This document shows positions 1 through 64,000 of a DNA stretch of 64,000 nucleotides, one piece after another. The translations under genes were made by a program, and so were the position numbers. Source of the stretch: an uncultured delta proteobacterium (lineage in GTDB: Bacteria > Desulfobacterota > Binatia > Binatales > Binataceae); assembly GCA_963808235.1 (NCBI GenBank), contig CAWEEQ010000004.1, positions 781,084 through 845,083 on the forward strand, in the 5' to 3' direction. The notes under the pieces were generated by a model. The model was not told the DNA's origin. It worked only from the letters and a program-made list of their open reading frames with translations, and did no database searches. How positions within the stretch are numbered: position 1 is the first letter of the stretch; each line of letters begins with the position of its first letter.

Positions 1-1
1 C

Positions 2-325
2 AATGCGATCAAATACACTCCGCGCGAAGGACACGTCACCGTCGAGGCGCATGAAGCGATGAGCGCCAACGGTACTGCGCCGACGCCGGGCGTGGCGCTG
101 GTGGTCTCCGACACCGGAGAAGGAATTCCCGCGCCCGACATCCCGCGCCTGACGGAGCGATTCTATCGCGTCGATCGTGCGCGCTCGCGCGAACTCGGCG
201 GCACCGGCCTGGGCCTCGCGATCGTCAAACACATCGTGCAACTCCATCACGGAGCGCTTCGCATCGAGAGCAAAGTGCGCGAGGGCACAACAGTCACAGT
301 CTGGATCCCCGCCGCCCCGCAGTGA
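2..325 (+). CDS. sensor histidine kinase, C-terminal HATPase_c fragment (PhoR-like); 5' end outside window
   Basis: Frame is open from base 2. NAIKYTP...VSDTGEGIPAPDIPRLTERFYRVDRARSRELGGTGLGLAIVKHIV carries the N, G1 and G2 boxes of GHKL kinases. LTERFYRVD.ARSR is typical of PhoR-type kinases. Confidence 0.85.
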   Translation, partial: NAIKYTPREGHVTVEAHEAMSANGTAPTPGVALVVSDTGEGIPAPDIPRLTERFYRVDRARSRELGGTGLGLAIVKHIVQLHHGALRIESKVREGTTVTVWIPAAPQ

Positions 326-432
326 TTCCTTCTTATCCGCGCCACAAATTGCACGAATCGAGCACTTTCCGCCCTATTCGTCGCGCGGCTTGCTCGCGCG
401 CGCTCGATATGAAAATTTCTAGGGTTCCGGTG

Positions 433-508
433 CGCCCATAGCTCAGTGGATTAGAGCGGATGACTACGGATCATCAGGTCGGGGGTTCAAGTCCCTCTGG
501 GCGCACCA
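433..508 (+). tRNA. tRNA-Arg (anticodon ACG)
   Basis: Cloverleaf folded by hand: acceptor GCGCCCA/TGGGCGC, D stem GCTC/GAGC, anticodon stem GATGA/TCATC with loop CTACGGA, T stem GGGGG/CCCTC with loop TTCAAGT, discriminator A, encoded CCA; 76 nt. Confidence 0.93.
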
Positions 509-556
509 AATCTTTTTTTCAGATCGGCTAATTCCGAAAACGAGGAGCCAGCCGAG

Positions 557-1444
557 ATGAGAACGGCTCGCGACATCTCTATTCCCTATCGCATCGAGGA
601 TGGCGCCAAGTTCCGCCTGAAAGACTTCGATCCCGCCGACGCCGGTCGCATAAAATCGAAGAAGCACGCCGAAGAGGAGTTGCAGCACGGGGTTCAGCTA
701 CTGAGCGAATTGCAAGACAAACTCTACGCGCAGAACCGATGGGCCGTGCTGTTGATCTTTCAAGCGATGGACGCCGCCGGCAAGGACGGCGCTATCAAGC
801 ACGTGTTGTCGGGCGTCAATCCGCAAGGATGCGAGGTCTTCTCGTTCAAGCAACCATCGGTCGAAGAACTCAGTCACGACTTCATGTGGCGGACTTCGAA
901 GCGCGTCCCCGAGCGCGGGAAAATCGGAATCTTCAATCGCTCTTATTACGAGGAAGTTCTGGTGACGCGGGTCCACAAGGATTTGCTCGAGCGTGAGCGC
1001 ATCCCGCCGTCACTGATCAGCAAAGACCTCTGGAAAGAGCGCTTCGCGGATATCAATGCGCACGAACGCTACCTCGCGCACAACGGAATCGTGATTCTGA
1101 AGTTCTTTCTCAACCTGTCGAAAAAGGAACAACGCAAACGCTTTCTGAAAAGACTCGAAGAGCCCGCAAAGAACTGGAAATATTCGGCCGCCGACATCAG
1201 CGAGCGCGGTCTCTGGCGCGACTACATGTCGGCGTACGAACAAATGATCCAGAATACTGCGACCCCGCATGCGCCCTGGTTCGTCGTGCCTGCCGACAAC
1301 AAGTGGTACACGCGCCTTGTGGTCGCCGCGGCTATCGCGCATGCGCTCGAAGAATTGAAGCTCAGCTATCCTAAAGTCGACGCGGCAAAGCGCAAGGAAT
1401 TGAAAGCGGCGCAGATCGCGCTTCAAAATGAGCGCAGTGACTGA
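557..1444 (+). CDS. ppk2: polyphosphate kinase 2 family protein (PPK2)
   Basis: 295 aa; FRLKDFDP...LLIFQAMDAAGKDGAIKHVLSGVNPQGCEVFSFKQPS.EELSHDFMWR...IGIFNRSYYEEVL matches the PPK2 P-loop and lid pattern; GAGGAG 9 nt upstream of the ATG. Confidence 0.88.
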   Translation: MRTARDISIPYRIEDGAKFRLKDFDPADAGRIKSKKHAEEELQHGVQLLSELQDKLYAQNRWAVLLIFQAMDAAGKDGAIKHVLSGVNPQGCEVFSFKQPSVEELSHDFMWRTSKRVPERGKIGIFNRSYYEEVLVTRVHKDLLERERIPPSLISKDLWKERFADINAHERYLAHNGIVILKFFLNLSKKEQRKRFLKRLEEPAKNWKYSAADISERGLWRDYMSAYEQMIQNTATPHAPWFVVPADNKWYTRLVVAAAIAHALEELKLSYPKVDAAKRKELKAAQIALQNERSD

Positions 1445-2675
1445 GCCGCCCGCATTTGCGGCCGCCGCGCCCGCCGATTCTATTTCGCCGCTCGCCGAGT
1501 TCGACTCGCCACGTGCGTGGTGGATGGTTGCGGCCGCATTTGTCGCGATGTTCGCGACGTACAGCGTCGCCTACAGCTTCGGCGCGTTCTTCAAACCGAT
1601 GGCCGCGCAGTTCGGCGCGGATCGCAGCGCCACCTCCGCAATGTTTTCGTTGACCGTGCTGGTCTGGTGCGTGCTCGGCCCAGTCACCGGCCATCTCTCG
1701 GATCGATTCGGTCCACGAATCGTGCTCGCGTCCGGGGCGCTCGTCATGGGGCTGGGTCTCGCGCTTACATCAACGATCGATCGCCTGTGGATTGGCTACC
1801 TGACCTACGGAATCGGCGTCGGCGTCGGAGTCGCGTGCGCGTATGTTCCGATGGTCGCGGTGGTCGGAGGATGGTTTCTGCGCCGGCGCAACACCGCACT
1901 CGGGATCGCGGTGGCCGGAATCGGATTCGGCACGGTGTGCGGCGCGCCGATCGCCGCAGTGTTGATCGCGCCGCTCGGCTGGCGCGCGACCTACCTTGTT
2001 TTCGCGATCGCGACCACCGCGATTCTGCTCGGATGCGCTTTCGTAGCCGAGCGCCCTCCGGTCCACGTCACGCCCTCGCGCGTACGTCTTGGCGACGCGC
2101 TCCGCACTCCGGCCTTCGTACTTTTGTACGCATCGTCGGTTATGGTCTCAACGGCACTGTTCGTGCCGTTCGTCTATCTGCCGTCATTCGCGCACGATCA
2201 TGGCGTGTCCGAATTTTCAAGCGCCGCGCTGGTCGGCGTAATTGGCGGCGCGAGCGTAGCGGGGCGGATGGGACTCGGCGCGCTTGCCGATCGCGCCGGC
2301 GTCGTGCGCCTCTACCAGGCAAGCTTTCTGGTACTCGCGCTCAGCTATGGCATCTGGATGTTTGCGAGTTCGTACTCCGCAATGCTGCTCTTCGCAATCG
2401 TGATGGGCGCCGGCTACGGCGGATACGTCGCGCTATCTCCCGCGGTGATAGCTCACCTGTTCGGGACGCATCGGATGGGCACGATGCTCGGCGCTCTTTA
2501 TACCGCCGGTGGATTTGGCGCGATGGTCGGTCCGCCGATAGTTGGCTTGATCATTGACCGGACCGGCAGCTACCGCGTCGCGATCGCGGCCGCATTCGCA
2601 GTCGCGATGCTTTCCTTCGCGCTGCTGATCCCATTGCGCCGCTACGAACCGGCCAGCCAAACCCTCGTAGATTGA
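1428..2675 (+). CDS. MFS transporter (oxalate/formate antiporter-like)
   Basis: 415 aa with about 12 hydrophobic helices. An MFS loop motif (GHLSDRFGPR) lies between TM2 and TM3. The start overlaps the ppk2 stop by 17 nt. Confidence 0.8.
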   Translation: MSAVTEPPAFAAAAPADSISPLAEFDSPRAWWMVAAAFVAMFATYSVAYSFGAFFKPMAAQFGADRSATSAMFSLTVLVWCVLGPVTGHLSDRFGPRIVLASGALVMGLGLALTSTIDRLWIGYLTYGIGVGVGVACAYVPMVAVVGGWFLRRRNTALGIAVAGIGFGTVCGAPIAAVLIAPLGWRATYLVFAIATTAILLGCAFVAERPPVHVTPSRVRLGDALRTPAFVLLYASSVMVSTALFVPFVYLPSFAHDHGVSEFSSAALVGVIGGASVAGRMGLGALADRAGVVRLYQASFLVLALSYGIWMFASSYSAMLLFAIVMGAGYGGYVALSPAVIAHLFGTHRMGTMLGALYTAGGFGAMVGPPIVGLIIDRTGSYRVAIAAAFAVAMLSFALLIPLRRYEPASQTLVD

Positions 2676-2708
2676 AAGTAGTCACAATATGAACTACATT
2701 GAAGTTCG

Positions 2709-3008
2709 ATGCCGAAGCGTTCTGTTAAGCTCGGCCCCGATGCGATCCGTCACTTCAGGGCGCTCCGCGCGGCCGAACGCGCGCGGCTTGCGGCGGCGAT
2801 GCAGGCCGGGCTCGGTGAAGATGATGCAACCGTTGAGAACAAAAACCGCTTCCGTTTGCGACGTCCCTCCGGGCAGTCCGAGTTCGAGTTCCGGAAAGGA
2901 GATTTGCGCGTCTTCTATCGCGTTGCAGACGATGAAGTACTGGTCGATGCAATCGGACGCAAGCGCGGCAACCAACTTTTCATTGGCGGCAGTAAGGTGA
3001 CTCTATGA
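2709..3008 (+). CDS. RelE/ParE-family type II toxin
   Basis: 99 aa; the C-terminal FEFRKGDLRVFYRVADDEVLVDAIGRKRG fits the RelE/ParE core (R.GdyRviY...v.I..ig.R); 4-nt ATGA overlap with the next gene. Confidence 0.65.
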   Translation: MPKRSVKLGPDAIRHFRALRAAERARLAAAMQAGLGEDDATVENKNRFRLRRPSGQSEFEFRKGDLRVFYRVADDEVLVDAIGRKRGNQLFIGGSKVTL

Positions 3009-3247
3009 AAATTGAAAACATTCGCGAGGTTAAGACGCGGTTCAGTCGCTATGTCAACGAGCTGCCCAAAAGTGGCTCGATACTGATCACCAAGAACGGC
3101 CGGCCGTGCGCGGCGTTGATGCCGGTGACAGAAGACACGGACCTTGAAGCCCTGGCGCTGTCCCAGAACAAGCGTTTCTGGAAAATAATCGATGATGCGA
3201 TTGCGCGCGGGAAAAAAGAGGGCTTCGTTGATTTGGCTGATCTCTAG
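3005..3247 (+). CDS. Phd/YefM-family antitoxin
   Basis: 80 aa; MKIENIREVKTRFSRYVNELPKSGSILITKNGRPCAALMPV is the canonical Phd/YefM N-terminal fold signature. Confidence 0.75.
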   Translation: MKIENIREVKTRFSRYVNELPKSGSILITKNGRPCAALMPVTEDTDLEALALSQNKRFWKIIDDAIARGKKEGFVDLADL

Positions 3248-3277
3248 AACACTAGCGGCGCACGCGCTACGAACCGG

Positions 3278-4348
3278 TTACCGAGTCGCCGATTGCGCCG
3301 GGCTGGCCGGCGCCGCGACCGTGAAACTCCACTCGTAGAGCTTGTCGGCTTCCTTCAACGCGACCTTGTAATGACCGGGCGCCAGCGGTTCGCGCGGAAT
3401 GATCACCGCCGCGCCGATCGCTTTGAGACCTTCCTTGCCAGTCGTGGTCTCTTGCGTATCGCGGCCATTATATGACGCCGCCGTGATGAGGCATGTTTCC
3501 AGCTCGACACCATCGCGCGAAACGAGATTCGACGAAACTTCAAGACTGCCATCGGCGCCATATCCTTCGCCAAGTTGAATCGAAATCGGCGCGCCAGTCG
3601 GCGCTTTGTATCCGGGGCACGCCGTCAATGGATCGGGATACTCGCCGCCCGGATACGATTGCCAATCTATAGTGGCGCCGTTGGGCGGAAATTCGACCGC
3701 CGCTTTCAATCGTCCGGTCTCTGCGGGGATTAGCCCAAGCCCCGGATTCCAAAGTCGATCGCTTGCAGGTCCGTCGTAGAGCTCCAGGCGCACCGACTTC
3801 TCCAACCCGTACCGGCCCGGAATCACGATTGCGCATTCTCCAGAATCGCAGTAAGCGCCAAGTCCAACCAGCGAGAACTGCGGGACCATCGCAGTCAGGC
3901 CGCTGAATGGCATCGCCAGCAGGCGATCGACAAATTCGGCCCCGCTCAGATCGATCTGGCGCGCATTCAGGATTACCGATCTCACGCCGGCTGACGCGCC
4001 CCTGTCGCTGTAGAACGGCTTTCCCTTGATCTCAAACTTTGCGGGTTCCTGCCGAACTTGAATCTGCAGCTTCTGTTTGTCGAGAACGATATCGCCGCCG
4101 CCAATCCCATTTTTGACCAGGTAGCGCGCGTGATCATACGCGCCCGCGCTCAGCGCGCTGTCATCGACGACCGGCGGCAGCTTCGCCATCGCGCGATAGT
4201 AGTTCAGCCGCGCGTTGGCACTCGAGGCGAAATCGGCCAGCGCGCCCGACGATGCCGGGTCCGTCTGCGCGACGGCAAGGCTCGTCGCGAAAATCATTGC
4301 GCCACCGGCCAAAACGGCAAACTTGAAGTATCGCATGAAGTATCGCAT
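3278..4348 (-). CDS. secreted protein with N-terminal CAP/SCP-like domain
   Basis: 356 aa; signal peptide FKFAVLAGGAMIFATSLAVAQT; ARLNYYRAMAKLPPVVDDSALSAGAYDHARYLVKNG resembles the CAP (YkwD-like) domain; the C-terminal two thirds could not be assigned. Confidence 0.5.
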   Translation of the reverse strand: MRYFMRYFKFAVLAGGAMIFATSLAVAQTDPASSGALADFASSANARLNYYRAMAKLPPVVDDSALSAGAYDHARYLVKNGIGGGDIVLDKQKLQIQVRQEPAKFEIKGKPFYSDRGASAGVRSVILNARQIDLSGAEFVDRLLAMPFSGLTAMVPQFSLVGLGAYCDSGECAIVIPGRYGLEKSVRLELYDGPASDRLWNPGLGLIPAETGRLKAAVEFPPNGATIDWQSYPGGEYPDPLTACPGYKAPTGAPISIQLGEGYGADGSLEVSSNLVSRDGVELETCLITAASYNGRDTQETTTGKEGLKAIGAAVIIPREPLAPGHYKVALKEADKLYEWSFTVAAPASPAQSATR

Positions 4349-4360
4349 GAAGTATCGCTT
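4325..4360. repeat. 3 x 12-bp tandem repeat (TGAAGTATCGCA) spanning the start codon(s) of the CAP-domain gene
   Basis: Direct reading: cttgaagtatcgc atgaagtatcgc atgaagtatcgc. On the minus strand this gives (K)RYF-MRYF-MRYF. Confidence 0.9.
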
Positions 4361-4760
4361 ACGACTCCGAACAAAGTCCGTGCGCGCGCAGATACTTCAC
4401 ATCGTCGTCAGTAATTTTCGGCCCACTTTTGATTTGTGCCCAGGTTACCGACTGGTTCAACGTGTTGATCCCGCATTCGACCTCGAACATCTCGGCGCCG
4501 TCAGTCCTTTTGATCGGCACGAAGATGTTCGCCGTGCGTACCGAATTCTGCTCGACCATCCGCGGATCGGCCGTCATCCCATTGCTCATCTCGACGCTTT
4601 GCCCGCGAACGCTGTTGCAGATTGGCGCCGGATCGACTTTGCATCCGTTCATGTCGACGACGTTCGTCGAACCCGTGCTGCCGCTCGGCGCAGGTTGTGA
4701 CGCGCATGCCGCGACCGCCATCGATACAAACAGAGCTGGAATCAGCAAACCTCGCCGCAT
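4359..4760 (-). CDS. lipoprotein, unknown function
   Basis: 133 aa; MRRGLLIPALFVSMAVAAC has a lipobox (AVAAC); four further Cys. Confidence 0.6.
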   Translation of the reverse strand: MRRGLLIPALFVSMAVAACASQPAPSGSTGSTNVVDMNGCKVDPAPICNSVRGQSVEMSNGMTADPRMVEQNSVRTANIFVPIKRTDGAEMFEVECGINTLNQSVTWAQIKSGPKITDDDVKYLRAHGLCSES

Positions 4761-4982
4761 GTCGGAACCCCTTTATCGAGACGGATTAAAGATCTCACCG
4801 GAAAGTAACAGTGCGCCAACTCTTTGACAACAAAACCGGTTCCGCGGATTACCAAGTCGCGGGAATTCATGTGCGCACTTCCACGCCTTCACGAGTTGAG
4901 TTGTTAAATCGAGGATGGTGCTGCTAGTTTCGAAAAATGAATTGCCCGCGGCTTGGGGCTGCGCGCTTAGGGGATATTTTCG

Positions 4983-5231
4983 ATGCGTAAAATCATAATG
5001 TCCGGTCTCTTTGCGATTGCGGTAGTCGGGCTCGCGTTCGCGGCCGATAGGGATCGCCACGCGAGCTTCAACGATCCGAAGACGCCGGCCGCAGTCGCGC
5101 AGTGCAAGGGCTTCTACGGGACGGACGACAATCTGACGGCGTGCAACGATTTCTGCGGCCAGTGGCGGACTGCCAACGCGGGCGGCACCTGCGCCTGCGA
5201 CGACGGCAGGTGTCCCGCCGACGACCATTAG
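4983..5231 (+). CDS. small secreted Cys-rich protein, unknown function
   Basis: 82 aa; signal peptide MRKIIMSGLFAIAVVGLAFAA; six Cys in the roughly 60-aa mature part; GGGGA 8 nt upstream of the ATG. Confidence 0.5.
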   Translation: MRKIIMSGLFAIAVVGLAFAADRDRHASFNDPKTPAAVAQCKGFYGTDDNLTACNDFCGQWRTANAGGTCACDDGRCPADDH

Positions 5232-5256
5232 GATTCAGTTCGCGCGCGCAGCGCCG

Positions 5257-5850
5257 CTAAGCTGCGTCGTGAAAGATCACGCCCATCGCATAGCGCACGC
5301 CGGATGTAACCGTGCTCACGCCGTGGCGCATGTTCACGCGATGAAATCCGCGCGCGCCCGCGACCGGGCGATAGCGGTTCGCGAAGATAATTCCTTCGCC
5401 TTCATTCAGCGCGATCGCTTCGCCGCGCGATTGCGCCCGCGGCCGCTGCTCGACCAGTAGCAATTCGCCGCCTTCGAAATCGCGCCCGCGCCGGTTGAGC
5501 GCGCACGTGAACTGAACCGGGAACGCAATCTCGCCGTACAAGTCCTGATGCAGGCAGTTGTATCCGCCGGTCTCGTAACGAAGGATTAGCGGGGTCGGCC
5601 TGGTCTGGCCACGCGCCGCGCACATCTTCAGAAAAGCCGAGAGCGTTTCGGGATACGAGTCGCGACTGCGCAATCGCGCGGCCCACCTGTCGGCGGTACC
5701 GACCAGCTTGCGATACAGCTCGGTTCGAAGCCGTTCGACGATCTCCGGCATCGGGCGCGCGAAGTACTTATACTCTCCGACGCCGTAACGGTGCCGCTCC
5801 ATCACGATGCGGCTTCGAAACCGCTCGCGATTCGGATAGAGCGCGATCAA
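5257..5850 (-). CDS. 2OG-Fe(II) oxygenase (PF09859-like); the true start is probably upstream of 5850
   Basis: FRSRIVMERHRYGVGEYKYF...YNCLHQDLYGEIAFPVQFTCAL...GGELLLVEQ...RHGVSTVTSGVRYAMGVIFHDA carries the HxD...H facial triad pattern. The frame stays open and homologous-looking up to 6000. Confidence 0.7.
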   Translation of the reverse strand: MIALYPNRERFRSRIVMERHRYGVGEYKYFARPMPEIVERLRTELYRKLVGTADRWAARLRSRDSYPETLSAFLKMCAARGQTRPTPLILRYETGGYNCLHQDLYGEIAFPVQFTCALNRRGRDFEGGELLLVEQRPRAQSRGEAIALNEGEGIIFANRYRPVAGARGFHRVNMRHGVSTVTSGVRYAMGVIFHDAA

Positions 5851-5971
5851 GTCGGCGCATTCGCTCGAGCGCAGGAACTTTCCGGTCGTCGCGTAACCGC
5901 GCGCGTCGAGATCGCGCTCGATTCGATCCCAGTCGAGCCGCGCAATACGATCGGCGATGCTCGCTCCAATC

Positions 5972-6862
5972 TTACTCGGCGTTGGCGCGGATGAACTCTC
6001 CTATCTTCTCGATCGCCTGCTGCCCCTCATCGAGCATCGGTGCGAAAATTTGCCATACGTGGATCATGTTCTCCCACGGCTCCAGCGTAACCTTCACTCC
6101 CGCTTTGCGCGCGCGCTCTGCGAGCCGGGTCGAGTCATCGAGCAAAGTTTCCGCAGTGCCGACCTGGATCAACAACGGCGGAAGTCCTGCGAGGTCTGCA
6201 TAGAGCGGCGCTGCGAGCGGCGTGCGCGGATCCTTGCCCGCAAGATAAGCCGCCGCCATTTCGATCAGGCCGTCCTTTTGGACCATCGGATCCGCAGCCG
6301 CCTTCGACTTCATCGAATCGCCGAGCCCTTCGAGATCGACCCACGGCGACATACACACGCCGGCGCCCGGAAGCGCGAGCTTCGCATCGCGAATCGCGAC
6401 CAGCGTCGCGACCGTCAGCCCGCCGCCTGCGGAGTCGCCGGCGACGGCGATGCGCGCAGGCTTCAGTCCCGTCGAGATCATCCAGCGATACGCGGCGACC
6501 GAATCGTCGACAGCCGCGGGAAATGGATGCTCCGGCGCGAGCCGGTACTCGATCACCAGCACTCGCGCTTTCGACGCGCGCGAAAGTCTCGCCGCGAGCG
6601 AGCGATGAGTATTGATCGAGCCGATAACGTACCCGCCACCGTGCAGGTAAAGGATCGCGCGCCCCGTGTCTGCCCCCGGCGCCGTCACCCACTCGGCCTT
6701 GATTCCGCCAGCATTCACCGGCTCGCACTTGACGTCCGCATCGACCGGAAAGAGTCCAGCCATCTGCTCAAATCCCGCGCGCGTCTCCTCGACTGACGGC
6801 TTGCCCGCGATCGGCTGCGCCTTGAGCATTTGGACGATTTGTTGAAGCTGTTGTTGTGACAT
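5972..6862 (-). CDS. alpha/beta hydrolase, hormone-sensitive-lipase (family IV) type esterase
   Basis: HGGGY oxyanion motif and GDSAGG nucleophile elbow. The ATG at 6862 (MSQQQLQQ) is preferred because GGAGG lies 7 nt upstream; the ORF is open to 6949. Confidence 0.88.
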   Translation of the reverse strand: MSQQQLQQIVQMLKAQPIAGKPSVEETRAGFEQMAGLFPVDADVKCEPVNAGGIKAEWVTAPGADTGRAILYLHGGGYVIGSINTHRSLAARLSRASKARVLVIEYRLAPEHPFPAAVDDSVAAYRWMISTGLKPARIAVAGDSAGGGLTVATLVAIRDAKLALPGAGVCMSPWVDLEGLGDSMKSKAAADPMVQKDGLIEMAAAYLAGKDPRTPLAAPLYADLAGLPPLLIQVGTAETLLDDSTRLAERARKAGVKVTLEPWENMIHVWQIFAPMLDEGQQAIEKIGEFIRANAE

Positions 6863-6963
6863 CGAATACCTCCGGTTTCCTGGTGCGGCGCCGAGTATAG
6901 CGCCGCTCGTTTGCACCCTGCAAAGACGCGTTCGGTTCGCGCCGCGCATGGCATAATCACCGC

Positions 6964-7392
6964 ATGGCGATCGAGTACACGATCCTCGCCGACGCGATCG
7001 TCATCGTCCACGCGGCATACGTAGCGTTCGTCGTGGGCGGACTCGTCGCGATTCTGATCGGCGGTGCGACGGGATGGCGATGGACCCGAAGCTTCGCGTT
7101 TCGAGTCGCGCACCTCGCCGCGATTACGCTCGTATGCATCGAGTCAGTCGTCGGCGTGATGTGTCCGCTGACTTCGCTCGAAGACTGGATGCGCGCGCGT
7201 GGCGGAGCCGCGCGGTATCGCGGTGACTTCGTCGGCTACTGGGCGCATCGCCTGATTTTCTACAACTTCCCGCCGTGGGCATTCGCGATCGTGTACTTCA
7301 CATTCGCGGCTCTGGTCGTCATCACATTCATTCTTCTACCGCCACGATGGCCCACCCGCACGCATCGTGCGCACACTAGCGATCCGCTCTGA
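6964..7392 (+). CDS. small membrane protein (DUF2784-like)
   Basis: 142 aa, 4 predicted helices, with a MCPLTSLEDWMR motif that I recall from DUF2784. Confidence 0.5.
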   Translation: MAIEYTILADAIVIVHAAYVAFVVGGLVAILIGGATGWRWTRSFAFRVAHLAAITLVCIESVVGVMCPLTSLEDWMRARGGAARYRGDFVGYWAHRLIFYNFPPWAFAIVYFTFAALVVITFILLPPRWPTRTHRAHTSDPL

Positions 7393-7405
7393 GAGGAAGA
7401 CGCGG

Positions 7406-10400
7406 CTATGCGTTGAGTTCGTCGAGGAGCGCCTTGGCGTCCATCAGGTCGGCAGTGTCGAAGCCCTCAGAGAACCAGTTGTAGATGTCGGCGAGCATCG
7501 CGCACGCCTCGTCGCGGCGGTCGGTACTCATCAGTATTCGCGCGAGCGAGGTCGTCGCGCGCAGTTCGAGCGATTTCGCCCCCTGCTGTCGGGCCTTCTT
7601 GATCGCGTGCTCGACCGACGCTCTCGCCAGAGCCGGATCGGAAGGACTCTGACCCAGGAGCAACTCGCCGCGAAGGCGATTAATTTCCGCTTCCCAGAAA
7701 CATTCGCCGCTGCGACGGACCAGGTCCAGGGCGTCGCCGATCGCCTTCAAACCATGCTCGATGCGTCCGGCTCTCAGGCACGAGTCGGCGAGAGTCGCGA
7801 GACTGAGCGTGAGCCACAACTCCTCTCGGTTGGCCGAAAGTGCATCGGTTTCTTCGCGTATCTGCCTTATTCCCTCCTCCGCTCTTCCAAGCTCGGTTAA
7901 GGCCCACCCTTTGACAACGCGCGCATGGCGCAGAACGTAGAGGAACCCCACGTCCTCCGCTGCGTTTATCGCGGCCCCGGCGATTTCCAGCGCAAGCTTC
8001 GGTTCCAGCATCATGCGATGAACCAGTGCCTTCTCGTACAAGGCGAAAGCTGCCGAGATGGCGTCTCCAAGTTCATTCGCAAGTGAAACGGCCCGTTCCG
8101 CGCATCGCCGCGCCGCATCGGGACGACCGCGCAGCCATGACAGCTGCGCGTCCCATGCATAGCCGCACACGGCCGGATGATGAGCGGTGTAGAGCGGGAC
8201 GGCAGCCGAACGAAGCTTCGACTCGAACAGCTTGAGCCCCCGCTCGACATGGCGTTGCGAGGCCTCCAGTTCACCTGCGGAAAGCGCCACCGACCAGTCA
8301 TGATGGATCGCCTCGAGAAGGAAAACCGGATCGGGGTGGCGATCGACGAAATCCCAGATCGGCTTCTGCCGTTCGCGGGCTCCCCTCAAGTTGCCGCCGA
8401 CGTAGAGCAGTCCAAACAATCCAACCAGTAGCGCGAACTGCTGCTCGGGTGTGGCTCCTGTCTCAGCAAGCCGCTCGGCGCGAAGATAGGCCCTCTCGGT
8501 TTCCGGCGCCGCCCACCCTTTGGTGGCCATCAGCGCGGGACCAAGGCTGGTTTGGAGCGCGAATTCGCGCCGGTCCCGCTCGGGGCTAGATGGCGTGCGT
8601 TCAAGTAATTCCAAAGCGGCGGTTAGGTTCCGCATCGCCTCGCCGTACGCCAGTCGCCGAACGGCTCGGAGACCTGCGCTTTCGAGATAGTCGAGTGCCT
8701 TCGCGGAATTTCCGCTGCGGCTGTAATGATGGGCCAGTTCGTCGAGGTAGTCGTCGATTGAATTTGCGTAGAGCCTCTCGAGAGCCGCACCGATTCGTCC
8801 ATGAAGTTGTCTGCGCCGTTCCATCAGTGCCGAGTTGTACGAGACCTCCAGTGTCAGCGCGTGCTTGAAGGTGTATTCAGAATCGCCGATGGCCGGCTGC
8901 TCGTAGATGAACTCGCCGAGCTGGAGGACATCGAGCAGCCGCCTGGTCTCGTCATCCGGGATCGAGACCACCGCGCGAATCAGCGACAGCGGAAATTCGC
9001 GGCCAATCACCGCCAGCGTCTGTAACAGGTCTTTGGCATCCTGCGGCAGGCGGTCGATGCGCGCGGCGAGAATCGCCTGAACTGTCGGCGGAATCTTCAA
9101 CGCCGCCAACGACCGCGTGAGCTTCACCGCCCCGCCGTCACGCACCAGCGCGTTCTCGTCGAACAGGACCTGCACCGTCTCTTCCATGAAGAACGGATTG
9201 CCCTCGGTCTTCTCGACAATCAGCCGCTTGAGCGGCGCGAGTTCGGTACCGTCGCCGAGCAGCGCGGACAACATCTCCTCGGCAGATTCTTTGCCCAGCG
9301 GGTCCAAGCGTAACTGAATGTAGTAGGTCTTGCTGTTCCACTGATGCGAGTACTCGGGGCGATAATTGACCAGCAGCAGGATCTTCGCCGTGCCGATGGA
9401 TTCTGCCAGCAGGTTCAAAAAGCCTTGCGTCTCCTCGTCGATCCAGTGCAGGTCCTCGAAAATCACCATCAGCGGCTGATTCATCGACTCTCGCAGCAGG
9501 ATGCGCTTGATCGCGTCGAGCGTGCGCCGCCTGCGCACCTCCCCGTCCATTTGCGCCAGCGGATCGTCGCCCTCGATAATGCCCAGCAATACGAAAAGGT
9601 ACGGCAACGTATCTTCAAGCGAACGATCGAGCGTCAAGACCTTGCCGTTGACTTTCTCGCGCCGCGTGCGCACGTCGTCATCCGAGGTGATGCGGAAGTA
9701 GCCGTGTAGCAACTCGATTGTGGGCAGATACGCAGACGCTTTCCCGTGAGAGACGGAAAAGGTCTCCAGCACCATCCAGCCCGACTGGTGCTTGGCCTTG
9801 AACTCAAAGAACAGGCGCGATTTGCCGGTGCCGGCCTCGGCCATCGCGGCGACAATCTGTCCGCGTCCAACGCGCGTGAGTTCCGACGCGTTGCGCATCG
9901 CCTCCATCTCGCGCTCGCGCCCGACGAACTTGGTAAGCCCCCGCCCCGCCGAGCGTTGCAGCCGTGTGCGCAACGGCCCGAGCCCGGTCACCTCGTAAAC
10001 ATTGACCGGCTCGGTGACTCCTTTTACTTTGGTCGGACCCAGCGGCTTGAGCTGGAAATATCCCTCGACCAGTTTGCTCGTCTGCTCACTGATCGCGATC
10101 GAGCCGGTTGGCGCGACGGCCTGCATCCGCGACGCCAGGTTGGTGGTGTGCCCAATCGGCGTGTATTCAACGTGGCCGCTGCCGGTTGAGATCGAGCGCA
10201 CGACGACTTCGCCGGTGTTCGCGCCGATGCGCGCCTCGATCGGCCTTCCACCCTCGGCCACCAGTTTGGCCGAGTAGCGTTTCAGCTCCTCCTGCATCCG
10301 CAGGCCAGCGTACAGAGCGCGCTGCGGATGGTCCTCGTGCGCAAGCGGTGCGCCGAACAGCGCGAAAATCCCGTCGCCGGTGGACTGCACGATGTATCCG

Positions 10401-10843
10401 TCGTAGCGGCGGACGGCGTCGATCATCAGCTTGAGTGCCGGATCGACGATCGCGCGAGCCTCTTCGGGATCCAAGTCCTGCTCCAACTCCGTCGATCCCT
10501 TGATGTCGGCGAACAGCGCCGTGATCGTCTTGCGCTCGCCCTCCAGATTTTCAGGGGCTGGTGTCTCAGCTACTAGAATCGGTGAGTCATTCGCTTTCTT
10601 TGCCGGGGCAGTGCCCGCGGGCGCTCCGAGCGCCGTGCCGCATTCGCCACAAAAGCGTTTGTCCGCTGGATTATCGGCGCCGCACTTCGGACAAAGATTC
10701 GCGAGCGCCGCGCCGCAATCACCGCAGAACTTCTTGCCGGCCGGATTTTCAGCTTTGCAATTCGAGCAGCGCATCGGCTTTGTCAGAAAAGATGAGCGAC
10801 TTGCCTCGTATATCACCGAGCGCGTTGAGGGACTAGCCGACAA
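7406..10843 (-). CDS. double zinc-ribbon / class III adenylate-guanylate cyclase / AAA (STAND) ATPase / TPR multidomain protein
   Basis: 1145 aa. N-terminus: CSNCKAENPAGKKFCGDCG...CPKCGADNPADKRFCGECG. Cyclase core: ERKTITALFADIKGSTEL...GDGIFALFGAP...RIGANTGEVVV. Walker A: AEAGTGKSRL. C-terminal half: TPR-like repeats. The real start may be the MRCSNCK Met at 10774. Confidence 0.85.
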   Translation of the reverse strand: MSASPSTRSVIYEASRSSFLTKPMRCSNCKAENPAGKKFCGDCGAALANLCPKCGADNPADKRFCGECGTALGAPAGTAPAKKANDSPILVAETPAPENLEGERKTITALFADIKGSTELEQDLDPEEARAIVDPALKLMIDAVRRYDGYIVQSTGDGIFALFGAPLAHEDHPQRALYAGLRMQEELKRYSAKLVAEGGRPIEARIGANTGEVVVRSISTGSGHVEYTPIGHTTNLASRMQAVAPTGSIAISEQTSKLVEGYFQLKPLGPTKVKGVTEPVNVYEVTGLGPLRTRLQRSAGRGLTKFVGREREMEAMRNASELTRVGRGQIVAAMAEAGTGKSRLFFEFKAKHQSGWMVLETFSVSHGKASAYLPTIELLHGYFRITSDDDVRTRREKVNGKVLTLDRSLEDTLPYLFVLLGIIEGDDPLAQMDGEVRRRRTLDAIKRILLRESMNQPLMVIFEDLHWIDEETQGFLNLLAESIGTAKILLLVNYRPEYSHQWNSKTYYIQLRLDPLGKESAEEMLSALLGDGTELAPLKRLIVEKTEGNPFFMEETVQVLFDENALVRDGGAVKLTRSLAALKIPPTVQAILAARIDRLPQDAKDLLQTLAVIGREFPLSLIRAVVSIPDDETRRLLDVLQLGEFIYEQPAIGDSEYTFKHALTLEVSYNSALMERRRQLHGRIGAALERLYANSIDDYLDELAHHYSRSGNSAKALDYLESAGLRAVRRLAYGEAMRNLTAALELLERTPSSPERDRREFALQTSLGPALMATKGWAAPETERAYLRAERLAETGATPEQQFALLVGLFGLLYVGGNLRGARERQKPIWDFVDRHPDPVFLLEAIHHDWSVALSAGELEASQRHVERGLKLFESKLRSAAVPLYTAHHPAVCGYAWDAQLSWLRGRPDAARRCAERAVSLANELGDAISAAFALYEKALVHRMMLEPKLALEIAGAAINAAEDVGFLYVLRHARVVKGWALTELGRAEEGIRQIREETDALSANREELWLTLSLATLADSCLRAGRIEHGLKAIGDALDLVRRSGECFWEAEINRLRGELLLGQSPSDPALARASVEHAIKKARQQGAKSLELRATTSLARILMSTDRRDEACAMLADIYNWFSEGFDTADLMDAKALLDELNA

Positions 10844-11035
10844 CGCGAGAACGATCGCAATACGTCGCCTGCTATGTCCGGATCGAGCGCATGCTGATGG
10901 AACAGCTCAACTACAACTTCGTTTGCCGTCTTCGCGGGTGAGGGCGCTCACATCGAGCACAGCTACGCGCTCGTGCTGGAACTTTGCTAGCATCGCGAAC
11001 GCGACCCGGAGCGAAAGGGAAAGGAAAAGACAGCC

Positions 11036-11809
11036 ATGGTTAAGATCGTGTACGTACTGGCGCGGCGCGCCGATGTGCCTGCCGAAAAGTTTTACGACTA
11101 TTGGCTCAATTCGCACGGGCCGCGAGTGCGCGGTCATGCAAAAGCGATCCACGCGCGCAAGTACATCCAGAGCCACCTGATCGACACTCCTCTTAACCGC
11201 GAATTTCAGGAACCGCGCGGAATGCTGGACCCGATGGCTGGCATCACCGAAGTCTGGTGGGACTCTGTTGCCGACTTCGAGCGCCGTGACAATGATCCGA
11301 CGCGCGCCGCGGCAACCCGCGACCTGGCGGAAGACGAGGCCAAGTTCATCGACATCGCGCGCTCGCAAGTGTTTCTGACCGAGGAGCATACGATCTTTGA
11401 CTACACCGCCGGCGCCAAGCTCGGCCGCGATGCGATCAAAGTCACCTATCTGCTCAGCAAGCGCGATTCGTTGTCGGTCGCGGATTGCCACAAGACCTGG
11501 CTGAGGGATCATGGGCCGCTGGTAACCAGCTTCGCGAAAGATGTTCGCGCGGCGAAGTATATCCAGAGCCACACCATCGCACCGGAGTTCAACGCAGCGG
11601 TTGTGAAGAGCCGCGGCTTTGCCAAGCCGCTCGACGGAATCACCGAGGTATGGTGGAAATCGATCGATGACCTGACCGCTGGTTCCGCTACACCGGCAGC
11701 GGCGCAAGCGTATGCGAAGCTCATCGAGGACGAACGCCGCTTCGTCGAGATGTCGCGCTCGCGATGCTTCCTGACCAAAGAGCACGTCATCTTCGATTAC
11801 ACGAGTTAG
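11036..11809 (+). CDS. tandem EthD-domain protein
   Basis: 257 aa made of two colinear EthD-like halves (VKIVYVLARRADV...GITEVWWDSVADFE and IKVTYLLSKRDSL...GITEVWWKSIDDL). Confidence 0.7.
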   Translation: MVKIVYVLARRADVPAEKFYDYWLNSHGPRVRGHAKAIHARKYIQSHLIDTPLNREFQEPRGMLDPMAGITEVWWDSVADFERRDNDPTRAAATRDLAEDEAKFIDIARSQVFLTEEHTIFDYTAGAKLGRDAIKVTYLLSKRDSLSVADCHKTWLRDHGPLVTSFAKDVRAAKYIQSHTIAPEFNAAVVKSRGFAKPLDGITEVWWKSIDDLTAGSATPAAAQAYAKLIEDERRFVEMSRSRCFLTKEHVIFDYTS

Positions 11810-11843
11810 GTCTCGAGCCGCACGCGCGCGCAGAGAGGTGAAT

Positions 11844-13007
11844 ATGAAAGTTTCGCTCTTCTACCTGCCTTCGGTCGGCAGCAAGGCCGACATCGAAAAA
11901 GGCCAAGCCGGATTGCGGGGTCATCTCTACGATCAAATGCTCCACGACATCACCGGCCAGGCCAAGCTCGCCGACGATCTCGGCTACGACTCGATCAGCT
12001 TCACCGAGCATCACTTTCACGTCGAGGGTTTCGAGCTGTCGAACAACCCCGTCCTGCTCGACTTGTACATCGCGATGCAAACCAAGCGGCTGCGCGTCGG
12101 CCAGCTCGGCATCGTGCTGCCGTCGCAGAATCCGCTACGCGTCGCCGAGGATATCGCGATGCTCGATCATATGTCCGGTGGTCGCGCCAACGCCGGCTTC
12201 GCGCGCGGCTATCAGCGCCGATGGGTCGACATCATGGCCCAGCAGACGCATGGGATTCACGGCGCGCTGCCGCATCAGCACGACGAGATCGACAACGCAA
12301 ATCGCGCCGCCTTCGAAGAAAACTTCCGCATCATCAAAAAGGCGTGGACCGAAGACTTCCTTTCATACGATGGCAAGTACTGGAGCGTACCGCCCGGCGA
12401 GACGCCGTGGACTCTCGACGCGACCGCGAAGTGGGGCGGCGGCATAGACAACGGCATCGTACGCATGGTCTCGGTGGTGCCGAAGCCGGTGCAGAAACCG
12501 CATCCGCCGATATTCCAGCCGTTCGCGTCGTCCGAGCGCAGCATCAGATGGTGCGCGCAGGAGGGCGTCACCGCGATCCTGCCGCCGCTCCATCCGTCGC
12601 TCGAGCATCAGCTCTGCGAGGTTTATGGCGAGGTCTCGCACAAGCCGCTCGGCGAAGGGATGGGCGTGTTGCGCGACATCGTGATCGCCGACAGCGACGA
12701 TGAAGCGCGCGCAATCTGGCGCGAGAGCGGCTACTTCTGCGGCCACGAATGGTTCGAGCCGTTCGGATTTTCCAAGGGCCTCGACGATCCAAAAACCGGC
12801 GAACCGGCCGACCTTTGGACCAACGGCCTCGCGTTCGTCGGAACCGTCGACACGGTGACGCGCCAGGTCGAGCATCTGCTCAAACGCCTGCCGATTAGAT
12901 GGATCTTCGCGTGGATGTACAATGGCCTGATGCCGCACGATCGCTTGATGAAAACGATCGAACTCTTCTGGACCAAAGTGCTGCCCCGCGTTTCGGATCT
13001 GCGCTAA
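11844..13007 (+). CDS. LLM-class flavin-dependent oxidoreductase (luciferase-like monooxygenase)
   Basis: MKVSLFYLP...LGYDSISFTEHHF...GRANAGFARGY. The ATG at 11844 is preferred (GAGAGG upstream); a GTG at 11838 is also possible. Confidence 0.8.
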   Translation: MKVSLFYLPSVGSKADIEKGQAGLRGHLYDQMLHDITGQAKLADDLGYDSISFTEHHFHVEGFELSNNPVLLDLYIAMQTKRLRVGQLGIVLPSQNPLRVAEDIAMLDHMSGGRANAGFARGYQRRWVDIMAQQTHGIHGALPHQHDEIDNANRAAFEENFRIIKKAWTEDFLSYDGKYWSVPPGETPWTLDATAKWGGGIDNGIVRMVSVVPKPVQKPHPPIFQPFASSERSIRWCAQEGVTAILPPLHPSLEHQLCEVYGEVSHKPLGEGMGVLRDIVIADSDDEARAIWRESGYFCGHEWFEPFGFSKGLDDPKTGEPADLWTNGLAFVGTVDTVTRQVEHLLKRLPIRWIFAWMYNGLMPHDRLMKTIELFWTKVLPRVSDLR

Positions 13008-13031
13008 CTGCGCATCATCTCTGACTCCGAA

Positions 13032-15086
13032 GTGCCGATACTCGCCTCACACACGGTTCTCGAAGACCTCGCAATGGTGCTATGCGTCGCCGCAATCACC
13101 ACCGTTATCTTTCAGAAAATCCGCCAACCGGTCGTCGTCGGTTACTTGCTCGCGGGAGTAATCGTCGGTCCTTATGTCACGATTTTTCCGCTGCTCGCCG
13201 ATTCCGAGCGCATCCACACCCTCTCCGAACTCGGCGTGATCCTCTTGATGTTTGCGCTGGGGCTGGAGTTCCGGCTGAGCCGGCTGATCCGCCTAGGCCC
13301 GACCTCCGGCTTCATCACCGCGCTTCAAGTCGGCTTCATGATCTGGCTGGGCTACATATGCGGCCGCGCACTCGGATGGACTCCGCTCGAGTCCATTTTC
13401 ACCGGCGCGATACTTTCCATCTCGAGCACCACGATCGTTGCCAAGGCCTATGAGGAGACGCCGGTCGCCCCGACTTTGCGCGAACTCGCGTTTGGCATCC
13501 TGCTCGCTGAGGATCTGACCGCGGTCGTCGAACTCGCCGTGCTGACCACGCTCGCATCGGGCGCCGGCGTGTCGGCGCCGATGATGACTGTCACGATCGG
13601 CCGCCTCATCTTGTTTCTCGTCGCGTTCGTAGGAATCGGATTTATCGTCGTGCCGCCGCTCGTGAGGATAGTGGTGAGCCTCGACCGGCCCGAGACCACC
13701 CTGGTCGCGAGCGTCGGTATCTGTTTCGCGTTCGCGCTCATCGCGGAGCACTCAGGTTACTCGGTCGCACTCGGCGCGTTTCTGGCCGGCTCGCTGGTCG
13801 CGGAGTCGGGTAAGGCCGATCAGATCGAACGCCTTGTCGCGCCGGTCCGCGATATCTTCGGCGCGGTATTCTTCGTCTCGGTCGGCATGATGATCGATCC
13901 TCAGCTAATCGCGCAGCATTGGATCGCGCTGATCGTGCTGACCGTGGCTGTGATCGCCGGGAAATTCATCGGCGTCACCTTCGCGTCGATTTTGAGCGGC
14001 GTCGGCACCAGGACGTCGATCCAGGCGGGCATGAGTCTCGCGCAAATCGGCGAGTTCTCGTTCATCATAGCGGGCGCCGGAATGAAAACCGGCGCGACCC
14101 GCGATTTTCTTTATTCGATTGCCGTTGCCGTCTCTGTAATCACAACATTCCTGACTCCATATCTGATTCGATCGTCCGGGCCATGCGCTGACTTCGTATC
14201 CCGCCATCTGCCACGTCCGCTCAAGGTACTCGAATCGCTCTACGACTCGTGGTTCGAGCGAATTCGTCAAGCCGCGGCGCCAACTGAAGACAGCCGTTCG
14301 ATCGGATGGCCCATCGCGACCATCGTGTCCAGCGCGAGTCTAATCGGCGCGATTCTCATCATCAACGAACGCGACCCCTTCGACGTGACGACGATCGTCG
14401 CTAAGCTGGAGCGCCTACCGTATTTTTCCGCCGGCCTGTTCGTGGACGCATTCGCGTTGCTGCTGTGCGTGGGGCCTGCGGCCGGTCTTTATTTCGGCGC
14501 GCATCGTCTTGCGACCGCGCTTGCATCACGAGCGTTTCCGGATTTGACCACAGAAGAAATCAGCGCGGGAAAAGCGATGATCGAATTGCTGCACGTAACC
14601 ATCCTGCTGGTCGCCGCGGTGCCGCTCCTGGCGGTAGTTCAGCCCTTCATGGCGCCGGTGGAAGGAATCGCAGTTATGGTCATCTCGATCCTGCTGATGA
14701 TCATAGTAGTTGCTCGAAATGTTGGCCGGATACAAAACCAGATGCGCGACGCGGTGCATTTTATCGCCAATACGATGCGCGGCTCGCGTGCCGAAGGCCG
14801 CTCGTACGAAGTTCCCGGCATCGGGACGCTGACCCCGGTCAGCGTGCAGGCAGGCAGCAGCGGAATCGGAAAACGCCTCTCCGAAATCGATCTGCACACG
14901 CAGAGTGGCGCCGTGGTAGTAGCAATAGGACGCGGCGGCTCGGACGTGATAATTCCCACCGGCGACGAAGTCCTCCGCCCCGGCGACATCCTCGAACTAG
15001 CGGGCTCAACCGACGCAGTAGCAACCGCAATCCGCCTCCTGAACCTTCCGCGACCAACTTCGGCCACCGCCGAAGCCTCGCTCTAA
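13032..15086 (+). CDS. cation:proton antiporter (CPA2/Kef-type) with C-terminal TrkA-C domain
   Basis: 684 aa; QPVVVGYLLAGVIVGPY and many TM helices; the C-terminal segment LTPVSVQAGSSGIGKRLSEIDL...GAVVVAIGRG...GDEVLRPGDILELAG is a TrkA-C fold. Confidence 0.82.
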   Translation: MPILASHTVLEDLAMVLCVAAITTVIFQKIRQPVVVGYLLAGVIVGPYVTIFPLLADSERIHTLSELGVILLMFALGLEFRLSRLIRLGPTSGFITALQVGFMIWLGYICGRALGWTPLESIFTGAILSISSTTIVAKAYEETPVAPTLRELAFGILLAEDLTAVVELAVLTTLASGAGVSAPMMTVTIGRLILFLVAFVGIGFIVVPPLVRIVVSLDRPETTLVASVGICFAFALIAEHSGYSVALGAFLAGSLVAESGKADQIERLVAPVRDIFGAVFFVSVGMMIDPQLIAQHWIALIVLTVAVIAGKFIGVTFASILSGVGTRTSIQAGMSLAQIGEFSFIIAGAGMKTGATRDFLYSIAVAVSVITTFLTPYLIRSSGPCADFVSRHLPRPLKVLESLYDSWFERIRQAAAPTEDSRSIGWPIATIVSSASLIGAILIINERDPFDVTTIVAKLERLPYFSAGLFVDAFALLLCVGPAAGLYFGAHRLATALASRAFPDLTTEEISAGKAMIELLHVTILLVAAVPLLAVVQPFMAPVEGIAVMVISILLMIIVVARNVGRIQNQMRDAVHFIANTMRGSRAEGRSYEVPGIGTLTPVSVQAGSSGIGKRLSEIDLHTQSGAVVVAIGRGGSDVIIPTGDEVLRPGDILELAGSTDAVATAIRLLNLPRPTSATAEASL

Positions 15087-15190
15087 TATTTGTTCCCCTT
15101 CCCAGATGGGAAGCGGCTATGGGGTTAGGTCGCTCGGTTGCATCATCGGATCTTCGGTCGTAACGTCTCGATAATTTCTGCGAGGTTGAT

Positions 15191-15958
15191 ATGAATCTGA
15201 AAAACGCAATTGCGATAGTCACCGGCGGAGGCTCAGGACTCGGCGAGGCCACAATCCGCGAGTTCGCTTCCGCCGGCGCGAAAGTCGCGATTCTCGATCT
15301 ACCGTCGTCACCCGGCGCCAAAGTCGCCGAATCGCTCGGTGACAACGCGCTATTCGTGGTCGCCGACGTCGCCTCCGCCGATCAGGCCGCCGACGCCGTT
15401 GCAAAGACAGTTGCGAAGTTCGGCGCGGTTCATATCGCCGTGAACTGCGCCGGCATCGGCCGCGCGATGCGCACGATTACCAAGGACGGTCCGCACTCGC
15501 TCGATTTGTTTAGCAAAGTGATCGCGGTGAATCTCATCGGCACGTTCAACGTCACGCGCCTGGCCGCGGCGGCGATGGCGAAGAATCAGCCGAGTGCCGA
15601 CGGCGAGCGCGGCGTGATCATCAATACCGCTTCGGTCGCGGCCTACGATGGACAGATCGGGCAGGCCGCATACTCCGCATCGAAGGGCGGCGTAGTCGCG
15701 ATGACGCTGCCGATCGCGCGCGACCTCGCATCACTGGGGATCCGCGTCTGCACGATCGCGCCGGGAACTTTCGAAACCCCGATGCTCGCGGGACTCCCCG
15801 ATCCAGCGCGCAAAGCCCTCGCTGCGCAAATCCCATTCCCGCAGCGCCTCGGCAAACCAACCGAGTACGCCGCCTTGGCGCGTCACATAGTAGAAAACGA
15901 AATGTTGAACGGTGAAACAATCCGCCTCGACGGCGCGCTGCGCATGCCTCCGCGCTGA
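15191..15958 (+). CDS. SDR-family oxidoreductase (3-hydroxyacyl-CoA dehydrogenase type II-like)
   Basis: TGGGSGLG cofactor motif, NCAG, and the YSASK catalytic motif. Confidence 0.85.
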
Positions 15959-15979
15959 ATCCTGAAGAGGTGATAGAAG

Positions 15980-16867
15980 ATGATCATCGCGCAAATCACG
16001 GACCTTCACGTGGTAGCGAAAGGTCGCCTGTGTTACCGCAGAGTGCCGACCAACACACAGCTCGCGCAGTCCGTCGCGCACATCAACGGTCTTGATCCCA
16101 AGCCGACCGCGGTCATCGCTTCGGGCGATCTGACCGATCACGGGCGCCCGGAAGAATACGATTTGCTGCGTGAGATCCTGTCAGAGTTGATTCCTCCCGT
16201 GTTCGTGATTCCGGGAAATCACGACCGGCGCGAGGTCCTCTTGAAGGCATTTGCCGCCGAGGAGTACATGCCGACGCCTGATTCGCCGTTCGTGAACTAT
16301 GCGATCGATAAGTATCCCGTCCGGCTGGTTGGACTCGATACCTCCGTGCCGGGACACCATCATGGGATGATGTGCGAAGAACGGCTGCGATGGCTCGACG
16401 CTACGCTTGGCGCGCGGCCCGATTCTCCGACGCTGATTTTCATGCATCACCCGCCGTTTCGCTCCGGGGTGCAATGGATGGATGCGTCGGGCCTGCATGG
16501 TGGCCGGATGATGGAGGACATTGTGCGGCGGCATCGACAGGTCGTGCGAGTCGCGTGCGGTCATATACATCGGCCAATCCACGTGGCGTGGGGTGGCACG
16601 ATTGCGTCCACGTCACCGAGCACTTGTCATCAGGTTTCGCTCGACTTGGCCGGGCGAGACGGATTCGAATTCACGATGGAGCCGCGAGCGGTGCAGCTTC
16701 ATGTATGGGACGAGAATTACGGATTGGTTTCGCATCTCAGCTACGTTCCTGCCGGCTACGAGGAAGTAGCGATGCTCAGTGGTCTGACCGATGAGGCCCG
16801 CGTGAAACTGCTCGCGCAGAACCGGCGAGACTATCAGGAGCTCTGCAAGAGCGAGTACGACAGATGA
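15980..16867 (+). CDS. metallophosphoesterase / phosphodiesterase (CpdA/GpdQ-like)
   Basis: ITDLH, GDLTDHG, GNHD, MHHPP and GHIH motifs in the calcineurin-like order. Confidence 0.82.
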   Translation: MIIAQITDLHVVAKGRLCYRRVPTNTQLAQSVAHINGLDPKPTAVIASGDLTDHGRPEEYDLLREILSELIPPVFVIPGNHDRREVLLKAFAAEEYMPTPDSPFVNYAIDKYPVRLVGLDTSVPGHHHGMMCEERLRWLDATLGARPDSPTLIFMHHPPFRSGVQWMDASGLHGGRMMEDIVRRHRQVVRVACGHIHRPIHVAWGGTIASTSPSTCHQVSLDLAGRDGFEFTMEPRAVQLHVWDENYGLVSHLSYVPAGYEEVAMLSGLTDEARVKLLAQNRRDYQELCKSEYDR

Positions 16868-17656
16868 TCAAATCGTCGAGGCGTTTCGCGCGACGCGCGT
16901 TGCCAGGATGAACGTGAACGCCGCGAAGGCGATCGCGATACACACTGACGACGCCATCGGCATCGTGGCGCCGCTGGCGGCGGGCTCGGCGAGGTAGAGT
17001 GCGTGGCGGAGCGCCTCGGTCCCATAGGTCACGGGATTCAGGCGCGTGGTCCATTGAAACCACATTGGCGCGCCGGCGACCGGGAAGACCGCCCCCGACA
17101 GCATCCAGATCGGAAGCAGCAGCATATTCATGAACCCATGGAAGCCCTGGGTAGTGTCGATTCGCCACGCCATCATCAGTCCGATGCTGGTCATCGCGAA
17201 CGCGACAATCGCCATCATCGCGATCGACACCACGAAAGCTTCGAGACTCAAGTGGATTCCCGCCAGCGGCGCCAGCGCGAGGAAGATAACTCCCTGCATC
17301 AGCGCCAGCGTGGTGCCGCCGAGCGCCTGTCCGAGCACGATTGTTGAGCGTGAGATCGGCGCGACCAGCACTCCTTGAAGGAAGCCTTCGCGGCGATCGT
17401 CGACGGTCGAGGCGGTCGCGAAGATCGCCGTGAAGAGGAGCATCAGCACGATCACGCCGGGGTAGAAGTATTGCACGTAGTTGCTGCCCGCCGGCATCCC
17501 GCTCGGCTTGAATGACGCTTGCAGGCCGGTGCCGAGCAGCAGCCAGAAAACCAGCGGAGTCAGGATCGCGCTCATCACGCGGATCGGCTGGCGGATGAAG
17601 CGCACGATCTCCCGCTCCCAGAGCGTCTCGGCCTGAAGAAAAATTTCGCGCATCAC
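16868..17656 (-). CDS. ABC-2 type transporter permease
   Basis: 262 aa, 6 TM helices; sits immediately downstream of the ABC ATPase with a 3-nt gap. Confidence 0.8.
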   Translation of the reverse strand: MMREIFLQAETLWEREIVRFIRQPIRVMSAILTPLVFWLLLGTGLQASFKPSGMPAGSNYVQYFYPGVIVLMLLFTAIFATASTVDDRREGFLQGVLVAPISRSTIVLGQALGGTTLALMQGVIFLALAPLAGIHLSLEAFVVSIAMMAIVAFAMTSIGLMMAWRIDTTQGFHGFMNMLLLPIWMLSGAVFPVAGAPMWFQWTTRLNPVTYGTEALRHALYLAEPAASGATMPMASSVCIAIAFAAFTFILATRVARNASTI

Positions 17657-17659
17657 TTT

Positions 17660-18655
17660 CTATTCTTCCGCCGGAGCATTTGCGAAGAACTGATGCCCGG
17701 TCAGATGCACGAACACGTCTTCGAGGGTGGGTTTGCCGAATGAGACTGATTCGACCTCATCGCCAAATGCGTCGACAAGATCGCGAACCAGTTCGTGCCC
17801 GCGAAGGCGTTCAATCCGAATCGTCCCATCGACCAATTGGCTCTTGAGCTTGAAGCGTTGGAGAATTTTTCGCTGCAGAACTTCAGACGCCTCGGTGCGG
17901 ATCACGATCACGTCGCCGCCGACTTCCGACTTGAGTTCCGCGGGCGGTGCGATTGCGACCAGCTTCCCCTGGTGGAGAATTCCGATTCGATCGCATCGCT
18001 CGGCCTCTTCCATAAAGTGTGTCGTCAGCACCACGGTCACGCCGTCATGCTCGCGCAGGTAGCCGAGGTAATTGAAAAACTCGCGGCGCGCCGCCGGATC
18101 GAGACCGGTGCTCGGCTCATCGAGCAGCAACAGTTCCGGCTCGTGCAGGAGCGCCTTGGCGAGCTCGACGCGCCGCTGAAGTCCGCCCGACAGCGTCTCG
18201 ACCAGGTCGCGTGCGCGTGGTGAGAGCCCGAGCCGCTCGAGCATCGCGGCAGTGCGCTCGCGCAGGCGCTTTCCGGTGATTCCATATAGATGTGCGTGAG
18301 CGGCAAGGTTCTCTGCCACGGTCAGCTTGCCGTCGAGACTCGGATGCTGAAACACGACTCCGAGCTGGCGCCGCACCGAACTCGTTTCACCAGCGAGATC
18401 ATGCCCGAGCATCCGCACGATCCCGGACTGAATCGGCACCAGCGTCGAGAGCAACTTGAAAAGCGTCGTCTTGCCGCCGCCATTCGGACCGAGAAAGCTG
18501 AAAATTTCGCCGCGCGCAACCGTGAAACTTACGTCTGAGAGCGCCGCCCGCTCGCCGTAGCGAAAACCAACCGCGCTCGCGTCGATCGCGGACGAACTGC
18601 CACCTGCGGCGTGTTCAGCAGGTTCTGATCGATTAGAAATTGTCGAGGCGCCCAT
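17660..18655 (-). CDS. ABC transporter ATP-binding protein (DrrA-like)
   Basis: Walker A GPNGGGKTT, signature LSGGLQRR, Walker B LLLLDEP. Confidence 0.9.
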   Translation of the reverse strand: MGASTISNRSEPAEHAAGGSSSAIDASAVGFRYGERAALSDVSFTVARGEIFSFLGPNGGGKTTLFKLLSTLVPIQSGIVRMLGHDLAGETSSVRRQLGVVFQHPSLDGKLTVAENLAAHAHLYGITGKRLRERTAAMLERLGLSPRARDLVETLSGGLQRRVELAKALLHEPELLLLDEPSTGLDPAARREFFNYLGYLREHDGVTVVLTTHFMEEAERCDRIGILHQGKLVAIAPPAELKSEVGGDVIVIRTEASEVLQRKILQRFKLKSQLVDGTIRIERLRGHELVRDLVDAFGDEVESVSFGKPTLEDVFVHLTGHQFFANAPAEE

Positions 18656-18751
18656 GGTCAGAGATTAGGATTGATTATCATCTGCCGGTGCTCCCGCCGC
18701 AAACGGCGAAGCAGTCACCAGCCGTGACAACCAGCCGCCGGAGATAAACCT

Positions 18752-19468
18752 TTACGGCTCGCCGAGTCCGCCCGCCGGCCGCGAGCCTTGCTCGGGCAGC
18801 CCGACTTCTGCGCGGTGCCATCCGTCCTGAAATGCGGTGGTGCGCTCCGCGCCGTTGCCGTGACCGGAGGCATGGCCGACGAAGTCGTCGCCGGTCATCA
18901 GGTAGTAGCGCGTAATTTCGTCCGGATCGAGCCGCCTGATCCCAAGCCGCGCGAGCGAGTAGCCGGAGAACTGATCGGCGGCAAGCTCCTTGTTTTTCAC
19001 CGGGACGTTGTCCTGGCTGGGAGCGAAGTCGTCGTGCGCGAGATGGCCGATTTCGTGCGCGAAGATCGCATACAGCATCGGACGAACCGCGTCCTGATCG
19101 TCGATCCGCATCCACTTTCCCATCAGGCTGTCGAGGAACTCGCGGTTGTAAAAAATGCATCCGCCAGCATGCGCATGAGGCGAGACCGCGCTCACCGATT
19201 CATACAGCGGAAAATTAGTTCCCCACATATCGTTGAGCTGCGCGACGATCGACTTGTAGGGTTCCTGCGCCGGGCGCGCGGGCTCGCCGCATGGCTCGAC
19301 GTTGTTGCCGGCTTTCGCCGCCGGGGCCTCCCTGGTTTCCGCCGGCGCGCTGGTGGTATGCCGCTCGATCACGTGCCAGTCGTCCTGAGCGCGGACCGAT
19401 TCGGGTAATGCGACACTCGCGACAAACGCAAGTGCAAGTAGCGCCGATATGATGTTCGATCTTCTCAA
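18752..19468 (-). CDS. secreted putative zinc metallopeptidase (HExxH)
   Basis: Signal peptide [27 protein letters not shown]; [12 protein letters not shown] motif. The TTG start overlaps the ilvD stop (cattga). Confidence 0.55.
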
Positions 19469-21153
19469 TGCGTTACGGCGCCGCGTGAGGACGACGATAC
19501 CTGGTGCGCATACTTCGCCATCACGCCGCTCTTGTAGTGTGGCTCGGGTGACTTCCAGTCTTTGAGCCGCGCCTTGATCTCCGCATCGGTGAGTTCAACG
19601 TCGAGGCGGCGCTTCGCTACGTCGAACGTGATCGTGTCACCGTCGCGAAGCGCCGCGATCGGTCCGCCGACGAATGCCTCAGGCGCGATATGTCCCGCCA
19701 TCAGACCGTGCGTCGCGCCTGAAAAACGTCCGTCAGTCATCAGCGCCACCGAGTCGCCAAGTCCCTCTCCCACCAGTGCCGCCGTGACGCCGAGCATTTC
19801 CGGCATCCCGGGCGCGCCCTTGGGACCCTCGTAGCGAATCACCATCACGTCGCCGGCTTTGATCTGCCGCTTCGAGACCGCTCGGAACGCATCGTCTTCC
19901 GAGTTGAACACGCGTGCGGGCCCCCGGTGCTTCATCAGCTCGTGCCCGGCGACTTTGACCACGCATCCTTCCGGCGCAAGGTTGCCTTTCAGAATCACCA
20001 GCCCGCCGGTTTCTTTCAGGGGATTCTTGAGCGCGCGGACGACCTCTTGTCCCGCCGTTTCGCGCGCGGCGTCGGCCTCTACGCCGATCGTCTTGCCGGT
20101 GACTGTCATTTCGTTTTGATGCAGCAAACCGGCTTCCTTCAGCCGTTTCGCGACGAGCGGAATTCCACCCGCCTTGTACATGTCGGTGGCCATGAAGCGG
20201 CCGCCCGGCTTCAGGTCGGCGAGCAGCGGAGTGCGCGAGCTGATGCGATCGAAATCGTCGATATCCAGCGCGATTCCCGCTTCCGTCGCAATCGCGAGAA
20301 GGTGCAGCACCGCATTGGTCGAGCCGCCGGTCATCGCGACCGCCGCGATCGCATTCTCAATCGCCTTCTTGGTGATTATCTGGCTCGGCCGCAAGTTCCT
20401 CTTCAGCAAATCGACCGCGAGTCGCCCGGCATCGAACGCGCTCTCAGGCTTTTTCGGATCGGTCGCCGGGATACTGTTCGACCCCATCGGTGAGATGCCG
20501 AGAAGTTCAGTCGCAGTCGCCATCGTGTTGGCCGTGAACTGGCCGCCGCATGCGCCAACTCCCGGACACGCAACGTCTTCGAGGCGCTTCAGATCCTCGA
20601 GCTTCATCTTGCCGGCCGAATGCGCGCCGACCGCCTCGAACACATCCTGAATCGAAACGTCCTGATCGCCGAAGCGTCCCGGCTGAATCGATCCGCCGTA
20701 GATCATCAGCGAGGGCAGGTCGAGTCGGAGCAGTGCCATCACCGTCGCGGGGATTGTTTTGTCGCACCCCGACATCGCAACGACGCCGTCGAACAGATGC
20801 CCTCGCACAGTGAGTTCGATCGAGTCCGCGATTACCTCGCGGCTGATCAGCGACGCACGCATTCCATGGGTGCCCATCGAGATTCCGTCGCAAACCGCAA
20901 TCGTGTTGAACTCTATCGGCGTCGCGCCGGCGTCGCGAATTCCGCGTTTCACGTGCTCGGCCAAATCGCGCAGATGCGCGGTGCATGGCATGATCTCGAT
21001 CCACGTATGGGCGACGCCTATGAGCGGCTTGCTCAAGTCCTCGTCGGTGAAGCCGACCGCTTTGAACATCGCTCGCGCAGGCGCCCGCGAGGGTCCATCG
21101 ACCAGGATGCTGCTATTTGATCTCAGCGAATGGTTGTTGTCGTGGTCTGCCAT
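19465..21153 (-). CDS. ilvD: dihydroxy-acid dehydratase (IlvD/Edd family)
   Basis: [14 protein letters not shown]...[11 protein letters not shown]...MSGCDKTIP...TDGRFSG. The start is set at the MADHDNN Met (21153, AAGGA upstream); the ORF is open to 21279. Confidence 0.88.
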
Positions 21154-21224
21154 CCTTGCATTTGTATAACAGCGCGCGCTTTCGCGAAATCCCGGCAGAG
21201 GCCAGCCCCTGTCGCGCTTGCCGA

Positions 21225-21698
21225 TCAGCCCTTTGCGGCGAGGTTGTTGCGCAGTCGCGCCTTGCTCTCCGGCGACCACACCTTATCGATGCTATAAGCG
21301 GTTTCGAACGCGCGCGCTCCCTCTGGGAGCCGCAGCCAGGGCACTTTGCTGCGGGTGAAGATGTGCACGTCGGGAGTGACGGCGTCGGGCGTGTCGAGTG
21401 TCCCAGCGCGAACGAAAAGCGCATCGCCGGGCGCGACGTGATAGCGGCTCCATACGTAGGTGCCGCAGTTGTCGCAGAAGAACACCTCGTGATCCTTTCC
21501 GGTGCCGCCCTTGAGCGTGAACGACTTCGGAGTCGCGCCCGTTCTTTCCACGAACTTGCTCTCGATCCATATGTTGATCACAAAGCCGCTGCCGGTAACA
21601 CGCTGACAATCACGGCAGTGACAGGCGTGCACAATCAGCGGGCTCGAGGTCAATTTGTATCGGATCGATCCGCAAGAACATCCACCTTCCAGATTCAT
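21225..21698 (-). CDS. GFA-family (CENP-V/glutathione-dependent formaldehyde-activating) protein
   Basis: CSCGSIRY...[14 protein letters not shown]...FCDNCGT zinc-binding Cys pattern. Confidence 0.82.
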
Positions 21699-21770
21699 AA
21701 GAAATCTCCGTATGAGGAAAAAGATTGCCCCGATCGGATGCGCACCGATCGGGGCAGCGCCGTGCGTTAG

Positions 21771-22133
21771 CTATTCTTCCTGATGGCAGACGGCCTCGAT
21801 GTTGTTGCCGTCGGGATCCTTCACGAAACCGCCGTAGTAGTTGGCGTGATACTGGGGCCTGAGGCCGGGCTCTCCATTGTCCTTGCCGCCGGCGGGCAGA
21901 GCCGCGCCATAGAATTTCCTGACACTGGCCCGGTCTTTCGCCGTGAATGCGACATGCACGGATCCCTTTGACTCACCCTTGCTCAGCCATAGGGCAGGTG
22001 CGTCTTTGGGTCCGAAGCCGACCACGCCGTCGTCCTCGTACTGGACGCTGAAGCCCAGGGGAGCCAAAGCGGCCGTGTAGAAACGCTTGCTCGCATTGAT
22101 GTCCTTCACCTTCAACATGATGTGATCAAACAT
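21771..22133 (-). CDS. VOC-family (glyoxalase/bleomycin-resistance fold) protein
   Basis: 120 aa; MFDHIMLKVKDINASKRFY...VHVAF...DPDGNNIEAV. Confidence 0.8.
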   Translation of the reverse strand: MFDHIMLKVKDINASKRFYTAALAPLGFSVQYEDDGVVGFGPKDAPALWLSKGESKGSVHVAFTAKDRASVRKFYGAALPAGGKDNGEPGLRPQYHANYYGGFVKDPDGNNIEAVCHQEE

Positions 22134-22181
22134 AACTCTCTCCTTCTCCTTGAATTTTTCGTTCGCAGATCGTTTCTGGTT

Positions 22182-22436
22182 TCAGTGCTGTCCGCGCCAT
22201 GCAGGCATGTCAGCCAGCAGATCGCGCGCGAGACGCTTCGCCGCTTCCGGCGTCACTCCCTGGCTCTGCTCGTAGATGCGCGCGTTGCAGTCGAGCACCT
22301 GCTCGTATGGCAGCAGCTCGCCCCGCGCATCGGTGCAGTAGCTGCAGTAGGGACGGGTCACGTCACCGAGCGCGAAGTCCTCGGGCTTCTCCATAGGCAT
22401 TCCACATGAACCACACGAGATACATTTTTCGGCCAT
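22182..22436 (-). CDS. zinc-ribbon domain protein
   Basis: 84 aa; CISCGSCGMP...YCSYCTD. Confidence 0.6.
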   Translation of the reverse strand: MAEKCISCGSCGMPMEKPEDFALGDVTRPYCSYCTDARGELLPYEQVLDCNARIYEQSQGVTPEAAKRLARDLLADMPAWRGQH

Positions 22437-22451
22437 ATCGTTGCCTCCTTT

Positions 22452-23039
22452 TCAGGGTTTCACCAGCGTCATAAAATGCTGCACCAGAGCCTCTCCATGT
22501 TCCGCGATCACCGAGCCTCCGTTCGCGAACATGTCTCGATTCACCAGGTAATGATGGACCAGGCCGATCCACGTGTTGAACAGCAGCGGCCGCTCAATCT
22601 TGCGCGCGCGGCCGAGTTTGCGTTCCCGCTCCAGCGCCATAAAGAGCCGTTGCGAAATGGCCGCATGAAGCATCAGCAAGGTGCTGCGCACCTTTGGCGG
22701 CAGCATCGGCGCTTCGATCACCAGGCGCGAGTAGAAGGGCTCGAACTCGGCGAGCACCTTAAGATGCGCTCGCAGCACCGCCCGCAGTCCAAGATCCTTT
22801 TCGAGGACCTGGCGAAACTCGACTTGCAGCCGGCGCCCGAACTCGTCGATCACGGCGATCACCAGGTCGTCGCGCTTGGGGAAATGAACGAACACGTTGC
22901 CGTGCGACATGCGGATCGACCTGGCGATGTCGGCGGTGGTGGTCTCGGCGATTCCGTTGCGCGCAAATAGCGCCATCGCCGCGTTGACCAGCCGTCCTCG
23001 GGTCGCAACCTTCTGTTCTTGCCGGGTCGCCGCCTGCAT
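22452..23039 (-). CDS. TetR/AcrR-family transcriptional regulator
   Basis: N-terminal HTH RLVNAAMALFARNGIAETTTADIARSIRMSHGNVFVHFPKRDDLV. Confidence 0.88.
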   Translation of the reverse strand: MQAATRQEQKVATRGRLVNAAMALFARNGIAETTTADIARSIRMSHGNVFVHFPKRDDLVIAVIDEFGRRLQVEFRQVLEKDLGLRAVLRAHLKVLAEFEPFYSRLVIEAPMLPPKVRSTLLMLHAAISQRLFMALERERKLGRARKIERPLLFNTWIGLVHHYLVNRDMFANGGSVIAEHGEALVQHFMTLVKP

Positions 23040-23200
23040 CTTCCTTCCCCGGAATAACTGAGTGAAGACTCAGTGAGTCCATACTCACCATACGAGCCGG
23101 GCGCTTCTATGTCAAGGGGTCAAACGCCGCCATCCTTTGAGCATTCAGATGATGCTGTTAGAATCTGCCCGACTCGAATGATTTGCTGTCGCAGAACGGC

Positions 23201-23277
23201 GCCCCCTTAGCTCAGATGGATAGAGCACAGGATTCCTAATCCTGGGGCCGTGGGTTCGAATCCCGCAGGGGGCACCA
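23201..23277 (+). tRNA. tRNA-Arg (anticodon CCT)
   Basis: Hand fold: acceptor GCCCCCT/AGGGGGC, D stem GCTC/GAGC, anticodon stem CAGGA/TCCTG with loop TTCCTAA, T stem GTGGG/CCCGC with loop TTCGAAT, discriminator A, encoded CCA; 77 nt. Confidence 0.92.
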
Positions 23278-23304
23278 GGTTTTTCGCGACAGCAGGCAGC
23301 GGCG

Positions 23305-23757
23305 TTAAACAGACCCCGCCGGCGCAACCGTTCCGCGTATTACCAGCACCGGGCAGGCAGCTTCCCGAATGACATGCTCAGTGACGCTTCCCAGAACGAA
23401 ATGTCCGAGGCCCTTGCGCCCATGCGTAGCCATCACGATCAAGTCCACGCCGAGCTCCTGAGCAGCCCGCACGATATCAGTATCAGGCACGCCCGTTCTG
23501 ACATCGATCACATATTTCACAGCGGCCTTCACGGTCTTTCGGACTATTCGCGCGAGCCTCGCTTTCGCTTCCTTCTCCCACCGTGGCTCGGCGTCAAATG
23601 GTAGTGGCACGTCCATATCCTGGGTAGGCACTCTGGCAATGTGCAGTATGTAGAGAGTGGCATTGCTTTCTTTTGCGAGCGAGGTCGCCAAAGACAACGC
23701 AACGGTCGTATTTTCATCGAATTCGAAGGCACATAATATCTTGCTGTAATTCAGCAT
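23305..23757 (-). CDS. universal stress protein (UspA family)
   Basis: 150 aa; ILCAFEF...LYILHI...DLIVMATHGRKGLGHFVLGSVTEHVIREAACPVLVI. Confidence 0.88.
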   Translation of the reverse strand: MLNYSKILCAFEFDENTTVALSLATSLAKESNATLYILHIARVPTQDMDVPLPFDAEPRWEKEAKARLARIVRKTVKAAVKYVIDVRTGVPDTDIVRAAQELGVDLIVMATHGRKGLGHFVLGSVTEHVIREAACPVLVIRGTVAPAGSV

Positions 23758-23792
23758 AGGTTCGGATTCGCCATTCCGGGCGGAAGCCGCCG

Positions 23793-25325
23793 CTAGAATT
23801 CCGCGAGCGATCGACCGGCCGCTCTATCGACCGCTGCCTTGGTCATGGAAAATCCGTAGAGGGCATCGGCGTACGCAGCATCGTCAAAAGTGTAGCTGCG
23901 CTGCGCATCTTCCAGTTCGATAATGCTTGTCAGGCCTGCTTCATAGCGCTTCTCCGCGAGTTCCAGTTCCGCATGTGAAGCAGCAAGCGTCCTTTCCGCG
24001 CGGGAGATGCGCTGAAGAGAAGCCTGCCAATTGAGAAACGCAGTACGGACCTGCAAGTTTATTTCTTGCCGCAGATCTTCGATCGCGCGCAGGATCGCGT
24101 GTTGCCGAAACCTCGTCTCCGCAATCTGGTCGGTAGTTAGAAAGCTGTTGAAGATTGGCCATGTGATCACGATCCCGACATTGAAATTATTCGCGGCAGG
24201 AGTTCCGGTCCCGAGCGCTGAGTAACCGCCCACCGCACTGGCGGTGGGATAGTAGTCACTCTGATACTCGACGATTTTCGCACCCATGGCTTTCGCCTGA
24301 TCCTGCAGCGCCTTCAAATCCGGTCTGGTTCGAAAAGCCGCGTCAAGCAACCCATTTAATGAGTCGTTGATCGGATGGTAGGTCAGGATGTCTGCTGGTT
24401 CAAACGCGGGTGCCGAGTCACTGAGACCCAGAGCATTGTCCAGCGCAACCTTTGCGTCTTCGTCATCATTACGGGCGTCGACGAGATGCAATTGAGCTCG
24501 CTCAACTTCGGCTTGCGTAACATAAGTATCGAGCTGTGGGCGCAGACCGGCGTTAGCCTTAACCTGAGCCTCGTGCAGATGATATTGACGCTGCTCCAGT
24601 GCCTTCTCGTAAACCTCGATCAGTCGTTTCGCTTGCAGCAACGCGAAGTATCGTTGCGAGACCTCGAAGATCAAATCAAGCTCAGTGAGCTGCTGATCGG
24701 CAGCCACGGCAGCAGCTTCAAACTGTCGCTCCGAAACAAATCCATGTCGGCGGCCGAAATCGACAAGAAACTGGGAGAGGCTCACGCCTCCCATGTAGTT
24801 ATTGCTGGTGTCCCAACCTTGCGAAGTATCATTCGCCGGGAGGTTGTGATTGGTTCCACTTATTCGCGGAAACGCTCCGTCCGGATTGTAGTAGCTCGCA
24901 TTGCCGATGCCATTGTCGGTGCTGCGCAAATATTGCGCGGCACCAAATAGTTGCGGACCCAGGTACGATCGCGCCTGGCCGATTTGCTCCTGAGCGGCGC
25001 TGGTGTTGTCCGCCGCTTCCTGGAGTCTCGGGTGATATTTCAGAGCGATCGCGATTGCTTCCTTGAGTGTCAATTGCGAGCCCGGCAGAATTGGTCCGGC
25101 GCTTGAGCCGGTCGGCTCGGATCGGGCCGTTTGGCTGGAAGTTGACGAGTTGATAGTTGACGCCGTCCCTAGCGACCAGCTGGTTCCTGGCCCCGGCGTT
25201 CCCGTAGCCGACGCCGCAGTTTGCGTTTCACCGAGTAGTACCTCCGCGGGGCCCGCGGCGTTAGCGACGCCATGAGCTGAGAGAAGGAGGTATGCGACAA
25301 GAAGCAGGATTCGCGAAGATTCCAT
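23793..25325 (-). CDS. TolC-family outer-membrane efflux protein
   Basis: 510 aa; signal peptide; LTLKEAIAIALKYHPRL start and two coiled-coil/beta-barrel repeats typical of OEP proteins. Confidence 0.85.
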   Translation of the reverse strand: MESSRILLLVAYLLLSAHGVANAAGPAEVLLGETQTAASATGTPGPGTSWSLGTASTINSSTSSQTARSEPTGSSAGPILPGSQLTLKEAIAIALKYHPRLQEAADNTSAAQEQIGQARSYLGPQLFGAAQYLRSTDNGIGNASYYNPDGAFPRISGTNHNLPANDTSQGWDTSNNYMGGVSLSQFLVDFGRRHGFVSERQFEAAAVAADQQLTELDLIFEVSQRYFALLQAKRLIEVYEKALEQRQYHLHEAQVKANAGLRPQLDTYVTQAEVERAQLHLVDARNDDEDAKVALDNALGLSDSAPAFEPADILTYHPINDSLNGLLDAAFRTRPDLKALQDQAKAMGAKIVEYQSDYYPTASAVGGYSALGTGTPAANNFNVGIVITWPIFNSFLTTDQIAETRFRQHAILRAIEDLRQEINLQVRTAFLNWQASLQRISRAERTLAASHAELELAEKRYEAGLTSIIELEDAQRSYTFDDAAYADALYGFSMTKAAVDRAAGRSLAEF

Positions 25326-25385
25326 TGTTAGCTCACCCGCCTGTTCGGCGATCTATTTCGTGTTGACCCCCTTGGCTAGTTCAGA

Positions 25386-26594
25386 TCAGTCGGAGCTTTG
25401 AACTGGCGCCGACTTAGTCTGCACATCCCGGTTCTCTATCCTACAATCAACTGGGACTCCCGGAGTGAGAGTGCTGCTATAGGTCGTCACTACCAGCGAC
25501 TTCGCCGACACCCCCGAGGTTACCTCTACATAAGCGCCGTTGTTGATCCCCGTTTTAGCCGGAACTTCGGCAAGACGGCCGTTGTCTACAATCAATAGGC
25601 GCGCTGAGCCTCCCGATCCCTGAATCGCTGAGGCCGGTACACTCAGAGCGTCAGGATGCCGGATCAGTTCGATGCTGACGTGCGCATAGCTTCTCGGATA
25701 GATCAGGCGGTTCGGATTATCTATGTCGACCTCAGTCAGCATTGTGCGAGTTGCGAGATCGAGCGACGACGCATACCTGGCGACGATGCCATTGAAGACT
25801 CGGCCAGGAAATTCGTCGAAGTGCAGCATCGCCGGGGTGCCACGATGGATGAACGGATATGAAGCCTCCGGAACGTAGATATAGACTCGTAATTTATCTA
25901 TGTCGGCGAGCGTCAGGATCGGGCCGCCACCCTCGCGATGCCCTCCGGCGCCCTCAGTAGCTCCTGGGGAAATCAACCCCGAGGTTTCGTCAACTCCAAG
26001 GTCACCGCCGCCGGCGCGGATCAGAGCCCCGGGATCGGCGAATCGCCCAGTGATTACTCCATCGAAGGGCGCGATGATTTTTGTATATGAGAACATAGTC
26101 TGCAGGGTTGCAACCGCGGCTTGAGCCTCACGATACTTGGCATAAGCCATGTCGACGTCTTGCTGCGATATCAGCCGTGAGTCACTCTGCTGGACCTTCT
26201 TCAAACGATCATAAGTTATGCGCTCGATTTCGAGGCTAGCCTGCGAGCGCGTTAGGTTCGATTGCAGTTCCGGTACTTCGATTTCGGCCAGCACCTGACC
26301 GGTCTTGACCGAGTCGCCCTTGTCCACGCTGATACTCTTCAAGTATCCGGTGACTTTCGAATGAAGAGCAGCCTCGTAGAAGCCCACAACGTCGCCTGGG
26401 AGTTCGATACTTTTGTCTATTTCTCCACGGCGTGGATATACAACGTTCACTATCGGTCGTTGAGTCGTAGTCATGGGCGTGACAGGCGTGTCGCAGCCGC
26501 TCGTGCATAAAACGACGATCGATAAGATAGTCGTTACTGCCCAGCCTAAACCCCTCACTGTCGTTTGCTCCCCGGGAACTAGTAGCATGGACAT
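25386..26594 (-). CDS. efflux RND periplasmic adaptor (membrane fusion protein)
   Basis: 402 aa; lipobox LCTSGC; biotinyl-lipoyl-like GDSVKTGQVLAEIEVPEL plus hairpin and beta-barrel segments. The ATG shares one base with the RND stop (ctgATG). Confidence 0.85.
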   Translation of the reverse strand: MSMLLVPGEQTTVRGLGWAVTTILSIVVLCTSGCDTPVTPMTTTQRPIVNVVYPRRGEIDKSIELPGDVVGFYEAALHSKVTGYLKSISVDKGDSVKTGQVLAEIEVPELQSNLTRSQASLEIERITYDRLKKVQQSDSRLISQQDVDMAYAKYREAQAAVATLQTMFSYTKIIAPFDGVITGRFADPGALIRAGGGDLGVDETSGLISPGATEGAGGHREGGGPILTLADIDKLRVYIYVPEASYPFIHRGTPAMLHFDEFPGRVFNGIVARYASSLDLATRTMLTEVDIDNPNRLIYPRSYAHVSIELIRHPDALSVPASAIQGSGGSARLLIVDNGRLAEVPAKTGINNGAYVEVTSGVSAKSLVVTTYSSTLTPGVPVDCRIENRDVQTKSAPVQSSD

Positions 26595-29500
26595 CAGCCT
26601 CGGTCCTCATTCGGCGTCTGCACGGCCGCTGCCCGTTCGATCCGCCGATAGAAGAACTCGTAAATGCAAGGGACGAGAAACAATGTAAGTACGGTGGACA
26701 CCGCAAGACCGCCCACCGCGGCCCTTGCCAGGGGAGCCGAAGCTTCTGATCCCTCGCCGAGCTTCAACGCGATCGGCATAAGACCAGCCACCGTGGCCAA
26801 GGCGGTCATCAGGATTGGCCGCATTCTTATGCGGGCGGAATCGATCGCCGCGCGTCTTAGCTCATGTCCCTGGCGGCGTCGTTCATTGGCGAAGTCGACG
26901 AGCAAAATCGAATTCGACACAACGATACCGACCATCACGATGATCCCCATGAACGATTCTATGTTGAGTGTGGTTCCTGTCGCCCACAACGTCCAGATGA
27001 CGCCTATCAATCCCATCGGGACCGCGAACATGATGATGAAGGGGTCCAGGAAAGACCGAAATTGAGCCACCATCACCAGGTAAAGTAGAACGACCGCCAG
27101 CGAGAGACCGAAGCCGAAGCTCGAGAAAGATTTCTGCATCGAGCTTACGGCGCCGCGGTACCTGACGGAGACGCCCGGAGGGAGAGTCATCTTGCTCACC
27201 TCGCGCTGGATTTTCTCCTGCGTGCCACCCAGATCCTGGGTGCTGGGTGCGACGAGCAGATCGACAATCCGCTGAATGCTGTAATGATCTGCTTCGGAAG
27301 GGTGGGATTCGGGAGCAATAGACGCCACATCACGCAGCAAAAGGCTCTGCGCGTGTCCCGTTTCCTTGTTCACAGTCTCGATAGGGATGTTTTGCAGCAC
27401 CTCCAGAGAATCAAAGCCATTCTGGGCGCCTAGGTACTGCACCGTCAGAAAGTAGTCGTCCTTGTTTGCGCGATCGATCCAGATCGATGGTTTAATGTAC
27501 AGGTTTGAATCGAGCGCGGTGATGACGTTCTGAATGACTTCCTGCTGCGCTACGCCCAAACGCGCCGCTCTCACGCGGTCGACCTTGATGTTTAGTGTCG
27601 GATAGTCCAATTCCTGGGCGATGAAGCTCTGCGAAACTTGAGAGAGGGCGTTGATTCTCGCTTGAAGTTCCTTCGCCGCATTATGCAACTCGGTAAAGCT
27701 ACTACCGGCAAATTCGACATCGATGGGAGCTATCTTCCCGAGATTGAGAACGGAGTCGATTATGCTGCCTGAGGAAAACAGGGTACGGGCGTTCGGCAGT
27801 TGTATAGGGAGCAGTTGCTTCAACCGGGCTACATAGTATTGGGTCGGATGTCGGTGACCGGACTTGAGCGCCACCTGCATGAAACCTGAATCCTGGGCCG
27901 AGTTAGGCGAGTAAATCGCCGATATGCTGGGGGCAATTCCGATATTCGAAACGACCATGTCGAGCTCGTCCGGCGGAATCACCTTTCTGACAAGGTCTTC
28001 GATTCGACGCGCCATATCGGTGGTCAGTTCAATACGAGTACCGGCTGGCGCGCGAAAATTGATCGTGAACATTCCCGCATCGGTCTCCGGAAACAACTCG
28101 GTACCGAGACGTGGATACATCGCGAGACTTACGACGAACAGAATCGTAACCCCCACGATGACCACAGACTTGTGGTCCAGCGCATTTTCAAGAAGACGCT
28201 CGTAAGCGGAGGCAAAGCGCTCATACGCGCGATTGAAGATCGCGAACACCCCGGAAGATTCGCCGTGCTCCGCCGCGAGCGCCTGTTCGCGGGTGAGAAA
28301 ACGAGCACAGTAGATCGGTATTACGCTCATCGCGACCAGATACGACGCGGCCATCGATAGCACCACCGCCAGCGCCAGCGCACTAAACAGGTACTTCGAG
28401 ACTCCAAACAGAAACATGACCGGGAAGAAGACGATGCAGGTGGTAACGGTCGACGCCAGAACCGGTAGCGCGACCTCCTCGGCCCCATCACGTGCTGCAG
28501 CGTGCGGTTCCTTGCCTTCGGCAAGATGACGGTTGATGTTCTCGAGGACAACCACCGAGTCATCGACTAGTCGGCCGATCGCAAGCGCGAAGCCTCCAAG
28601 GGTCATGATGTTCAGCGTCGAGCCATTGAAGTATAGACCGAATGCCCCTGCCAGAATGGAAAGTGGAATCGAAAGAAAAATCGCAAAGGTCGATCGGAAG
28701 CTGCCGAGAAATATAAGAATCATGAGCGAGGCCAGAACTGCACCGGATATGGCCTCATGTTCGAGACTATCTACCGCCTGTCTGACGTAGATGGACTGGT
28801 CTAGTATGGTCTTCAGTTTCATCCCGGCTGGCAGGCCGAAAACGTTTGGAATCAGTTGCTTGACGCCATCCACCACCGAAATGGTATTGGCGCCGGCTTG
28901 GCGAAGAACCGGGATGTATACCGACGGTTGCCCGTTAATCAGCACCGTATTGTATTGAATCTGAGCAGAGTCTGTGACCTTACCGACATCATCCATCAGC
29001 ACGGGGGCCTGACCACGTCCTATCTTCACTGGCACCTGGTTAATATCGGGCACCTTTTCGATCAAGCTGTTCGAATAGATGTAGTAATCCTTGGATCCGA
29101 TCTTGACGTCGCCTGCGGGCAAGATGACGTTGGACGTGTCGAGCGCACTGACAACGTCCATTAGCGACAGGCCACGCGCTTGCAGCGCTTGCGGATTTGC
29201 GTATGCCATCACCTGTCGAAACTTGCCGCCGAAGGGAATCGGTACCGACGCGCCCGGCACCGTCGCCAGCTGATTGCGAACGTTGTAGCGGGCTTGATCC
29301 TCGAGTTGCGTCTCGTTGTAACCTTTACCTCCGAGCGTGACCAACACCACCGGCAGAGATGATGCGTCGTACTGCAGCACCAGCGGCGGGAGCGTCCCCG
29401 GCGGCAGAACCCCGAGATCGGCCTCCGCCAAGGTTCCCATCTGCGCGGCGGCAGCCGCAACGTCGGTGCCCGGCTGAAAGAACACTTTGATGATGCTCAC

Positions 29501-29755
29501 ACCCGACAGCGAACGCGACTCGATATGCTCAATGTTGCTGCCCAACGTAAAGAATCGCTCGTAGCGAAAGGTGATGTTGTCTTCCATGTCGAGCGGCGGC
29601 ATGCCCTGGTAAAAGGTAGCCACCACAACCGCTGGGATTTTAATGTCCGGAAAGATGTCCACCGGCATCTGCGTAAACGCCGTTGCACCCAGAATCACGA
29701 TGATCAGCGCTCCGACAATGATTAGGTACGGATTGCGCAGCGAGAAACTTGGCAC
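26594..29755 (-). CDS. efflux RND transporter permease (AcrB/CzcA superfamily)
   Basis: 1053 aa; 12-TM, two-large-loop organisation; GGFALAIGRLVDDSVVVLENI motif. Confidence 0.92.
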   Translation of the reverse strand: MPSFSLRNPYLIIVGALIIVILGATAFTQMPVDIFPDIKIPAVVVATFYQGMPPLDMEDNITFRYERFFTLGSNIEHIESRSLSGVSIIKVFFQPGTDVAAAAAQMGTLAEADLGVLPPGTLPPLVLQYDASSLPVVLVTLGGKGYNETQLEDQARYNVRNQLATVPGASVPIPFGGKFRQVMAYANPQALQARGLSLMDVVSALDTSNVILPAGDVKIGSKDYYIYSNSLIEKVPDINQVPVKIGRGQAPVLMDDVGKVTDSAQIQYNTVLINGQPSVYIPVLRQAGANTISVVDGVKQLIPNVFGLPAGMKLKTILDQSIYVRQAVDSLEHEAISGAVLASLMILIFLGSFRSTFAIFLSIPLSILAGAFGLYFNGSTLNIMTLGGFALAIGRLVDDSVVVLENINRHLAEGKEPHAAARDGAEEVALPVLASTVTTCIVFFPVMFLFGVSKYLFSALALAVVLSMAASYLVAMSVIPIYCARFLTREQALAAEHGESSGVFAIFNRAYERFASAYERLLENALDHKSVVIVGVTILFVVSLAMYPRLGTELFPETDAGMFTINFRAPAGTRIELTTDMARRIEDLVRKVIPPDELDMVVSNIGIAPSISAIYSPNSAQDSGFMQVALKSGHRHPTQYYVARLKQLLPIQLPNARTLFSSGSIIDSVLNLGKIAPIDVEFAGSSFTELHNAAKELQARINALSQVSQSFIAQELDYPTLNIKVDRVRAARLGVAQQEVIQNVITALDSNLYIKPSIWIDRANKDDYFLTVQYLGAQNGFDSLEVLQNIPIETVNKETGHAQSLLLRDVASIAPESHPSEADHYSIQRIVDLLVAPSTQDLGGTQEKIQREVSKMTLPPGVSVRYRGAVSSMQKSFSSFGFGLSLAVVLLYLVMVAQFRSFLDPFIIMFAVPMGLIGVIWTLWATGTTLNIESFMGIIVMVGIVVSNSILLVDFANERRRQGHELRRAAIDSARIRMRPILMTALATVAGLMPIALKLGEGSEASAPLARAAVGGLAVSTVLTLFLVPCIYEFFYRRIERAAAVQTPNEDRG

Positions 29756-29859
29756 GATGCAAACTCCCTGTCACCGGCGAAGTGATTACGCCGGTGGACT
29801 TTGACTTGACTATAACCGCCCGCGAATATCGGGCGCGTGTTAGCGAATCTGAAGTTTGC

Positions 29860-30225
29860 TTACAGCGGGTCTTGGCTTTCCGCGCGCGAGGGGAGCAATT
29901 TGAATCGTCTTATGAATGGCTGTACGGAAGGAGTCGCGAATCTGAACCTCGGTAAGGGCCTCACGGCCAGGTTGTCCGATACCGACGTCAAGTACTTCGG
30001 GAATGAAACATCAAGCGCTTGAGAGCCGGAATCGAGGTCGGGCTGACTTGACGAGGCCTTGGTGAATCTCTGTGCACCGCTAAGCCTATTCTGCTCGCAC
30101 GATCCGCAAGACACGCGAAAGTGTGGAACCTGCAATCGAGGGGTGAAGGCCACGATGCTCGTCACGATGAGAACCGCGGCAACCAGTTGCAGATGTAGAC
30201 GAGAAAACATTACTCCGACGCTCAT
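29860..30225 (-). CDS. hypothetical small exported protein upstream of the RND gene (weak call)
   Basis: The ORF is open to 30303. The internal Met at 30225 gives MSVGVMFSRLHLQLVAAVLIVTSIVAF (signal/anchor-like). No recognisable domain and a weak RBS. Confidence 0.25.
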   Translation of the reverse strand: MSVGVMFSRLHLQLVAAVLIVTSIVAFTPRLQVPHFRVSCGSCEQNRLSGAQRFTKASSSQPDLDSGSQALDVSFPKYLTSVSDNLAVRPLPRFRFATPSVQPFIRRFKLLPSRAESQDPL

Positions 30226-30419
30226 CTTATCGTTCCGCATTTTCGAATGCAAAGCGGAAGAATCTTTCCGCGTCTCGCGAAGATTTCCGCATTCGGCAGA
30301 CAACGTTTATTGCAGTCTGCCCTCTCGTTCAATCACGCCAGGAGCAGGTGCCAACTTTGCGGCGTATGATGTATACGTCGTGAAGCTTTTCAGAGACGCG
30401 AGTCCGAGCGCTGGGCCGG

Positions 30420-30875
30420 ATGCCCTTATTCAAGAAAATTCTTTGTCCTCTCGATTTCGATCAGAATTCGCTTCTGGCGCTCCAGGTTGCGACCGAACTG
30501 GCGCGGGAACGCAAAGCGACCCTCGATTTGCTGCACGTCGTCTCGATACCTTCCGGACCCGAGGTTGCGTTACCCTTCGCCAAAATGGAGAAGGCCGCAC
30601 GAACCAGGCTTGAGCGGCTGGCGGGCCAAAAAATAGGCAGCAAAGTCTCCCATCGCGTCGACGTATCGATGGGCGATCCGGCCGCCGAGATCATTCATAC
30701 CGCGAAAAAGTTGGATACCGATCTTATTGTGATGGCAACCCACGGACGGAAAGGACTCCGTCACCTTGTGCTGGGAAGCGTAGCCGAACGCGTGGTGCGG
30801 GAAGCCCCGTGCCCGGTGCTCGCGATCAAGTCGAAAGCTCCGGCCGCGAAGATCAAAAGACCTCGATCGAAATAA
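30420..30875 (+). CDS. universal stress protein (UspA family)
   Basis: 151 aa; ILCPLDF...DLLHVV...DLIVMATHGRKGLRHLVLGSVAERVVREAPCPVLAI; paralog of 23305-23757. Confidence 0.88.
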   Translation: MPLFKKILCPLDFDQNSLLALQVATELARERKATLDLLHVVSIPSGPEVALPFAKMEKAARTRLERLAGQKIGSKVSHRVDVSMGDPAAEIIHTAKKLDTDLIVMATHGRKGLRHLVLGSVAERVVREAPCPVLAIKSKAPAAKIKRPRSK

Positions 30876-31153
30876 TTCGCTGTATGACGTCACAGCTCAA
30901 ACGGTCGAAATCCTCGCGGTCGTCGCGAAATCAGAACTGTCGCGCTTTCCGCGGTTGGCAGAGAGGGCCAGGGGATCGAAATCTGGTTAAATTCAAGCCA
31001 TGAGCGGTGATGAAGGGAATATGGGGATCCGCCAAAAGGGTTTCACTGATACAAGAGCAATAATGAGGCTGCTTAAGGCTTGACTAATTTCTTGTCTTGC
31101 TCCATAGTGATGCTGCCACCGAAAGGGCGGGCAAAAACGGGGAAGGTAGGATA

Positions 31154-31399
31154 ATGCAACGATCACGAGAAAATGATGAGACTCAGCCGGAATTCTATAC
31201 TGTCGGCCAGCTCGCGGACTTGCTCCAACTGACGCCGATGACGATATACCGGATGGTCAGACGCGGCGAGCTCGCCTGTCATGCGATCGGGCGAATCAAA
31301 CGCTTTCGCCGCGGCGACGTAGAGACGTTCCTCGAGAATTCCAGGCAGCCGGCCTCGGAAGCCACCGCGGCTCCGGCTCCTCGCCGTCTCGATGGCTGA
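31154..31399 (+). CDS. excisionase-family (HTH_17, MerR-superfamily) DNA-binding protein, paralog 1
   Basis: 81 aa from the ATG at 31154 (AGGTAGG upstream); FYTVGQLADLLQLTPMTIYRMVRRGELACHAIGRIKRFRRGDVETFL. Confidence 0.8.
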   Translation: MQRSRENDETQPEFYTVGQLADLLQLTPMTIYRMVRRGELACHAIGRIKRFRRGDVETFLENSRQPASEATAAPAPRRLDG

Positions 31400-31663
31400 A
31401 GACTCTCGGCGAATAAGTTCCAGCAGCCCCTGAGATTACCGCTACTTCCTGAGCGCTCGCGGGTCAGTACGCGTTCGTGCCCGGCGGTAATTTTTCCCCC
31501 AGCTCTTTCCTCAAAACAGATTCTGCGAACGAGTGTAACCACCAGTACAAACTGGTTGCAGGGAAGAGTCGCGTCTATAGAAGATGGAGGGCGAGCATTG
31601 TAGAAGCTTGACAGGAGCGTTGCATTCCCAAAGGATAGCGCAGCAGTCGATTACGGGGGAAAA

Positions 31664-31882
31664 ATGCAACGCTCACGTCCGAAAGAAGACGCCCAGCCCG
31701 AGTTCTACACCGTTGGACAACTTGCCGATTTGCTGCAACTCACACCCATGACCATTTACCGCATGGTCAGGCGCGGCGAGTTGGCTTGTCACGCGATCGG
31801 TCGCATCAAGCGTTTCAGACGCGGCGATGTCGAGGCTTTTTTACAAAGCTCGAGGAAACCAGCGGCAAGCGCACCAAGCTAA
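31664..31882 (+). CDS. excisionase-family (HTH_17) DNA-binding protein, paralog 2
   Basis: 72 aa. The core is identical in protein sequence to paralog 1 except for one residue. Confidence 0.8.
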   Translation: MQRSRPKEDAQPEFYTVGQLADLLQLTPMTIYRMVRRGELACHAIGRIKRFRRGDVEAFLQSSRKPAASAPS

Positions 31883-32115
31883 GACTTGCTCGTCTTACGC
31901 TCGGCGCCTGAATCGCCGTTGGTTTGGTGTTCCGGTTCCCTGGCTACGCTCCCGCCCGCCGCGACCCATTGATCGACGACTGGCACTTCAAAGCGCAGAT
32001 CCCGTCCAACTCTAATAGCCCGCAACTGGCCTCTTCGCACCAGCCTGCGAACGGTAGCCGGATTGACATGCAGGTAGTCGGAAACCTCACGCAATGTGAG
32101 CATCCTTGCTGGCAT
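31879..32115 (-). CDS. excisionase-family (HTH_17) DNA-binding protein, third copy, convergent
   Basis: MLTLREVSDYLHVNPATVRRLVRRGQLRAIRVGRDLRFEVPVVDQWV. The start is uncertain (32115, 32103 or 32160). Its stop codon overlaps the stop of 31664-31882. Confidence 0.7.
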   Translation of the reverse strand: MPARMLTLREVSDYLHVNPATVRRLVRRGQLRAIRVGRDLRFEVPVVDQWVAAGGSVAREPEHQTNGDSGAERKTSKS

Positions 32116-32355
32116 ATGCTCGCCCCTGGCTGACTCCATTCGACCCGGATTCATCCGCAAGCTCGCAAAAGTCTCATCAGGTTTGTCCTCGCCGTTTCGG
32201 TGACCGGAGGTGGCCGGAGGTCTCTAAATCTATTTGACTGTCTAATGCGCATTATCATTCAAATTACTTGACGACGACTCATCTATTGCTTGATGACCAT
32301 CATCTGCTTTCTCAAACGTAGCAAGATTTCAAAGACTAATCAAGCCATGAAAATA

Positions 32356-32384
32356 TTGTCAAGTTAAGATAAAGCTGTTAGAAT
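32356..32384 (+). promoter_or_regulatory. candidate sigma70 promoter of the EPS locus
   Basis: TTGTCA (32356-61), 17-nt spacer, TAGAAT (32379-84), inside a 360-bp AT-rich tract about 140 nt upstream of the Wza-like ATG. Confidence 0.4.
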
Positions 32385-32526
32385 TCTAAAGCGTGGCATC
32401 TTTATTTACTTTATTTTATGTCTCATTGCTTTGTTTATTCTTTTATGGTACAGTCTTACATAGCGTGCATCCCTTACGATTCATGCGTCGAATCGCGTAC
32501 TGACCTGAGCAGTGAGAAAAAAAACC

Positions 32527-33252
32527 ATGAAACGAAAACTATTGGTCATAGCTCTTCTGTGTTGTGCGCAGCTTCTGTTCGGATGCTCCGCGAAGGACCC
32601 GGAGGCTACCGATATCAAGGGTGTGTCGATGGCGCCGGTGTCGCCTGCCTGCCAATTCACTTCGGTCGACGACCAGTTTCGATCATACCGGATTCAGCCG
32701 GGCGACCAGCTCGACATCAGTTTTTATATGAGCCCCGAGTTTGACCAGGACCTGACCGTACGACCCGACGGCGACATCTCGATGCCGGTGGTCGGCAATA
32801 TTCACGTGCAGGGACTAACCCCGGTCGGGCTCGAGAAGAATCTCAATCAGCTCTATTCGCAGGAGTTGAAAGATCCGAAGACCACGGTCCGCATCGACAA
32901 GAGTCCAAGCCAGGTCGTGTACGTCGAGGGCCAGGTTGGCAAACCCGGCGCGGTGCCGCTGCAGCCCGGGATGACCGCGATCCAGGCGATCGCCGCGTCG
33001 GGCGGAATGAACGATAACGCCGGACCGAGCCGGGTGATTCTCATAAGACGCGACGCGTGCGGGAACGCGCACGGGCAGCCTCTCAAGCTCGACAAAGTGC
33101 TGAACCAGAAAAATAACGAAGAAGATGTGGCGCTGCTGCCTTCGGACATCGTGGTCGTACCGCGCAGCGGGATTGCCCAATTCGATCTCGACGTGAAGCA
33201 GTACGTGCGCGACGCGATGCCGGTCGAAGTCTACGCCGCGCCGCCATTTTGA
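32527..33252 (+). CDS. polysaccharide export outer-membrane lipoprotein (Wza/OPX family)
   Basis: MKRKLLVIALLCCAQLLFGCS lipobox. Poly_export motif: YRIQPGDQLDISFY...VRPDGDISMPVVGNIHVQGLT. SLBB-like: VYVEGQVGKPGAVPL. Confidence 0.85.
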   Translation: MKRKLLVIALLCCAQLLFGCSAKDPEATDIKGVSMAPVSPACQFTSVDDQFRSYRIQPGDQLDISFYMSPEFDQDLTVRPDGDISMPVVGNIHVQGLTPVGLEKNLNQLYSQELKDPKTTVRIDKSPSQVVYVEGQVGKPGAVPLQPGMTAIQAIAASGGMNDNAGPSRVILIRRDACGNAHGQPLKLDKVLNQKNNEEDVALLPSDIVVVPRSGIAQFDLDVKQYVRDAMPVEVYAAPPF

Positions 33253-33262
33253 GCCGAGTGGG

Positions 33263-34786
33263 ATGAATCAGATGAACAACGAAGCTGTAATGCAGTGGAT
33301 AGAGAAGATATTCCGGCGCCGGGCGTTGGCGCTCCGGATAGGCCTGCTGGTCTTCGGCGTAATCGCGCTGGGCTCGATCATGTGGCCCCCGAGCTACGCG
33401 TCGTCGTCGAAAATCCTGGTTCAATCCAACCGCGCGCAACTGCTGGTCTCGCCCGGGCTGAAGGAAGACGCCGCCAATCAATCGACCCAAACGGTTCCGG
33501 TGGCGGAGCAGGACCTCAACTCGGAGGTCGAGCTGCTGACCAGTCCGTTCCTTATTAAGCAGGCGCTCGCGGGGATGAAGCTCAATCAACGCAAGGGCGG
33601 CGTGATCGCGGGAATGCGAAACATTGTCGACGCGGTCGTCAGCGTCCCGACAGACGTGTACACGGTGCTGCACGGAGGCCCCAGCGCGACTGCGAACCAG
33701 GACGAGATTCAGAAAATCGTGAATCATCTCAGCGCGGACGTGATCAAGCGCTCGAATGTTATCGAGGTTTCGATTGTCTCGCACGATCCCGCGTGGGCGA
33801 AAGCGTTTCTCTCGCAATTGATGACTTCATACCTGAACCTGCACGGGCAGTTGTCGCAGAATCCGCAGGCGCAGGCATTTTTCCAGCAGCAGCGCGCGCT
33901 GCTCGATCAGCGCCTCCAGGACTCAGAGAAGGAGTTGCGCGCGGCGCAACTGCAGACCGGAATCGCTCAATTCAGCGAGCAGCAGCAGGCGCTCATCAAC
34001 CAGGTGTCCGCCGCCGAGGCGAACTATCGCACCACCAGCGCCTCTCTGGATTCCAAGCTGCAGCAGATCAGGAGCCAGGAAGCCGAGTTGAAGCAGACTC
34101 CGCAGCGTCAGACCAAGGAATCGAAGTCGGTCCAGAACATGGCGCTCAGCCAGTTGAAGCCGCAGATGCTTCAACTCGAAACCGAGCGTGCCGAGTTGTT
34201 GAGCCGCTATCAGCCCACCAGCGAGAGAATCCGTGCGATCGACGCCAAGCTGAAAGCCGGCCAAATCATCCTGAGCCGCGAAGATAAGACCAACGTCCAG
34301 GAAACCACCACCGATGTGAATCCGACCTGGCAGGCGCTCGATGCCGATTTGGCCAAAGCGCGGGCCGAAGCCGCGTCGGATAAGGCGGCGCAGACCACTG
34401 AAGCGGCGCAAGTCGCAACGTTACAGAATCAGCTCAAACAGATGACCACGGATGGAGTCGAGATCGAACGCCTGCAGCGCAAAGTCGATAGCGACAAGGA
34501 AGCGTACATGTCGTACGTGCGCAAGGGCGAGGAGGCCCGCGCGGCCGAGGCTCTTAACCAAAGCCGGATCCTGAACGTGAGCGTGGTGCAGGATCCGACC
34601 ACTCCGATCGATCCGGTGTCGCCGCGAATCCGGTTGAATCTGATCGCCGGGCTCCTGTTTGCCCTGATGCTGGCGGTCGCCGCGGCGCACTGGACCGAGG
34701 AATACGATCCCAAGATTTGTTCGACCGCGTCGATATTCAAGGACACCGGGCTCAGCACGGTCGCGATCCTCGACGACAGGTTGTAG
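33263..34786 (+). CDS. polysaccharide chain-length determinant (PCP/GumC-like, no kinase domain)
   Basis: 507 aa; N-terminal TM followed by YASSSKILVQ (Wzz-type), a long Gln/Ala-rich coiled coil, and a C-terminal TM (LNLIAGLLFALMLAVAAA). Confidence 0.8.
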   Translation: MNQMNNEAVMQWIEKIFRRRALALRIGLLVFGVIALGSIMWPPSYASSSKILVQSNRAQLLVSPGLKEDAANQSTQTVPVAEQDLNSEVELLTSPFLIKQALAGMKLNQRKGGVIAGMRNIVDAVVSVPTDVYTVLHGGPSATANQDEIQKIVNHLSADVIKRSNVIEVSIVSHDPAWAKAFLSQLMTSYLNLHGQLSQNPQAQAFFQQQRALLDQRLQDSEKELRAAQLQTGIAQFSEQQQALINQVSAAEANYRTTSASLDSKLQQIRSQEAELKQTPQRQTKESKSVQNMALSQLKPQMLQLETERAELLSRYQPTSERIRAIDAKLKAGQIILSREDKTNVQETTTDVNPTWQALDADLAKARAEAASDKAAQTTEAAQVATLQNQLKQMTTDGVEIERLQRKVDSDKEAYMSYVRKGEEARAAEALNQSRILNVSVVQDPTTPIDPVSPRIRLNLIAGLLFALMLAVAAAHWTEEYDPKICSTASIFKDTGLSTVAILDDRL

Positions 34787-34791
34787 CCGAT

Positions 34792-36375
34792 ATGTATTAC
34801 GAACACTTCAGACTTAGCGGCGCTCCCTTCGAGTTCAATCCCTCGGCGTCGGTGCTCTTCATGAGCGCGGGGCATCGCGAAGGATTGGCGGCGCTCGAGT
34901 GGGGACTGTCCGAGCCGAGCGGATTCACGATGCTGGTCGGCGAGATCGGGACCGGCAAGACCACGCTCATCTACTCGCTGCTCGCGACGCGGCATCAGGG
35001 CGTCCGGACCGCGTGGGTGGCGAATCCGCGCTTAAGCTTCGAAGACATGATGCGCCAGATTTTGGGCCAGCTGGGCGCAGTTGCGCCGGAGACGTCGGGC
35101 AAGCTCGCGCTGCTGCAGGCGTTCGACGCGCAGCTCGCGAGCCATGGGCTCGAAGAGTGCGTGGCGGTGATTGTCGACGAGGCGCAGGACCTGAGCGACG
35201 ACGCGCTGGAAGATCTGCGCCTGTTGACCAACTTTCAATCGCTCGAGCGCAGACGCCTGCAAATAGTGCTGGTCGGTCAGCTCGATCTCGCCAGAAGGCT
35301 GGGGCGGCCGCAACTGCGCCAACTGAATCAGCGAATCGGTGCGCGCGCGCTGTTGCCGACTCTGCAGGACCGGGAGATTTACGACTACGTCGAATACCGG
35401 CTGCGCTCGCGCGGCGGAGATATCGAGAACCTGTTCACGCGGAGCGCGATGCGGGAGCTCGCGCGCGCGAGCGGCGGAATCCCGCGGCGGATCAACATGC
35501 TTTGCCACAACGCGATGCTGCAGGCATACGCGGACGGCGAGCAATTCGTCGCCGAAAAGCATGTGCGTGCCGCCGCCAGCGACTACGATAATTTGCTGGT
35601 CGGCAAAGATTCGGCGTCCGCGAAGATGGCCGCATCGGCGAGCGCGGCGATGCAATCCGCGAGCACAAAGATACGGTCGGCGAGCGCGTCGATGCATTCA
35701 TCGGCGGTCTCGATGGCGCCGGCGATGCGTTCGGGCGCGACCAAGGCGGTTCGCGCGTTGAGCGCGGCGGCAACATTCGGGGCGCTGAGCTTGCTCGGCG
35801 TAGCGGTAGTCGGATTTTGCGAGATGCAGCCGGTGCACAATGATCTTTCCGCGCTGGTCAGGAAATTCGAATCGAAAGCGGCGAGTTTCAGAAGGCCAAT
35901 CGTGGTGCAGCGGGCGCCGGCGCAGTTCGTGACCGGTTCGTCCCCGGCGACCGTTCCGGCGCCGAACACAATTGGTTCGGCTCCAGCGGCCGTTCATGAC
36001 AGCACCGCCCCGGGCGCCCACGAATTGAGTACGCGCGGACACCTCAGGGGTCTTTCGGCGACTGGCCGGCGGGTTCCAGTCAAGCCGCAACCTGAAGCGA
36101 GCGCCGTTCCCAATATTTTGCCGGTGACGTTGTCGCCGGTCGGAAATATTTCCGCATCTCCGGATTCTTCGACGAAACCAGATGACGGCGCCTTGCGCAC
36201 CGACTCGACCATTTTGGTCAGGGCGGGCGACTCGCTCAGCAAGATAGCGATGAGAATCTATGGTTCGTTCGGAGCCGATGAAGTTAAGCGATTGACCGCG
36301 GCGAATCCGCAAATCAAGGACGCGAACGTGATCTATCCCGGTCAGTCTATTCACGTGCAGCAAGCTACCAAATGA
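34792..36375 (+). CDS. ExeA/GspA-like AAA ATPase with TM segment and C-terminal LysM domain
   Basis: MYYEHFRLSGAPFEFNP...GFTMLVGEIGTGKTTL (Walker A), VIVDEAQ (Walker B), TM AATFGALSLLGVAVVGF, LysM ILVRAGDSLSKIAMRIYG...NPQIKDANVIYPGQSIHV. Confidence 0.8.
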   Translation: MYYEHFRLSGAPFEFNPSASVLFMSAGHREGLAALEWGLSEPSGFTMLVGEIGTGKTTLIYSLLATRHQGVRTAWVANPRLSFEDMMRQILGQLGAVAPETSGKLALLQAFDAQLASHGLEECVAVIVDEAQDLSDDALEDLRLLTNFQSLERRRLQIVLVGQLDLARRLGRPQLRQLNQRIGARALLPTLQDREIYDYVEYRLRSRGGDIENLFTRSAMRELARASGGIPRRINMLCHNAMLQAYADGEQFVAEKHVRAAASDYDNLLVGKDSASAKMAASASAAMQSASTKIRSASASMHSSAVSMAPAMRSGATKAVRALSAAATFGALSLLGVAVVGFCEMQPVHNDLSALVRKFESKAASFRRPIVVQRAPAQFVTGSSPATVPAPNTIGSAPAAVHDSTAPGAHELSTRGHLRGLSATGRRVPVKPQPEASAVPNILPVTLSPVGNISASPDSSTKPDDGALRTDSTILVRAGDSLSKIAMRIYGSFGADEVKRLTAANPQIKDANVIYPGQSIHVQQATK

Positions 36376-36393
36376 CGAACTTAGGTGTGACCC

Positions 36394-37254
36394 ATGAGTA
36401 GATACTTTCAGGCAATGGAACGCCGCAAGAACGGAATGGTTCCGTTAACTGATTCCAGGATAGGTGATGCGAGAATCGCTGATTCCAACTTCGCTGATTC
36501 GAAGGTCGTTGAGTCGAAGATCATCGATTCCAAGATCATCGAGACCAAGACCAAGCCGTTCTCACACTCACAGGCTGTAGCGCGAACTCAGCCGATGGCG
36601 CTTCCGTCTGTTTCGGAGCCGCAAGGGTTGCTCGATACGCTCGCATGCTGCCATTCGATGCGCAGCTTGAGCGAGCAGCTGGCGGCGGCGAGCGCGCACA
36701 ATGGCCCTGCGCGAATACTCATGACCGGATGCCGGCCGGGCGACGGCGTATCCACCGTGGCTGCGGCGATGGCGCTCGACATAAGTCAGCGCCTGGCGGC
36801 GCGGACAGTGCTGGTAGAAGGACAGCCGCGAGTCACGATGATGCATCCGTTCTTCGCGCGCTCTTGCGCGCCAACTCCCGCGACGATCACGAGCGCGTCG
36901 ATCGCCGTGCAAGGAACCGGATATCCGCGGCTCGAGACGGCGCGGCCGGAGCAGTTGGCGCTAGCGGACCAACCGGCACGGCTGGTGGAAGATCTGGACG
37001 AATTACTTATGCGCTATCGCCTGGCGGTTATAGATCTCGGCGTAGTGCGTTTGGACCCACGAATGTTAGCGCTGGCGCGGCCCACCGATCCGATCCTGAT
37101 TGTGGCCCGACATCTGCATACAGATCGAGCGGAAATGATCGCGACGGCAAACATCCTGCGCTCTACCGGACATCCCGTAGCTGGGGTGATTCTGAATGGA
37201 TACAAGTCGCCGTTGCCATCGCTGGTTCGCCGCCTTGTTGGAATGGAGGAATAA
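36394..37254 (+). CDS. BY-kinase/MinD-like P-loop protein with degenerate Walker motifs
   Basis: ARILMTGCRPGDGVSTVAAAMALDISQ aligns to the S..PGEGKST Walker A of CpsD/EpsG-type kinases, but the Lys is replaced by Val. The A' box DxD is replaced (VLVEGQPR). There is no C-terminal Tyr cluster. Confidence 0.6.
   Translation: MSRYFQAMERRKNGMVPLTDSRIGDARIADSNFADSKVVESKIIDSKIIETKTKPFSHSQAVARTQPMALPSVSEPQGLLDTLACCHSMRSLSEQLAAASAHNGPARILMTGCRPGDGVSTVAAAMALDISQRLAARTVLVEGQPRVTMMHPFFARSCAPTPATITSASIAVQGTGYPRLETARPEQLALADQPARLVEDLDELLMRYRLAVIDLGVVRLDPRMLALARPTDPILIVARHLHTDRAEMIATANILRSTGHPVAGVILNGYKSPLPSLVRRLVGMEE
36451..36555 (+). repeat. 7 x 15-bp in-frame tandem repeat (pentapeptide DSKII-type)
   Basis: gattccaggataggt / gatgcgagaatcgct / gattccaacttcgct / gattcgaaggtcgtt / gagtcgaagatcatc / gattccaagatcatc / gagaccaagaccaag encodes DSRIG DARIA DSNFA DSKVV ESKII DSKII ETKTK. 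Confidence 0.9.
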
Positions 37255-37257
37255 GCA

Positions 37258-38379
37258 ATGGAAGATCTTATCTCGCACAATGGTACTCTAGCCGGTTCAC
37301 ACAACGGCATTCACGCGCCATCAAGTGTGCCTACCTACTCAACTCGGCGCCAAATGCGCGGGATTGCGATTGTTGGGCTCGGCTACTGGGGGCCCAACTG
37401 GGTGAGAAATTTTTCCCAGATACAGGGAATCGACCATGTCGTGTGCTGTGACTTCAGCCGCCCGCGGCTCGATCACATCAAGGGACGTTACCCATCGGTA
37501 GTCATTACCGACCAGCTAGACCGGGTGCTCACCGATCCCGCGATCGACGCGGTCGTAGTTGCTACGCCGGTTAACACTCACTTTGAGATAGCAAGTCGAT
37601 GCCTGAAGGCAGGTAAGTCGACGCTGGTCGAGAAGCCACTGGCTACCTCATGCGACCAGGCAGAGCTTCTAATAAAGATGGCGCGCGAGCGCGATCTGAC
37701 GCTTATGGCGGGCCACACCTTCGAGTACAGCGCGCCGGTGGTGAAGATTCGCGAGCTGATCGACAGCGGCGAGCTCGGCGATATTTTCTACATCAGCTCG
37801 GTGCGCGCGAATCTCGGGCTCTTTCGCCGCGACGTCAACGTGGCCTGGGATCTGGCTACGCACGACATCTCGATCATCCTGATGCTGCTGGGCGAGATGC
37901 CGCTTGAGGTGACTTGCCAGGGCGAGAGCCACTATCACGATCACGTCGAAGACGTTGCGCTGCTCACGCTTCGCTTTGCCAACAACGTGATCGCTTTCGT
38001 GCACGTTAGCTGGCTCGATCCGAACAAGATTCGGCGCACAACTATAGTAGGTTCGCGCAAGATGCTGGTGTACGACGACACGGCGTTGCAGGAAAAAGTC
38101 CGCGTCTACGATAAGGGCGTCACCAAGCATCCTTACTACGACACTTATGGAGACTTTCAGCTTTCATATCGTTACGGCGACGTGAATATCCCGCGGATCG
38201 ACGACCCGGAGCCGCTCAAGGTGGAATGCGATCACTTTATTGAATGCATCAAGAGCGGGATTGCACCGAACAGCGACGGACTGAGCGGACTTAGAGTAGT
38301 GAAGGTGCTGGAAGCAGCCGACCGTTCGCTCAAGAGTCACGGAAGGCCGATAGCGCTTACTCCAACCAGGGTGAACTAG
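37258..38379 (+). CDS. Gfo/Idh/MocA-family sugar-nucleotide oxidoreductase (WbpB-like)
   Basis: IAIVGLGYWGPNWVRN Rossmann start, EKPLA motif, GGAGG RBS. Confidence 0.8.
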   Translation: MEDLISHNGTLAGSHNGIHAPSSVPTYSTRRQMRGIAIVGLGYWGPNWVRNFSQIQGIDHVVCCDFSRPRLDHIKGRYPSVVITDQLDRVLTDPAIDAVVVATPVNTHFEIASRCLKAGKSTLVEKPLATSCDQAELLIKMARERDLTLMAGHTFEYSAPVVKIRELIDSGELGDIFYISSVRANLGLFRRDVNVAWDLATHDISIILMLLGEMPLEVTCQGESHYHDHVEDVALLTLRFANNVIAFVHVSWLDPNKIRRTTIVGSRKMLVYDDTALQEKVRVYDKGVTKHPYYDTYGDFQLSYRYGDVNIPRIDDPEPLKVECDHFIECIKSGIAPNSDGLSGLRVVKVLEAADRSLKSHGRPIALTPTRVN

Positions 38380-38423
38380 CACACACCACTTAGATGTAGC
38401 ACTGAAAGAATGTGAGAACTGAG

Positions 38424-38924
38424 ATGTCACCGCACGAACTACCACCCAACGTATGCGCCTCGGCCGACGTGATCCTGGGCGAGGAGGTCCAATTAGCACC
38501 TTTCGTAAATCTATACGGATGCAGCGTCGGAGACGCGTCGCGAATCGGCGCCTTCGTGGAAGTTCAGCGCGACGCGCACATCGGCAAGCGCTGCAAGATA
38601 TCGAGTCACACTTTCATTTGTTCCGGCGTCACTATTGAAGATGAGGTTTTCATCGGTCACGGGGTGCTGTTCATCAACGATCGGCATCCACGCGCGACCA
38701 ACCCCGACGGCACCTCCAAGACCCCGGACGATTGGGTGATGGAGCGCACTTACGTGCGGCGCGGCGCCTCGATTGGGAGCGGTGCGATCATCATGTGCGG
38801 CGTCGAGATTGGCGCGAGATCGATGGTCGCAGCCGGTGCGCTAGTGACCAGTGACGTTCCCGCGCGAGCAACTGTCCTAGGTATACCGGCACGTCTATAT
38901 ACCGGCCAGCGCCGGTCCGCATAG
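38424..38924 (+). CDS. left-handed beta-helix N-acetyltransferase (WbpD-like)
   Basis: Hexapeptide repeats IGAFVEV...IGKRCKI...IGHGVLF...IGSGAIIMCGVEIG...; a GTG at 38412 is an alternative start. Confidence 0.78.
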   Translation: MSPHELPPNVCASADVILGEEVQLAPFVNLYGCSVGDASRIGAFVEVQRDAHIGKRCKISSHTFICSGVTIEDEVFIGHGVLFINDRHPRATNPDGTSKTPDDWVMERTYVRRGASIGSGAIIMCGVEIGARSMVAAGALVTSDVPARATVLGIPARLYTGQRRSA

Positions 38925-38941
38925 ATCAGGAGTCGAACGAG

Positions 38942-40078
38942 ATGCCAATCAAATTTTTGGACCTCGCGGCACAGAACCGCGAAATCATGCCACAAGTCGA
39001 GCGCGGCTTCGCGGAAATCCACGAGAAGACTTCGTACGTTGGAGGCCCACAGGTGGCGGCGTTCGAAGAGGAATTTGCGAACTTCCTGGGCGCCCGCCAG
39101 GTGATCAGCGTGGCGAGCGGGACCGACGCGCTAAGACTCGCGCTGCTCGCGATCGGAATCGGGCCGGGCGACGAAGTGATCACGACTCCGATGACGTTCA
39201 TCGCGACTGCCGAAGCGATCGTGCAGACCGGCGCGCGGCCCTCGTTTGTGGATATCGATCCGAACACCGGAAATATGAGTGTTCCGGAAATCTCGCGCTA
39301 CCTCGAGCGGGGACGCTTCACAGCGCCCAACGGCCCGCGCGCGATCGTCCCGGTTCATCTCTACGGAATGCCGGCGCCGATGATCGAAATGCGCGATCTC
39401 GCGCAGGCGTGCAACCTTAAACTGATCGAGGACGCATGCCAGGCGCATGGCGCGCGCATCACTCACGACGGCCAATCGCAATATGCCGGCACGATCGGCG
39501 CGGCCGGTTGCTTCAGTTTTTATCCCGGTAAGAATCTGGGCGCGTGGGGCGAAGGCGGGGCCGTGGCGACCAATGACGAGGAGCTGGCGGCGCAGATCCG
39601 TACGTTACGCGACCACGGACGCCTTTCGCACTACGCGCACAGTGCATATGGATACAATGCGCGGCTCGACACGATGCAGGCGGCGGTACTCCGTCCGAAG
39701 CTCGAGCGCCTGGCGGAGTGGAATGCACGACGCCGGCACTTCGCGGCGCTTTATCGTGAAACTCTGCCTCACGAGGTGGAGCTGCTGTCCGAGCCCGAGG
39801 GTATCGAGTCGTGCTACCACCTGTTCGTCATCCGCAGCGAGCGGCGAGACGCGATCAGAACCGCGCTGCTGCAAAACCAGATCGAGTGCGGGATCCATTA
39901 CCCGGTTCCGCTTCATCTACAGCCGGCATGCCGCGACCTCGGATATGCGCAAGGAGATTTTCCGCACGCCGAGACGATGGCTGACACCGTGCTGTCATTG
40001 CCGATGCATCCCTTTCTGACCGAGCGCGAAGTTAAGACGGTCAGCCAGGCAGTCAAGCGCGCATTAACCACAGGTTGA
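38942..40078 (+). CDS. DegT/DnrJ/EryC1/StrS-family sugar aminotransferase (WbpE-like)
   Basis: 378 aa; SGTDALRLAL, FIATAEAI, SFYPGKNLGAWGEGGAV (PLP-Lys region). Confidence 0.88.
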   Translation: MPIKFLDLAAQNREIMPQVERGFAEIHEKTSYVGGPQVAAFEEEFANFLGARQVISVASGTDALRLALLAIGIGPGDEVITTPMTFIATAEAIVQTGARPSFVDIDPNTGNMSVPEISRYLERGRFTAPNGPRAIVPVHLYGMPAPMIEMRDLAQACNLKLIEDACQAHGARITHDGQSQYAGTIGAAGCFSFYPGKNLGAWGEGGAVATNDEELAAQIRTLRDHGRLSHYAHSAYGYNARLDTMQAAVLRPKLERLAEWNARRRHFAALYRETLPHEVELLSEPEGIESCYHLFVIRSERRDAIRTALLQNQIECGIHYPVPLHLQPACRDLGYAQGDFPHAETMADTVLSLPMHPFLTEREVKTVSQAVKRALTTG

Positions 40079-40085
40079 TAATGTT

Positions 40086-41600
40086 GTGTTAGGCGGGGAA
40101 TTACAGCGTCAGAAGGCGCTACTTGCGGCCACCGACGCGCTAGCAGTCGTCGGCGCGTGTGCACTGTCGCAAGCCATCAGGAACCACGATTTATACCCCC
40201 TGGACCCAGGCAACTGGGGCGAGGCGCTGGCGGGCATGGCGATGCTGGGTGTGATCTGGATACTGGTCGCGCGCGCGGTCGGGCTGTATCGAAACGGGCG
40301 GCGGCACGAAGTCAAGTCGATCGTGAAGGCGAGTTGCGCGGCGTGGTTCACGATGGTGTCGATCAGCTTTTTCCTGCATCTGGCGCCATCGCGGCTGGTG
40401 GTAGGCATCGGACTGGCGCTGACGATTGGTTTTGTCGTAACGGCGCGGATGCTGGTCCGCCGCTGCATCAAGTTTTTTTATTCGCGCCCCGAGTTCGCGG
40501 TGCCGCTGGTCATCGTTGGGGTCAATTCGTTCGGTGTTTACCTGCGTGATCGAATCAAGGAAGAGCTCACGCAGTACGAATTCCTGGGCTTTGTAGATGA
40601 AAACCCGGTCCCGCTCGCATCCAACGGTGTGAACGGGCACAGCGGCACCAACGGACACGACGACGCGAATCGGCACAACGGGCATTCCAAAACGAACGGA
40701 CATTTTGGATCGACCGGGCTCGCCACTCCGGCGCCGGTAATCGGAAGCCTCGAACGCATCGCGAGTCTCGCAATCGTACATCCCAACCTTGAGGCGGTGA
40801 TAGTTCTTCCCGAGCGCGACCACAGCCAGGTCGAGCGTATCATTAAGCTTTGCGAGCGTTATCGAGTTCGCTGGCGGATGATGCCGCGAGTTGCGGAATC
40901 GATGGCTCTGACGGTGGAGATGGTCGGCGCGATTCCGCTGATTGGGCCTCCGGGATCGAACATCGAAGGGCTCAACTGCGTGGTAAAGCGCGGCTTCGAT
41001 GTCGTGGTGGCGAGCCTCCTGCTGCTGCTTGCGTCGCCGCTCTTGATGTTCGCGGCGATTGCGATCTGGCTCACCGACGGACATCCGTTGCTGTTTCGCC
41101 AGACCAGGGTCGGTATCCACGGCACGCCGTTCGAACTGCTGAAATTTCGCACGATGCGCACCGAGTGCTCCGACACGGTGCATCGCGAGTACGTCAAAGA
41201 ATGGATTCAGCGCAATGCGGCCGAGGGGTCGGAGCCCAACGGCGCCAAGGTTTATAAGATCGGCAGCGATCCGCGGATTACGCCGATCGGACGATGGCTG
41301 CGGCGCTTCAGCATCGACGAGCTGCCGCAACTGATCAACGTCCTTTACGGGAACATGAGTCTCATCGGACCGCGGCCCGCGATGCCGTACGAGCTCGAGC
41401 TGTACCAGGAATGGCATCGGCATCGGCTCGACGCGCCGCCGGGAATCACCGGGCTGTGGCAGGTCAGCGGACGCAATCGTCTGTCGTTCGACGAAATGGT
41501 GCAGCTCGACATCGAATATATCGAAGACTGGTCGCTCGCGGGCGACATGGGAATCCTGCTGCGGACGCTGCCCGCGATGCTGCAAGGGAATGGAATGTGA
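40086..41600 (+). CDS. polyprenyl-phosphate glycosyl-phosphotransferase (WbaP/EpsB-type priming sugar transferase)
   Basis: N-terminal TM helices and a central nucleotide-binding-like domain. C-terminal Bac_transf core: KRGFDVVVASLLLLLASPLL...LKFRTM...DPRITPIGRWLRRFSIDELPQLINVL.GNMSLIGPRP. Confidence 0.88.
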   Translation: MLGGELQRQKALLAATDALAVVGACALSQAIRNHDLYPLDPGNWGEALAGMAMLGVIWILVARAVGLYRNGRRHEVKSIVKASCAAWFTMVSISFFLHLAPSRLVVGIGLALTIGFVVTARMLVRRCIKFFYSRPEFAVPLVIVGVNSFGVYLRDRIKEELTQYEFLGFVDENPVPLASNGVNGHSGTNGHDDANRHNGHSKTNGHFGSTGLATPAPVIGSLERIASLAIVHPNLEAVIVLPERDHSQVERIIKLCERYRVRWRMMPRVAESMALTVEMVGAIPLIGPPGSNIEGLNCVVKRGFDVVVASLLLLLASPLLMFAAIAIWLTDGHPLLFRQTRVGIHGTPFELLKFRTMRTECSDTVHREYVKEWIQRNAAEGSEPNGAKVYKIGSDPRITPIGRWLRRFSIDELPQLINVLYGNMSLIGPRPAMPYELELYQEWHRHRLDAPPGITGLWQVSGRNRLSFDEMVQLDIEYIEDWSLAGDMGILLRTLPAMLQGNGM

Positions 41601-43114
41601 TGGCGGCGCCGGGTGACATCAGCTCCGTAGCGAACGTCGAGGGTTGGCATTCGCCGGCCTTCGCGCGGGGCGTGCGTGACAACGTTATTGGCGAGGTCGG
41701 TCTGCAGGCAGTGCGGATCGGCGGATTGGTGGTGCTCGCGCGCGCGCTGGCGCCTTCGGACTTCGGACTGTTCAGAGTCCTGATCACGATTAGCGCAATC
41801 ATAATGATGGTCAATGATTTGGCGATGCCCGACACGCTCGTGCAGCGCCAGGAGCTCAGCAGCGCGCACGAGAGCTCTGCGTGGTGGGCGACGATCGCGG
41901 TATCGGCGTTGAGCTGCGCGGTGATCTACCTGGTCGCACCGTTGATTGCGCAAGCGATGGCGATGCCGACGATTACGGGCGCGCTGCGCCTGCTATGCAT
42001 CCCGATTCTGCTCGAAGGCTCGGTGACCGTACCGATCGCGAGGCTCACGCGCAAATTGCAATTCCGCACCCTTGCGATCGCCGAGGTCGTTGGCGAGCTG
42101 GCGTTCCTGGGCGTTGCGATCGCGCTGCTCGTGATGGGTCATCCTAGACTGAGCCTGGTCGGTGGCCTGTGTGCGCGGATGGGCGCGCATGCACTGCTTC
42201 TCTGGTGCGCTGAGCCGTACATCCCGCGAGTAGGACCAAGCCGCAAGGCGCTGCTCGAGCTGCGAGGCTTCGCGAGTGGCGCGATGGGCGGCCAAATCTT
42301 TCACGCGATTTCCTGCAACATCGACTACCTGCTGGTGGGACGCACGCTCGGAAGTTCCGCGCTTGGGTTTTACGGGATGGCGTGGGACCTGCTTCGTTTC
42401 GTTCCCGACCGGCTCTACAAAATCGCTGGCCGCGTGACGGTTCCCGCGTTCGCCCGCATGCAACATCAGCCCGAGCAACTGCGGCGCGCCTACTTGAGCT
42501 TTCTCGATTACATGTGCCGGCTGATCGTGCCGCCGCTCGTATGTATTGCGATCGCGGCGCCCGAACTGTTGCGCCAGATTTACGGACCGCAGTGGATTGC
42601 GGCCGCGCTTCCGCTGCGCATCCTGAGCTTCGGAATAATTACTATCGGGCTACGTTCGGGAATGGGCGCGGTTTTCTATTCGCTGGGACGCCCGGTATTC
42701 GAAATGTATCTGTATGCTATCCGATTCGTGCTGATCGCAGTAGCGGTGTTGGTCTCGGCATCGAGTGGATTGCTGTGGGTCTGCGCCGCTGTCAGCGCGG
42801 TCGAGGGCGCGTGCACCGTTATCGGCCAGCTGGCCGCATGCCGCCTGCTGGACGTCGGCCTCGTAAAAGTATCGCGCGCGCTCATTTCCGGATTCACGAC
42901 TGCGGCAGGCTGCGCGGCTGCGACCGTAGGCGGCAGAATGCTGGCGAACAATCTCGGTATCGGCGGCCTGTTGGAACTGTCGATGATGGTTGCGCTTCCG
43001 GCGCTCGCGTTCCTTCTAATCGAAGCTCGCACCGTTCGCGAGATGCTCAGCAGCGCGCTCGGCTCCGTAAGCGTCGACAGTCCACTTCCCGAAACCGGCC
43101 AGGAGCGGGCCTAG
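41600..43114 (+). CDS. polysaccharide flippase (Wzx/MOP-family lipopolysaccharide biosynthesis protein)
   Basis: About 504 aa with about 12 TM helices. The ATG at 41600 overlaps the preceding TGA. The ORF track's extension to 41294 lies inside the previous gene. Confidence 0.75.
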   Translation: MAAPGDISSVANVEGWHSPAFARGVRDNVIGEVGLQAVRIGGLVVLARALAPSDFGLFRVLITISAIIMMVNDLAMPDTLVQRQELSSAHESSAWWATIAVSALSCAVIYLVAPLIAQAMAMPTITGALRLLCIPILLEGSVTVPIARLTRKLQFRTLAIAEVVGELAFLGVAIALLVMGHPRLSLVGGLCARMGAHALLLWCAEPYIPRVGPSRKALLELRGFASGAMGGQIFHAISCNIDYLLVGRTLGSSALGFYGMAWDLLRFVPDRLYKIAGRVTVPAFARMQHQPEQLRRAYLSFLDYMCRLIVPPLVCIAIAAPELLRQIYGPQWIAAALPLRILSFGIITIGLRSGMGAVFYSLGRPVFEMYLYAIRFVLIAVAVLVSASSGLLWVCAAVSAVEGACTVIGQLAACRLLDVGLVKVSRALISGFTTAAGCAAATVGGRMLANNLGIGGLLELSMMVALPALAFLLIEARTVREMLSSALGSVSVDSPLPETGQERA

Positions 43115-43115
43115 C

Positions 43116-44291
43116 ATGGCGCGAGTACTAATAATCGCGTACACGGCCTACGCGCGCGACGGACGCGTCAAGCGGCAGGCCGAAGCATTGACCAGCCGCG
43201 GCGATCGGGTTGACGCGATCTGCCTTGCCGACGGCAATGTCGCCGACACGCACGGAGTCAACGTCACCGGACTCAGGCTTCCGCGCTATCGTGGCGCAAG
43301 CAGAATTAACTACCTGCGAAGCTATATAAACTTCTTCGCCCGCGCGGCTGCGCTTGCGGTTCGACGCAGCATGAAGGAGCGCTACGATATAGTGATCGCC
43401 TGTACGATGCCCGATGCGGCAATACTAAGTGCATTACCATGTCGGTTGTTTGGATCGAAGTTAGTACTCGATGTCCACGATACCATGCCGGAGCTGTATC
43501 TCGACAAGTTTGGCGGCCGGCTGGGGCGAATCGGCGCGCGGATGCTGATGCTTCAGGAGCGCTTGAGCGCGCGACTCGCGGACCAGGTGCTGGCAGTGCA
43601 CGATTTGCACGCTGAACGCCTGCATCAATCCGGGATACCGGAACGCAAGCTGGTGGTGATTACCAACTCGCCCGATCCGCGAATTTTCCCGGTCGCGGAT
43701 TCGAATCAGCCGCGCCGAATCCGGCCGAACGATGAACCATTTTCGATCATCTGCCATGGAACAATTACCCGCAGGCTCGGGCTGGATACTGCTCTGGCGG
43801 CGTTAGCCCTGCTGCACGAGCGATTTCCTCTCATCCGGCTCAAGGTTATAGGCGCCGGCGATCATTTGAACGAGGTCAAGACTCTCAGCCGGCAACTCGG
43901 CGTCGAGTCCGCGGTCAGTTTCGAACCTCCAGTTCCGATTCAGGAACTGGCCTGCAAAATCGGCGAGGCTCACGTCGGACTGGTTCCCAACCATGCCTCG
44001 AGCGCGACGCATCTGATGCTGCCGGTCAAGCTGCTTGAATATGTGGCGGTCGGAATCCCGGTGATATGTGCTCGTTTACGAACCGTCGAGCATTACTTCG
44101 ACGAAAGATCGGTGCGTTATTTTTCTCCGAACAACGCATCGCAACTGGCGCACGCGATCGAGGATTTGTACCTCGATCCGGCGCTACGAGATAGCCTTTC
44201 GAATTCCGCGGCAAAAGTGGTTAAGAGCTTCAGCTGGCCCGTCCATAGCCAGCGCTTCTGCAATGCGGTCGATTCGCTACTCAACGTTTAG
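43116..44291 (+). CDS. glycosyltransferase family 4 (GT-B)
   Basis: 391 aa; MARVLIIAYTAYARDGRVKRQAEAL N-terminus; C-terminal E..G.P region (LLEYVAVGIPVICAR). Confidence 0.8.
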   Translation: MARVLIIAYTAYARDGRVKRQAEALTSRGDRVDAICLADGNVADTHGVNVTGLRLPRYRGASRINYLRSYINFFARAAALAVRRSMKERYDIVIACTMPDAAILSALPCRLFGSKLVLDVHDTMPELYLDKFGGRLGRIGARMLMLQERLSARLADQVLAVHDLHAERLHQSGIPERKLVVITNSPDPRIFPVADSNQPRRIRPNDEPFSIICHGTITRRLGLDTALAALALLHERFPLIRLKVIGAGDHLNEVKTLSRQLGVESAVSFEPPVPIQELACKIGEAHVGLVPNHASSATHLMLPVKLLEYVAVGIPVICARLRTVEHYFDERSVRYFSPNNASQLAHAIEDLYLDPALRDSLSNSAAKVVKSFSWPVHSQRFCNAVDSLLNV

Positions 44292-44304
44292 GAGGAGTTA
44301 TCAA

Positions 44305-45120
44305 GTGCGCAGCGCAATACCATTGGTAGTAGGCTTGGGCGAAGTCGGAAGCGCCTTGTCGCAAGTGCTGAAGGGCGACGGCCGGCGCATCCTCGAGCAC
44401 GACATCGAAAGACGCGAGTTCGACGAACCGATCAGCGTGATGCATCTGTGTTTTCCATTCACCCGGCAGGATGCTTTCGAAGCTATCGCGCTTTCCTATA
44501 TCAAGCGGTTCAAGCCGGAACTGACTATCATCAACAGCACTGTAGTTCCCGGAACCAGCCGGTCGATAGCTGAAAAAGCGTCGGCGCCGGTTGCCTATAG
44601 TCCGGTGCGCGGCAAACACATCCGAATGGCGCAGGACCTGCTGAAGTACCGCAAGTTCGTCGCTGGCACCGATGATGAGACCACGAATCGAGCTGTCGAG
44701 CATTTTCGCGAAGCCGGAATGACTACTCAGTGCATTAGCAAGTTGGAGACTCTCGAGCTTGCCAAGCTCGGTGAGACTACCTACTTCGGCGTGCTGATCG
44801 CCTTCGCACAGGAGCTCAACCGTTACGCTAATCGGGTCGATGCTGACTATGTGGAAGCGCTGGACCTGTTCGAGGAAGTCGATTTTCTGCCGCCCACGAA
44901 ATACTACCCGGGCTTCATCGGCGGTCACTGTGTGATTCCAAATATACAATTGCTGCGCACGATTGCGTCGTCGCCACTGCTCGAGGCGGTCCTCGAATCC
45001 AACCGGATGCGCGCGGGCGAGTTGGCCAACGAAGCCAAGATGGCCCTCACGCCCGAACTCAAGCCGGGCGCTGCCGCCAACGGACACAAAACGGAGTCGC
45101 AGGCTCAGCTGCGTCGCTGA
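44305..45120 (+). CDS. short NAD-binding protein related to UDP-glucose/GDP-mannose dehydrogenases
   Basis: GTG start with AGGAGG 9 nt upstream; VVGLGEVG Rossmann; LELAKLGETTYFGVLIAFAQELN and GFIGGHCVIPN resemble the central domain and catalytic Cys. The C-terminal UDP-binding domain is missing. Confidence 0.45.
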   Translation: MRSAIPLVVGLGEVGSALSQVLKGDGRRILEHDIERREFDEPISVMHLCFPFTRQDAFEAIALSYIKRFKPELTIINSTVVPGTSRSIAEKASAPVAYSPVRGKHIRMAQDLLKYRKFVAGTDDETTNRAVEHFREAGMTTQCISKLETLELAKLGETTYFGVLIAFAQELNRYANRVDADYVEALDLFEEVDFLPPTKYYPGFIGGHCVIPNIQLLRTIASSPLLEAVLESNRMRAGELANEAKMALTPELKPGAAANGHKTESQAQLRR

Positions 45121-45139
45121 CGGCAGCCAAGAAGTGAAA

Positions 45140-46570
45140 ATGGAACTCGTGCAGACAGCCAGAGTATCCAAACCGCCGGCCGCCGCGATGCTGGCCGGTG
45201 TGGCGGGGCTTGGCCTGCTCGGCTTGCTGATGCTCAACTATCCGAGCCTCGCGGCCGGCGCGGTGGTCCTTGCCGGCGGAGTCGCGGTCATTTGGGCGGC
45301 CCAGATGGTGCAGGGCAACACTGGCTACCTGCTTTGCTCGCTCCTGGTTATTGAAGAGCTGAGCGGGGCAAACTTTATCCCGCTCACACCCGATCAGCTC
45401 TACCTGGTCCGTTATCCATTGCTGGTTGCATTTTGCGGAGCCTCCGTGTGGAAGGCGCTCCATGACAAAGAGATATGGCGGGGCGGATTCCTTGATTACC
45501 TGATCTATCTTGGTTTTGGCGTTATAAGTATTTCCTATTCACTATTGCCTGGCTATTCGACCGCCAGGATTGCAGCTGCAATTCTGATGTTCATGACGAT
45601 AGTCAGAATTGCCCAAGCAGTAGCTAATCGCGAAGATATCGAGAAGCTACTCAATTGGTATCTGATCGGAACCGGAATCGTCTGGCTGGTGATACTGATC
45701 TGCTCGCTGACCATGTCTTACGATCTGATCTGGGACGTGGAAGACATGACCGGCATTGTTCGCCTGCGCGGCATCTACGGTTCTCCGAATCTGATTGGCG
45801 AAATCGCACTCCCCACCATGGGCGTGGCGGCGGTCATGTGGAACTCGGCCAGCGGATGGAAACGGGCGCTGCTCGCCGCGGAGATAATGCTGGCGGTCAC
45901 GCTCGCGATGCTGGCCGATTCGCGATCGCCATTCATCGGTTTCGGACTCGGCGGGCTCCTCTATTTGATTTGGAGATACCGGTTCCGCGCGGTGCCGATC
46001 ATTCTCGCGCTCGGAGTGGTGGGCTTCGGCCTAATTAGTCAGCTCAATCCCGAGTATCTCAGTCGTGGCGACGTTACCAGTCTCACCGGACGCACCGACA
46101 TCTGGAAGTTTGCGATCGAGAAAATCGAGCAACGTCCGCTGATCGGATATGGCTTCGAGGTCGAAGGCGAAATCATGAAGGCCCACGACTTTCCGATCTG
46201 GTGGGGACCGTGGGAGGAAGGCCCGCGCAGTTCCATCCACAGTGATTATCTGTCGAAGGCGGTCAGCCTCGGCGTCCCGGCGCTGATATTTTGGGTATTT
46301 TTCATCATCCGTCCGTGGCTCGCGCTGCTCCGGCGCAAGGACGATCCGTGGAATCTGAAACCGCTCTTGTTTCTCGTTGTCATTCCGATCCTGATTCTAG
46401 ATTTCACTGAGGCCACCGGCGACTGCCGTTATGCAGTAGGGACGATCGCGACGCTTGGTTGGGCGCTGGCGGAAAGGCAACGACTCGCGAACTTGCGCCG
46501 CCGTCCCGCGGCGCTCCAGCCGGCAGAGCCGATCAACCCGGCGACACCGCTGCTGCGGCGAGTAGGTTAA
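45140..46570 (+). CDS. O-antigen ligase/polymerase-like membrane protein (Wzy_C)
   Basis: About 476 aa from the MELVQTAR Met; more than 10 TM helices; a large loop with ADSRSPFIGFGLGGL typical of Wzy_C. Confidence 0.72.
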   Translation: MELVQTARVSKPPAAAMLAGVAGLGLLGLLMLNYPSLAAGAVVLAGGVAVIWAAQMVQGNTGYLLCSLLVIEELSGANFIPLTPDQLYLVRYPLLVAFCGASVWKALHDKEIWRGGFLDYLIYLGFGVISISYSLLPGYSTARIAAAILMFMTIVRIAQAVANREDIEKLLNWYLIGTGIVWLVILICSLTMSYDLIWDVEDMTGIVRLRGIYGSPNLIGEIALPTMGVAAVMWNSASGWKRALLAAEIMLAVTLAMLADSRSPFIGFGLGGLLYLIWRYRFRAVPIILALGVVGFGLISQLNPEYLSRGDVTSLTGRTDIWKFAIEKIEQRPLIGYGFEVEGEIMKAHDFPIWWGPWEEGPRSSIHSDYLSKAVSLGVPALIFWVFFIIRPWLALLRRKDDPWNLKPLLFLVVIPILILDFTEATGDCRYAVGTIATLGWALAERQRLANLRRRPAALQPAEPINPATPLLRRVG

Positions 46571-46584
46571 CGGATGTGGGCGAC

Positions 46585-47385
46585 ATGAGGCAGAGGACTA
46601 ATAATCTTCCGATACTGATGTATCACGCGATCTGGTCGGGCGCGGACGGTGCGATCCCCAGGACGTCGAGCATCGAGCACGCTGTAAAGGATCGTGACTT
46701 CCGCGCGCAACTCGATGCGATCGTCAGTGGCGCGTTTCACACCATCAAGCTCGCCGACCTCGAGCATCCGGTTGATGCGCCGAAGCCGCTGTTGATCACC
46801 TTCGATGACGGCCATGAAAGCGACTTCACCATCGCCGCGCCCGAGCTCGCGCGGCGAAATCTGCACGCAATCTTTTTTGTCGTATGGTCCTACCTCGGAC
46901 AGCCCGGCTATCTGAGTCGAGAACAAGTGCTCGCGTTGCGTGAGCAAGGATTCGAAATCGGTTCGCATGGACTGACCCACGTCCCGCTCAGCAAGATAAG
47001 TCCGGCGCAAGCGTCGAACGAAATCCTCGAATCGAAGCACAGACTGGAAGACTTGCTCCAGCAGCCAATCGCAGGGCTTGCGCTTCCGTTCGGCCATTAC
47101 AACGATGCGGTGCTGAAAGCCGCGTGGGCCGCCGGCTATCGCCGGGTGATGACCTCGGACTTCAGGATTGCCAATCGGGAGCATCGGATCATGCCGCGGA
47201 TGGGACCGATGGCTGAGCATACGCTGGAGGATTTCAAGTGGATGCTCGAAGCGAGTCGTGCAGCCGCGATTCGTCATCGCACGATTGAGGCGATTGGTGA
47301 GCGGTTGAAACGCTTTATCAGCTATGGAGAGGCGCTGCTGATGCGCGCCCAGAATGGGGAGGTTCTAGCCAAGCCCGAGAAATAG
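46585..47385 (+). CDS. polysaccharide deacetylase (NodB homology domain)
   Basis: LPILMYHAI, ITFDDGHESD, GFEIGSHGLTH motifs. Confidence 0.82.
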   Translation: MRQRTNNLPILMYHAIWSGADGAIPRTSSIEHAVKDRDFRAQLDAIVSGAFHTIKLADLEHPVDAPKPLLITFDDGHESDFTIAAPELARRNLHAIFFVVWSYLGQPGYLSREQVLALREQGFEIGSHGLTHVPLSKISPAQASNEILESKHRLEDLLQQPIAGLALPFGHYNDAVLKAAWAAGYRRVMTSDFRIANREHRIMPRMGPMAEHTLEDFKWMLEASRAAAIRHRTIEAIGERLKRFISYGEALLMRAQNGEVLAKPEK

Positions 47386-47410
47386 TCGGCGCTGACTGAA
47401 AACAAATAAA

Positions 47411-48277
47411 ATGCGTGAACACGAAATGGCCGAATTCTTTCGAGCGCTGGGGCACAAGATCGTCCAGACCCGGAGCTGTTTCTGGTACAGCTCGCAGCGC
47501 TTCCTCTACAAGAACCTGCCGATTCATCGCAACGTCGACCCCTCGCAGTCCGAACTCGCCAAGGTGATGTTCCGCGGGACCGCATTGGCAATTCGTTATC
47601 CGGAAACCGCCGGCGAATCGACCCCGGACGGCGGGATTTACGTTTGCGCGGACCGGAATTACGACTTCGCGTCGCTTACCGCCAATGCTCGCAGCCATAC
47701 CCGGCGTGGACTTGCGCGCAACATCGTCGAACAGGTCGATTTCAATGATCTCGCGAACAAGGCTTACCCGCTAATCCAGGAAACCAACCTGCGCCAGACC
47801 GGAAAACAGCCGATGCGCAGCGAGTCGCATTGGAGATCGTTTTGCGAACTCTCACGCCGAACGCCCGGGCTGGAGGCTTGGGCCGCGTTCGTTGACGGTG
47901 AGCTGGCCGCGTTTATCGTCGCGATGATGGCCGAGGATTGTTACTACCTTCACCTGCAAAAGAGCGCGTCGGCCCTGCTCAAGCACTATTCCAACAACGC
48001 CTTGCTGTTCACCGTGATGAAAGCGGCGCTCGCACGTCCCGAAGTCGGCTGGGTTTCCAACGGACAGATCGCGCTGGCCGCGAAAGAGGGTCTTTACCAT
48101 TTCAAGACCAGCATGGGCTTCGACATCCATCCGTTTAAAGAGCGGCTGGTTTTCAATCCGCTGATCAAGCCTGGTCTGTGGGCGGGCAGGGCGCTGACCA
48201 GCCGGCTCACGAAGGTCAATCCGGAAAATCTTTTCTGGCGGAGAGCTTCACGGGCATTCGACCTGGCGGGGGATTGA
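47411..48277 (+). CDS. FemAB/BioF2-like GNAT acyltransferase
   Basis: 288 aa; AAFVDGELAAFIVAMMAEDCYYLHLQKSASALLKHYSNNALLFTVMK...YHFKTSMGF resembles PF13480-type acyltransferases found in EPS loci. Confidence 0.5.
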   Translation: MREHEMAEFFRALGHKIVQTRSCFWYSSQRFLYKNLPIHRNVDPSQSELAKVMFRGTALAIRYPETAGESTPDGGIYVCADRNYDFASLTANARSHTRRGLARNIVEQVDFNDLANKAYPLIQETNLRQTGKQPMRSESHWRSFCELSRRTPGLEAWAAFVDGELAAFIVAMMAEDCYYLHLQKSASALLKHYSNNALLFTVMKAALARPEVGWVSNGQIALAAKEGLYHFKTSMGFDIHPFKERLVFNPLIKPGLWAGRALTSRLTKVNPENLFWRRASRAFDLAGD

Positions 48278-48439
48278 GGGCCAGTGAAGACGCATCAAAT
48301 GTCACTGGAAGGTTTGCTCGGAGTCGACGAGACGCAACACGGCCCCTGCAGGAATAGGGCGTTCGGATCAGGCACCGGTATCGTCGGTTGTGAAGGGCCC
48401 TGTATCGGAAATTATCTGAGTCCGGAGGGAACTGGCAGA

Positions 48440-48715
48440 TCAGGCTTCGACTTCCGCGGGCAGGTCTCGAAGGCATTTGCCGCAAAGCGCGTAGCACTCT
48501 TCCGGATCATCGCTCATGGCAAGAATTGCTACCACCCACGAATTGAGATCCGCGCACCGATGACAAACGAGCAAGCCACCTTCGGATCGAATCTTGAACC
48601 AGCACTCGGCGATTGTCACCGGATCTTCGATCAATTCGACGCGTACGCAACTGTCTTCAGGTTCCAAGGACGGTTCCATGACTTCTGGTGCTACGAATTT
48701 GGTGCGGCTGTTCAT
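48440..48715 (-). CDS. small hypothetical protein with CxxC...CxxC pattern, opposite strand to the EPS operon
   Basis: 91 aa from the ATG at 48715 (GAGGGG upstream); CHRC ... CGKC. Confidence 0.4.
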   Translation of the reverse strand: MNSRTKFVAPEVMEPSLEPEDSCVRVELIEDPVTIAECWFKIRSEGGLLVCHRCADLNSWVVAILAMSDDPEECYALCGKCLRDLPAEVEA

Positions 48716-48872
48716 AGTTAAACCCCTCAGCAAGGTCGCATCGAGCCCTAATCGAGCAACCATCATGCCAGTCAACCGCTTCCTTTCGCCCCGATTAAGG
48801 ACGGCAATTTGATAAGGATTGTGGGCATTGGGAAGGAAATGCCCGGTCGGCGCCAATTCGGGAGGTTTGTCG

Positions 48873-49745
48873 ATGCTGTTGGAGTCTAAAGAGGTGAAAA
48901 ATTTACGGGATTACCGGATTGAGCCTGATACGGCAATTCCGTTAAGGGTTGTTCGTCCAAGTAGAGTCAGGGAACTAACGATGTTCGAGGGAATATCGAG
49001 AGCGCCGTCTGATCATGGACCAGACGATGAACATGGGAATAGACTCCGCGGCCACCTGAAACGACGGGCCATCGATGAGATCGAACGGCTTTTCGGTTGG
49101 CTGAACAAACGCCAGCGAATCGAACCATCGGCACAACTGGTCAAGGTGAACCTGGGCAGCGGACTCTTCGTGGCTCCGGGATGGATCAACCTGGATGCCA
49201 GCGTAAAAACCGTGTTCGCGAGGCTCCCGCGTTTCGCGCTGCGCTGGACCTATCCGCTGGCGAACGTCCGGAACACGCACTCGCGCGATGAATTCGTCGC
49301 CTTGCTGCGGGATAATCGGTTTATTTTCCACAATTTGAAATATGGAATCCCGCTTCGAGATTCTTCGGTTGATTTCATTTATGCCTCCCACATGTTGCAT
49401 CACCTCTATCGTGACGACGCTTTGAAACTTCTTCGGGAGGCAATCCGGGTGCTCAAGCCAGGCGGCACCATGAGAATTGCGGTGCCAGATCTCGAACTTA
49501 TCGTCCGGCTATATCTGGAAGGGAGACGCGAGCAGGCACTGGGATATTTTTTCTATTTGCGGAGTCCAAGGAGCAACTTGAGCAGGCGCTACTATCAGTA
49601 CGATTTCACGCTCTTGAAGGTTCTTATGGAAGAAGCCGGAGCGCGGAACGTCCGACGTTGCAAGTTTCGGGAGGGCAGGGTCCCTGACCTCGAGCAGCTC
49701 GACCGGTTGTCCGAGGAGACCCTGTTCGTGGAAGGGGAACGTTAA
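48873..49745 (+). CDS. class I SAM-dependent methyltransferase
   Basis: VNLGSGLFVAPGWINLD (motif I), LKPGGTMRIAVPD. The ATG at 48873 has GGAGG 7 nt upstream. Confidence 0.78.
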   Translation: MLLESKEVKNLRDYRIEPDTAIPLRVVRPSRVRELTMFEGISRAPSDHGPDDEHGNRLRGHLKRRAIDEIERLFGWLNKRQRIEPSAQLVKVNLGSGLFVAPGWINLDASVKTVFARLPRFALRWTYPLANVRNTHSRDEFVALLRDNRFIFHNLKYGIPLRDSSVDFIYASHMLHHLYRDDALKLLREAIRVLKPGGTMRIAVPDLELIVRLYLEGRREQALGYFFYLRSPRSNLSRRYYQYDFTLLKVLMEEAGARNVRRCKFREGRVPDLEQLDRLSEETLFVEGER

Positions 49746-49817
49746 TCTCCCGATCTAAAAAAACTATACATATAAGGATTATATGCTTCAAATATCATCA
49801 AATAGTACTAAGAATCA

Positions 49818-49847
49818 TGGACAGTAATGAAGTCACCATGGTATAAT
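49818..49847 (+). promoter_or_regulatory. candidate strong sigma70 promoter with extended -10
   Basis: TGGACA (49818-23), 18-nt spacer ending in TG (49839-40), perfect TATAAT (49842-47), in an AT-rich 130-bp gap upstream of the Crp-family gene. Confidence 0.5.
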
Positions 49848-49884
49848 AAGGTACAGCAAGGGGTTTTCGACCCCTGAAGCTATC

Positions 49885-50718
49885 ATGAAGCGGCTCAGAC
49901 GCCCAAGAAAGCGAATTTTGGATGCTTCCGCCAGTCCGCCGGTGGAAAAGCCCTTGGAAATTCAGGCCCTTTTGAAGCTCTTTCCGACCCTCGAATCCGA
50001 AAAACTCAAACGGCTGGCCGGCGAGATGTCGTTGGTGCGATTCAAACGAGGCGATCGCATTCGCGTCGACACCCAGTCATCGACGGACGTACTGGTGGTT
50101 TTGAAGGGAGCGATCGCGATCACCTGGCAGCACGACAGCCGCCATCAGGTGCTGGTCACGATGCTCGCGCCGGGAGAAATGTACGCGGTTTCCACGCTGC
50201 TACCCGAGATGGCGCAAGGCCTGAAAGGCTGCGCATTCACCAGCAGCCTGGTAGCGACGATCGATTCGAAGAGGCTGGTGGAGATAGTTCTCGGCGTCGG
50301 GCTGGGAGCGTTCAAATCAGCGATGGAAATGACGGTTGGATGGTCGGCCGAAACGCTCATGCGATACATCAAGATGTTTCACATGGCGCCGCGCGATCGT
50401 CTAGTCATTGCGCTGATCGAGATGGGCGCAAAGTTCGGCGTGCGTGACTCGAGAGGCCTCATTCTGAATTTGCCGATGACTCAGAAGGACCTGGCCAACC
50501 TGCTGGGCGCATCGCGGCAAAAGGTCAACGCATACCTGGGCGAACTGGTGCGCATGGGAGCGGTGATCAATCTGAGCCGGCAGATCGTTCTGGTTCCGGA
50601 CAAGCTATTCGCGTTGGTCGGCGATCCCGATGTCCATTACTACAGCGCGCCGCACAAGCATTCGGTTGCCAAACCGCACGACCTCTCGTCGCATTCAAGA
50701 CGCGAGATGCATCTCTAA
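49885..50718 (+). CDS. Crp/Fnr-family transcriptional regulator
   Basis: cNMP-binding-like beta-roll (FKRGDRI...VLKGAIAI) and C-terminal HTH TQKDLANLLGASRQKVNAYLGELVRMGAV. Confidence 0.8.
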   Translation: MKRLRRPRKRILDASASPPVEKPLEIQALLKLFPTLESEKLKRLAGEMSLVRFKRGDRIRVDTQSSTDVLVVLKGAIAITWQHDSRHQVLVTMLAPGEMYAVSTLLPEMAQGLKGCAFTSSLVATIDSKRLVEIVLGVGLGAFKSAMEMTVGWSAETLMRYIKMFHMAPRDRLVIALIEMGAKFGVRDSRGLILNLPMTQKDLANLLGASRQKVNAYLGELVRMGAVINLSRQIVLVPDKLFALVGDPDVHYYSAPHKHSVAKPHDLSSHSRREMHL

Positions 50719-50844
50719 AAAGTTTGTTGCCGCGATCCGCGTGGAAATACTGCAACCGCGGGATCGCTTGACAGAACCTTGGCGCGCAATGTACTTTGCA
50801 TTGCAAAGCTATTTGCCGAATGGGCTCCTGGAATCGCCGACTAT

Positions 50845-51465
50845 ATGAAAGACCTGAACGAAGCGCTCACCGAGATCTCGGCGATTCGCGCGCAGATCGT
50901 ACGTACCGCGGAGTTTCGCGGCTATGGACCCGTGACTGTCGCGATGACCAGTCTCGTCGCGATCGCGGCTGCCGTGGTCCAGGCCCGATTCTTCACCGTC
51001 GCGGCGCATGACGTACGGATCTACCTGGCCGTATGGATCTCGACCGCCGCGATCGCGACCGGCCTTATTGGGTTCGAAATGGTGACTCGGTCGCGAACGA
51101 TCCATTCGGGTCTCGCCCAGGAGATGATCTTTCACGCCGTTGAGCAGCTCGTTCCATCGCTAATGGCCGGGGTCCTGATAATGGCCGTGCTAATCAGGGT
51201 CGCTCCTGAAGCCGTCTGGATGCTTCCCGGCCTGTGGCAGATCATCTTCAGCCTTGGCGTATTCGCCTCAGCGCGATTTCTGCCGCGAGCGGTGTTCGCG
51301 GTCGCGGCCTGGTATCTTGTCGCCGGCCTTGTTTGCCTCTCATGGGCTGCGGCCGAGCGCACGCTGTCGCCGTGGATGATGGGAATTCCATTCGGCGTCG
51401 GCCAGTTGCTGGCCGCGTCGATTCTGCAATGGAGTGAAACAGGTATCGATGGCTCAACCGAGTAA
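50845..51465 (+). CDS. integral membrane protein, unknown function
   Basis: About 206 aa; an amphipathic N-terminus followed by about 5 TM helices. Its 3' end overlaps the next gene. Confidence 0.5.
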   Translation: MKDLNEALTEISAIRAQIVRTAEFRGYGPVTVAMTSLVAIAAAVVQARFFTVAAHDVRIYLAVWISTAAIATGLIGFEMVTRSRTIHSGLAQEMIFHAVEQLVPSLMAGVLIMAVLIRVAPEAVWMLPGLWQIIFSLGVFASARFLPRAVFAVAAWYLVAGLVCLSWAAAERTLSPWMMGIPFGVGQLLAASILQWSETGIDGSTE

Positions 51466-51835
51466 AGACAAGCCGCGCGCGGGCCGCTTTTCATACGAAG
51501 GTCTCGACCGCGTGATCCACGAGCGGGCCCGGCTCAGCATTCTGACGTCTCTAATCGCCAACAAGCACGGTCTTTTGTTTGCCGATTTGAAGCGGCTCTG
51601 CGCGCTCAGCGACGGTAACCTGAGCCGCCATCTTCAGGTTCTTCAGGAGGCGAAATTGATCGCGGTATCCAAGGGCTTTGAAAAGAATCGGCCGCAGACG
51701 GCATGCCGGATCACCGCGCTGGGACGCGCACGCTACCTCGAATACCTCGAAGTTCTCGAGCAAGTGGTGCGCGATGCGGCGGCGGGGTTGAACGAACAGC
51801 CGCGTGGCGTAGCGGAGCGCCTAGCGCCGACCTGA
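51449..51835 (+). CDS. winged-helix transcriptional regulator (HTH_34-like)
   Basis: [57 protein letters not shown]; a GTG at 51434 is an alternative start. Confidence 0.7.
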
Positions 51836-51860
51836 GATTTTTTTAATTGGTTACTCTACG

Positions 51861-52622
51861 ATGCCAAGTACTCTACAATGCAATGCTAACCTTCACGTCG
51901 CAATTATCATGGATGGCAACGGACGCTGGGCCACCAGCCGCCGTCTGCCGCGCTCCGCTGGCCATCGCGCAGGCATCCAGGCGGTGCGCGCAGCGGTCGA
52001 GGCGGCGTTCGACTTCGGTATCAAAACGCTCACCCTGTTCGCCTTTTCCTCCGACAACTGGCTGCGACCTCGGGACGAGGTCAAGTCGCTGATGTGGATG
52101 CTTCGCGGCTACCTCCGCAGCGACACGCGCCGCTTCATCGAGAGTGGCTCGCGCGTGGTCGTGATCGGCCGCCGCGACCGCTTGCCGGCGTCCATCCGCG
52201 CGGAGATCCGTCGAATCGAACGCGCGACTGCGCACGGCCGACGCCTTACGGTGCGAGTCGCAATCGACTACTCCTCGCGGGATTCCATACTGCGGGCCGC
52301 ATCGAGGCTGCCCGCGGGGCGACTCTGGTCGCGCGAGGATTTCGCGCGCTTCCTGGTCGAGCCGCCTGCAATCGCCGATACCCGTCCGCCGCTCGATAGC
52401 GAGGTTGACCTGCTTATCCGAACCGGTGGCGAGCAGCGGCTTTCCGATTTCATGCTGTGGGAATCGGCGTACGCGGAACTGCTTTTCAGCGATCTGATGT
52501 GGCCCGAGTTCGGAGCCAACGAGCTCAAGTCGGCGGTTGAAGAGTTTCATCGCCGCGAGCGGCGCTTCGGAACCCTCATAATTTCCAAACCCAACGCGGC
52601 CTTCGCGCCAGGAGAATCATGA
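51861..52622 (+). CDS. uppS: isoprenyl transferase (undecaprenyl-diphosphate synthase)
   Basis: [55 protein letters not shown] are the cis-prenyltransferase signatures. Confidence 0.92.
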
Positions 52623-53434
52623 ATCGATCAACGCAGGATTGGGTGGATCACTTTCGCTGGAACGGTTCGGTTGCGATGCGCATCCCATGGCATATCGGTC
52701 CCGATTTGAGCGATGAGGAACGGGCTGCGATCTCTCATTCAATCCAGATGTTCCAGCTCGGAGAGAACTCGGAGGGTCGGCATCTGATGCGCTACGCGAA
52801 AGAGTGGGCCGCCCGCACCGGCGACATCGCCTACCCGGAGGCGATCAGGATGCTGATCGTCGAAGAACAGCGCCACGCCGGTGTGCTGGGCCGCTTCATG
52901 GAGGTCAATGGAATTGCGCGCGTCAAAGGCGGCTGCACCGACGGAGTTTTCCGACGGGTGCGAAATATGTTCGGCACGCTGGAGATCTCGATCAGTGTCC
53001 TGGTGACGGCCGAGATCATCGCGAAGATTTACTATCCGGCATTGAGCGAGGCGACCGCGTCGATCGTCCTGCGCGAAATTTGCAAGCAGATTTATCGTGA
53101 GGAAATTGCGCACGTGGAGTTCCAAACCGAGCAACTGGCGCGCATCCGGGCCGGGCGGAATGCGTCGGGCATGTGGGCGACCCGCTTTTTTCACCGCGCG
53201 CTCTTCTATCCGACCGTCATCGTAGTCGGCGCGTCTCATCAGATGACGTTGCGCCGCGGCGGTTTATCGCTGCGGCAGTTCTTCTCGCGATGCCACCGGC
53301 AATTCGTGCGCGACCTTGCCGCGATGGAACCGGACCGGAACTCGCGCCGGAGCGAAGGGCGCGCTATCGAGACCCGAGGAAAAGTGCCTATCGAGGATCT
53401 TCCGTCAACTGCGATTCACAACATTCAGTCATAA
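52619..53434 (+). CDS. ferritin-like (diiron-carboxylate type) protein, unknown function
   Basis: 271 aa. Two ExxH motifs ([16 protein letters not shown]) sit about 95 residues apart in predicted helices. ATGA overlap with uppS. Confidence 0.5.
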
Positions 53435-53852
53435 TTCTATGACATATAGTTAGCACCAATCCGCGCCACCGAGTCGTAAGGATCCTCGCGATCGATCACC
53501 CCAATAGCTGGATTCGCGAACATCAGCGCGTCCTCGCGGGTATCGCCGGCAGGGCGCTGAAGCCCTGAGCCATGGCGACGCGCTCCGTCGTACCATTAGC
53601 TACGCCGCGTTTCGATTGCTCGATAGAAAGCCCGATCGCCAATCCAGTCAATATCGTTGAGTGTCAACGCGGCGACACTTTCTAGCTTTTCTTAATTTTT
53701 AGGTACAGGATTAATTGAAATCCACCCTTCCCCTTGTGTACCTACTTCACCCAAGACATTTCGAGAATTCGACTGCGGATTGTGTCCTTAGCGCGTTGAC
53801 CTGTTGACCGGTGCCGGCGTGTGTAGGGCGAGAGCTGGGGAGTAGCTCTGGT

Positions 53853-55274
53853 ATGGCAGATCGGTCGCGATGGCAGATTCCGGTTACAACGGTACCCGCA
53901 ATCGTACTTGTGTTGCTTGGTTACGATGGCTTGAACTCGCTCATTGGGGGAGCGCAGGCGATCGTTCCAACGCTGACTTACGTTTCAACATCGAATGGCG
54001 CGACCTTTTTCGTATCTCTTGATGGCAGAGATTCGGGGGCGGGTAGCTCGGGTTCTCCGTGGCGGACGATTCAAAAAGCGGCCGACACGTTGCAGCCCGG
54101 GCAGACCGCGATAGTAGCGGCCGGCAACTACGGCGAGCGGGTGGAGATTTCGCATTCGGGGACGCGGACGGCTCGGATCACATTACGAGCCGCGAGCGGT
54201 GCGGACGTTCAGCTCCTGGGCTTCGATCTTACCGGAAGCAACTGGGTGCTGAGCGGGTTTGATATCTCCACCCGCAGGAACGGGCGCCAGGGCTATGGGA
54301 TCCACGTGTCCGGTTCGGCCTCGCACGACATTATTCAGAACAACTACATCCATGAACTTTGCCGCGAGGGGATTTTCATGGAGTCGGGAGTCTCGTACAT
54401 TTCGGTTCTCAACAACCGCATCTGGCGGGCCGAGATGGCGGGTGCGCAGGTCGACGGCACCGACGACCTGATCGAAGGCAACGAAGTCTGGGGAACTCAG
54501 CAGGAGCCGGTCCGGGCCGGTGGAATCTATTCGGGATGCGTAACGCCCGACGGCGCCGACGCGGACGCGTTCCGCTTCTTCGGGCAGCATAACGTGTTCC
54601 GATCCAACTACGCGCACGACGTCTACACCGCGTTGCCGACCAACCCCGATCCGCATACCGACTGCTTTCAGACCTGGGGCAGCACCGCGATGAAGGTGGA
54701 CGACATCCTCATCGAGCGAAACGTCTGCCGCTGGCCGGTCGCGTCGACCAAGGTGGACGCGTCGACCGCGATGATCGAGGGAATCGACGGGCCGGTGGGA
54801 ACAGTGACCTTCCAGAACAACCAACTGTCGAATATGCGGCAGGGGATTGTCGTCGGGAATAAGGTCGAGGCGCTGAAGATCTACAACAACACCTGGGACC
54901 ACATCGTGGAAGAAGCGCTGATCTTCAACGACACGAGATCTCCTGCCGACGAGATCATCAACAATATTTTCTATGACGTCGGCGCTGGCGGCGATGCTTA
55001 CGCGTCGGTTCCGAGCGGCAGCCCGCTCTTCCGGAGCAACGTCTTCTACATGCCGGGCGGTGCCAGCGTTGGCACTTATCCGAGCGTGGAGCCCTATACA
55101 AGCGTCGATCCGAGGTTCGCCAACCCCGGCGACTCGACCGGTGCCGGCGCCGATCTGCATCTCCAGGAAAGCTCGCCGCTCAAGCGCTCCGGGGTAACGC
55201 TTCCCCAGGTTACCGATGACTACTACGGAACCAGCCGCGCCGGTGCGGCGTACTCAGTGGGTGCCGCGCGATGA
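53853..55274 (+). CDS. secreted right-handed parallel beta-helix protein (module-family gene A)
   Basis: Signal/anchor VTTVPAIVLVLLGY. FFVSLDGRDSGAGSSGSPWRTIQKAADTLQPGQTAIVAAGNYGE is a DUF1565/pectate-lyase-fold entry. Repeated N..I....G turns follow. A GTG at 53811 is an alternative start. Confidence 0.72.
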   Translation: MADRSRWQIPVTTVPAIVLVLLGYDGLNSLIGGAQAIVPTLTYVSTSNGATFFVSLDGRDSGAGSSGSPWRTIQKAADTLQPGQTAIVAAGNYGERVEISHSGTRTARITLRAASGADVQLLGFDLTGSNWVLSGFDISTRRNGRQGYGIHVSGSASHDIIQNNYIHELCREGIFMESGVSYISVLNNRIWRAEMAGAQVDGTDDLIEGNEVWGTQQEPVRAGGIYSGCVTPDGADADAFRFFGQHNVFRSNYAHDVYTALPTNPDPHTDCFQTWGSTAMKVDDILIERNVCRWPVASTKVDASTAMIEGIDGPVGTVTFQNNQLSNMRQGIVVGNKVEALKIYNNTWDHIVEEALIFNDTRSPADEIINNIFYDVGAGGDAYASVPSGSPLFRSNVFYMPGGASVGTYPSVEPYTSVDPRFANPGDSTGAGADLHLQESSPLKRSGVTLPQVTDDYYGTSRAGAAYSVGAAR

Positions 55275-55508
55275 TTGTCACTATGGGGACACCGTCGCGC
55301 GCAGTCGGCCGTGGACGGGCAGACCGGTTGCGCGATCCCTCATGTGTCAGGGGCGTAGCCTCTCTGCGACAGTTTGTTGCACCTTCCGCAAACAAGGAAC
55401 CAGTTGTCTTAGTGAGTTGTAGCGAATCACTACAACGCGCAACGGCACATTTCGTGCTCCGCAGACTTGTTGGATTCTCGCGTCGCTTTAGGTTGATCGG
55501 GTTCGCAT

Positions 55509-55583
55509 CGGAGCGTTGCTGTCGCTCCGGTGCGGACCAATTCAAAGCTCCAGCCGGAGCGTTGCTGTCGTTCCGGCGCGGAC
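55509..55583 (+). repeat. two copies of a 29-bp hairpin-forming direct repeat
   Basis: cggagcgttgctgtcgctccggtgcggac (55509-55537) and cggagcgttgctgtcgttccggcgcggac (55555-55583). Each folds as CGGAGCG-TTGCTGT-CG(C/T)TCCG. Confidence 0.85.
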
Positions 55584-55721
55584 GGAAACAAACGGAGCGC
55601 GCCGGCAAATGCCCCGCGCTCAGGGGAAAAGGAGTGCGACACTGATGTATCGGTAACTTGCGATGGAGTGCTGTCCATCGCAGGTACCGATCCCACATTG
55701 CACCAAAGCGTTTTTAAGTCA

Positions 55722-55755
55722 GGCGCCACGTGTTGCCTTTAGTGATCGTGGCGTC
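55722..55755 (+). promoter_or_regulatory. conserved 5'-UTR stem-loop upstream of gene B (second copy at 58031-58064 upstream of gene C)
   Basis: GGCGCCACG-[tgttgcctttagtgat]-CGTGGCGTC versus GGCACCGCG-[tgttgcctttagtggt]-CGTGGTGCC: a 9-bp stem kept by a compensatory G-C to A-T change and wobble swaps. GGGGGAG RBS follows. Confidence 0.55.
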
Positions 55756-55772
55756 GGGCTTGGGGGAGAAAA

Positions 55773-57860
55773 ATGGCAACAGAAAAGGCCTTGGGCCTGC
55801 GCAGGCTAATCCTTGTCGCGGCGATCGGATTTCTTCTGATCCTGCTCGGTCACAGCCGGGCATACGCTGCGAGTCCCATCCACATTAACAAACCGGCACC
55901 CGACTCGGTCGTCTCCGACTTGGTGACCACGCTGGTTCGGGTCAAGCCGAAGGTCGCCAAGATAGTTTTCATGCTCGATGGCAACCCGCTGTCGACCACT
56001 ACCTCAACCAGCTTCACCTGGAATTCGGCGACGGTTGCGAACGGGATGCATACCATCGCCGCCAGCGCCTACTCTTCATCCAACCAGTTGCTGAAGACGG
56101 TCACCGAGCAAATCAGAGTTGCGAACAAAAAACCTCCTCCGCCGACTCGTACTCCGACGCCAACCTCCACGCCGACGGCCACCCCGGTGCTTTCGTTCGT
56201 GTCTCCGACCAGCGGGCAGACGCTCAGCGGATCGATAAGCGTCGCGCTGTCATTCTCGAGCCCACCATCGCAAACCAACCCTGGCGCGGTTTGGTGGACC
56301 GAATTGTCCGTCGACGGTGCACCGGTGGTTTCCGGATACAACAATTTGCCCTGGGACACGACCACGGTCGGCAACGGATCGCATACCTTGCGCGTGGATG
56401 GTTACGCGTACAACGGGACAACTTCGATCGGCAATGCGACCATCAACGTGACGGTCAACAACTCGGGCGTAACCGCAACTCCGACGGCTTCATCGACGCC
56501 CACGATCGGCCCGACGCCGACCGTGACCGCTACACACACGGGCACCCCAACCACCGCTCCGACGCCGACTGCGACACGAACGGCGACTCCGACTCTCGGC
56601 GCGACACCGACTGCGACGTCCACCCTGCACGCGACCCCGACTGCGACGTCAACGCCGGGCGGATGCGTCAGCATCACGGCACCGGCTCCCAGCGCGACCG
56701 TCAATGGCATCGTGGCCATCAACACTAACGACACTTGCTCAGGCGCCTGGTTTGAATCGCTCTACGTCGACGGCGCGCATGTTTCCGACTTTCCGGTCGG
56801 ACAGATCATGTTCACGAGCACTAGCTACGCCAACGGGATGCACACCATCCAGGTGACCAGCCAGAGCACCAATCCGGGTTCGGTCCAGCTTGGCAGCGCG
56901 TCCGAAGCGTTGAACGTGCAGGCGGGTTCGGCGACCAAGACAGCCACCGCGACGCCTACCACGAAGCCGAGCGCGACGCCGACGCCGGGAGGGGGCCATT
57001 ACTCAATGATGGGACCCGGAGCGTCTCTGCCGAGCGAAGCGGCTTGCGTCAGCGCGGTGAACGCGTCGCCTATTCCGGAGAACGCGCCGTGGAACCAGGA
57101 CGACGGCACCGGCTTTAACTCGAATCTGCCTCCATCCGGCGGTGTGCCGGCGTACTTCTACGCCAACGCGCCGTGCTGCAACGAATTGCCGCATGCGGAT
57201 TTTGCCAACGTCGACGGAAACTATTCGGGCTCCACAGATGACCTCATCCGAATCACCGCCTGCAAGTGGGGTATCGACGAAGACTACGTGCGCTCGCAGG
57301 CGTGGATCGAATCCGATTGGCATCAGGACTGCTCCGCGGCGCATGGCGGCTCCGACTGTCAGGAAGGCGGCGATATGGACAGCCCGAGCGGCGATCCGTC
57401 AGGCCTGGCGGTCACTTCGATATCGCCGGGAGGCGTATTCAGCGCCTTCAACGGATTTGGAAATCCCGGCGGCCCAACCGATCACTGGGATTCGTGGAGC
57501 ATCGTTCAGACCAAGGTGTACTACGAGTGGATGACGTGGCCGATGATGGAGGAGTCCACGCCTTTCGGGCTCGATTTTCGCTACGCGGAGATGCGCGGTT
57601 GCGTCAACGGCGATCAATATAGCTACTACAATAGCCAGTCATCCGCGCAGGGCACTGACTATCAGAATGCCGTCAATGCCGCCCGCAACAATCCGAACGG
57701 AGCATCGGCAGTCACAGGCTGGACCAACCTTCAGTACCTTTCGTACGGATGCATCGACACCCACTTTTCCGGCGACTGGTTCAACGGCACAGCCGACAGC
57801 TATCTGAACGAGTTCCTGAACAGGTTGGCAACCGCACCGTGGCCGGGCGGTCTGCAGTAG
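55773..57860 (+). CDS. secreted multidomain protein: 3 Ig-like modules, Thr/Pro linkers, Cys/Trp-rich C-terminal domain (gene B)
   Basis: Signal peptide ...LLILLGHSRAYAA. Three roughly 90-aa modules end in ...NGMHTI/NGSHTL... Linkers are TPTPTSTPTATP-type. The C-terminal roughly 310 aa contains AWIESDW ... WSIVQT and is otherwise unassigned. Confidence 0.7.
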   Translation: MATEKALGLRRLILVAAIGFLLILLGHSRAYAASPIHINKPAPDSVVSDLVTTLVRVKPKVAKIVFMLDGNPLSTTTSTSFTWNSATVANGMHTIAASAYSSSNQLLKTVTEQIRVANKKPPPPTRTPTPTSTPTATPVLSFVSPTSGQTLSGSISVALSFSSPPSQTNPGAVWWTELSVDGAPVVSGYNNLPWDTTTVGNGSHTLRVDGYAYNGTTSIGNATINVTVNNSGVTATPTASSTPTIGPTPTVTATHTGTPTTAPTPTATRTATPTLGATPTATSTLHATPTATSTPGGCVSITAPAPSATVNGIVAINTNDTCSGAWFESLYVDGAHVSDFPVGQIMFTSTSYANGMHTIQVTSQSTNPGSVQLGSASEALNVQAGSATKTATATPTTKPSATPTPGGGHYSMMGPGASLPSEAACVSAVNASPIPENAPWNQDDGTGFNSNLPPSGGVPAYFYANAPCCNELPHADFANVDGNYSGSTDDLIRITACKWGIDEDYVRSQAWIESDWHQDCSAAHGGSDCQEGGDMDSPSGDPSGLAVTSISPGGVFSAFNGFGNPGGPTDHWDSWSIVQTKVYYEWMTWPMMEESTPFGLDFRYAEMRGCVNGDQYSYYNSQSSAQGTDYQNAVNAARNNPNGASAVTGWTNLQYLSYGCIDTHFSGDWFNGTADSYLNEFLNRLATAPWPGGLQ

Positions 57861-57877
57861 TCGGCGAAAACGAAACA

Positions 57878-57914
57878 GTTGGGGGCGACTGGATACTCAG
57901 TCAGCGCCCCCAAC
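57878..57914 (+). terminator. GC-rich hairpin after gene B (candidate terminator, no U-tract on + strand)
   Basis: gttgggggcgact-ggatactc-agtc(ag)cgcccccaac, 18 nt after the stop. A second hairpin aaatgtc-actgtgga-gacattt lies at 57914-57935. Confidence 0.45.
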
Positions 57915-58082
57915 AAATGTCACTGTGGAGACATTTAGATAGTCAATAACGATAGTCAGAACCAGGCTGGAACGAGGTCCGATAGTAGGCGCTGGCTGTA
58001 GATTGCCGGGGAATTGGGTTTTTTAAGCCAGGCACCGCGTGTTGCCTTTAGTGGTCGTGGTGCCGGGCTTGGGGGAGAAAAA

Positions 58083-60323
58083 ATGGCAACGGAAAAGGCC
58101 TTGGGCCTGCGCGGGCTGCCGCTTGTCGCGACGGTCGGACTGTTTCTTATGCTGCTCGGTCACGGCCAGGCTTACGCGGCGGGTCCCATCCACATTAATG
58201 CGCCGGCCCCGGACGCGGTCGTCTCCGACATGGTGACGACATTGGTTCGGATCAAGCCGCAGGTCGCTCGGGTAGTTTTCCTGCTTGACGGCAACCTGTT
58301 GGCGTCGACTTCGTCCACCAGCTACACGTGGGATTCGGCGACGGTTGCGAACGGTATGCATACCATCGCGGCCAGCGCCTATACTTCATCCAATCAGTTG
58401 CTGCGCACTGTCTCCGAGCGAATCAGGATTGCGAACAAGCATAAACCGACTCCAACCCCCACTCCGACCACCACGCCGACTGTTACTGCCACTGCCACGA
58501 CCAACCCCACACCGACCGCGACTGCCACCTCGACACGGACGAGGACTCCAACTGTCACCGCGACGACGACCGCGAGTGCCACTGCGACACGAACGGCGAC
58601 TGCGACTGGGACACGAACGGCGAGCCCGACCCCGACTGCGACGTCAACGCCGGGCGGATGCGTCAGCATCACGGCACCGGCTCCCAGCGCGACCGTCAAT
58701 GGCATCGTGGCCATCAACACCAACGACACTTGCTCAAGCGCCTGGTTTGAATCGCTCTACGTCGACGGTGCGCATGTTGCCGATTTTCCGGTCGGACAGA
58801 TCATGTTCACGAGTACGAACTACGCCAATGGAATGCATACCATCCAAGTGACCAGCCAGAGCACCAATCCGGGTTCGGTCCAGCTTGGCAGCGCGTCCGA
58901 AGCGTTGAACGTGCAGCCGGGCGCCACGGCCACGCCGACATCAACCGCGACGCCAACGGCGACCTCCACATCGACTTCGTCGGTCCAGCCGACCCCGACG
59001 GCCACGTCGACGCCCAACGGCTCGACGTTCTACGTATCGCCAACCGGTAGCGACTCGGCGTCTGGCAGTTCGGGCTCACCATGGCGCACGATTCAGAAGG
59101 CAGCGGACACGCTGCTGGCGGGACAGACTGCGATCGTATCGGCAGGCAACTACGGCGAGCGCGTCTCGATCTCGCGCTCCGGCACGTCGTCCAGTCCGAT
59201 CACCTTGCAGGTCGCAAGCGGTGCGGATGCCCAACTCCTCGGCTTCGATCTCACAGGCAGCAACTGGGTTCTGGACGGCTTTGACATCTCGACCCAGACC
59301 AATGGCAGCGAAGGGTACGGGATCCACGTAGACGGTTCGGCCTCGTATGACACGATTCAGAACACCTATATCCATGAACTCTGCCACGAGGGCATTTTCA
59401 TGGAGTCAGGGGTCTCGCACATCTCGGTGCTGAACAACCGCATCTGGCGGGCCGAGATGGCAGGTGTGCAGGCCGATGGCGTGTACGATCTGATCGAGGG
59501 CAACGAAGTCTGGGACACTCAGCAGTATGCGATGAATGCGGGTGGAATTTACTCGGTGTGCACGATTGCCGGCGGCGCCGATGCGGACGCGTTCCGCTTC
59601 TTCGGCCAACATAATGAGTTCCGTTCTAACTACGCACACGACATTTACCACGATATGCCAGGCGATCCGCATCCTACCAATCCCAATCCTCACACCGATT
59701 GCTTCCAAACTTGGGGGAACTCTGCAATGACGGTGAGCGATATTCTATTTGATCGCAACCTTTGTCGCTGGCCAGGAACTAATCAATTTCAGCTTGCAAA
59801 TATAAATTCTACAACGCTTGCAAACATTGGGGTTAATGAAGGCGCAGTAACTAACTTAACCTTTCAAAACAACATACTCTCCAATTCAGGACAGGGAATA
59901 GATATTGAAGGTGGCGTTGGTCCAGTAAACGCTTATAACAATACTTTTGTTCATATAGCGCAGGAAGGATTAGTTTGTAATGGCGCTCGTACATCAGCGG
60001 ACCAGATCATGAACAACATTTTCTACGATGTTGGCGATGGTGGTGATTCGTACACTTCAGGCTGTCAGAATTCAACATTCAATAATAATGACTTCTACAT
60101 GCCGGGCGGCGTCAGCGTCGGCACCTATCCGAACGTCGAGCCGTACCTGAGCCTCGATCCGTTGTTCGTCAACTTCGGCGACGCGACCGGCGGCGGCGGG
60201 GATTTCCATCTGCAGTCCGGCTCGCCGCTAAAAGGCGCCGGGACCACGGTCTCGACCGTCACCAATGACTACTACGGCACCAGCCGGGTGGGGGCAGCAT
60301 ACTCAGTCGGCGCCGCTCAATGA
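58083..60323 (+). CDS. secreted multidomain protein: 2 Ig-like modules, Thr/Pro linkers, beta-helix domain (gene C)
   Basis: The N-terminus is colinear with gene B (MATEKALGLR...). The second Ig-like module is nearly identical to module 3 of gene B. The C-terminal roughly 440 aa is colinear with gene A (STFYVSPTGSDSASGSSGSPWRTIQKAADTL...). Confidence 0.75.
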   Translation: MATEKALGLRGLPLVATVGLFLMLLGHGQAYAAGPIHINAPAPDAVVSDMVTTLVRIKPQVARVVFLLDGNLLASTSSTSYTWDSATVANGMHTIAASAYTSSNQLLRTVSERIRIANKHKPTPTPTPTTTPTVTATATTNPTPTATATSTRTRTPTVTATTTASATATRTATATGTRTASPTPTATSTPGGCVSITAPAPSATVNGIVAINTNDTCSSAWFESLYVDGAHVADFPVGQIMFTSTNYANGMHTIQVTSQSTNPGSVQLGSASEALNVQPGATATPTSTATPTATSTSTSSVQPTPTATSTPNGSTFYVSPTGSDSASGSSGSPWRTIQKAADTLLAGQTAIVSAGNYGERVSISRSGTSSSPITLQVASGADAQLLGFDLTGSNWVLDGFDISTQTNGSEGYGIHVDGSASYDTIQNTYIHELCHEGIFMESGVSHISVLNNRIWRAEMAGVQADGVYDLIEGNEVWDTQQYAMNAGGIYSVCTIAGGADADAFRFFGQHNEFRSNYAHDIYHDMPGDPHPTNPNPHTDCFQTWGNSAMTVSDILFDRNLCRWPGTNQFQLANINSTTLANIGVNEGAVTNLTFQNNILSNSGQGIDIEGGVGPVNAYNNTFVHIAQEGLVCNGARTSADQIMNNIFYDVGDGGDSYTSGCQNSTFNNNDFYMPGGVSVGTYPNVEPYLSLDPLFVNFGDATGGGGDFHLQSGSPLKGAGTTVSTVTNDYYGTSRVGAAYSVGAAQ

Positions 60324-60372
60324 TGGGCGCGGAGGAGATCGAAGATAGTCAATAGCTATAGTCAGAATCAGT

Positions 60373-61695
60373 TCAGAGCGACGTCCGGTAATAGTGAATC
60401 GATTGCCGCAACCCGCCTCCGAGGCGGGTGCGGATGTACCCCAGCATCTCATTCGTCAGCAGGTACTTGGGGCGCAGATAAACGCCGCCATTGTTGAGCG
60501 AGAACAGGATGCGGTGGAATTTCCAGTTGTTGAAATTGCGCAGCAGCCGGAACCGCGCCGATACTCCCAGCGTCTGTATCCCGAAAGGGAACTTGAAGCC
60601 AAACCAAAGCGGCTGAGAATTGATCGCCAGGTCGGGCTCGGTCGAATTGTCTATTTCCTCGAGCGAACCCTCCGCCAACCTGAACCTGACCGTCTTGTCG
60701 AGGTCGGGTATCTGAATAGTCACTGGACGGAGCATCCGTAGCAGGAGCATCGAGTATTTGTCGCGCATCTGCGCGGCAAGACCGTCGTAAGCGGCAACAA
60801 TTTCAGGCATCGATTTGCTCTCGACCGGATCGTACGTGCGCTCATCGACGCTCGGCAGTTGATCGAATCGCGTCAGCGCATCCGACGAATCGTGTTCGGC
60901 GCCAACTTCGTAGATATCCCCCGGATACAGCACCACTGCGCGCTGACCTTGGCGGCTTAAATAATTGGCGGCGTCGCGCGCGGAATTCGCAAAATTATTG
61001 ACGTACTTGTTGTCGAGGCTCGAAAAGTAGATGAAGCTCGCAAACGGGATTGTCGCTTTCGCATCCAGGCCGCGATGCACTGAAGATACATTTTCGAGAA
61101 TCTGCGCAGCTCGCTGCGGCAGAAATTTCTCATGCGGCTCAAAGCCGGCGTAGGCGGCCAGCGAGAACTGATTAAGGAGAACATCGACGCGTCCGATGTC
61201 GTGCAGGATGCCCTTGCATTCGCCGGCGCTGATGCGTGCGTCGTTGGCGTTGAAGATGACTTGTCCTTTACTCAGTACCGCCAGCGCGGAGTCCATTATC
61301 CCGGCGTGATAGCAATATACTTTCGTCGCATCGGGCTTGCTGCTCAGCGATACGATCATCCGATGCGGCAGCCGCTGAAATCGCTCATAGCCAAGCTTGC
61401 GAAACGCCGCGAACATCTTTGTGTAATCGCGATCCTGAAAGAGGATCGTCACCCGCGCTTTGAAGTCAGCCGGAAATGATCCGAGGGTCGGGAAGTGACA
61501 ATGATCGGGATGCTCGTGCGAGATCCAGATGTACTCGACCTTGTCGAGCACCGCCTGGTCGAACTTTGGTTCCGGCAGCAGAGTCCATGAGTCGTTGAAA
61601 ATTTTTCCGAATAGCCAGGGATCCATCAGGATCGACGTGTCGGCGCATTCCGCGACGATGCATGCATGTCCGACAAAGTGAATTTTCATGAGCAC
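60373..61695 (-). CDS. MBL-fold metallo-hydrolase with long C-terminal extension (paralog 1)
   Basis: 440 aa; KIHFVGHACI...DPW...IWISHEHPDHCH (HxHxDH). The roughly 300-aa C-terminal part has no family I can name. Confidence 0.65.
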   Translation of the reverse strand: MLMKIHFVGHACIVAECADTSILMDPWLFGKIFNDSWTLLPEPKFDQAVLDKVEYIWISHEHPDHCHFPTLGSFPADFKARVTILFQDRDYTKMFAAFRKLGYERFQRLPHRMIVSLSSKPDATKVYCYHAGIMDSALAVLSKGQVIFNANDARISAGECKGILHDIGRVDVLLNQFSLAAYAGFEPHEKFLPQRAAQILENVSSVHRGLDAKATIPFASFIYFSSLDNKYVNNFANSARDAANYLSRQGQRAVVLYPGDIYEVGAEHDSSDALTRFDQLPSVDERTYDPVESKSMPEIVAAYDGLAAQMRDKYSMLLLRMLRPVTIQIPDLDKTVRFRLAEGSLEEIDNSTEPDLAINSQPLWFGFKFPFGIQTLGVSARFRLLRNFNNWKFHRILFSLNNGGVYLRPKYLLTNEMLGYIRTRLGGGLRQSIHYYRTSL

Positions 61696-62109
61696 TCTCC
61701 GGCAGATTCTGGAGGTCTCGCTTGGGCGTCTCTGAGTGTGGTTCCTAGAGCACGCCGCTTGCCCTAAAAGCGTAACATTAAAGTTTAGTCAAGGCAAATC
61801 AGTATAGGTCAATCTATTTAAAGTCACTCTCGATATTGACTAATTCTCAACTCACGTTAATTTAACTAGATTTTTGTTACTTGTGCTAGCTTCTAAAATC
61901 TGTTACTTTGGACCTAAGCCATTTGCAAGGGCCAGTGAGCGAGAAATGGTAAGAGAAACGGGATGTTTCAGGTCAATCTGGCCGTCAGTGTCGCAAACTT
62001 TGAACAAGGAACCGGGCTTGAGCGCTCGCAACATGCTTGAGCCGATAACATCTGTATCCAATGGGAAAGGGGGCGGCGTGGAGGAACACGGCCGCCGGGG
62101 GTTTAACCC

Positions 62110-63513
62110 GTGAAAGTGACCCTGGTTTCGCATGCTTCGGTGATAATTGAGTCACAAGGAGTCAGAATTTGGACTGACCCGTGGCTCACGGGCAAAGTCT
62201 TCAATGAATCGTGGTCGCTGTTTCCGCCGGCGGCATTTGATCCTGCGATGCTTGATTCGATCGACTACCTGTGGATTTCGCACATTCATCCGGATCACTT
62301 CCACATTCCAAGCCTGAATTCGCTTTCCCCGCAGTTCAAACGCCGGGTCAAGGTCCTGTTCCAGGACAATCACGCCGATCAACTTTTCGAAGTGATGAAA
62401 AAGTGCGGATACCAGAACTTCCAGGCGCTGCGGCATCGCCGGATGGAGTCTCTCAGCGAGCACACGTCAGTCTACTCCTACAGCGCCGGGACCCTGGATT
62501 CCTGCCTGGGCGTGATGGAGCCGGAAGGGGGCTTGTTCAACATCAACGACTCGCGGCTGAATGCGACCGATTGTCGTCGTGTGAAGTCGGACATGGGGCG
62601 GATAGACACGGTGCTGAGCCAGTTTTCGCTGGCGGTCTATAATGGTCTTCAACCGCGCGAATCTCATCTGCGCCGCGGCGCGGCGGCGATGTTGGAAAAG
62701 ATTTTCGATAATCACGCGAACCTGGGCGCCCGGATCACGATTCCGTTCGCGAGCATGATGCGTTTTTCGCTGGTCGACAATCGTTACATGAATGCATTTG
62801 CGAACCGTCCGCGCGACGTGTGGGAACATGCCGCCGTACGAGGTCTCGGGGTGGCGATCCTGTTCCCGGGCGACACTTACAATTCATCCACCAGCTACGA
62901 TTCGACCCAGGCGCTTGAAAAATACGACGCGGTCTACGAGACCATCGACCAGTTTCCCTACGACACGCCGGCGGCGGTCCCGCTGCAGCCGATCGAAGAA
63001 GCTTTCCACGAGATGGTACGCCATTTGCGTGAAAAGTATCCCGCGCCGATACTTCGGATGCTGCGCGGGGTGGTGGTGAAGTTGCCCGACCTCGACAAGA
63101 CCGTGGCGTTTTCGATTCCGGCCGACTCCTTCAGCGAAGTCGATTCGTCAGAGTCGCCCGACATCTTGATGTGTTCGCAGGCCCTGCATTTTTGTTTCTT
63201 CCGTCCGTACGGGCTGCAGACGCTCTCGAGCTCGGCGCAGCATACCGTGGTGCGCAACCTGGCGAATTGGCGGATCCATCGCGCGCTGTTCGCGCTGAAC
63301 AATGCGCAGGCATACGGCCGACTCCGCTATCTGCTTCGCCGCGACACCATAAGTTTTTTCGCGAAAAGAATTAGAGCCATGGTCCGTTACACCGACCTCA
63401 CCCACGCCCGGCTCAGATATCCGTACAGCTATAAGCCAAAGCATCACTCCAGCATCCCAACTGAGGCGGGGCAGGTAATGGGTCCGTTGGATCGATCCGG
63501 GCATTCGGAGTGA
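62110..63513 (+). CDS. MBL-fold metallo-hydrolase with long C-terminal extension (paralog 2)
   Basis: 467 aa, GTG start; KVTLVSHASV...DPW...LWISHIHPDHFH. Colinear with 60373-61695 over the whole length (LNQFSLA / LSQFSLA, IPFAS, PDLDKTV). Confidence 0.65.
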   Translation: MKVTLVSHASVIIESQGVRIWTDPWLTGKVFNESWSLFPPAAFDPAMLDSIDYLWISHIHPDHFHIPSLNSLSPQFKRRVKVLFQDNHADQLFEVMKKCGYQNFQALRHRRMESLSEHTSVYSYSAGTLDSCLGVMEPEGGLFNINDSRLNATDCRRVKSDMGRIDTVLSQFSLAVYNGLQPRESHLRRGAAAMLEKIFDNHANLGARITIPFASMMRFSLVDNRYMNAFANRPRDVWEHAAVRGLGVAILFPGDTYNSSTSYDSTQALEKYDAVYETIDQFPYDTPAAVPLQPIEEAFHEMVRHLREKYPAPILRMLRGVVVKLPDLDKTVAFSIPADSFSEVDSSESPDILMCSQALHFCFFRPYGLQTLSSSAQHTVVRNLANWRIHRALFALNNAQAYGRLRYLLRRDTISFFAKRIRAMVRYTDLTHARLRYPYSYKPKHHSSIPTEAGQVMGPLDRSGHSE

Positions 63514-63540
63514 GAAGCCTGAGATGTGAGAGTGACTGAG

Positions 63541-64000
63541 ATGATTGAGAAGAATAGGTACATTGCGATTACCCCGGCCCGCGACGAAGAGCAATTCCTT
63601 CCCGGGCTGATCAGCAGCATGGCGGCGCAAACGCGCTTGCCGCAACGATGGATAGTCATTGACGACGGCTCGGTCGACAGGACCGCGCAAATCCTTGACG
63701 GGGCGGCGCGGCAGTACCACTGGATCGAGCCGGTGCATCTCGCGCGAAATCGTCCCCGGCAAGCCGGCGGCGAATCGGTGATCATGCAGTTCCTGCCGCG
63801 CGAAGCATGGCAGGACGTCGATTTTGTCTTCCGGCTCGACGCCGACTTGAGTTTCGAGCCGCAGTTCGTGGAGCTGATGCTCAGAGAATTCGCCGCGAAT
63901 CCGAAGCTCGGAATCGCCGGCGCTACGCTCTACGAGCCGGCCAACGACAGCTGGCGTGCGGTGCCGGAGTTTCATGCGTTCCACACTCGCGGCGCCACCA
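63541..64000 (+). CDS. glycosyltransferase family 2, 5' fragment (runs off the window)
   Basis: Not in the ORF track because it has no stop. IAITPARDEEQFLPGLISSMAAQT..PQRWIVIDDGSVDRT...FRLDADL (GT-A DxD). GTG 63526 and GTG 63532 are alternative starts. Confidence 0.75.
   Translation, partial: MIEKNRYIAITPARDEEQFLPGLISSMAAQTRLPQRWIVIDDGSVDRTAQILDGAARQYHWIEPVHLARNRPRQAGGESVIMQFLPREAWQDVDFVFRLDADLSFEPQFVELMLREFAANPKLGIAGATLYEPANDSWRAVPEFHAFHTRGAT

What the first reader, a model, noticed from the sequence alone, without database searches (positions are those of the whole stretch)
36451..36555. Seven in-frame 15-bp tandem repeats (DSKII-type pentapeptides) at the N-terminus of the kinase-like protein
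Reading directly from the sequence, seven consecutive 15-nt units encode DSRIG-DARIA-DSNFA-DSKVV-ESKII-DSKII-ETKTK. The units alternate an acidic/Ser head with a hydrophobic pair. I do not recognise this pentapeptide array from described BY-kinases. Tandem repeats of this size are prone to slippage, so copy number may vary between strains. The array could form an extended beta or amphipathic interaction surface toward the PCP or ATPase.
Basis: seen in the sequence. Interest (0 to 1): 0.5.

Follow-up and report, generated by a model that had tools for sequence, protein, structure and literature searches.

The report
Variable pentapeptide repeat in pseudokinase linker
A real seven-copy 15-base repeat lengthens a probably floppy tether at the front of an inactive kinase-like scaffold protein of a polysaccharide-export gene cluster; its copy number (1 to 9) shifts quickly between close relatives, so it looks like a length-variable spacer, not a folded surface.

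Summary
Window 36451-36555 holds seven in-frame 15-nt units (residues 20-54 of ORF 36394-37254). The period-15 signal is unique in the 64 kb window.

The host protein has a BY-kinase fold but lacks the Walker A lysine (GCRPGDG-V-ST), the Walker A' aspartates and a C-terminal tyrosine cluster. This holds across its whole small family, seen here mostly in Binatia MAGs. It is therefore best read as a stand-alone BY pseudokinase of the EcpK/HfsB kind. It sits in a conserved OPX-PCP-ATPase/LysM-pseudokinase module of a Wzx/Wzy-type polysaccharide locus.

The array lies in a segment (residues 13-69) that AlphaFold2 leaves unstructured. That segment joins a conserved N-terminal helix (MSRYFQAMERRK) to the core. 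Most orthologues carry one unit (DSRTK). One clade carries 2, 3, 4, 5, 7 or 9. Proteins with 96-98% identical cores differ by one to three units.

The unit consensus is D-S-[RK]-x-hydrophobic, and the first three positions are kept despite synonymous codon turnover. Each unit is charge-neutral.

Most likely this is a duplication-generated, length-polymorphic disordered tether, possibly repeating a short linear motif. It is not a beta or amphipathic domain. Interest is modest.

The parts
36451..36555 (+). Array of seven in-frame 15-nt units encoding DSRIG DARIA DSNFA DSKVV ESKII DSKII ETKTK (residues 20-54)
   Evidence: Read directly from the sequence. Lag-15 matches are 65/90 against 25.4 +/- 4.7 window-wide. 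TRF and the repeat finder both give period 15.
36496..36540 (+). Most homogeneous sub-array (DSKVV ESKII DSKII); probably the part most recently active in duplication or loss
   Evidence: Adjacent unit identity is 11 and 13 of 15. The two-unit (30-nt) difference from the 9-unit orthologue L002 aligns at or next to this run.
36394..37254 (+). Gene for a 286-aa stand-alone BY-kinase-fold protein that lacks the catalytic motifs (BY pseudokinase)
   Evidence: ORF. PDB profile hits to CapB, VpsO, Wzc, Etk and BceF at E 1e-11 to 1e-5. Foldseek top hits 4jmp, 3bfv, 7nhr, 6z0p and 3la6 at probability 1.0. NCBIfam BY-kinase models match far below their cut-offs.
36400..36426 (+). Conserved N-terminal helix (residues 3-11 of MSRYFQAMERRK)
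   Evidence: Helix 3-11 in the AlphaFold2 model. The motif MS[RK][YF][FY][QE]A[ML]xR recurs across most of the family. Hydrophobic moment 0.81.
36430..36600 (+). Predicted disordered tether (residues 13-69) that contains the array
   Evidence: pLDDT is below 50 with no secondary structure, for residues 13-38 and 40-69. The array has a charged-residue fraction of 0.40 and net charge 0. This is the most variable, gap-rich part of the family alignment.
36727..36756 (+). Degenerate P-loop GCRPGDGVST (residues 112-121); Val119 sits where the Walker A lysine should be
   Evidence: Aligned to PGAGKST of CapB and PGEGKTT of VpsO. C113 and G118 are invariant and D117 nearly so in 107 family sequences, and none has the Lys.
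33263..34786 (+). Polysaccharide co-polymerase (PCP-2 type, no kinase domain); probable membrane partner of the pseudokinase
   Evidence: Matches TIGR03007, TIGR01005 and Pfam GNVR. By eye it ends about 30 residues after its last hydrophobic segment. It is adjacent or near-adjacent to the pseudokinase gene in nearly all related loci that reach far enough upstream.
34792..36375 (+). AAA_22 ATPase with Ser/Ala-rich linker and C-terminal LysM domain, encoded between the PCP and the pseudokinase
   Evidence: TIGR03015 at 208 bits (below the 324.5 cut-off); Pfam AAA_22 and LysM. Present at this position in most related loci and absent in about six.
32512..33252 (+). Outer-membrane polysaccharide export (OPX/Wza-like) protein; first gene of the conserved module
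   Evidence: Matches TIGR03027, Poly_export and SLBB. Synteny shown.

Best explanation
The array is a lineage-specific expansion of one ancestral pentapeptide unit (DSRTK, in the context VPY-A-DSRTK-PL). It most likely arose by replication slippage or unequal recombination.

**Where it sits.** It lies inside the probably disordered N-terminal tether of a stand-alone BY pseudokinase. This protein has a BY-kinase fold but lacks the Walker A Lys, the Walker A' Asp residues and the Tyr tail. By analogy with EcpK and HfsB, it is inferred to act as a non-catalytic scaffold under the cytoplasmic face of its PCP partner in a Wzx/Wzy polysaccharide pathway.

**What the tether does.** The tether joins a conserved N-terminal helix to the core. 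Each added unit contributes one acidic and one basic residue, so net charge stays at zero. The array therefore lengthens a flexible polyampholyte spacer: the N-terminal region before the P-loop is 111 aa here against a family median of 82. No domain is added.

**How it evolves.** Copy number drifts quickly between close relatives. Selection keeps the acidic-Ser-basic character of each unit.

**Shown:**
- the repeat, its frame and its copy-number variation
- the position-specific conservation within units
- the BY-kinase fold and the missing catalytic motifs
- the conserved synteny

**Inferred:**
- disorder of the tether
- the slippage mechanism
- the spacer role
- the scaffold role of the protein
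For: **Copy number**
- Among distinct orthologue sequences, about 59 have 1 unit, 6 have 2, 6 have 3, 2 have 4, 4-5 have 5, one has 7 (the window) and one has 9 (L002).
- All expanded arrays fall in one clade of the core-domain tree, with one-unit members interspersed.
- Within 90%-identity clusters, copy numbers of 1-5 coexist:
  - P0009 (5 units) against P0294 (4 units): 98.2% core identity.
  - P0007 (5 units) against P0275 (2 units): 96.0% core identity.
  - P0294 and P0300 have 100% identical cores but differ by a 3-residue insertion in the array.
- The window and L002 are 85.5% identical in DNA and syntenic. They differ by a clean 30-nt (two-unit) indel in the most homogeneous part of the array.

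**Independent expansion or homogenisation**
- Each lineage has its own unit flavour: xP, xS or II.

**Unit composition**
- Across 48 inner units the counts are D43/E5, S39 and R37/K8, then a variable position, then a hydrophobic residue in 77%.
- The conserved positions use four Ser codons and five Arg codons plus Lys. The amino acids, not the DNA, are being kept.
- Charged-residue fraction is 0.40-0.47 and net charge about 0.

**Structure**
- AlphaFold2 with a 107-sequence alignment gives core pLDDT of about 90, but below 50 with no secondary structure for residues 13-69.
- No Pfam match to the N-terminal region even at E<=10.

**Pseudokinase identity and context**
- Fold, motifs and family membership.
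- Conserved OPX-PCP-ATPase-pseudokinase-GFO module.
- EcpK and HfsB precedent for scaffold BY pseudokinases with an unstructured N-terminus and a basic C-terminal helix: PMC12004946.
Against: - The disorder call is weak. The array columns are mostly gaps in the alignment given to AlphaFold2, so low pLDDT there is partly expected. A clade-only alignment gave a failed model.
- The conservation of D-S-[RK] argues that units are not mere spacer filler. The window's ESKII/DSKII units are more hydrophobic than those of other lineages.
- No population data exist for the window's own species. L001 is probably the same genome.
- DNA identity between adjacent units is only 67-87%, so present-day slippage should be slow in this particular array.
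- The scaffold role of the protein rests on analogy only. Residual nucleotide binding by GCRPGDGVST cannot be excluded.
Confidence: 0.65

Rival explanations
1. Multivalent short linear motif. The hydrophobic-Asp-Ser-Arg/Lys unit is a docking or Ser-modification site for a partner, such as the PCP tail, the LysM ATPase or a Ser kinase. Reiterating it raises avidity, so copy number tunes assembly of the export machine.
For: - Conservation is position-specific. Acidic, Ser and basic positions are kept in 81-100% of 48 inner units, despite synonymous codon turnover, while position 4 is free.
- The single ancestral unit Y-x-D-S-R-T-K-P is itself conserved across about 60 one-unit orthologues.
- In 985 kb of related DNA read in six frames, runs of 3 or more such units occur only in this gene.
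Against: - Most orthologues work with one unit.
- Family members at about 45% identity lack the motif altogether and carry a different sequence there, such as ISTEVLPP.
- No partner or modification is known.
- No complex could be modelled with these tools.
- Keeping alternating charge and polarity is also what selection for a soluble, expanded linker would produce.
Confidence: 0.2
2. Folded repeat domain. The pentapeptides stack into a beta-solenoid like the pentapeptide-repeat proteins, or into an amphipathic beta or helical surface that contacts the PCP or the ATPase.
For: - The period is five residues, with a hydrophobic residue at position 5 in 77% of units.
- The window's ESKII/DSKII units have high beta propensity by composition.
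Against: - No Pfam Pentapeptide match, or any other match, even at E<=10.
- The central residue of the unit is Ser or a basic residue, not the Leu/Phe of the A(D/N)LXX consensus (consensus cited from general knowledge).
- Seven units would give under two turns of a four-units-per-turn solenoid, and orthologues have only 1-5 units.
- Pro is at position 4 in 10 of 48 inner units.
- AlphaFold2 predicts no structure.
- The hydrophobic moment of the array is low at helical and strand angles: 0.20 at 100 degrees and 0.29 at 180 degrees.
Confidence: 0.05
3. Contingency locus. The repeat is a fast on/off or antigenic switch of the kind driven by simple-sequence repeats in pathogens.
For: Copy number changes faster than point substitutions in the core.
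Against: - Units are 15 nt, so every whole-unit change stays in frame and cannot switch expression off.
- Units are only 67-87% identical.
- The protein is predicted to be cytoplasmic. It has no signal peptide or transmembrane segment evident in the sequence and a BY-kinase core, so antigenic selection is implausible.
Confidence: 0.03
4. Purely neutral low-complexity expansion with no effect on function.
For: - The array is absent from most orthologues and all distant relatives.
- Other family members also show sporadic two-copy duplications in the same linker: QEPDE x2, QQAFP x2 and VPAEPRI x2.
Against: - Under neutrality all five unit positions should decay alike, yet positions 1-3 are kept and positions 4-5 are not.
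- Arrays persist with diverged DNA, which indicates retention over time.
Confidence: 0.07

Closest known systems
EcpK of Myxococcus xanthus and HfsB of Caulobacter crescentus (stand-alone BY pseudokinases; PMC12004946)
   Same: - Small stand-alone protein with a BY-kinase fold.
- No consensus Walker A and A' motifs, Walker B only partly kept, and no Tyr-rich tail.
- Unstructured N-terminal region.
- Short C-terminal helix bearing Arg residues (here SLVRRL, residues 276-281).
- Paired with a PCP-2 that lacks a kinase domain and ends in a cytoplasmic tail of about 25-30 residues.
- Part of a Wzx/Wzy pathway with an OPX protein.
   Different: - Sequence orthology to EcpK or HfsB was not tested.
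- The Binatia family keeps a distinctive invariant GC-x-P-G-D-G-[AV]-S-T loop and a conserved N-terminal helix.
- An AAA_22/LysM ATPase gene usually lies between the PCP gene and the pseudokinase gene.
- No tandem pentapeptide array is reported for EcpK or HfsB in that paper.
Canonical BY-kinases (Wzc, Etk, CapB, VpsO, BceF)
   Same: - Same fold. These are the best sequence-profile and Foldseek matches.
- Same genomic partnership with PCP and OPX genes.
   Different: - The Walker A Lys is replaced by Val119.
- Walker A' DxDxR is replaced by E-G-Q-P-R.
- Walker B DTPP is replaced by DLGV.
- No C-terminal Tyr cluster: only 4 Tyr in 286 residues, and the last 30 residues hold one.
- NCBIfam scores are 17-25 bits against cut-offs of 108-412.
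Amino-acid tandem repeats that create disordered regions (for example Borg aaTRs, PMC9879509; the tandem repeat-disorder association, PMC7230257)
   Same: - In-frame short tandem repeats that arise independently in related genes and evolve fast.
- They encode hydrophilic stretches predicted to be disordered.
- The repeats are shaped at the amino-acid level, not only at the DNA level.
   Different: - Borg repeats are perfect, recent and genome-wide. Here there is one degenerate array in one chromosomal gene family of a bacterium.
- The host protein is cytoplasmic, not extracellular or membrane-bound.
Pentapeptide-repeat proteins (Pfam PF00805; Qnr and MfpA type)
   Same: Five-residue period with an acidic residue near the start of the unit.
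   Different: - No profile match.
- A different consensus.
- Too few and too variable copies.
- No predicted beta-helix.

Membership tests
BY-kinase (bacterial tyrosine kinase: Wzc/Etk/CapB) | P-loop BY-kinase fold | tested here: met
   The family profile hits CapB, VpsO, Wzc, Etk and BceF in the PDB at E 1.2e-11 to 1.6e-5. Foldseek on the AlphaFold2 model returns the same proteins at probability 1.0, with TM-score 0.55-0.70 normalised on the target for the kinase-domain-only entries.
BY-kinase (bacterial tyrosine kinase: Wzc/Etk/CapB) | Walker A GxxxxGK[ST] with catalytic Lys | tested here: not met
   GCRPGDG-V119-ST aligns to PGAG-K-ST of CapB. No Lys at this position in any of the 107 aligned family sequences or in the family representatives.
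BY-kinase (bacterial tyrosine kinase: Wzc/Etk/CapB) | Walker A' (hydrophobic run, then DxDxR) | tested here: not met
   The window has LVEGQPR where CapB has VIDGDMR. Both Asp residues are replaced and only the Arg is kept.
BY-kinase (bacterial tyrosine kinase: Wzc/Etk/CapB) | Walker B (hydrophobic run, then DTPP) | tested here: inconclusive
   AVIDLGVV: Asp214 is invariant but the TPP is replaced by LGV.
BY-kinase (bacterial tyrosine kinase: Wzc/Etk/CapB) | C-terminal tyrosine cluster (autophosphorylation sites) | tested here: not met
   Tyr occurs only at residues 4, 177, 208 and 270. The last 30 residues are STGHPVAGVILNGYKSPLPSLVRRLVGMEE.
BY-kinase (bacterial tyrosine kinase: Wzc/Etk/CapB) | Reaches curated family score (TIGR01007, TIGR03018, TIGR03029) | tested here: not met
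   24.1 bits against a cut-off of 108; 16.8 against 230.65; 22.2 against 313.8.
BY pseudokinase (EcpK/HfsB type) | BY-kinase fold combined with absence of catalytic motifs and of the Tyr tail | tested here: met
   The definition is taken from PMC12004946.
BY pseudokinase (EcpK/HfsB type) | Stand-alone protein paired with a PCP-2 that lacks a kinase domain and has a short cytoplasmic C-terminal tail, in a Wzx/Wzy locus with an OPX protein | tested here: met
   - The PCP at 33263-34786 has a GNVR domain, no kinase domain and, by eye, a tail of about 30 residues.
- OPX, flippase, a Wzy-like protein and a phosphoglycosyl transferase are in the window.
- The module is conserved in nearly all related loci that reach far enough upstream.
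BY pseudokinase (EcpK/HfsB type) | Direct binding to the PCP and requirement for polysaccharide synthesis | not testable with these tools
   This needs two-hybrid or genetic experiments, or multimer modelling.
BY pseudokinase (EcpK/HfsB type) | Sequence orthology to EcpK or HfsB | not tested
The family has only 49 representatives at E<1e-30, and the named relatives retrieved are almost all Binatia MAGs. It is therefore probably a separate lineage.
Pentapeptide-repeat family (PF00805) | Profile match, A(D/N)LXX consensus and a quadrilateral beta-helix of many units | tested here: not met
   No Pfam hit for the whole protein at E<=0.01, or for the N-terminal 84-92 residues at E<=10. The unit is D-S-[RK]-x-hydrophobic. 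Orthologues have 1-9 units. AlphaFold2 shows no structure.
Simple-sequence contingency locus (phase variation) | Near-perfect repeats whose copy changes shift the frame or promoter spacing | tested here: not met
   Units are 15 nt and in frame, and 67-87% identical. All observed length variants are in frame.
XrtA/PEP-CTERM-associated EPS system | Equivalog-level matches to the pepcterm proteins, plus an exosortase | tested here: not met
   The OPX, PCP, ATPase and kinase models all score below their cut-offs. No exosortase was found among the downstream ORFs scanned. The upstream ORFs of the window were not scanned.

The most novel reading that the evidence does not exclude
The reiterated hydrophobic-Asp-Ser-Arg/Lys unit is a functional, multivalent docking or Ser-modification motif. 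Its copy number (1-9) sets how strongly or how far the N-terminal helix of the pseudokinase is coupled to the PCP/ATPase machine. Fast copy-number change would then give Binatia strains a heritable 'dial' on exopolysaccharide chain length or output. That would be a repeat-length-tuned scaffold in a phosphorylation-independent PCP system.
Probability: 0.12. Interest if true: 0.55.

Novelty: new variant of a known kind. Interest (0 to 1): 0.3.

Why it matters
**Why the topic is relevant**
- BY pseudokinases were recognised only recently as scaffolds that drive PCP function without phosphorylation.
- How their unstructured N-termini contribute is unknown.

**What this case offers**
- A natural series of alleles with 1 to 9 units, on nearly identical cores.
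- These alleles could be used to ask whether tether length or motif valency matters for assembly of the export machine.

**What else it records**
- Binatia carry a conserved OPX-PCP-ATPase/LysM-pseudokinase module.
- The module's pseudokinase has a distinctive lysine-less GCxPGDG loop.

**Limits**
- If the array is only a drifting spacer, which is the more likely case, the finding is an ordinary example of tandem-repeat-generated disorder.
- In that case its value is mainly for annotation: the gene should not be called a tyrosine kinase or an 'Mrp family ATPase'.

Tried and rejected
1. **Pentapeptide-repeat fold.** No Pfam hit even at E<=10 on the isolated N-terminal regions of the 7-unit and 9-unit proteins. 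Rejected.
2. **Search for the same array in other proteins.**
   - A 42-aa query found no candidate, not even the protein itself, so that search is uninformative.
   - A regex scan of 985 kb of related loci in six frames found such arrays only in this gene.
3. **Second AlphaFold2 run.** The 15-sequence clade-only alignment (A2) was meant to give the array columns more weight. The whole model failed (mean pLDDT 35.5), so it says nothing about the array.
4. **Independent confirmation from L001.** The contig is 100% identical over 2,590 bp and probably comes from the same sample or genome. It is not an independent strain.
5. **RNA element at the site.** Rfam at gathering thresholds finds only two tRNAs elsewhere in the window, and there is no inverted repeat in the array. 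Rejected.
6. **XrtA/PEP-CTERM membership of the locus.** All matches are below cut-off and no exosortase was seen in the ORFs scanned. The locus is not filed there.
7. **Literature on Binatota exopolysaccharide loci.** Nothing relevant was found.
Full report
**1. The observation**

ORF 36394-37254 (+) encodes a 286-aa protein. Its residues 20-54 read DSRIG-DARIA-DSNFA-DSKVV-ESKII-DSKII-ETKTK.

- Adjacent units share 10, 10, 11, 11, 13 and 10 of 15 bases, so the repeat is degenerate.
- Tandem Repeats Finder reports only two short period-15 sub-arrays.
- The repeat finder recovers four copies at 15-nt spacing.
- Lag-15 self-identity over the 105 nt is 65/90. The mean over all 105-nt segments of the window is 25.4 (sd 4.7).
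- Only segments at this locus approach that value, and neighbouring lags are at background.

The start codon has two supports. An AGGTG lies 6 nt upstream. The peptide MSRYFQAMERRK is conserved across the orthologues retrieved.

A Logan contig (L001) is 100% identical over 2,590 bp. It probably derives from the same sample as the window. It argues weakly against an assembly artefact and is not an independent strain.

**2. The host protein**

NCBIfam gives only weak hits to BY-kinase models: 17-25 bits against cut-offs of 108-412. Pfam gives nothing above threshold.

The fold is nevertheless clear.
- A profile of 107 family members hits CapB, VpsO, Wzc, Etk and BceF in the PDB, at E 1e-11 to 1e-5.
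- The AlphaFold2 model has a core pLDDT of about 90. Foldseek returns the same proteins at probability 1.0.

The catalytic signature is missing.
- The Walker A lysine position is Val119, within GCRPGDG-V-ST. It is Ala, Val or Thr throughout the family.
- Walker A' DxDxR is replaced by E-G-Q-P-R.
- Walker B DTPP is replaced by DLGV.
- There is no C-terminal tyrosine cluster.

An exhaustive profile search found only 49 representatives at E<1e-30. Scores then drop to canonical, lysine-bearing Wzc-like proteins.

The named genome hits are almost all Binatia MAGs: Candidatus Binatus, Binataceae, and bins labelled 'uncultured delta proteobacterium'.

This matches the definition of a BY pseudokinase given for EcpK of Myxococcus and HfsB of Caulobacter. 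Those are stand-alone proteins with a BY-kinase fold, no catalytic motifs and no Tyr tail. They also have an unstructured N-terminus and a basic C-terminal helix, and they bind the short cytoplasmic tail of a kinase-less PCP-2 (PMC12004946).

**3. Genomic context**

The gene lies in a Wzx/Wzy-type polysaccharide cluster:

| Coordinates | Gene product |
|---|---|
| 32512-33252 | OPX |
| 33263-34786 | PCP |
| 34792-36375 | AAA_22 ATPase with LysM |
| 36394-37254 | pseudokinase |
| 37258-38379 | GFO-type oxidoreductase |
| 38412-38924 | probable acetyltransferase ORF (not scanned here; its L002 counterpart has weak hexapeptide-repeat hits) |
| 38942-40078 | DegT aminotransferase |
| 40086-41600 | phosphoglycosyl transferase |
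| within 41294-43114 | flippase |
| 43116-44291 | GT4 glycosyltransferase |
| 44963-46570 | Wzy/O-antigen-ligase-like protein |
| 46459-47385 | deacetylase |

- The order OPX-PCP-ATPase-pseudokinase-GFO recurs in nearly all 99 related loci that reach far enough upstream.
- About six loci lack the ATPase.
- Several genomes carry two paralogous copies of the module.
- All matches to the XrtA/PEP-CTERM equivalog models are below cut-off, and no exosortase was seen. I therefore do not file the locus there.

**4. The array in its protein context**

- AlphaFold2 predicts a helix at residues 3-11.
- It predicts no structure, with pLDDT below 50, for residues 13-38 and 40-69. The core then begins at residue 79.
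- The array (residues 20-54) therefore sits in a tether between a conserved N-terminal helix and the core.
- Caveat: the array columns are mostly gaps in the alignment, so low confidence there is partly built in. A clade-only alignment gave a failed model.

Independent support for disorder:
- The charged-residue fraction is 0.40-0.47 and the net charge is about 0.
- Pro occupies position 4 in many orthologous units.
- The segment tolerates large length changes.

**5. Comparison across orthologues**

- Most relatives at 60% identity or more have one unit, in the context VPY-A-DSRTK-PL.
- One clade has 2, 3, 4, 5, 7 (the window) or 9 units (L002). One-unit members are interspersed in this clade.
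- Relatives at about 45% identity have an unrelated sequence of similar length at this place.
- The N-terminal region up to the P-loop has a family median of 82 aa. It is 111 aa in the window and 119 aa in L002.

Copy number changes fast.
- Within 90%-identity clusters, 1 to 5 units coexist.
- P0009 (5 units) and P0294 (4 units) have 98.2% identical cores.
- P0007 (5 units) and P0275 (2 units) have 96.0% identical cores.
- P0294 and P0300 have identical cores but differ by 3 residues in the array.

The window and its nearest relative L002 are 85.5% identical in DNA and syntenic. They differ by a 30-nt block in the most homogeneous part of the array.

Each lineage has its own unit flavour: DSRP[VI], DSRS[VI] or [DE]SKII. 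This points to independent expansion or to homogenisation within lineages.

**6. Is the array neutral filler?**

- Across 48 inner units the first position is D or E in all. The second is S in 39, and the third is R or K in 45.
- The fourth position is free. The fifth is hydrophobic in 77%.
- At the DNA level the conserved positions use four Ser codons, five Arg codons and two Lys codons.
- The amino-acid pattern is therefore kept while the DNA drifts. That is not what neutral decay predicts.
- The pattern fits selection for a soluble, well-mixed polyampholyte linker. It also fits a reiterated short linear motif. The present data cannot separate the two.

**7. Mechanism**

Best-supported reading (confidence 0.65): repeated duplication and loss of a 15-nt unit, by slippage or unequal recombination, produces a length-polymorphic, charge-neutral, disordered tether. 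This tether lies between the N-terminal helix and the pseudokinase core. The protein itself acts as a non-catalytic scaffold for the PCP.

| Rival | Confidence | Main point |
|---|---|---|
| Multivalent docking or modification motif | 0.20 | Fits the position-specific conservation, but no partner is known |
| Purely neutral expansion | 0.07 | Contradicted by conservation of positions 1-3 only |
| Folded pentapeptide or amphipathic domain | 0.05 | Contradicted |
| Contingency switch | 0.03 | Contradicted by in-frame, imperfect units and a cytoplasmic location |

**8. Verdict**

Copy-number variation holds. The folded interaction surface and the kinase activity do not.
- The array is a new variant of a known phenomenon: tandem repeats creating variable disordered regions. 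It sits in a new, largely Binatia lineage of a recently defined protein class, the BY pseudokinases.
- No paper searched here describes such an array, but only three literature searches were run, two of them on BY pseudokinases and Binatota polysaccharide loci.
- Interest is modest (0.3). The most novel reading still open is a copy-number 'dial' on a phosphorylation-independent export scaffold, at about 12% probability.

Noticed in passing
window 36727-36756, and all family members (alignments A1 and A3): The whole family replaces the Walker A motif by a strongly conserved G-C-x-P-G-D-G-[AVT]-S-[ST] loop. Cys113 and Gly118 are invariant and Asp117 nearly so in 107 sequences. Such strict conservation of a 'dead' P-loop suggests that it binds something, and has not simply decayed.
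   Followed up: partly
window 35583-36372 (ATPase residues 264-527), including the period-21 repeat at 35634-35696: The AAA_22 ATPase has a long Ser/Ala-rich low-complexity linker (SASAAMQSASTKIRSASASMHSS...) before its LysM domain. TRF reports three copies of a 21-nt unit there. Among close orthologues this tail is 36-67% identical, against about 72-93% for the ATPase domain. It is a second fast-evolving linker in the same module.
   Followed up: partly
loci L003-L069 (for example L003 with L056, L004 with L057, L006 with L063, L010 with L064): Several Binatia MAGs carry two paralogous copies of the OPX-PCP-ATPase-pseudokinase-GFO module, about 42% identical in the pseudokinase. About six loci (L018, L026, L040, L047, L050, L055) lack the ATPase between the PCP and the pseudokinase.
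   Followed up: partly
proteins P0121 and P0158 (family members outside the DSR clade): Other family members show two-copy duplications in the same N-terminal linker: QEPDE x2 and QQAFP x2 in P0121, and [NG]VPAEPRI x2 in P0158. The linker is therefore a recurrent site of small tandem duplications, but arrays of three or more units were seen only in the DSR clade.
   Followed up: partly
proteins P0071-P0094 and loci L014-L018 (about 45% identity clade): At the linker position where the window's clade has DSRTK, this clade has a different conserved stretch, [SN]-[IV]-S-T-E-[VI]-L-P-P. This may be another short linear motif at the same place.
   Followed up: no
L013 6001-7890: The pseudokinase ORF reads through as 629 aa and appears fused to the downstream GFO oxidoreductase. 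The pseudokinase core match stops early, at 6495. This is probably a frameshift or assembly error, not a real fusion.
   Followed up: no
window 40086-41600 and 41294-43114: The flippase ORF as listed overlaps the phosphoglycosyl transferase gene by about 300 nt. Family matches to the flippase begin at residue 131-146, so its true start is probably near 41600-41700.
   Followed up: no
window 432-505 and 23201-23274: Two tRNA genes. These are the only Rfam matches in the window at gathering threshold.
   Followed up: no
cluster members P0268, P0274 and P0040: Near-identical proteins on short MAG contigs are labelled Methylomirabilota, Sporolactobacillaceae and Candidatus Limnocylindrales. All long contigs point to Binatia, so these labels are likely binning errors. 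JGI annotates the family as 'Mrp family chromosome partitioning ATPase' or 'receptor protein-tyrosine kinase'. Given the missing lysine and tyrosines, both names are misleading.
   Followed up: no

Follow-up and report, generated by a model that had tools for sequence, protein, structure and literature searches.

Interchangeable cassettes as a candidate origin of three glycan-enzyme-like genes at the edge of a Binataceae EPS locus

Three adjacent genes beside an EPS locus of an uncultured Binataceae bacterium from soil share some of their modules and differ in others, raising the question of how these modules came to be combined and what the encoded proteins act upon. Examining the 64,000-nt stretch of DNA that contains them (the window) together with related loci, we favor with moderate confidence an explanation in which the edge of the EPS locus is a recombination-prone slot, occupied by Sec-exported enzymes that cleave glycans and were put together from exchangeable cassettes.

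Module composition of the three genes

The preliminary description of this DNA had placed three ORFs here; all are intact, and an independent gene caller's record, on a contig of 3.85 Mb, holds identical products of 473, 695 and 746 aa, without product names. Module boundaries were drawn from blastp, codon alignment and Pfam, and these bear out the module map drawn earlier, with modules that are homologous between genes. The same N-terminal scaffold precedes two unrelated C-terminal domains in genes B and C, as had been claimed, and one of these domains, the beta-helix, also occurs scaffold-free in gene A. The features are as follows.

32.5-49.7 kb: Wzx/Wzy EPS locus, closed by a Crp/FNR-type regulator
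49885-50718, plus strand: Crp/FNR-type regulator (Pfam), conserved left landmark of the slot
53853-55274, plus strand: gene A, hydrophobic N-terminus, then a stand-alone right-handed beta-helix
53853-53972, plus strand: A N-terminal hydrophobic stretch (aa 1-40), either a signal peptide or a signal anchor
Gene A, aa 41-473, plus strand: A beta-helix
55711-55772, plus strand: B leader/RBS region, duplicated 5' of C and kept 5' of B orthologues (eight-sequence alignment)
55773-57860, plus strand: gene B, signal peptide, Ig1, Ig2, Ig3 and LYS domain, with linkers
55773-55868, plus strand: B signal peptide (aa 1-32, AYA/A)
55869-56126, plus strand: B Ig1 (aa 33-118), then a T/P linker
56184-56462, plus strand: B Ig2 (aa 138-230)
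56463-56654, plus strand: B second T/P linker (aa 231-294)
56632-56921, plus strand: Ig3 high-identity tract of B, corresponding to 58627-58916 in C (290 nt, 12 mismatches, 94-nt identical run)
56655-56927, plus strand: B Ig3 (aa 295-385)
56928-56996, plus strand: B linker after Ig3
56997-57857, plus strand: B C-terminal lysozyme-like (LYS) domain (aa 409-695), divergent SLT/GH23-like lysozyme fold
57880-57990, plus strand: non-coding relic 3' of the B stop (beta-helix 3' end, spacer, MBL1 3' end)
58020-58082, plus strand: C leader, copy of B's (B/C nt homology and alignment)
58083-60323, plus strand: gene C, signal peptide, Ig1, Ig3 and beta-helix, with linkers
58083-58178, plus strand: C signal peptide (aa 1-32)
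58179-58436, plus strand: C Ig1 (aa 33-118)
58437-58655, plus strand: C T/P linker (aa 119-191)
58656-58928, plus strand: C Ig3 (aa 192-282), then a linker
58998-60320, plus strand: C beta-helix (aa 306-746)
59467-60066, plus strand: C beta-helix tract, 600 nt, 98-99% identical to related locus L081 (sliding window)
60373-61695, minus strand: MBL1, Lactamase_B_3-like, 440 aa (Pfam), conserved right flank of the variable slot
62110-63513, plus strand: MBL2, Lactamase_B_3-like, 467 aa
From ~63541, past the window end: GT2 gene, after MBL2

Ig1 and Ig2 score above the Pfam Big_7 cut-off; Ig3 falls below it (15 bits vs 24.1), with an alignment covering the same profile span. Tandem repeats are present within the T/P linkers, and there is no similarity between A and B. 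The scaffold had been presented as one for display, a view that finds no support: sequence inspection revealed no lipobox Cys, PEP-CTERM tail, C-terminal barrel or other anchor, which argues that the Ig modules serve soluble exported enzymes as spacers or, possibly, glycan-binding modules. All three proteins would then be soluble and either periplasmic or secreted, since a Sec signal alone is no proof of passage past the periplasm.

Two candidate catalytic domains

The suggestion that the beta-helix acts on polysaccharide agrees with its nearest structural matches, the lyases and epimerases Pel9A, PsAly, AlgE4 and RbmB. Its dense invariant Asp, His, Arg, Asn and Gln columns indicate an active site, most likely that of an EPS lyase or hydrolase and less likely that of an epimerase. 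Scores against the NCBIfam PelN/PelX equivalogs were far under the cut-offs (35.6 vs 740; 21.3 vs 1490).

The C-terminal domain of B, described earlier as Cys/Trp-rich and unplaced, with a weak lysozyme hint, could be assigned to the lysozyme/SLT fold. The AWIES of its AWIESDW motif contains the putative catalytic residue Glu513 (codon 57309-57311), which is invariant across the LYS family (55/55 sequences), and the ES motif of the family profile aligned with MltC. The motif-II equivalent is SIVQTK (aa 576-581), at the position of which P0295, matching both the LYS family profile (E 5.6e-66) and Pfam SLT above cut-off, has FGLMQIK. Pfam SLT does not match B itself, Foldseek gave no significant result for LYS, and a weak Glucosaminidase match occurs in 19/55 members. 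Besides an invariant GD (533-534) and four invariant Cys, the domain has an invariant Glu/Asp/Gln/Lys set that indicates an active site, in which Glu513 may act as a single general acid.

Members of this family are found fused to Wzy_C membrane domains (P0245, P0269), to GH5 (P0330) and to a dockerin (P0312), in all cases with an intact ES motif. In 7-10 of 78 loci, independent LYS paralogues have EPS export, chain-length and ATPase genes as neighbours, and many others (e.g., L002) lie in housekeeping surroundings without EPS genes. A live alternative, possible although on the unlikely side, is that LYS is a true peptidoglycan enzyme (a lytic transglycosylase or muramidase) and that only the beta-helix enzymes act on EPS; it might open the sacculus locally for a trans-envelope EPS export machinery, much as specialised lytic transglycosylases serve secretion systems, or kill competitors. 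However, the fusion partners point to glycans other than peptidoglycan, the lysozyme-fold matches to LYS include chitinases, a GH124 cellulase and a GH134 mannanase, and the family is nearly missing from phage contigs (3/2.9 M) and from PHROGs. Neighbour clustering showed no recurrent immunity-like partner gene. In addition, LYS shares its exchangeable scaffold and its slot with the EPS-lyase-like domain, suggesting a common substrate context. Action on the host's own EPS, the reading we prefer, is suggested by synteny and by the domain fusions.

Cassette exchange at a variable slot

The EPS locus lies upstream of the three genes and the MBL pair and GT2 gene downstream, as first described. 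Four further ORFs separate the Crp/FNR-type regulator from gene A in the window; in L016, L018 and L082, the Crp orthologue directly precedes the cassette genes. MBL1 is syntenic in L001, L003, L016, L018 and L081 and degraded in L082. The slot, running from Crp to MBL-MBL-GT2, keeps its place beside the EPS locus but varies in content among related genomes. It holds A and B(Ig1-Ig2-LYS) in L001/L003, A and B(Ig1-Ig3-LYS) in L016/L018, B and C in L081, and only one gene, Ig1-Ig2-beta-helix, in L082; B orthologues carry Ig2 or Ig3, never both. The A-B and B-C-MBL arrangements recur in a small number of close relatives (L001, L003, L016, L018, L081) and are uncharacterised there, so that the cluster is not a widely conserved operon of established function.

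Cassette exchange, as proposed in the preliminary description, is backed by these loci, by mosaic divergence and by sequence relics. B and C are 82% identical (nt) in the signal peptide, 83% (77% aa) in Ig1 and about 95-96% (94-96% aa) in Ig3; the beta-helices of A and C are 70% identical (68% aa). The B/C homology in self-blastn begins 62 nt 5' of the ATG, at 55711 and 58020, and the leader therefore belongs to the cassette. Synonymous divergence (dS) between B and C is 0.18 in Ig3 and 0.39 in SP-Ig1, an age difference with only about 90-120 codons behind each value, and reaches 1.5 between the A and C beta-helices. The Ig3 tract has sharp edges, the linkers beside it being essentially unalignable, and the two Ig3 copies resemble each other more closely than any orthologue's Ig3 (≤82% aa); we interpret the tract as a recent intragenomic copy or gene conversion between B and C. 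More generally, the scaffold is nearer within the genome than to orthologues, and the catalytic domains show 86-94% identity with their orthologues. For C orthologues (P0186, P0187/L081), aa identity is 94% in the beta-helix, 81-82% in Ig3 and 60-62% in SP-Ig1. Compared with L081, dS is 0.195 in the beta-helix vs 0.76 in MBL1 and 0.69-0.80 in the scaffold part of this gene pair, and the flanking MBL genes are ~82% identical; we interpret the 600-nt tract as recent inter-lineage recombination.

The relic behind B starts with a stretch resembling the last ~30 nt of a beta-helix ORF (frame ..GYSVSAP vs AAYSVGAAQ-stop), continues with the spacer AGATAGTCAATA(A/G)C.ATAGTCAGA and ends in ~20 nt from the 3' end of MBL1, a part that is weak taken alone. 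Self-blastn matches 57893-57988 to 60299-60394, and the Smith-Waterman score is 60 vs a shuffle mean of 15.6 (z=20; 0/1000 shuffles). The same beta-helix relic occurs behind the B orthologue of L003 (z=11.6). A beta-helix 3'-end fossil behind a lysozyme-like gene argues that B arose by replacement of a beta-helix cassette, and the duplicated spacer/MBL1-end fragment between B and C that C arrived, or was duplicated, beside B. The units exchanged are the Ig modules and the catalytic domain, any change of substrate specificity being a putative consequence.

In the mechanism we propose, a scaffold cassette would consist of a conserved leader, a signal peptide and Ig1 followed by Ig2 and/or Ig3, these Ig modules being of Big_7 type and joined by internally repetitive Thr/Pro linkers. 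It would combine with either of two catalytic cassettes: a Pel9A/RbmB-like right-handed beta-helix, or an SLT/GH23-like domain of divergent lysozyme fold whose single general acid would be Glu513. Recombination joints would lie in or at the repetitive linkers, and both catalytic domains would trim or degrade the amino-sugar-containing EPS of the adjoining locus.

A single tandem duplication with unequal module divergence, involving neither gene conversion nor inter-lineage exchange, would fit the duplicated spacer, and module rates do differ (dN/dS 0.34-0.37 in SP-Ig1 vs 0.13-0.14 in the catalytic domains). We consider it improbable, because synonymous divergence differs too, both within the window and against L081, because a 98-99% block stands in an ~82% background, and because the sharp Ig3 edges, the either-or distribution of Ig2 and Ig3 and the need of the relic for a replacement event all speak against it. 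Still less probable is a non-enzymatic surface or matrix role, as adhesins or as cell-displayed structural proteins of beta-helix/Ig type, given that anchors are missing, that the top structural matches are enzymes and that the invariant residues of both domains indicate active sites. Finally, although the source is an uncultured MAG and assemblers can be misled by repeats of ~300-500 nt with 82-96% identity, we give hardly any credence to chimeric or collapsed repeats, since the copies differ at many positions, all ORFs are intact, the contig is megabases long, the order B-end/C/MBL1/MBL2/GT2 recurs for a relative in ENA and JGI assemblies made independently, and A-B pairs recur in four other assemblies.

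Comparison with known enzymes

Compared with the SLT/GH23 superfamily (MltC, MltE, MltF, Slt70, g-type lysozyme, GH23 chitinase), LYS has four invariant Cys, a ~60-residue insertion between motifs I and II and an N-terminal extension of ~90 residues. Roughly half of it is without counterpart, and its fusion partners also set it apart.

Domain shuffling is classical in modular glycanases with Pro/Thr linkers, among them cellulases, xylanases and chitinases (e.g., Cex/CenA of Cellulomonas fimi). As in these, Thr/Pro-rich linkers here tie catalytic domains to small beta-sandwich modules, one ancillary module is attached to catalytic domains of unrelated kinds, and a catalytic domain also occurs alone. 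Unlike in these, a PL9-like beta-helix and an SLT-like domain that lacks annotation serve as catalytic partners, the ancillary modules, of Big_7 type, sit at the N-terminus and move with signal peptide and leader, and exchange can be traced, with sequence fossils, at one syntenic slot.

EPS operons encode periplasmic glycanases and lyases such as AlgL/AlgG, PslG, BcsZ and PelA, none of which, to our knowledge, has a lysozyme fold. By analogy, EPS processing by A, B and C would resemble that by AlgL/AlgG, PslG, BcsZ, WceF and RbmB in their own EPS systems. In contrast to AlgL/AlgG, PslG, BcsZ and PelA, two unrelated catalytic folds are present here in two to three genes, and copy number and architecture vary among close relatives.

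The beta-helix of A and C differs from Pel9A and the PL9 pectate lyases, and from the alginate lyase PsAly (PL31), in a context of EPS synthesis rather than pectin use. Cluster-encoded beta-helix EPS enzymes are on record in WceF of Pantoea stewartii, a trimeric, tailspike-like stewartan hydrolase (PMC7949094), and RbmB of Vibrio cholerae, a VPS lyase (PMC11637428, PMC12993940), to which the beta-helix is just ~15% identical. The abstracts and listings for these two enzymes describe neither exchangeable Ig scaffolds nor a stand-alone/fused pair, both of which are present here. The modular evolution seen at this locus is of a known kind, and one of its domain families is new.

Modules of three putatively exported genes and their slot

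The slot that we examined, a variable stretch bounded by a Crp regulator on one side and by MBL1(-)/MBL2(+)/GT2 on the other, holds three genes whose coordinates, as proposed in the preliminary description, were recovered by an ORF check, all on the + strand, and by an independent gene caller (positions are window coordinates):

53853-55274, + strand: gene A, 473 aa, signal/anchor and beta-helix
55773-57860, + strand: gene B, 695 aa, signal peptide (SP), Ig-like modules Ig1, Ig2 and Ig3, and a C-terminal lysozyme-like domain, LYS (aa 409-695)
58083-60323, + strand: gene C, 746 aa, SP, Ig1, Ig3 and beta-helix
60373-63513: a divergent pair of MBL-fold (Lactamase_B_3) genes of ~440-470 aa with ~43% mutual identity, then GT2

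The gene caller also places exactly these three products, without names, on a public contig of 3.85 Mb. Pairwise comparison at the nucleotide and amino-acid levels upheld the proposed module map. The SP (aa 1-32, with a cleavage-like AYA|A) and Ig1 (aa 33-118) of B and C are 82-83% identical in nucleotides and 72-77% in amino acids, Ig3 (B 295-385, C 192-282) is 95% and 96% identical, respectively, and the beta-helices of A (41-473) and C (306-746) are colinear, with 70% nucleotide and 68% amino-acid identity; no similarity was found between A and B. The Pfam searches that had been suggested as a check recovered part of this map, namely Big_7 (PF17957) for Ig1 (31.3 bits) and Ig2 (26.5 bits; gathering cut-off 24.1) and beta-helix families for A and C, and gave no match to LYS. 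Ig3 remained under the Big_7 cut-off (15.2 bits for the B copy and 15.4 for the C copy, spanning profile positions 3-70); with 27-30% identity to Ig1 and Ig2, it is probably a divergent relative. The linkers of B and C are Thr/Pro-rich and contain short tandem repeats with periods of 6, 12, 24 and 30 nt.

Nucleotide homology between B and C begins 62 nt 5' of the ATG, at 55711 and 58020, so that the leader belongs to the exchanged cassette. This leader of ~70 nt (55711-55772 and 58020-58082), also kept upstream of B orthologues, is conserved before every SP-Ig1 gene, including those at the related loci L001, L003, L016, L018 and L081, with the consensus TTTTT..AGCC.G.C.CC.C..TGTTGCCTTTAGT..GTGG.GCCGGGCT.GGGGGAGAAA..ATG. 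It may contain a promoter, operator or structured 5' UTR, and the neighbouring Crp-type regulator may target it. Scanning for promoter and terminator consensus sequences gave background levels, and Rfam and tRNA scans of 53-60 kb returned no matches.

Upstream of the slot, the window contains a complete Wzx/Wzy-type exopolysaccharide (EPS) locus (32512-49745), so that the cluster indeed lies, as originally noted, between an EPS locus and the MBL pair with GT2.

Genes of the EPS locus and its surroundings
EPS locus: Poly_export, GNVR chain-length determinant, AAA_22+LysM ATPase, kinase-like protein
EPS locus, continued: GFO oxidoreductase, DegT aminotransferase, Bac_transf priming transferase, flippase, GT4
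EPS locus, continued: Wzy_C, polysaccharide deacetylase, FemAB-like acetyltransferase, methyltransferase
After the locus: Crp-type regulator, membrane protein, HTH protein, UppS, unassigned protein, then A, B, C
Beyond C: two MBL-fold genes, then GT2

The sugar-modifying genes suggest that the polymer contains amino sugars. The export, chain-length and AAA_22+LysM ATPase proteins match XrtA/PEP-CTERM models best, all under the NCBIfam cut-offs (pepcterm_export 121.6/180, ChnLen 100.6/278.9, ATPase 208.3/324.5); by these curated thresholds the locus is a relative of XrtA/PEP-CTERM systems and falls outside them. The C-termini of A (..YSVGAAR), B (..PWPGGLQ) and C (..YSVGAAQ) carry no PEP-CTERM motif, and with neither sorting tails nor locus proteins above the cut-offs we rejected the three products as PEP-CTERM/exosortase substrates. 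Elsewhere in the window, a block at 23201-29755, after tRNA-Arg(cct), has a G+C content of 55-56% as compared with ~60% and encodes an RND efflux system (OEP, HlyD-type MFP and AcrB-type pump); the block may be a genomic island or may simply reflect compositional variation. A gene at 7406-10843 (- strand) encodes a large signalling ATPase of 1145 aa (double zinc ribbon, adenylate/guanylate cyclase, AAA_16 and TPR) that is unrelated to A, B and C.

Traces of cassette exchange

Comparing the same locus in related genomes, as had been proposed, revealed module combinations that differ among relatives.

Slot contents in the window and in related loci (BH, beta-helix)
Window: A + B(Ig1-Ig2-Ig3-LYS) + C(Ig1-Ig3-BH)
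L001, L003: A + B(Ig1-Ig2-LYS)
L016, L018: A + B(Ig1-Ig3-LYS)
L081 (closest relative): B-type 3' end + C orthologue
L082: one Ig1-Ig2-BH gene, straight after a complete EPS locus

The MBL pair and GT2 form a conserved right flank in all of these, with the first MBL gene shrunk to short fragments in L082. Across the databases, no scaffold, Ig1-Ig2 and Ig1-Ig3 each occur in combination with LYS and with the beta-helix.

The window itself carries footprints of such replacements. The 110 nt following the stop codon of B (57880-57990) match three elements in succession: the final ~30 nt of an ORF for a beta-helix, in a frame reading GYSVSAP (compare AAYSVGAAQ and stop); the spacer AGATAGTCAATAGCTATAGTCAGA; and the 3' end of MBL1, represented by about 20 nt (Smith-Waterman z = 20; the observed score was reached in 0/1000 dinucleotide shuffles). 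A beta-helix 3' relic likewise occurs behind the B orthologue of L003 (z = 11.6). These two relics argue that B descends from an Ig-beta-helix gene, in which LYS replaced the catalytic cassette before the window and L003 split. The spacer is present twice in the window, after B and after C, and this duplication shows that C came to the B/MBL1 junction by insertion or by tandem duplication.

Between B and C the scaffolds are 75% (SP-Ig1) and 94-96% (Ig3) identical in amino acids, as compared with 53-67% and 75-82%, respectively, between each of them and its own orthologues, while the catalytic domains are 86-94% identical to those of the orthologues, a pattern pointing to concerted evolution of the two scaffolds. 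The high-identity tract around Ig3 spans 290 nt (56632-56921 in B, 58627-58916 in C) and has sharp edges, an identical run of 94 nt and 12 mismatches, mostly synonymous transitions (dN/dS 0.11); the linkers on either side of it are barely alignable. Synonymous divergence is mosaic:

Synonymous divergence (dS) by module
Ig3, between B and C of the window: 0.18
SP-Ig1, between B and C of the window: 0.39
Beta-helix, between A and C of the window: 1.5
Beta-helix, between C of the window and C of L081: 0.195
Ig3, between C of the window and C of L081: 0.69
SP-Ig1, between C of the window and C of L081: 0.80
MBL1 (flank), between the window and L081: 0.76

In a sliding-window comparison with L081, positions 59467-60066 are 98-99% identical and their flanks about 82%, which we interpret as a recent inter-lineage recombination tract. 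Values of dN/dS lie between 0.1 and 0.37 across the modules (highest in SP-Ig1), and all modules are under purifying selection. Slot variants, relics, scaffold evolution, mosaic dS and the near-identical tract together bear out the cassette exchange put forward in the preliminary description.

Programmed diversification by a DGR or an invertible shufflon was rejected, as the mismatches are of an ordinary kind and no reverse transcriptase or recombinase ORF was found within 50-64 kb. The simplest mechanism to assume is ordinary recombination, homologous or illegitimate, probably assisted by the repetitive linkers.

The two C-terminal domains

Neither Pfam nor NCBIfam nor the PDB sequences yielded a match to LYS, and searching B against Pfam SLT (PF01464 clan) gave nothing even at E<=1. 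A profile of the LYS family found MltC as its best PDB sequence, only at E = 1.7, and aligned its segment ..ACKWGIDEDvvraqawiES.. with the catalytic segment of MltC (QIES). The Glu of the AWIESDW motif, Glu513, is invariant in 55/55 family sequences and lies in an E-S motif, the SLT/GH23 hallmark at the C-terminal end of a helix, which makes it the putative catalytic residue; 19 of the 55 members also matched the GH73 Glucosaminidase model weakly. The protein P0295, which contains two tandem LYS copies (LYS profile E 5.6e-66) and reads FGLMQIK where B has SIVQTK, passes the Pfam SLT gathering threshold (38 bits vs 21.3), and by matching both profiles it provides transitive support at the superfamily level only. 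Foldseek of LYS against the PDB returned no significant match; GH23 and GH19 chitinases are among the fold matches, and the structural likeness is confined to a core of ~120-170 residues. Sequence and fold evidence agree, and we conclude that LYS is probably a branch of the SLT/GH23 lysozyme-like superfamily that has diverged and bears insertions. The invariant Glu513, the MltC alignment, P0295 and the fold matches thus vindicate the weak lysozyme-like hint first noticed in B.

A word-indexed search yielded 146 LYS homologues, and a full profile search (E<=1e-3) 1,424 clusters at 50% identity. Nearly all of the 357 copies confirmed in a scan of GTDB species genomes belong to Binataceae or to MAGs labelled 'uncultured delta proteobacterium', with several paralogues per genome; the few others occur in Terriglobia, Hamadaea and Kouleothrix. 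LYS is found fused, with all motifs intact, to Wzy_C membrane domains (P0245, P0269), a GH5 cellulase (P0330) and dockerin (P0312), and further architectures, with P0347, P0288 and P0295 among those listed, include three CWB2 repeats, an NHL propeller and a tandem pair behind Big_7; Glu513 is retained whether the fusion partner is Wzy_C, GH5, dockerin or CWB2. The JGI name 'autotransporter family porin', borne by homologues of 238-388 aa (P0100, P0102, P0105-P0107), has no supporting domain evidence and looks like annotation carry-over. Among 2.9 million viral contigs (IMG/VR) we detected only three LYS relatives (L083, L084, L085; 28-32% identical, and in two cases close to a contig end), which may be host flanks of prophage calls, and a PHROGs search found nothing; with so few and weak viral relatives, a phage-endolysin origin was set aside.

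The beta-helix of A and C matches Beta_helix, DUF1565 and NosD above the Pfam cut-offs, and an identical database protein bears PF22842 (Pel9A-like), so that both the parallel beta-helix fold and a family HMM match place it with PL9/Pel9A-like proteins. An AlphaFold2 model built with 46 sequences has a pLDDT of 88.8 (residues 1-46 disordered), and tailspike depolymerases and GH28, GH87 and GH120 enzymes rank lower among its structural matches. Numerous Asp, His, Arg, Asn and Gln columns are invariant across the alignment, including D236, D238, R241, H255, D256, H268 and D270, the pattern expected of an enzyme; the domain would be a lyase, a hydrolase or an epimerase. Scores against the NCBIfam PelN/PelX equivalogs were far under the cut-off, and PHROGs gave only a marginal tailspike match to A. 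At their C-terminal ends, over ~55 residues (60158-60320 or aa 692-744 in C, and the equivalent stretch of A), the beta-helix proteins weakly match NCBIfam 'choice-of-anchor Q' (21.6 bits vs a cut-off of 25), a domain that usually neighbours C-terminal sorting signals; no such signal follows it in C or A.

Predicted function and relation to known systems

The signal peptides of B and C end in AYA|A without a Cys, the first Cys occurring at aa 298 (B) and aa 193 (C), and we found no lipobox, sortase/PEP-CTERM signal or outer-membrane barrel in A, B or C. The idea of a display scaffold is therefore unsupported; most simply, the three products would be soluble periplasmic or secreted enzymes, with the Ig modules predicted to act as spacer or binding modules.

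We consider it somewhat probable that LYS acts in EPS processing. It shares slot and scaffold with a lyase-like domain, and in 7-10 of 78 loci independent LYS paralogues have genes for EPS export, chain length and the ATPase as neighbours. The intact motifs of the Wzy_C, GH5 and dockerin fusions and the near absence from phage contigs also favour a substrate other than peptidoglycan, as does the existence of lysozyme-fold enzymes that act on such substrates (GH23 chitinase, GH124 and GH134). Action on peptidoglycan, which we regard as less likely, would fit the top structural and motif matches (lytic transglycosylases and muramidases), the CWB2-LYS fusion and the ExeA-like ATPase with LysM in the EPS locus. 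The full proposition, that LYS is a new lysozyme/SLT-fold glycanase family whose native substrate is Wzx/Wzy-made EPS and not peptidoglycan, is put forward tentatively. Under the EPS proposal, an SLT-like enzyme would have been recruited to EPS processing, fused in some bacteria directly to the membrane domain of a Wzy-type polymerase/ligase. In Binataceae it would trade places with a lyase-like beta-helix, both being carried by one type of Ig scaffold, at a recombination hotspot of the EPS locus, and strains could in this way come to cut the matrix polymer differently.

AlgG is a same-fold example of an EPS-locus enzyme that modifies or cleaves its own polymer. The beta-helix enzymes RbmB (PMC11637428, PMC12993940) and WceF (PMC7949094) are described as acting on the polymer of their own EPS locus. 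In fold and in being encoded beside an EPS locus, the beta-helices of A and C resemble all three, and by analogy they would fit the pattern of an EPS locus that carries its own polymer-cleaving or polymer-modifying enzyme. Nothing pertinent came out of literature searches on Binatota EPS biology or on enzymes of the lytic-transglycosylase type in Wzy loci. What is new here is LYS itself, an SLT-like family that had no annotation and is tied to EPS biology, with about 1,400 clusters at 50% identity and an expansion in Binataceae, a widespread uncultured soil lineage; the use of one exchangeable scaffold of leader, signal peptide and Ig modules for both LYS and a PL9-like beta-helix; and an exchange unusually well documented at a single slot of an uncultured lineage. 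Should LYS cleave EPS and not peptidoglycan, the biofilm-matrix enzymes would gain a new fold, and CAZy a candidate family. The three genes also open a way into the matrix biology of a phylum from which no member has been cultured.

Domain shuffling in secreted glycan-active enzymes is textbook knowledge, and Pro/Thr linkers with shuffled ancillary modules are a classical theme of modular glycanases. It is rarely caught with its footprints, and this slot, which combines sister-genome alternatives, a replaced-cassette fossil, a duplicated junction, an intragenomic conversion tract and an inter-lineage recombination tract, offers a clean natural case of the rebuilding of modular enzymes. In their linkers and shuffled ancillary modules, A, B and C are the same kind of system as the classical modular glycanases.

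Follow-up and report, generated by a model that had tools for sequence, protein, structure and literature searches.

A conserved hairpin next to the ribosome-binding site in the leaders of paralogous secreted-protein genes of an uncultured soil bacterium

The window analysed here, a stretch of 64,000 nucleotides from an uncultured bacterium of the Binataceae, carries a Wzx/Wzy-type exopolysaccharide (EPS) cluster upstream of three genes that are called A, B and C. The cluster contains genes for Poly_export, GNVR and AAA_22 plus LysM proteins, a sugar transferase, a flippase, glycosyltransferases, a Wzy_C protein, a deacetylase, methyltransferases and UppS, and its regulators are a Crp/Fnr-family protein (49885-50718) and an HTH_34 protein. 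Genes A, B and C lie on the forward strand, as do the features of their leaders described below. The product of gene B (55773..57860) begins with a signal peptide (MATEKALGLRRL...AYAA) and has a Big_7 Ig domain, more Ig-like modules and a conserved C-terminal domain for which no relative was found in Pfam or the PDB; homologues of this domain, up to 80% identical, are labelled Candidatus Binataceae, which makes it probable that the window belongs to the candidate phylum Binatota. Gene C (58083..60323) has the signal peptide and Big_7 domain of B, followed by a DUF1565/PL9/Pel9A-like right-handed beta-helix, and a beta-helix of the same type is encoded by gene A. The module common to B and C is 96% identical at the protein level. 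In two related contigs, L007 and L011, the B orthologue has an ASH domain where B of the window has Big_7. From these sequences, B appears to have acquired the 5′ part of C by gene conversion.

Directly in front of both B and C lies an inverted repeat of the same design. In leader B the 5′ arm is GGCGCCACG (55722-55730), the loop of 16 nt is TGTTGCCTTTAGTGAT (55731-55746), and the 3′ arm is CGTGGCGTC (55747-55755). A lower stem, AAGUC/GGCUU, pairs 55716-55720 with 55757-55761, and the whole hairpin thus occupies 55716..55761. It is preceded by a U-run (55711..55715) and followed by the SD sequence GGGGGAG (55762-55768), an A-spacer and the ATG (55773-55775), and this last segment, 55762..55775, is invariant in nine of nine leaders. 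Leader C is built alike, with the 5′ arm GGCACCGCG (58031-58039), a 16-nt loop (58040-58055), the 3′ arm CGTGGTGCC (58056-58064) and the lower stem AAGCC/GGCUU, the hairpin as a whole spanning 58025..58070. Its SD sequence GGGGGAG (58071-58077) and ATG (58083) lie within 58071..58091. In both leaders the 3′ arm runs into GGGCTT, then into the SD, an A-run and the ATG, and the entire element measures about 75 nt. The end of the 9-bp stem is therefore 6 nt away from the SD; a distance of 17-18 nt, given in the first-pass annotation, is wrong.

Leaders B and C are 90% identical over 63 nt, and a repeat finder pairs 55711-55773 with 58020-58082. In a pairwise alignment the homology starts abruptly at the T-run of the hairpin base and extends into the coding region. 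RNAfold gives -27.5 kcal/mol for B and -32.8 kcal/mol for C, with z scores of -4.39 and -4.68, and none of 200 dinucleotide-shuffled sequences is as stable. In these window copies RNAfold prolongs the hairpin downward to about 20 bp, adding AAGYC/GGCUU and then UUUUU against GGGGG in the SD. A 20-nt pattern centred on the loop occurs at two sites in the 64 kb, namely in leaders B and C, where 0 are expected by chance. The description of the two leaders in the first-pass annotation, as homologous over some 63 nt with a 9-bp stem around a 16-nt loop, is thus borne out, and the substitutions it listed are read correctly: in B and C, respectively, position 4 has G-C and A-U, position 2 has G-U and G-C, and position 7 has A-U and G-U. 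The folding that it proposed as a check likewise agrees with its prediction for each leader.

Further leaders of this kind were recovered from other soil metagenome contigs. A pattern scan of JGI metagenomes gave ten matches, of which three are true homologues (L007, L009 and L011) and seven are chance; the L009 sequence is the same as that of L007 and is counted once. L007 and L011 have two leaders each, one before the orthologue of B (L007B, L011B) and one before that of C (L007C, L011C). Protein searches and contig look-ups added L001, L017 and L018, with the same leader type as B and C, and L002, L019, L020 and L021, with a second type that is named S2. L017 comes from an error-prone long-read assembly. 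The distinct leaders of the B/C type are therefore nine, two from the window and seven from the other contigs. All nine stand directly before genes with a common signal peptide, MAT[RE]xAxxLRRL...GRAYAA, which is constant even where the mature N-terminal domain varies. The loci are syntenic, with the EPS cluster followed by the Crp-like regulator, gene A and then the leader-bearing genes.

A covariance model, R1, was made from the nine-leader alignment; the nine leaders score 58-92 bits, with 92.4 bits for B and 90.8 bits for C. Searched against the window and 10 loci (148 kb), R1 matched only leaders of these paralogues, a weak match at 61908-61960 being noise. Among GTDB species representatives, a protein scan found no relatives, and a DNA pattern scan gave four matches that are all chance (L003-L006). 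A pattern scan of viral contigs found no leader. Distant homologues of the C-terminal domain of B were found in L022 (72% identity) and in L023 and L024 (52%), the last from a Binataceae MAG. They have neither the leader nor the signal peptide, and R1 matches nothing there. Because these distant homologues and the viral contigs have none, the element is taken to be confined to a narrow clade of uncultured soil bacteria.

The statement in the first-pass annotation that gene A lacks the element holds for this particular hairpin, since R1 has no match before A. Nevertheless, gene A has a diverged but homologous leader of its own (A-type; 53770..53855), with the motif GCGCGTTGACC, the SD GGGGAG (53839-53844) and an ATG at 53853, which is probably the real start of the gene (MADRSRWQ...). 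The A leader and the S2 leaders (L002, L019, L020 and L021) are homologous, and GCGCGTTGACC is a degenerate form of the motif that the A leader retains. By sequence, the S2 genes look like an A-type 5′ region with 11 codons fused onto a C-type gene.

The nine B/C-type leaders align without ambiguity, and the pairing was counted over 15 pairs. Compensatory changes on both sides are seen in 4 of the 15 pairs, and one-sided wobble variation involving G-U in 4 more. Column 8-48 of the lower stem is C-G, U-A or U-G. Column 14-42, which is position 4 of the first-pass annotation, is A-U, G-U or G-C, with the G-U intermediate in L007B and L011B. Column 15-41, stem position 5, is C-G or, in L007C, U-A, and column 19-37, stem position 9, is G-C or, in L001, L017 and L018, A-U. 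Column 12-44 is mismatched in four leaders. Altogether 87.8% of the cells are paired, as opposed to 30-60% when the 3′ partners are slid. The covariation score is reached by none of 500 shuffles, and the number of double-changed cells by one of 500. RNAalifold arrives independently at the upper 7 pairs. Folds of the sense strand average -18.7 kcal/mol versus -14.5 kcal/mol for the antisense strand, and G-U cells number 8 versus 3 A-C cells. The greater stability of the sense strand and the excess of G-U over A-C argue that the element is an RNA of the coding strand and not a palindrome in the DNA.

The leaders are also conserved as a whole. From the hairpin to the ATG, leaders of the window and of the L007 lineage are 0.78-0.91 identical, far above the four-fold degenerate sites of the adjoining genes, whose identity in the same comparison is 0.49-0.54, near saturation. 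None of the nine leaders departs from the common SD and ATG, which lie 0-6 nt downstream of the stem, and 13 of the 16 loop bases are invariant in seven of the nine. These comparisons show that a GC-rich stem, with a 9-bp core and about 4 lower pairs, is kept by selection on the sense strand. As judged from the alignment, the leader is a conserved, structured, cis-regulatory hairpin of the 5′-UTR, which covaries on the sense strand and has a fixed position relative to the ribosome-binding site.

The importance of the other lineages should be stressed. As this case shows, the two paralogous copies in one genome would by themselves have been weak evidence for selected pairing, because gene conversion is active in this family and the 5′ part of B was apparently converted from C. 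Selection on the pairing is established by the comparison across lineages. The first-pass annotation had named further homologous leaders lacking covariation as an outcome that would speak against it. Seven additional distinct leaders keep the hairpin instead, with new compensatory changes, and its proposal of a functional RNA hairpin on the sense strand, drawn from one compensatory and two wobble changes, is supported by independent homologues and by leader conservation well in excess of neutral sites. The functions that it listed (translation, stability or regulator binding) are still apt, and the present data only rank them.

Several known classes of element were considered and rejected. 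No Rfam 15 family matches the hairpins: with E values allowed up to 10, cmscan found two irrelevant weak matches in 50000-64000, neither on the hairpins, and the whole window at gathering score gave two tRNAs only. An intrinsic terminator or attenuator is rejected, as the 3′ arm is followed by GGGCUUGGGGGAG with no U-tract, and a terminator scan has no site at the hairpins. A dispersed repeat of the REP or MITE type is rejected as well, with R1 finding only leaders of the paralogues in 148 kb and none in L022-L024. A coding leader peptide across the hairpin is incompatible with the leader indels of 1, 5 and 13 nt, which do not keep the frame.

The conserved loop has a possible partner within the same mRNA. 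In its 5′ half, (C)GUGUUGCC, the loop is complementary to the start codon and codons 2-4, which read (AU)GGCAACAC(G). In leader B the loop segment UGUUGCC (55731-55737) faces GGCAACA (55775..55781), made of the G of the ATG and codons 2-3, and in leader C the corresponding GGCAACG (58085-58091) could pair with the loop throughout, one of the pairs being G-U. RNAduplex over long stretches of leader and coding region was uninformative and was replaced by a count of the longest complement and by duplexes of the loop only. Of all Watson-Crick complements that join the leader to the early coding region, the one between loop and start is the longest in 10 of 15 leaders and shares first place in one more (7-9 nt). 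Its length is 7-9 nt in seven of the nine B/C-type leaders and 8 nt in three of the four S2 leaders, L021 having 6 nt. The loop/start duplex has about -11 kcal/mol in six of nine leaders, a value that shuffled loops attain in 1-8% of trials. When the complete leaders of L007B and L011B are folded, the structure of minimum energy is this long-range helix between loop and start.

Variation in the two segments tends to coincide. One loop/start pair is U-A in most leaders, U-G in window C and C-G in the S2 leaders. In L011C, where the loop is deleted down to 6 nt and the stem is kept, the partner codon GCA is changed to GUU. The L017 loop reads UAUUGCC and its codons GCAUCU. The degenerate loop motif of A-type leaders is likewise accompanied by changed partner codons. 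That the loop segment and the start segment are kept or lost together suggests a pseudoknot at the start site. Nevertheless, covariation of the loop/start helix is not significant: its score is matched in 100 of 500 shuffles, and its paired percentage equals the shuffled mean. The leaders that show its compensatory change owe it to one event in a common ancestor. The joint losses of loop and codons could also reflect general decay, since the L017 assembly is made of error-prone long reads. In the S2 leaders the partner of the loop is found 36 nt beyond the start codon that is used, on its downstream side, so that this helix cannot occlude the S2 start. A small RNA encoded nearby and complementary to the loop is rejected, since nowhere else in the window is the loop's reverse complement matched well.

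We consider the best explanation to be a cis-acting translational operator, working probably through a loop/start-site pseudoknot or through a factor that reads the loop, and tentatively give this reading a probability of about 40%. The hairpin would act in the 5′ leader of mRNAs for paralogous secreted Ig-domain and beta-helix proteins, at the step of translation initiation; its constant position beside an invariant SD and ATG favours a role in translation. According to this proposal, the pre-formed loop would expose (C)GUGUUGCC, which could pair with (AU)GGCAACAC(G) to give an H-type pseudoknot; its stem 1 would have 9-13 bp and its stem 2 would have 7-9 bp, and a connecting strand of 19-25 nt would contain the SD. 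Loop 1 of such a pseudoknot would be tight, with 0-1 nt. The pseudoknot would conceal the start site from the 30S subunit, and the rate of translation may be set or switched in this way. The conserved loop may also bind a factor in trans, either a protein or a small RNA, by which the pseudoknot would be stabilised or opened; by Pfam, no candidate for an RNA-binding regulator is encoded in the 64-kb window.

Neither the A-B spacer nor the B-C spacer has a sigma-70-like promoter by a consensus scan, so the hairpin could be either 5′-terminal or inside a polycistronic RNA. In B-type leaders, blocks of conserved sequence reach 150-200 nt upstream, which hints that the hairpin is internal to a longer leader. 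Recurrent TTGTAC and GAC(A/T)TTT(C/A)G motifs were also seen by eye, and no promoter claim rests on them.

A related and quite unlikely possibility is that the hairpin and the loop/start helix together make up the sensor of an undescribed class of riboregulator, a compact pseudoknot for a small molecule or a dedicated protein. The ligand might then report the status of exopolysaccharide or of the cell envelope, and its binding would switch the translation of secreted polysaccharide-active enzymes in Candidatus Binatota, a phylum from which no experimental work on RNA regulation is known.

Explanations apart from translational control have to be weighed against the operator. The main rival, to which we give a minor though real chance, is a hairpin that stabilises mRNA or directs its processing, placed at or very close to the 5′ end of a transcript that is either primary or cut by RNase, where the downstream cistron would be shielded from 5′-end-dependent decay and A, B and C could be differentially expressed from one transcription unit. 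A stem that is stable, GC-rich and under selection speaks for it, as do the start of the B/C homology exactly at the hairpin base and the retention of the stem in L011C despite the shrunken loop. The spacers devoid of a sigma-70-like promoter are consistent with read-through transcripts that need processing, and so is a terminator-like hairpin that lies only about 20 nt from the leader hairpin in L007 and L011. In several leaders, moreover, the SD is more open with the hairpin than with shuffled upstream sequence. Yet the largely invariant 16-nt loop would be superfluous for a pure stabiliser, the complementarity to the start region would go unexplained, and the conserved blocks far upstream of B-type hairpins suggest an internal position. 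Alternatively, the hairpin could be the site for a trans-acting elongation or termination factor, either a specialised NusG paralogue or another RNA-binding antiterminator. Specialised NusG paralogues, such as RfaH with its ops site, LoaP with its leader hairpin and UpxY, act on the leaders of polysaccharide loci, and a conserved loop on a covarying stem, in and beside an exopolysaccharide locus, would suit them. We nevertheless regard this as improbable: an ops-like GGCGGTAG is absent, Pfam detects no NusG/KOW, ANTAR or CAT/PRD protein in the 64-kb window, and the hairpin is followed directly by the SD and ATG instead of a terminator.

Even less probable is a thermosensor or switch of the fourU type that sequesters the SD, in which the U-run at the 5′ base would pair with GGGGG and melt with temperature or upon ribosome standby. 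The hairpins of window B and C, with UUUUU against GGGGG in their approximately 20 bp, leave the SD with an unpaired probability of 0.22-0.25, and the S2 leaders pair UUUCCGUCC with GGACGGGGG. As a conserved feature, however, SD trapping is rejected, be it by a U-run as in fourU thermometers or by the U(U/C)GCU motif of the ROSE type. The outer helix, present only in B and C of the window, is missing in L001, L007B and L011B, where the SD is unpaired with a probability of 0.62-0.74; columns 5-51 and 6-50 are paired in only 4-6 of nine leaders; and a fold at 15 °C differs little. Although the unpaired probability of the SD is 0.15-0.31 in 9 of 12 leaders, shuffled upstream sequence yields equal or greater SD pairing in every leader, and the SD of five leaders is more open behind its native upstream sequence than behind 92-98% of the shuffled ones. 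A G-rich SD pairs with nearly any pyrimidine-rich upstream sequence, and the hairpin, if anything, locks such sequence away. An element acting as DNA is very improbable, whether a palindromic operator for the neighbouring Crp/Fnr or HTH regulators or a sigma-54 promoter (GG-N10-GC, TGGCAC-N5-TTGC). In its favour are the inverted repeat near the gene start, the conservation of a Crp/Fnr regulator gene in the locus and the TGGCAC-N7-TTGC of L001. The arms, GGCRCCRCR and YGYGGYGYC, nonetheless vary in a complementary manner, through compensatory and G-U steps and with no half-site consensus, and stand 16 nt apart, unlike TGTGA-N6-TCACA or TTGAT-N4-ATCAA; the strand bias and the G-U excess also oppose it. 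The GG-to-GC spacing is 11 nt in B, C and L007B and 12 nt in L001, not 10, while GG is replaced by GTC in L007C and L011C and by GAC in L017 and L018, and TTGC is deleted in L011C. Both the Crp/Fnr operator and the sigma-54 promoter are thus rejected as specific candidates. Finally, there is scarcely any likelihood that the similarity has no function and arose only because the 5′ ends of the genes were recently duplicated or gene-converted. Gene conversion is active in the family, as seen in the nearly identical B/C module and the swap of Big_7, and the four-fold identity of B and C over the first 120 codons is 0.71, compared with 0.53 in the orthologue comparison. On the other hand, orthologous leaders far exceed the approximately 0.5 identity of neutral sites, the stem substitutions keep the pairing, leaders of the B type and the C type both persist in both lineages, and the metagenome contigs are not near-identical strains.

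If confirmed, the element would be a first candidate for regulation at the post-transcriptional level in the soil phylum Candidatus Binatota, which is uncultured. A limited keyword check of the literature found no RNA regulation described for Candidatus Binatota, and nothing relevant for Binatota together with exopolysaccharide. A compact RNA supported by covariation travels here with a conserved signal-peptide module before differing mature protein domains, and it precedes genes of secreted beta-helix and Ig-domain proteins beside an exopolysaccharide cluster. Its wider importance is limited by the narrow distribution and by an ordinary category, that of hairpins close to the ribosome-binding site. 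It is a new RNA motif of a familiar type, a structured leader proximal to the ribosome-binding site, whose mechanism we infer.

Comparison with known systems places the leader among several types of regulatory RNA. From what is generally known of them, the 5′ UTR of ompA and the Bacillus aprE and ermC hairpins resemble it in being stable, GC-rich and upstream of the ribosome-binding site, and the stem kept without its loop in L011C would fit with them. These stabilisers need no conserved loop and must sit within a few nucleotides of the 5′ end; unlike them, the leader described here continues as conserved sequence for 150-200 nt upstream. The fourU element of Salmonella agsA, also from general knowledge, shares a U-run facing the purines of the SD at the base of a hairpin, a likeness restricted to the two window copies; in contrast to agsA, the pairing is not conserved in relatives and shows no excess over shuffled controls. 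The preQ1-I/II, SAM-II and guanidine-III riboswitches, again as generally known, have a comparable outline in which a compact hairpin with a conserved loop forms a loop-to-3′-tail helix near the initiation region. The present leader differs from these riboswitches in having no Rfam match, a gene context that suggests no ligand, an unusually long stem and a large loop, and in being limited to a few closely related soil contigs.

The E. coli rpsO operator, which is bound by S15, offers a further comparison. In that system a hairpin 5′ of the SD forms a pseudoknot with the start region, and 30S binding or activation is thereby controlled. No sequence relation exists between the two leaders, and the genes here are those of secreted polysaccharide-active or Ig-domain proteins rather than of a ribosomal protein. 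With 9-13 bp, stem 1 is far longer than in rpsO, and the second helix is backed only by conservation, one compensatory event and co-loss. By analogy, the leader would nevertheless resemble the rpsO operator in its layout: a hairpin just 5′ of the SD, a loop able to pair at or after the start codon, and the SD itself in the connecting strand.

Genes B and C, two of the paralogous secreted-protein genes beside the exopolysaccharide (EPS) cluster, are mosaics. The segments compared were 55773-56132 and 56634-56927 of the window (gene B) with 58083-58442 and 58629-58922 (gene C), together with nt 7647-9740 of the metagenome contig L007, and one Ig-like module was found to be 96% identical in protein between B and C. 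The first domain of the window's gene B is Big_7, as in C; in its orthologues L007B and L011B, on contigs L007 and L011, an ASH domain is found. The leader and signal peptide precede different mature domains and behave as one module, a pattern suggestive of gene conversion or recombination having acted repeatedly on the 5′ ends of these genes.

Conservation also extends upstream of the leader. The 200 nt 5′ of gene B are conserved throughout with L007 and L011 at about 81%, and the regulatory region or leader of this gene may therefore be long. Several small elements lie upstream of gene B. A 28-nt element, GGAGCGTTGCTGTCG(C/T)TCCGG(T/C)GCGGAC, occurs as a tandem pair at 55510-55537 and 55556-55583, with no further copy elsewhere in the window; it forms a small hairpin, GGAGCG...CGCTCC, and one related copy is kept 5′ of the leader-bearing genes of L007, L011, L001, L017 and L018. 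A further conserved hairpin, GCGCGCCGGC...GCCCCGCGC, is predicted by RNAalifold about 150 nt 5′ of the B-type ATGs (window 55595-55625; L007 about 7503-7530), with both-sided changes at two pairs. The perfect 8-bp hairpin GCGATGGA-GTGCTG-TCCATCGC at 55660-55681 falls inside extra sequence, two blocks totalling about 26 nt, by which the upstream region of B exceeds those of L007B and L011B.

At 55623-55656, a three-codon mini-ORF, ATG TAT CGG TAA (55645-55656), comes after an SD-like GGGGAAAAGGAG and lies roughly 120 nt 5′ of the gene B ATG. The counterpart sites in relatives are tiny ORFs too, with differing codons and stops: ATG CAC CGG TAA in L007B and L011B, ATG CAC TGA in L001, GTG CAT TGG TAG in L018, and GTG AAT TTG TAG in L017. 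The mini-ORF could have arisen by chance, or it could be a start-stop element that is translated.

The 3′ flanks of B (57937-57988) and C (60343-60394) have in common a 52-nt repeat of 79% identity that contains GATAGTCA twice. Past the gene B stop and 5′ of this repeat lies a strong hairpin without a U-tail, GTTGGGGGCG...CGCCCCCAAC (57880-57916).

For gene A, ATG 53853 (MADRSRWQIPVTT...), with the SD GGGGAG at 53839-53844, is probably the true start codon, in place of the GTG 53811 given in the ORF list. Over 53770-53900, the leader of A and its first 8 codons have homologues in the A orthologues of L007, L017 and L018 and in the genes bearing the second leader type, S2, on L002, L019, L020 and L021. 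Unlike the B/C type, the S2 fold (L002 780-905, L019 9900-10050, L020 430-575, L021 1080-1220) is longer and pairs ACAGAAUUUCCGUCC with GGACGGGGG...UUCUGU, burying the SD and spacer, and the GUUGCC motif lies in an inner hairpin; the four S2 leaders are mutually too similar for covariation testing of this fold.

Following A-B-C are two metallo-beta-lactamase-fold (Lactamase_B_3) genes, at 60373-61695 (-) and 62110-63513 (+). Both are syntenic in L017 (11826-15657), one of them there as a fusion with a Glycos_transf_2 domain. At 7406-10843 (-), about 39 kb from the Crp/Fnr (cNMP-binding) regulator of the EPS cluster (49885-50718), lies the gene for a large adenylate/guanylate cyclase that carries AAA_16, TPR and zinc-ribbon domains; the cyclase is a possible signalling partner of this regulator.

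Follow-up and report, generated by a model that had tools for sequence, protein, structure and literature searches.

Two genes of a Binataceae-type bacterium, here called B and C, lie next to each other, encode secreted modular proteins and carry a nearly identical stretch of DNA in the third Ig-like module of B and the second module of C. We propose that layered interlocus gene conversion between these copies, at a distance of 1995 bp, is quite probably the origin of the near-identity. Within the window, by which we mean the whole stretch of 64,000 nucleotides that was analysed, the two module copies are more alike than either of them is to its ortholog in related genomes. All of their differences are confined to the middle of the shared tract, and its two edges are free of any difference.

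Results

Genes A, B and C lie on the same strand, with B and C in tandem. Gene A (53853-55274, plus strand) encodes a secreted right-handed beta-helix protein of 473 aa with the Pfam domains Beta_helix and DUF1565. Gene B (55773-57860, plus strand; 695 aa) is composed of a signal peptide, Ig1 (Big_7), a Pro/Thr (PT) linker, Ig2 (Big_7), a second PT linker, Ig3, a third PT linker and a C-terminal domain of 291 aa. Gene C (58083-60323, plus strand; 746 aa from ATG 58083) is composed of a signal peptide, Ig1, a PT linker, an Ig3-type module and, after another PT linker, a right-handed beta-helix domain paralogous to gene A. Between A and C we measured a dS of 1.48 at about 70-75% nucleotide identity, and gene A is an old paralog of the predicted catalytic (beta-helix) part of gene C. 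Common to B and C are the leader, the signal peptide and Ig-like modules of the Big_7 type spaced by Pro/Thr linkers; their C-terminal domains are unrelated. For the 291-aa C-terminal domain of B no match was found in Pfam, NCBIfam or PDB sequences, and its AF2 model, based on 8 sequences, was unusable (pLDDT 40). Gene C most likely starts at ATG 58083 rather than at the upstream TTG 58014, because this TTG sits in a leader homologous to the untranslated leader of B (the 63 nt upstream of ATG 58083 are 90% identical to it) and both leaders end in the same Shine-Dalgarno sequence, GGGGGAG. Gene B has its own terminator hairpin.

The protein of gene B is identical to the public protein P0076, which is encoded on a 3.85-Mb NCBI/ENA contig, and the protein of gene A is likewise identical to a public protein on that contig. 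The nearest named relatives are Candidatus Binataceae MAGs. Related loci with the same cluster were recovered by a genome scan and a metagenome scan. The A-B-C cluster is also found in L011, L012, L013 and L014, with L011 showing a complete A-B-C-MBL-MBL arrangement.

Modules 1 and 2 of B pass the Pfam gathering threshold of Big_7 (PF17957; 24.1 bits) with 31.2 and 26.1 bits, and module 3 stays below it (14.9 bits, E=0.043, profile positions 3-70). Despite this low score, module 3 is homologous to modules 1 and 2, as judged from an hhalign comparison of a module-3 alignment with a module-1/-2 alignment (probability 97.6%, E=3.9e-12, 84 columns aligned). The latter alignment contains sequences of the window and of its relatives, and the window's own members pass the Pfam Big_7 threshold. 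The AF2 model of module 3 is all-beta and of low confidence (pLDDT 55), and a Foldseek search of the PDB with this model gave nothing meaningful. The Ig-like status of module 3 therefore rests on the hhalign comparison.

The tract in gene B (56632-56921, plus strand) and its partner in gene C (58627-58916, plus strand) align without gaps over 290 nt and differ at 12 positions (95.9% identity). They are in direct orientation with an offset of 1995 nt. In B the tract takes in the last 8 Pro/Thr linker codons and the whole third Ig-like module, in C the end of the linker and the second Ig-like module, which is homologous to the third of B. Three parts can be distinguished, all given on the plus strand. 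On the left, an identical run of 94 nt (56632-56725; C 58627-58720) begins within the last unit of a 30-nt tandem repeat of the linker. The central 127 nt (56726-56852; C 58721-58847) hold all 12 differences, 9 of them synonymous and 3 replacement, at B positions 56726, 56742, 56774, 56784, 56789, 56819, 56822, 56824, 56834, 56837, 56843 and 56852. On the right, an identical run of 69 nt (56853-56921; C 58848-58916) ends at the last codon of the module, where the next linker adjoins. A sequence-only reading of the same DNA had paired 56634-56921 with 58628-58915 and had counted 12 differences. The count is right; the tract, however, starts two bases earlier, at 56632, and the C coordinates were one base off, since B 56634 pairs with C 58629 and MAFFT needed an end gap. 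Of the identical ends given there, the head of about 95 nt agrees with our 94 nt (92 nt if counted from 56634), whereas the tail is 69 nt long and not about 85 nt.

Both boundaries of the tract (56631/56632 and 56921/56922) are sharp, with dense mismatches directly outside. Beyond either end the DNA turns at once into tandemly repetitive linker sequence that can be aligned only poorly. On the upstream side of B this is the Pro/Thr-linker DNA of 56469-56631 (plus strand), which is tandem-repetitive and rich in C and A. It aligns poorly with the C linker at 58443-58626 and marks the left bound of the B/C homology. The tandem repeats of the linkers lie at 56571-56650 in B and at 58556-58630 in C. 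The composition of the upstream B linker is strongly skewed (GC skew -0.29, TA skew -0.36), as is that of the PT linkers overall (GC skew about -0.29, TA skew -0.36 to -0.48); the 290-nt tract has a GC skew of -0.08 to -0.09 and a TA skew of -0.09 to -0.10. With the linkers included, BLAST reports a repeat of 488-491 nt per copy at 82% identity. No further copies of the module were found in the 64-kb window beyond those in B and C.

A second, more diverged block of B/C homology covers the 5' leader, the signal peptide and Ig1 (55711-56176, plus strand; C 58020-58480), with 81% nucleotide identity and a dS of 0.41. The step in identity between this block and the tract far exceeds what chance would give: 74 of 425 positions differ in leader, signal peptide and Ig1, compared with 12 of 290 in the tract (Fisher p=1.9e-8). 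The breakpoint located by max-chi-square lies precisely where the two blocks meet, and none of 2000 permutations reached the observed value (p<0.0005). The 13 differences reported for the first 75 nt are exact if the count starts at ATG 55773 of B and at ATG 58083 of C. On the 3' side, BLAST gives about 72% identity for the B/C flank. For synonymous sites alone, the step is of moderate significance, with a pS of 0.13 in the module and 0.31 in signal peptide and Ig1 (p=0.009). The difference at replacement sites is larger (dN 0.014 versus 0.146), and dN/dS is about 0.1 in the module and 0.36 in signal peptide and Ig1. Hence stronger purifying selection on module 3 accounts for part of the visible step. 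Moreover, the N-terminal block itself appears to have been homogenised at an earlier time, because its identity between B and C (81.9%) exceeds its identity to all seven relatives that were compared (63-76%).

The comparison with relatives places the similarity of the two modules after the separation of the lineages. Over the same 258 aligned nt, B-Ig3 and C-Ig3 are 79.5% identical in L011 (dS 0.78), 87% in L013 (dS 0.27) and 95.3% in the window, and both window modules are 79-83% identical to the modules of L011, L012, L013, L014, L009 and L007. Neighbour-joining pairs the two copies of the window in 100% of bootstraps, or in 99.8% if only the centre is used, and the orthologous groupings of the window B with the B modules of L011 and L014, or of the window C with that of L011, occur in 0%. 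Apart from a near-identical stretch in C, the orthologs of window and L011 reach only about 74-85% identity. Their dS lies between 0.6 and 0.9 except in the beta-helix of C (A 0.63, B-Ig2 0.79, B C-terminal domain 0.91, Ig3 0.60-0.62), and the conservation of module 3 between orthologs is nothing out of the ordinary. Among 120 protein matches, 9 genome loci and 16 metagenome loci, no relative came nearer than about 80% nucleotide identity in the Ig modules. Paralogs more alike than orthologs point to concerted evolution, or gene conversion, after the lineage split. The window copies would thus have been homogenised within their own lineage, as they are sisters at full bootstrap support, B and C of L011 are only 79.5% identical and the orthologs have diverged. 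The earlier preference for recombination or conversion over uniform divergence is borne out by these bootstraps and by the outgroups L011 and L013.

Recombination is frequent at the A-B-C locus in general, judging from the sequences of the relatives. In the beta-helix of C, 604 nt (59482-60085) match L011 at 98.7% identity, where the background is about 80%. Two metagenome contigs agree perfectly (100%) along 5 kb, and at the start of C their identity falls to 70-75%. The module content of B- and C-type genes varies among relatives.

The distribution of differences inside the tract is uneven. In the central 127 nt the copies differ with a pS of 0.33, a dS of 0.44 and a dN of 0.03. The 94-nt and 69-nt edges show no difference in 163 nt, which corresponds to 0-1 synonymous differences in about 44 synonymous sites where about 14 would be expected (P about 1e-6). 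Homogenisation at synonymous sites was thus found for the edges and not for the centre. Flanks and centre differ significantly (Fisher p=4e-5). The confinement of all differences to a span of 127 nt has p=0.0006 under a uniform model and p=0.004 given the sites at which the family is variable, and a Sawyer-type test of the longest concordant run within the module gave no significant result (p=0.28). In a comparison with 8 related modules, most of the 12 variants proved private to one of the two window copies, and the identical flanks are equidistant from the B-type and the C-type modules of the relatives. We conclude that the tract is not the product of one uniform event and that only its 94-nt and 69-nt edges are young. 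The sequence-only reading had spoken of a recent conversion of this single module. Conversion remains the preferred interpretation, but 'recent' applies to the edges and not to the centre, and 'single module' is too simple because the N-terminal block was apparently homogenised as well and the step is in part one of constraint.

The same numbers might also be read as homology of a single age, in which module and N-terminal block have been alike since one duplication or one old conversion and constraint alone makes the step. The pS of the centre does equal that of signal peptide and Ig1 (Fisher p=1.0), dN is tenfold lower in the module, and a slower module is seen between orthologs too (dN between window and L011 of 0.10-0.11 in Ig3 and 0.30 in signal peptide and Ig1 of C). 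We nevertheless consider a single age improbable. It leaves the difference-free edges and their contrast with the centre without an account, and in other B/C pairs the edges are as variable as the centre: between B and C of L011 there are 9 differences in 62 positions on the left, 29 in 127 in the centre and 15 in 69 on the right.

The source genome is of metagenome type, and in other assemblies, those of relatives, breaks or haplotype switches occur directly upstream of C. One could therefore suspect that reads mis-mapped between the modules, or a strain chimera, have homogenised the deposited copies during assembly or polishing. The probability of such an artefact seems low to us. A collapse would yield perfect identity, whereas the reading frames here are intact and carry 12 differences, 9 of which are synonymous. 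The identical runs, at 94 and 69 nt, do not reach the length of a typical read and have unique sequence on both sides. Raised paralog identity was moreover found independently in L013 (87%), and the older block of 81% identity cannot be artefactual.

Has one gene instead newly acquired the module from the other, by copy-paste domain shuffling at the linkers? The gene layouts of the relatives give this idea some ground: B is built of Ig1-Ig2 in L002 and of Ig1-Ig3 in L007, L009 and L013 and has another first module in L011, and C-type beta-helices carry Ig2 in place of Ig3 in P0005 and P0022. However, in L011, L012 and L013 both genes carry the module, and at the same position (L014 has it in B, and its contig ends inside the first module of C), and therefore it was probably present in B and C beforehand. 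After a single recent copy-paste one would also expect uniform near-identity and not a centre with a pS of 0.33, and we hold such an insertion to be quite improbable.

Finally, a nucleotide-level functional element conserved in both copies, such as an RNA, an antisense gene or a binding site, is extremely improbable: antisense ORFs do overlap both copies (56739-56999 and 58807-59082) and the minus strand has weak terminator-like matches at 56747-56730 and 58742-58725, but these matches are only in small excess (7 versus a shuffled mean of 4.7, sd 1.9), no Rfam match was found at E<=1 in 55500-60500, neither transcripts nor covariation came to light that would point to a structured element limited to the edges, the plus-strand frame has a dN/dS of about 0.1, and orthologous modules are only about 80-83% identical with a dS of about 0.6, which argues against constraint at the DNA level and, together with the missing RNA family match, makes a hidden element unlikely.

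Discussion

Layered gene conversion accounts best for the pattern at genes B and C. The exchange would have been ectopic, non-reciprocal homologous recombination between the B and C copies. An older homogenisation may have covered the leader, the signal peptide and Ig1 as well as module 3; its synonymous divergence is now about 0.3-0.45, and it would be younger than the separation from the L011 lineage. The outer 94 nt and 69 nt might then have lost every difference in one or two recent events, with tracts that ran to the limit of alignable homology, in the repetitive linker DNA. Alternatively, instead of such separate recent events, a single heteroduplex of 290 nt could have formed whose centre was repaired back by mismatch repair. 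What the sequences show directly is the tract with its bounds, the distribution over synonymous sites and a similarity inside the genome above that to orthologs. The mechanism, presumably conversion of the RecA type, as well as the number of events and the direction of transfer, we infer from this pattern.

Comparable processes are known from other bacteria. B and C would share with the tufA and tufB genes of Salmonella (PMC5485169) the non-reciprocal homogenisation of two chromosomal copies, and the layered history proposed for B and C matches the description given for the Salmonella tuf genes. Unlike tufA and tufB, the homology of B and C consists of one internal module and an older N-terminal block of otherwise unrelated genes, it is bounded by repetitive linker DNA and not by gene ends, and the copies lie in tandem, 2 kb apart. 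In assembly-line polyketide synthases (PKS) (PMC8256042), paralogous modules of multimodular proteins likewise cluster by genome and not by orthology, and conversion is there associated with compositionally skewed repeat DNA, as it is in B and C. The PKS modules differ in kind from those studied here, which are small Ig-like modules in secreted proteins with predicted glycan-active beta-helix domains. GRINS have been defined as regions of >500 bp with >80% identity and mean absolute GC and TA skews >0.15 (PMC8256042). The B/C tract is not of this type: it is 290 nt long (<500 bp), its skews are about 0.09 (<0.15), and only the flanking PT linkers are strongly skewed. Homogeneous stretches and a similarity within the genome that exceeds the similarity to orthologs also connect B and C with concerted evolution, as set out in two papers on the subject (PMC2720389, PMC4530459). 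Compared with concerted evolution in general, the present case is the same in kind, found in an uncultured soil lineage and limited to a single domain.

We also considered programmed cassette variation, as in pilE/pilS-like or vls-like systems with silent, promoterless donors and one expression site. The locus is not a silent-cassette system, because each copy is part of a complete gene that has a leader, a Shine-Dalgarno sequence and a signal peptide of its own. A broader hypothesis is that the Ig-like modules of Binataceae between tandem-repeat linkers are exchangeable cassettes, and that the locus is a dedicated diversification hotspot and not a place of incidental conversion. We think this unlikely. 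If it were true, the linkers would be recombination-prone boundaries, and modules and catalytic domains would be repeatedly swapped and homogenised among neighbouring genes for secreted proteins. Such exchange would take place even across lineages that are only about 80% identical, the 604-nt import in C at 98.7% identity being an example.

In conclusion, returning to layered gene conversion as the preferred interpretation, the B/C tract is an ordinary instance of the well-established gene conversion between bacterial paralogs and opens no new question. Its value lies chiefly in the caution that it teaches and in being a small case study. An apparent step in identity can mix selective constraint, older homogenisation and very recent short conversion tracts, and short-read assemblies tend to break or to switch haplotype at loci of this kind. 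For the bacteria themselves, the case illustrates that in the modular secreted proteins of uncultured soil bacteria single domains can become homogenised between neighbouring genes, and that domain trees therefore depart from the trees of genes and species.

Probable sequence exchange among related loci

In this analysis we found a near-identical stretch in gene C that stands out from the rest of the locus. Window positions 59482-60085, within the beta-helix domain (shoulders 59085-60400), differ at only 8 of 604 nt (98.7% identity) from two soil-metagenome contigs, L011 (6833-7436) and L001, against about 75-85% identity for the remainder of the locus. Synonymous divergence (dS) is 0.18 over the entire beta-helix domain of C and 0.6-0.9 in the neighbouring genes. 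It has the appearance of a recently imported segment, exchanged between distinct lineages through homologous recombination.

A sharp step in identity was also observed between L011 and a second metagenome contig, L012. The two are 100% identical over about 5 kb covering genes A and B, and identity falls to 70-75% from the end of B onward (L011 5200-6170 versus L012 6980-7942), a part that spans the leader, signal peptide and first modules of C. Both L001 and a 97-kb JGI contig start at this same point. Either recombination between strains has left a junction here, or the site is especially prone to chimeric assembly.

Differences in domain content were seen as well. The first module of B in three of the loci carrying the A-B-C cluster (L011, L012 and L014) could not be aligned with the Big_7-type Ig1 of the window (55869-56132); in L011, where the B N-terminus at about 3320-3790 was compared, its translation resembles a beta-sandwich module of another kind. 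In L013, another locus with the cluster, the beta-helix of the third gene is of A type, not C type (75% amino acid identity to A). Modules and catalytic domains of B- and C-type genes have been exchanged repeatedly among lineages.

The 291-aa C-terminal domain of B (56985-57857) is rich in Cys and Trp, shows 60-88% conservation among Binataceae-type MAGs (loci L002-L010 and L011-L026) and, in loci with upstream sequence present, usually lies directly 3' of at least one Ig-like module. Because it had no match among Pfam, NCBIfam and PDB sequences and AF2 with eight sequences reached a pLDDT of only 40, we regard it as an uncharacterised domain family.

Leaders, repeats and gene neighbourhood

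The leaders of B (55711-55773) and C (58020-58082) are 90% identical, each with a stem-loop just 5' of the Shine-Dalgarno sequence GGGGGAG. This stem-loop also precedes B- or C-type genes in seven related loci and has no Rfam match. RNAalifold predicted 11 pairs, five with two-sided compensatory changes (for example CACCACG/CGTGGTG to CATCACG/CGTGATG), and this 5' hairpin may serve in regulation or stabilisation. Short repeats occur between the genes. A 52-nt element (AGATAGTCAATARCKATAGTCAGAA...) lies 3' of both B (57937-57988) and C (60343-60394), the copies being 79% identical, and a short palindrome, TGTCAC-N5-GACA, is found both after the stop codon of A (~55276) and after the terminator hairpin of B (GTTGGGGGCG...CGCCCCCAAC; motif at ~57920). 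Upstream of the B leader, a directly repeated sequence of ~28 nt (GGAGCGTTGCTGTCGYTCCGGYGCGGAC) is present in the A-B intergenic region (~55500-55600) as two copies some 60 nt apart.

Directly downstream of C lie two divergently arranged paralogs of the Lactamase_B_3 family (metallo-beta-lactamase fold; 60373-61695, minus strand, and 62110-63513, plus strand). The pair is syntenic in the L011, L013 and P0002 contigs, and is followed in P0002 by a GT2 glycosyltransferase. Upstream of the cluster are genes for a Crp-family regulator (49885-50718) and undecaprenyl-diphosphate synthase (51861-52622). Together, these neighbours suggest a setting in which the cell envelope or an exopolysaccharide is processed.
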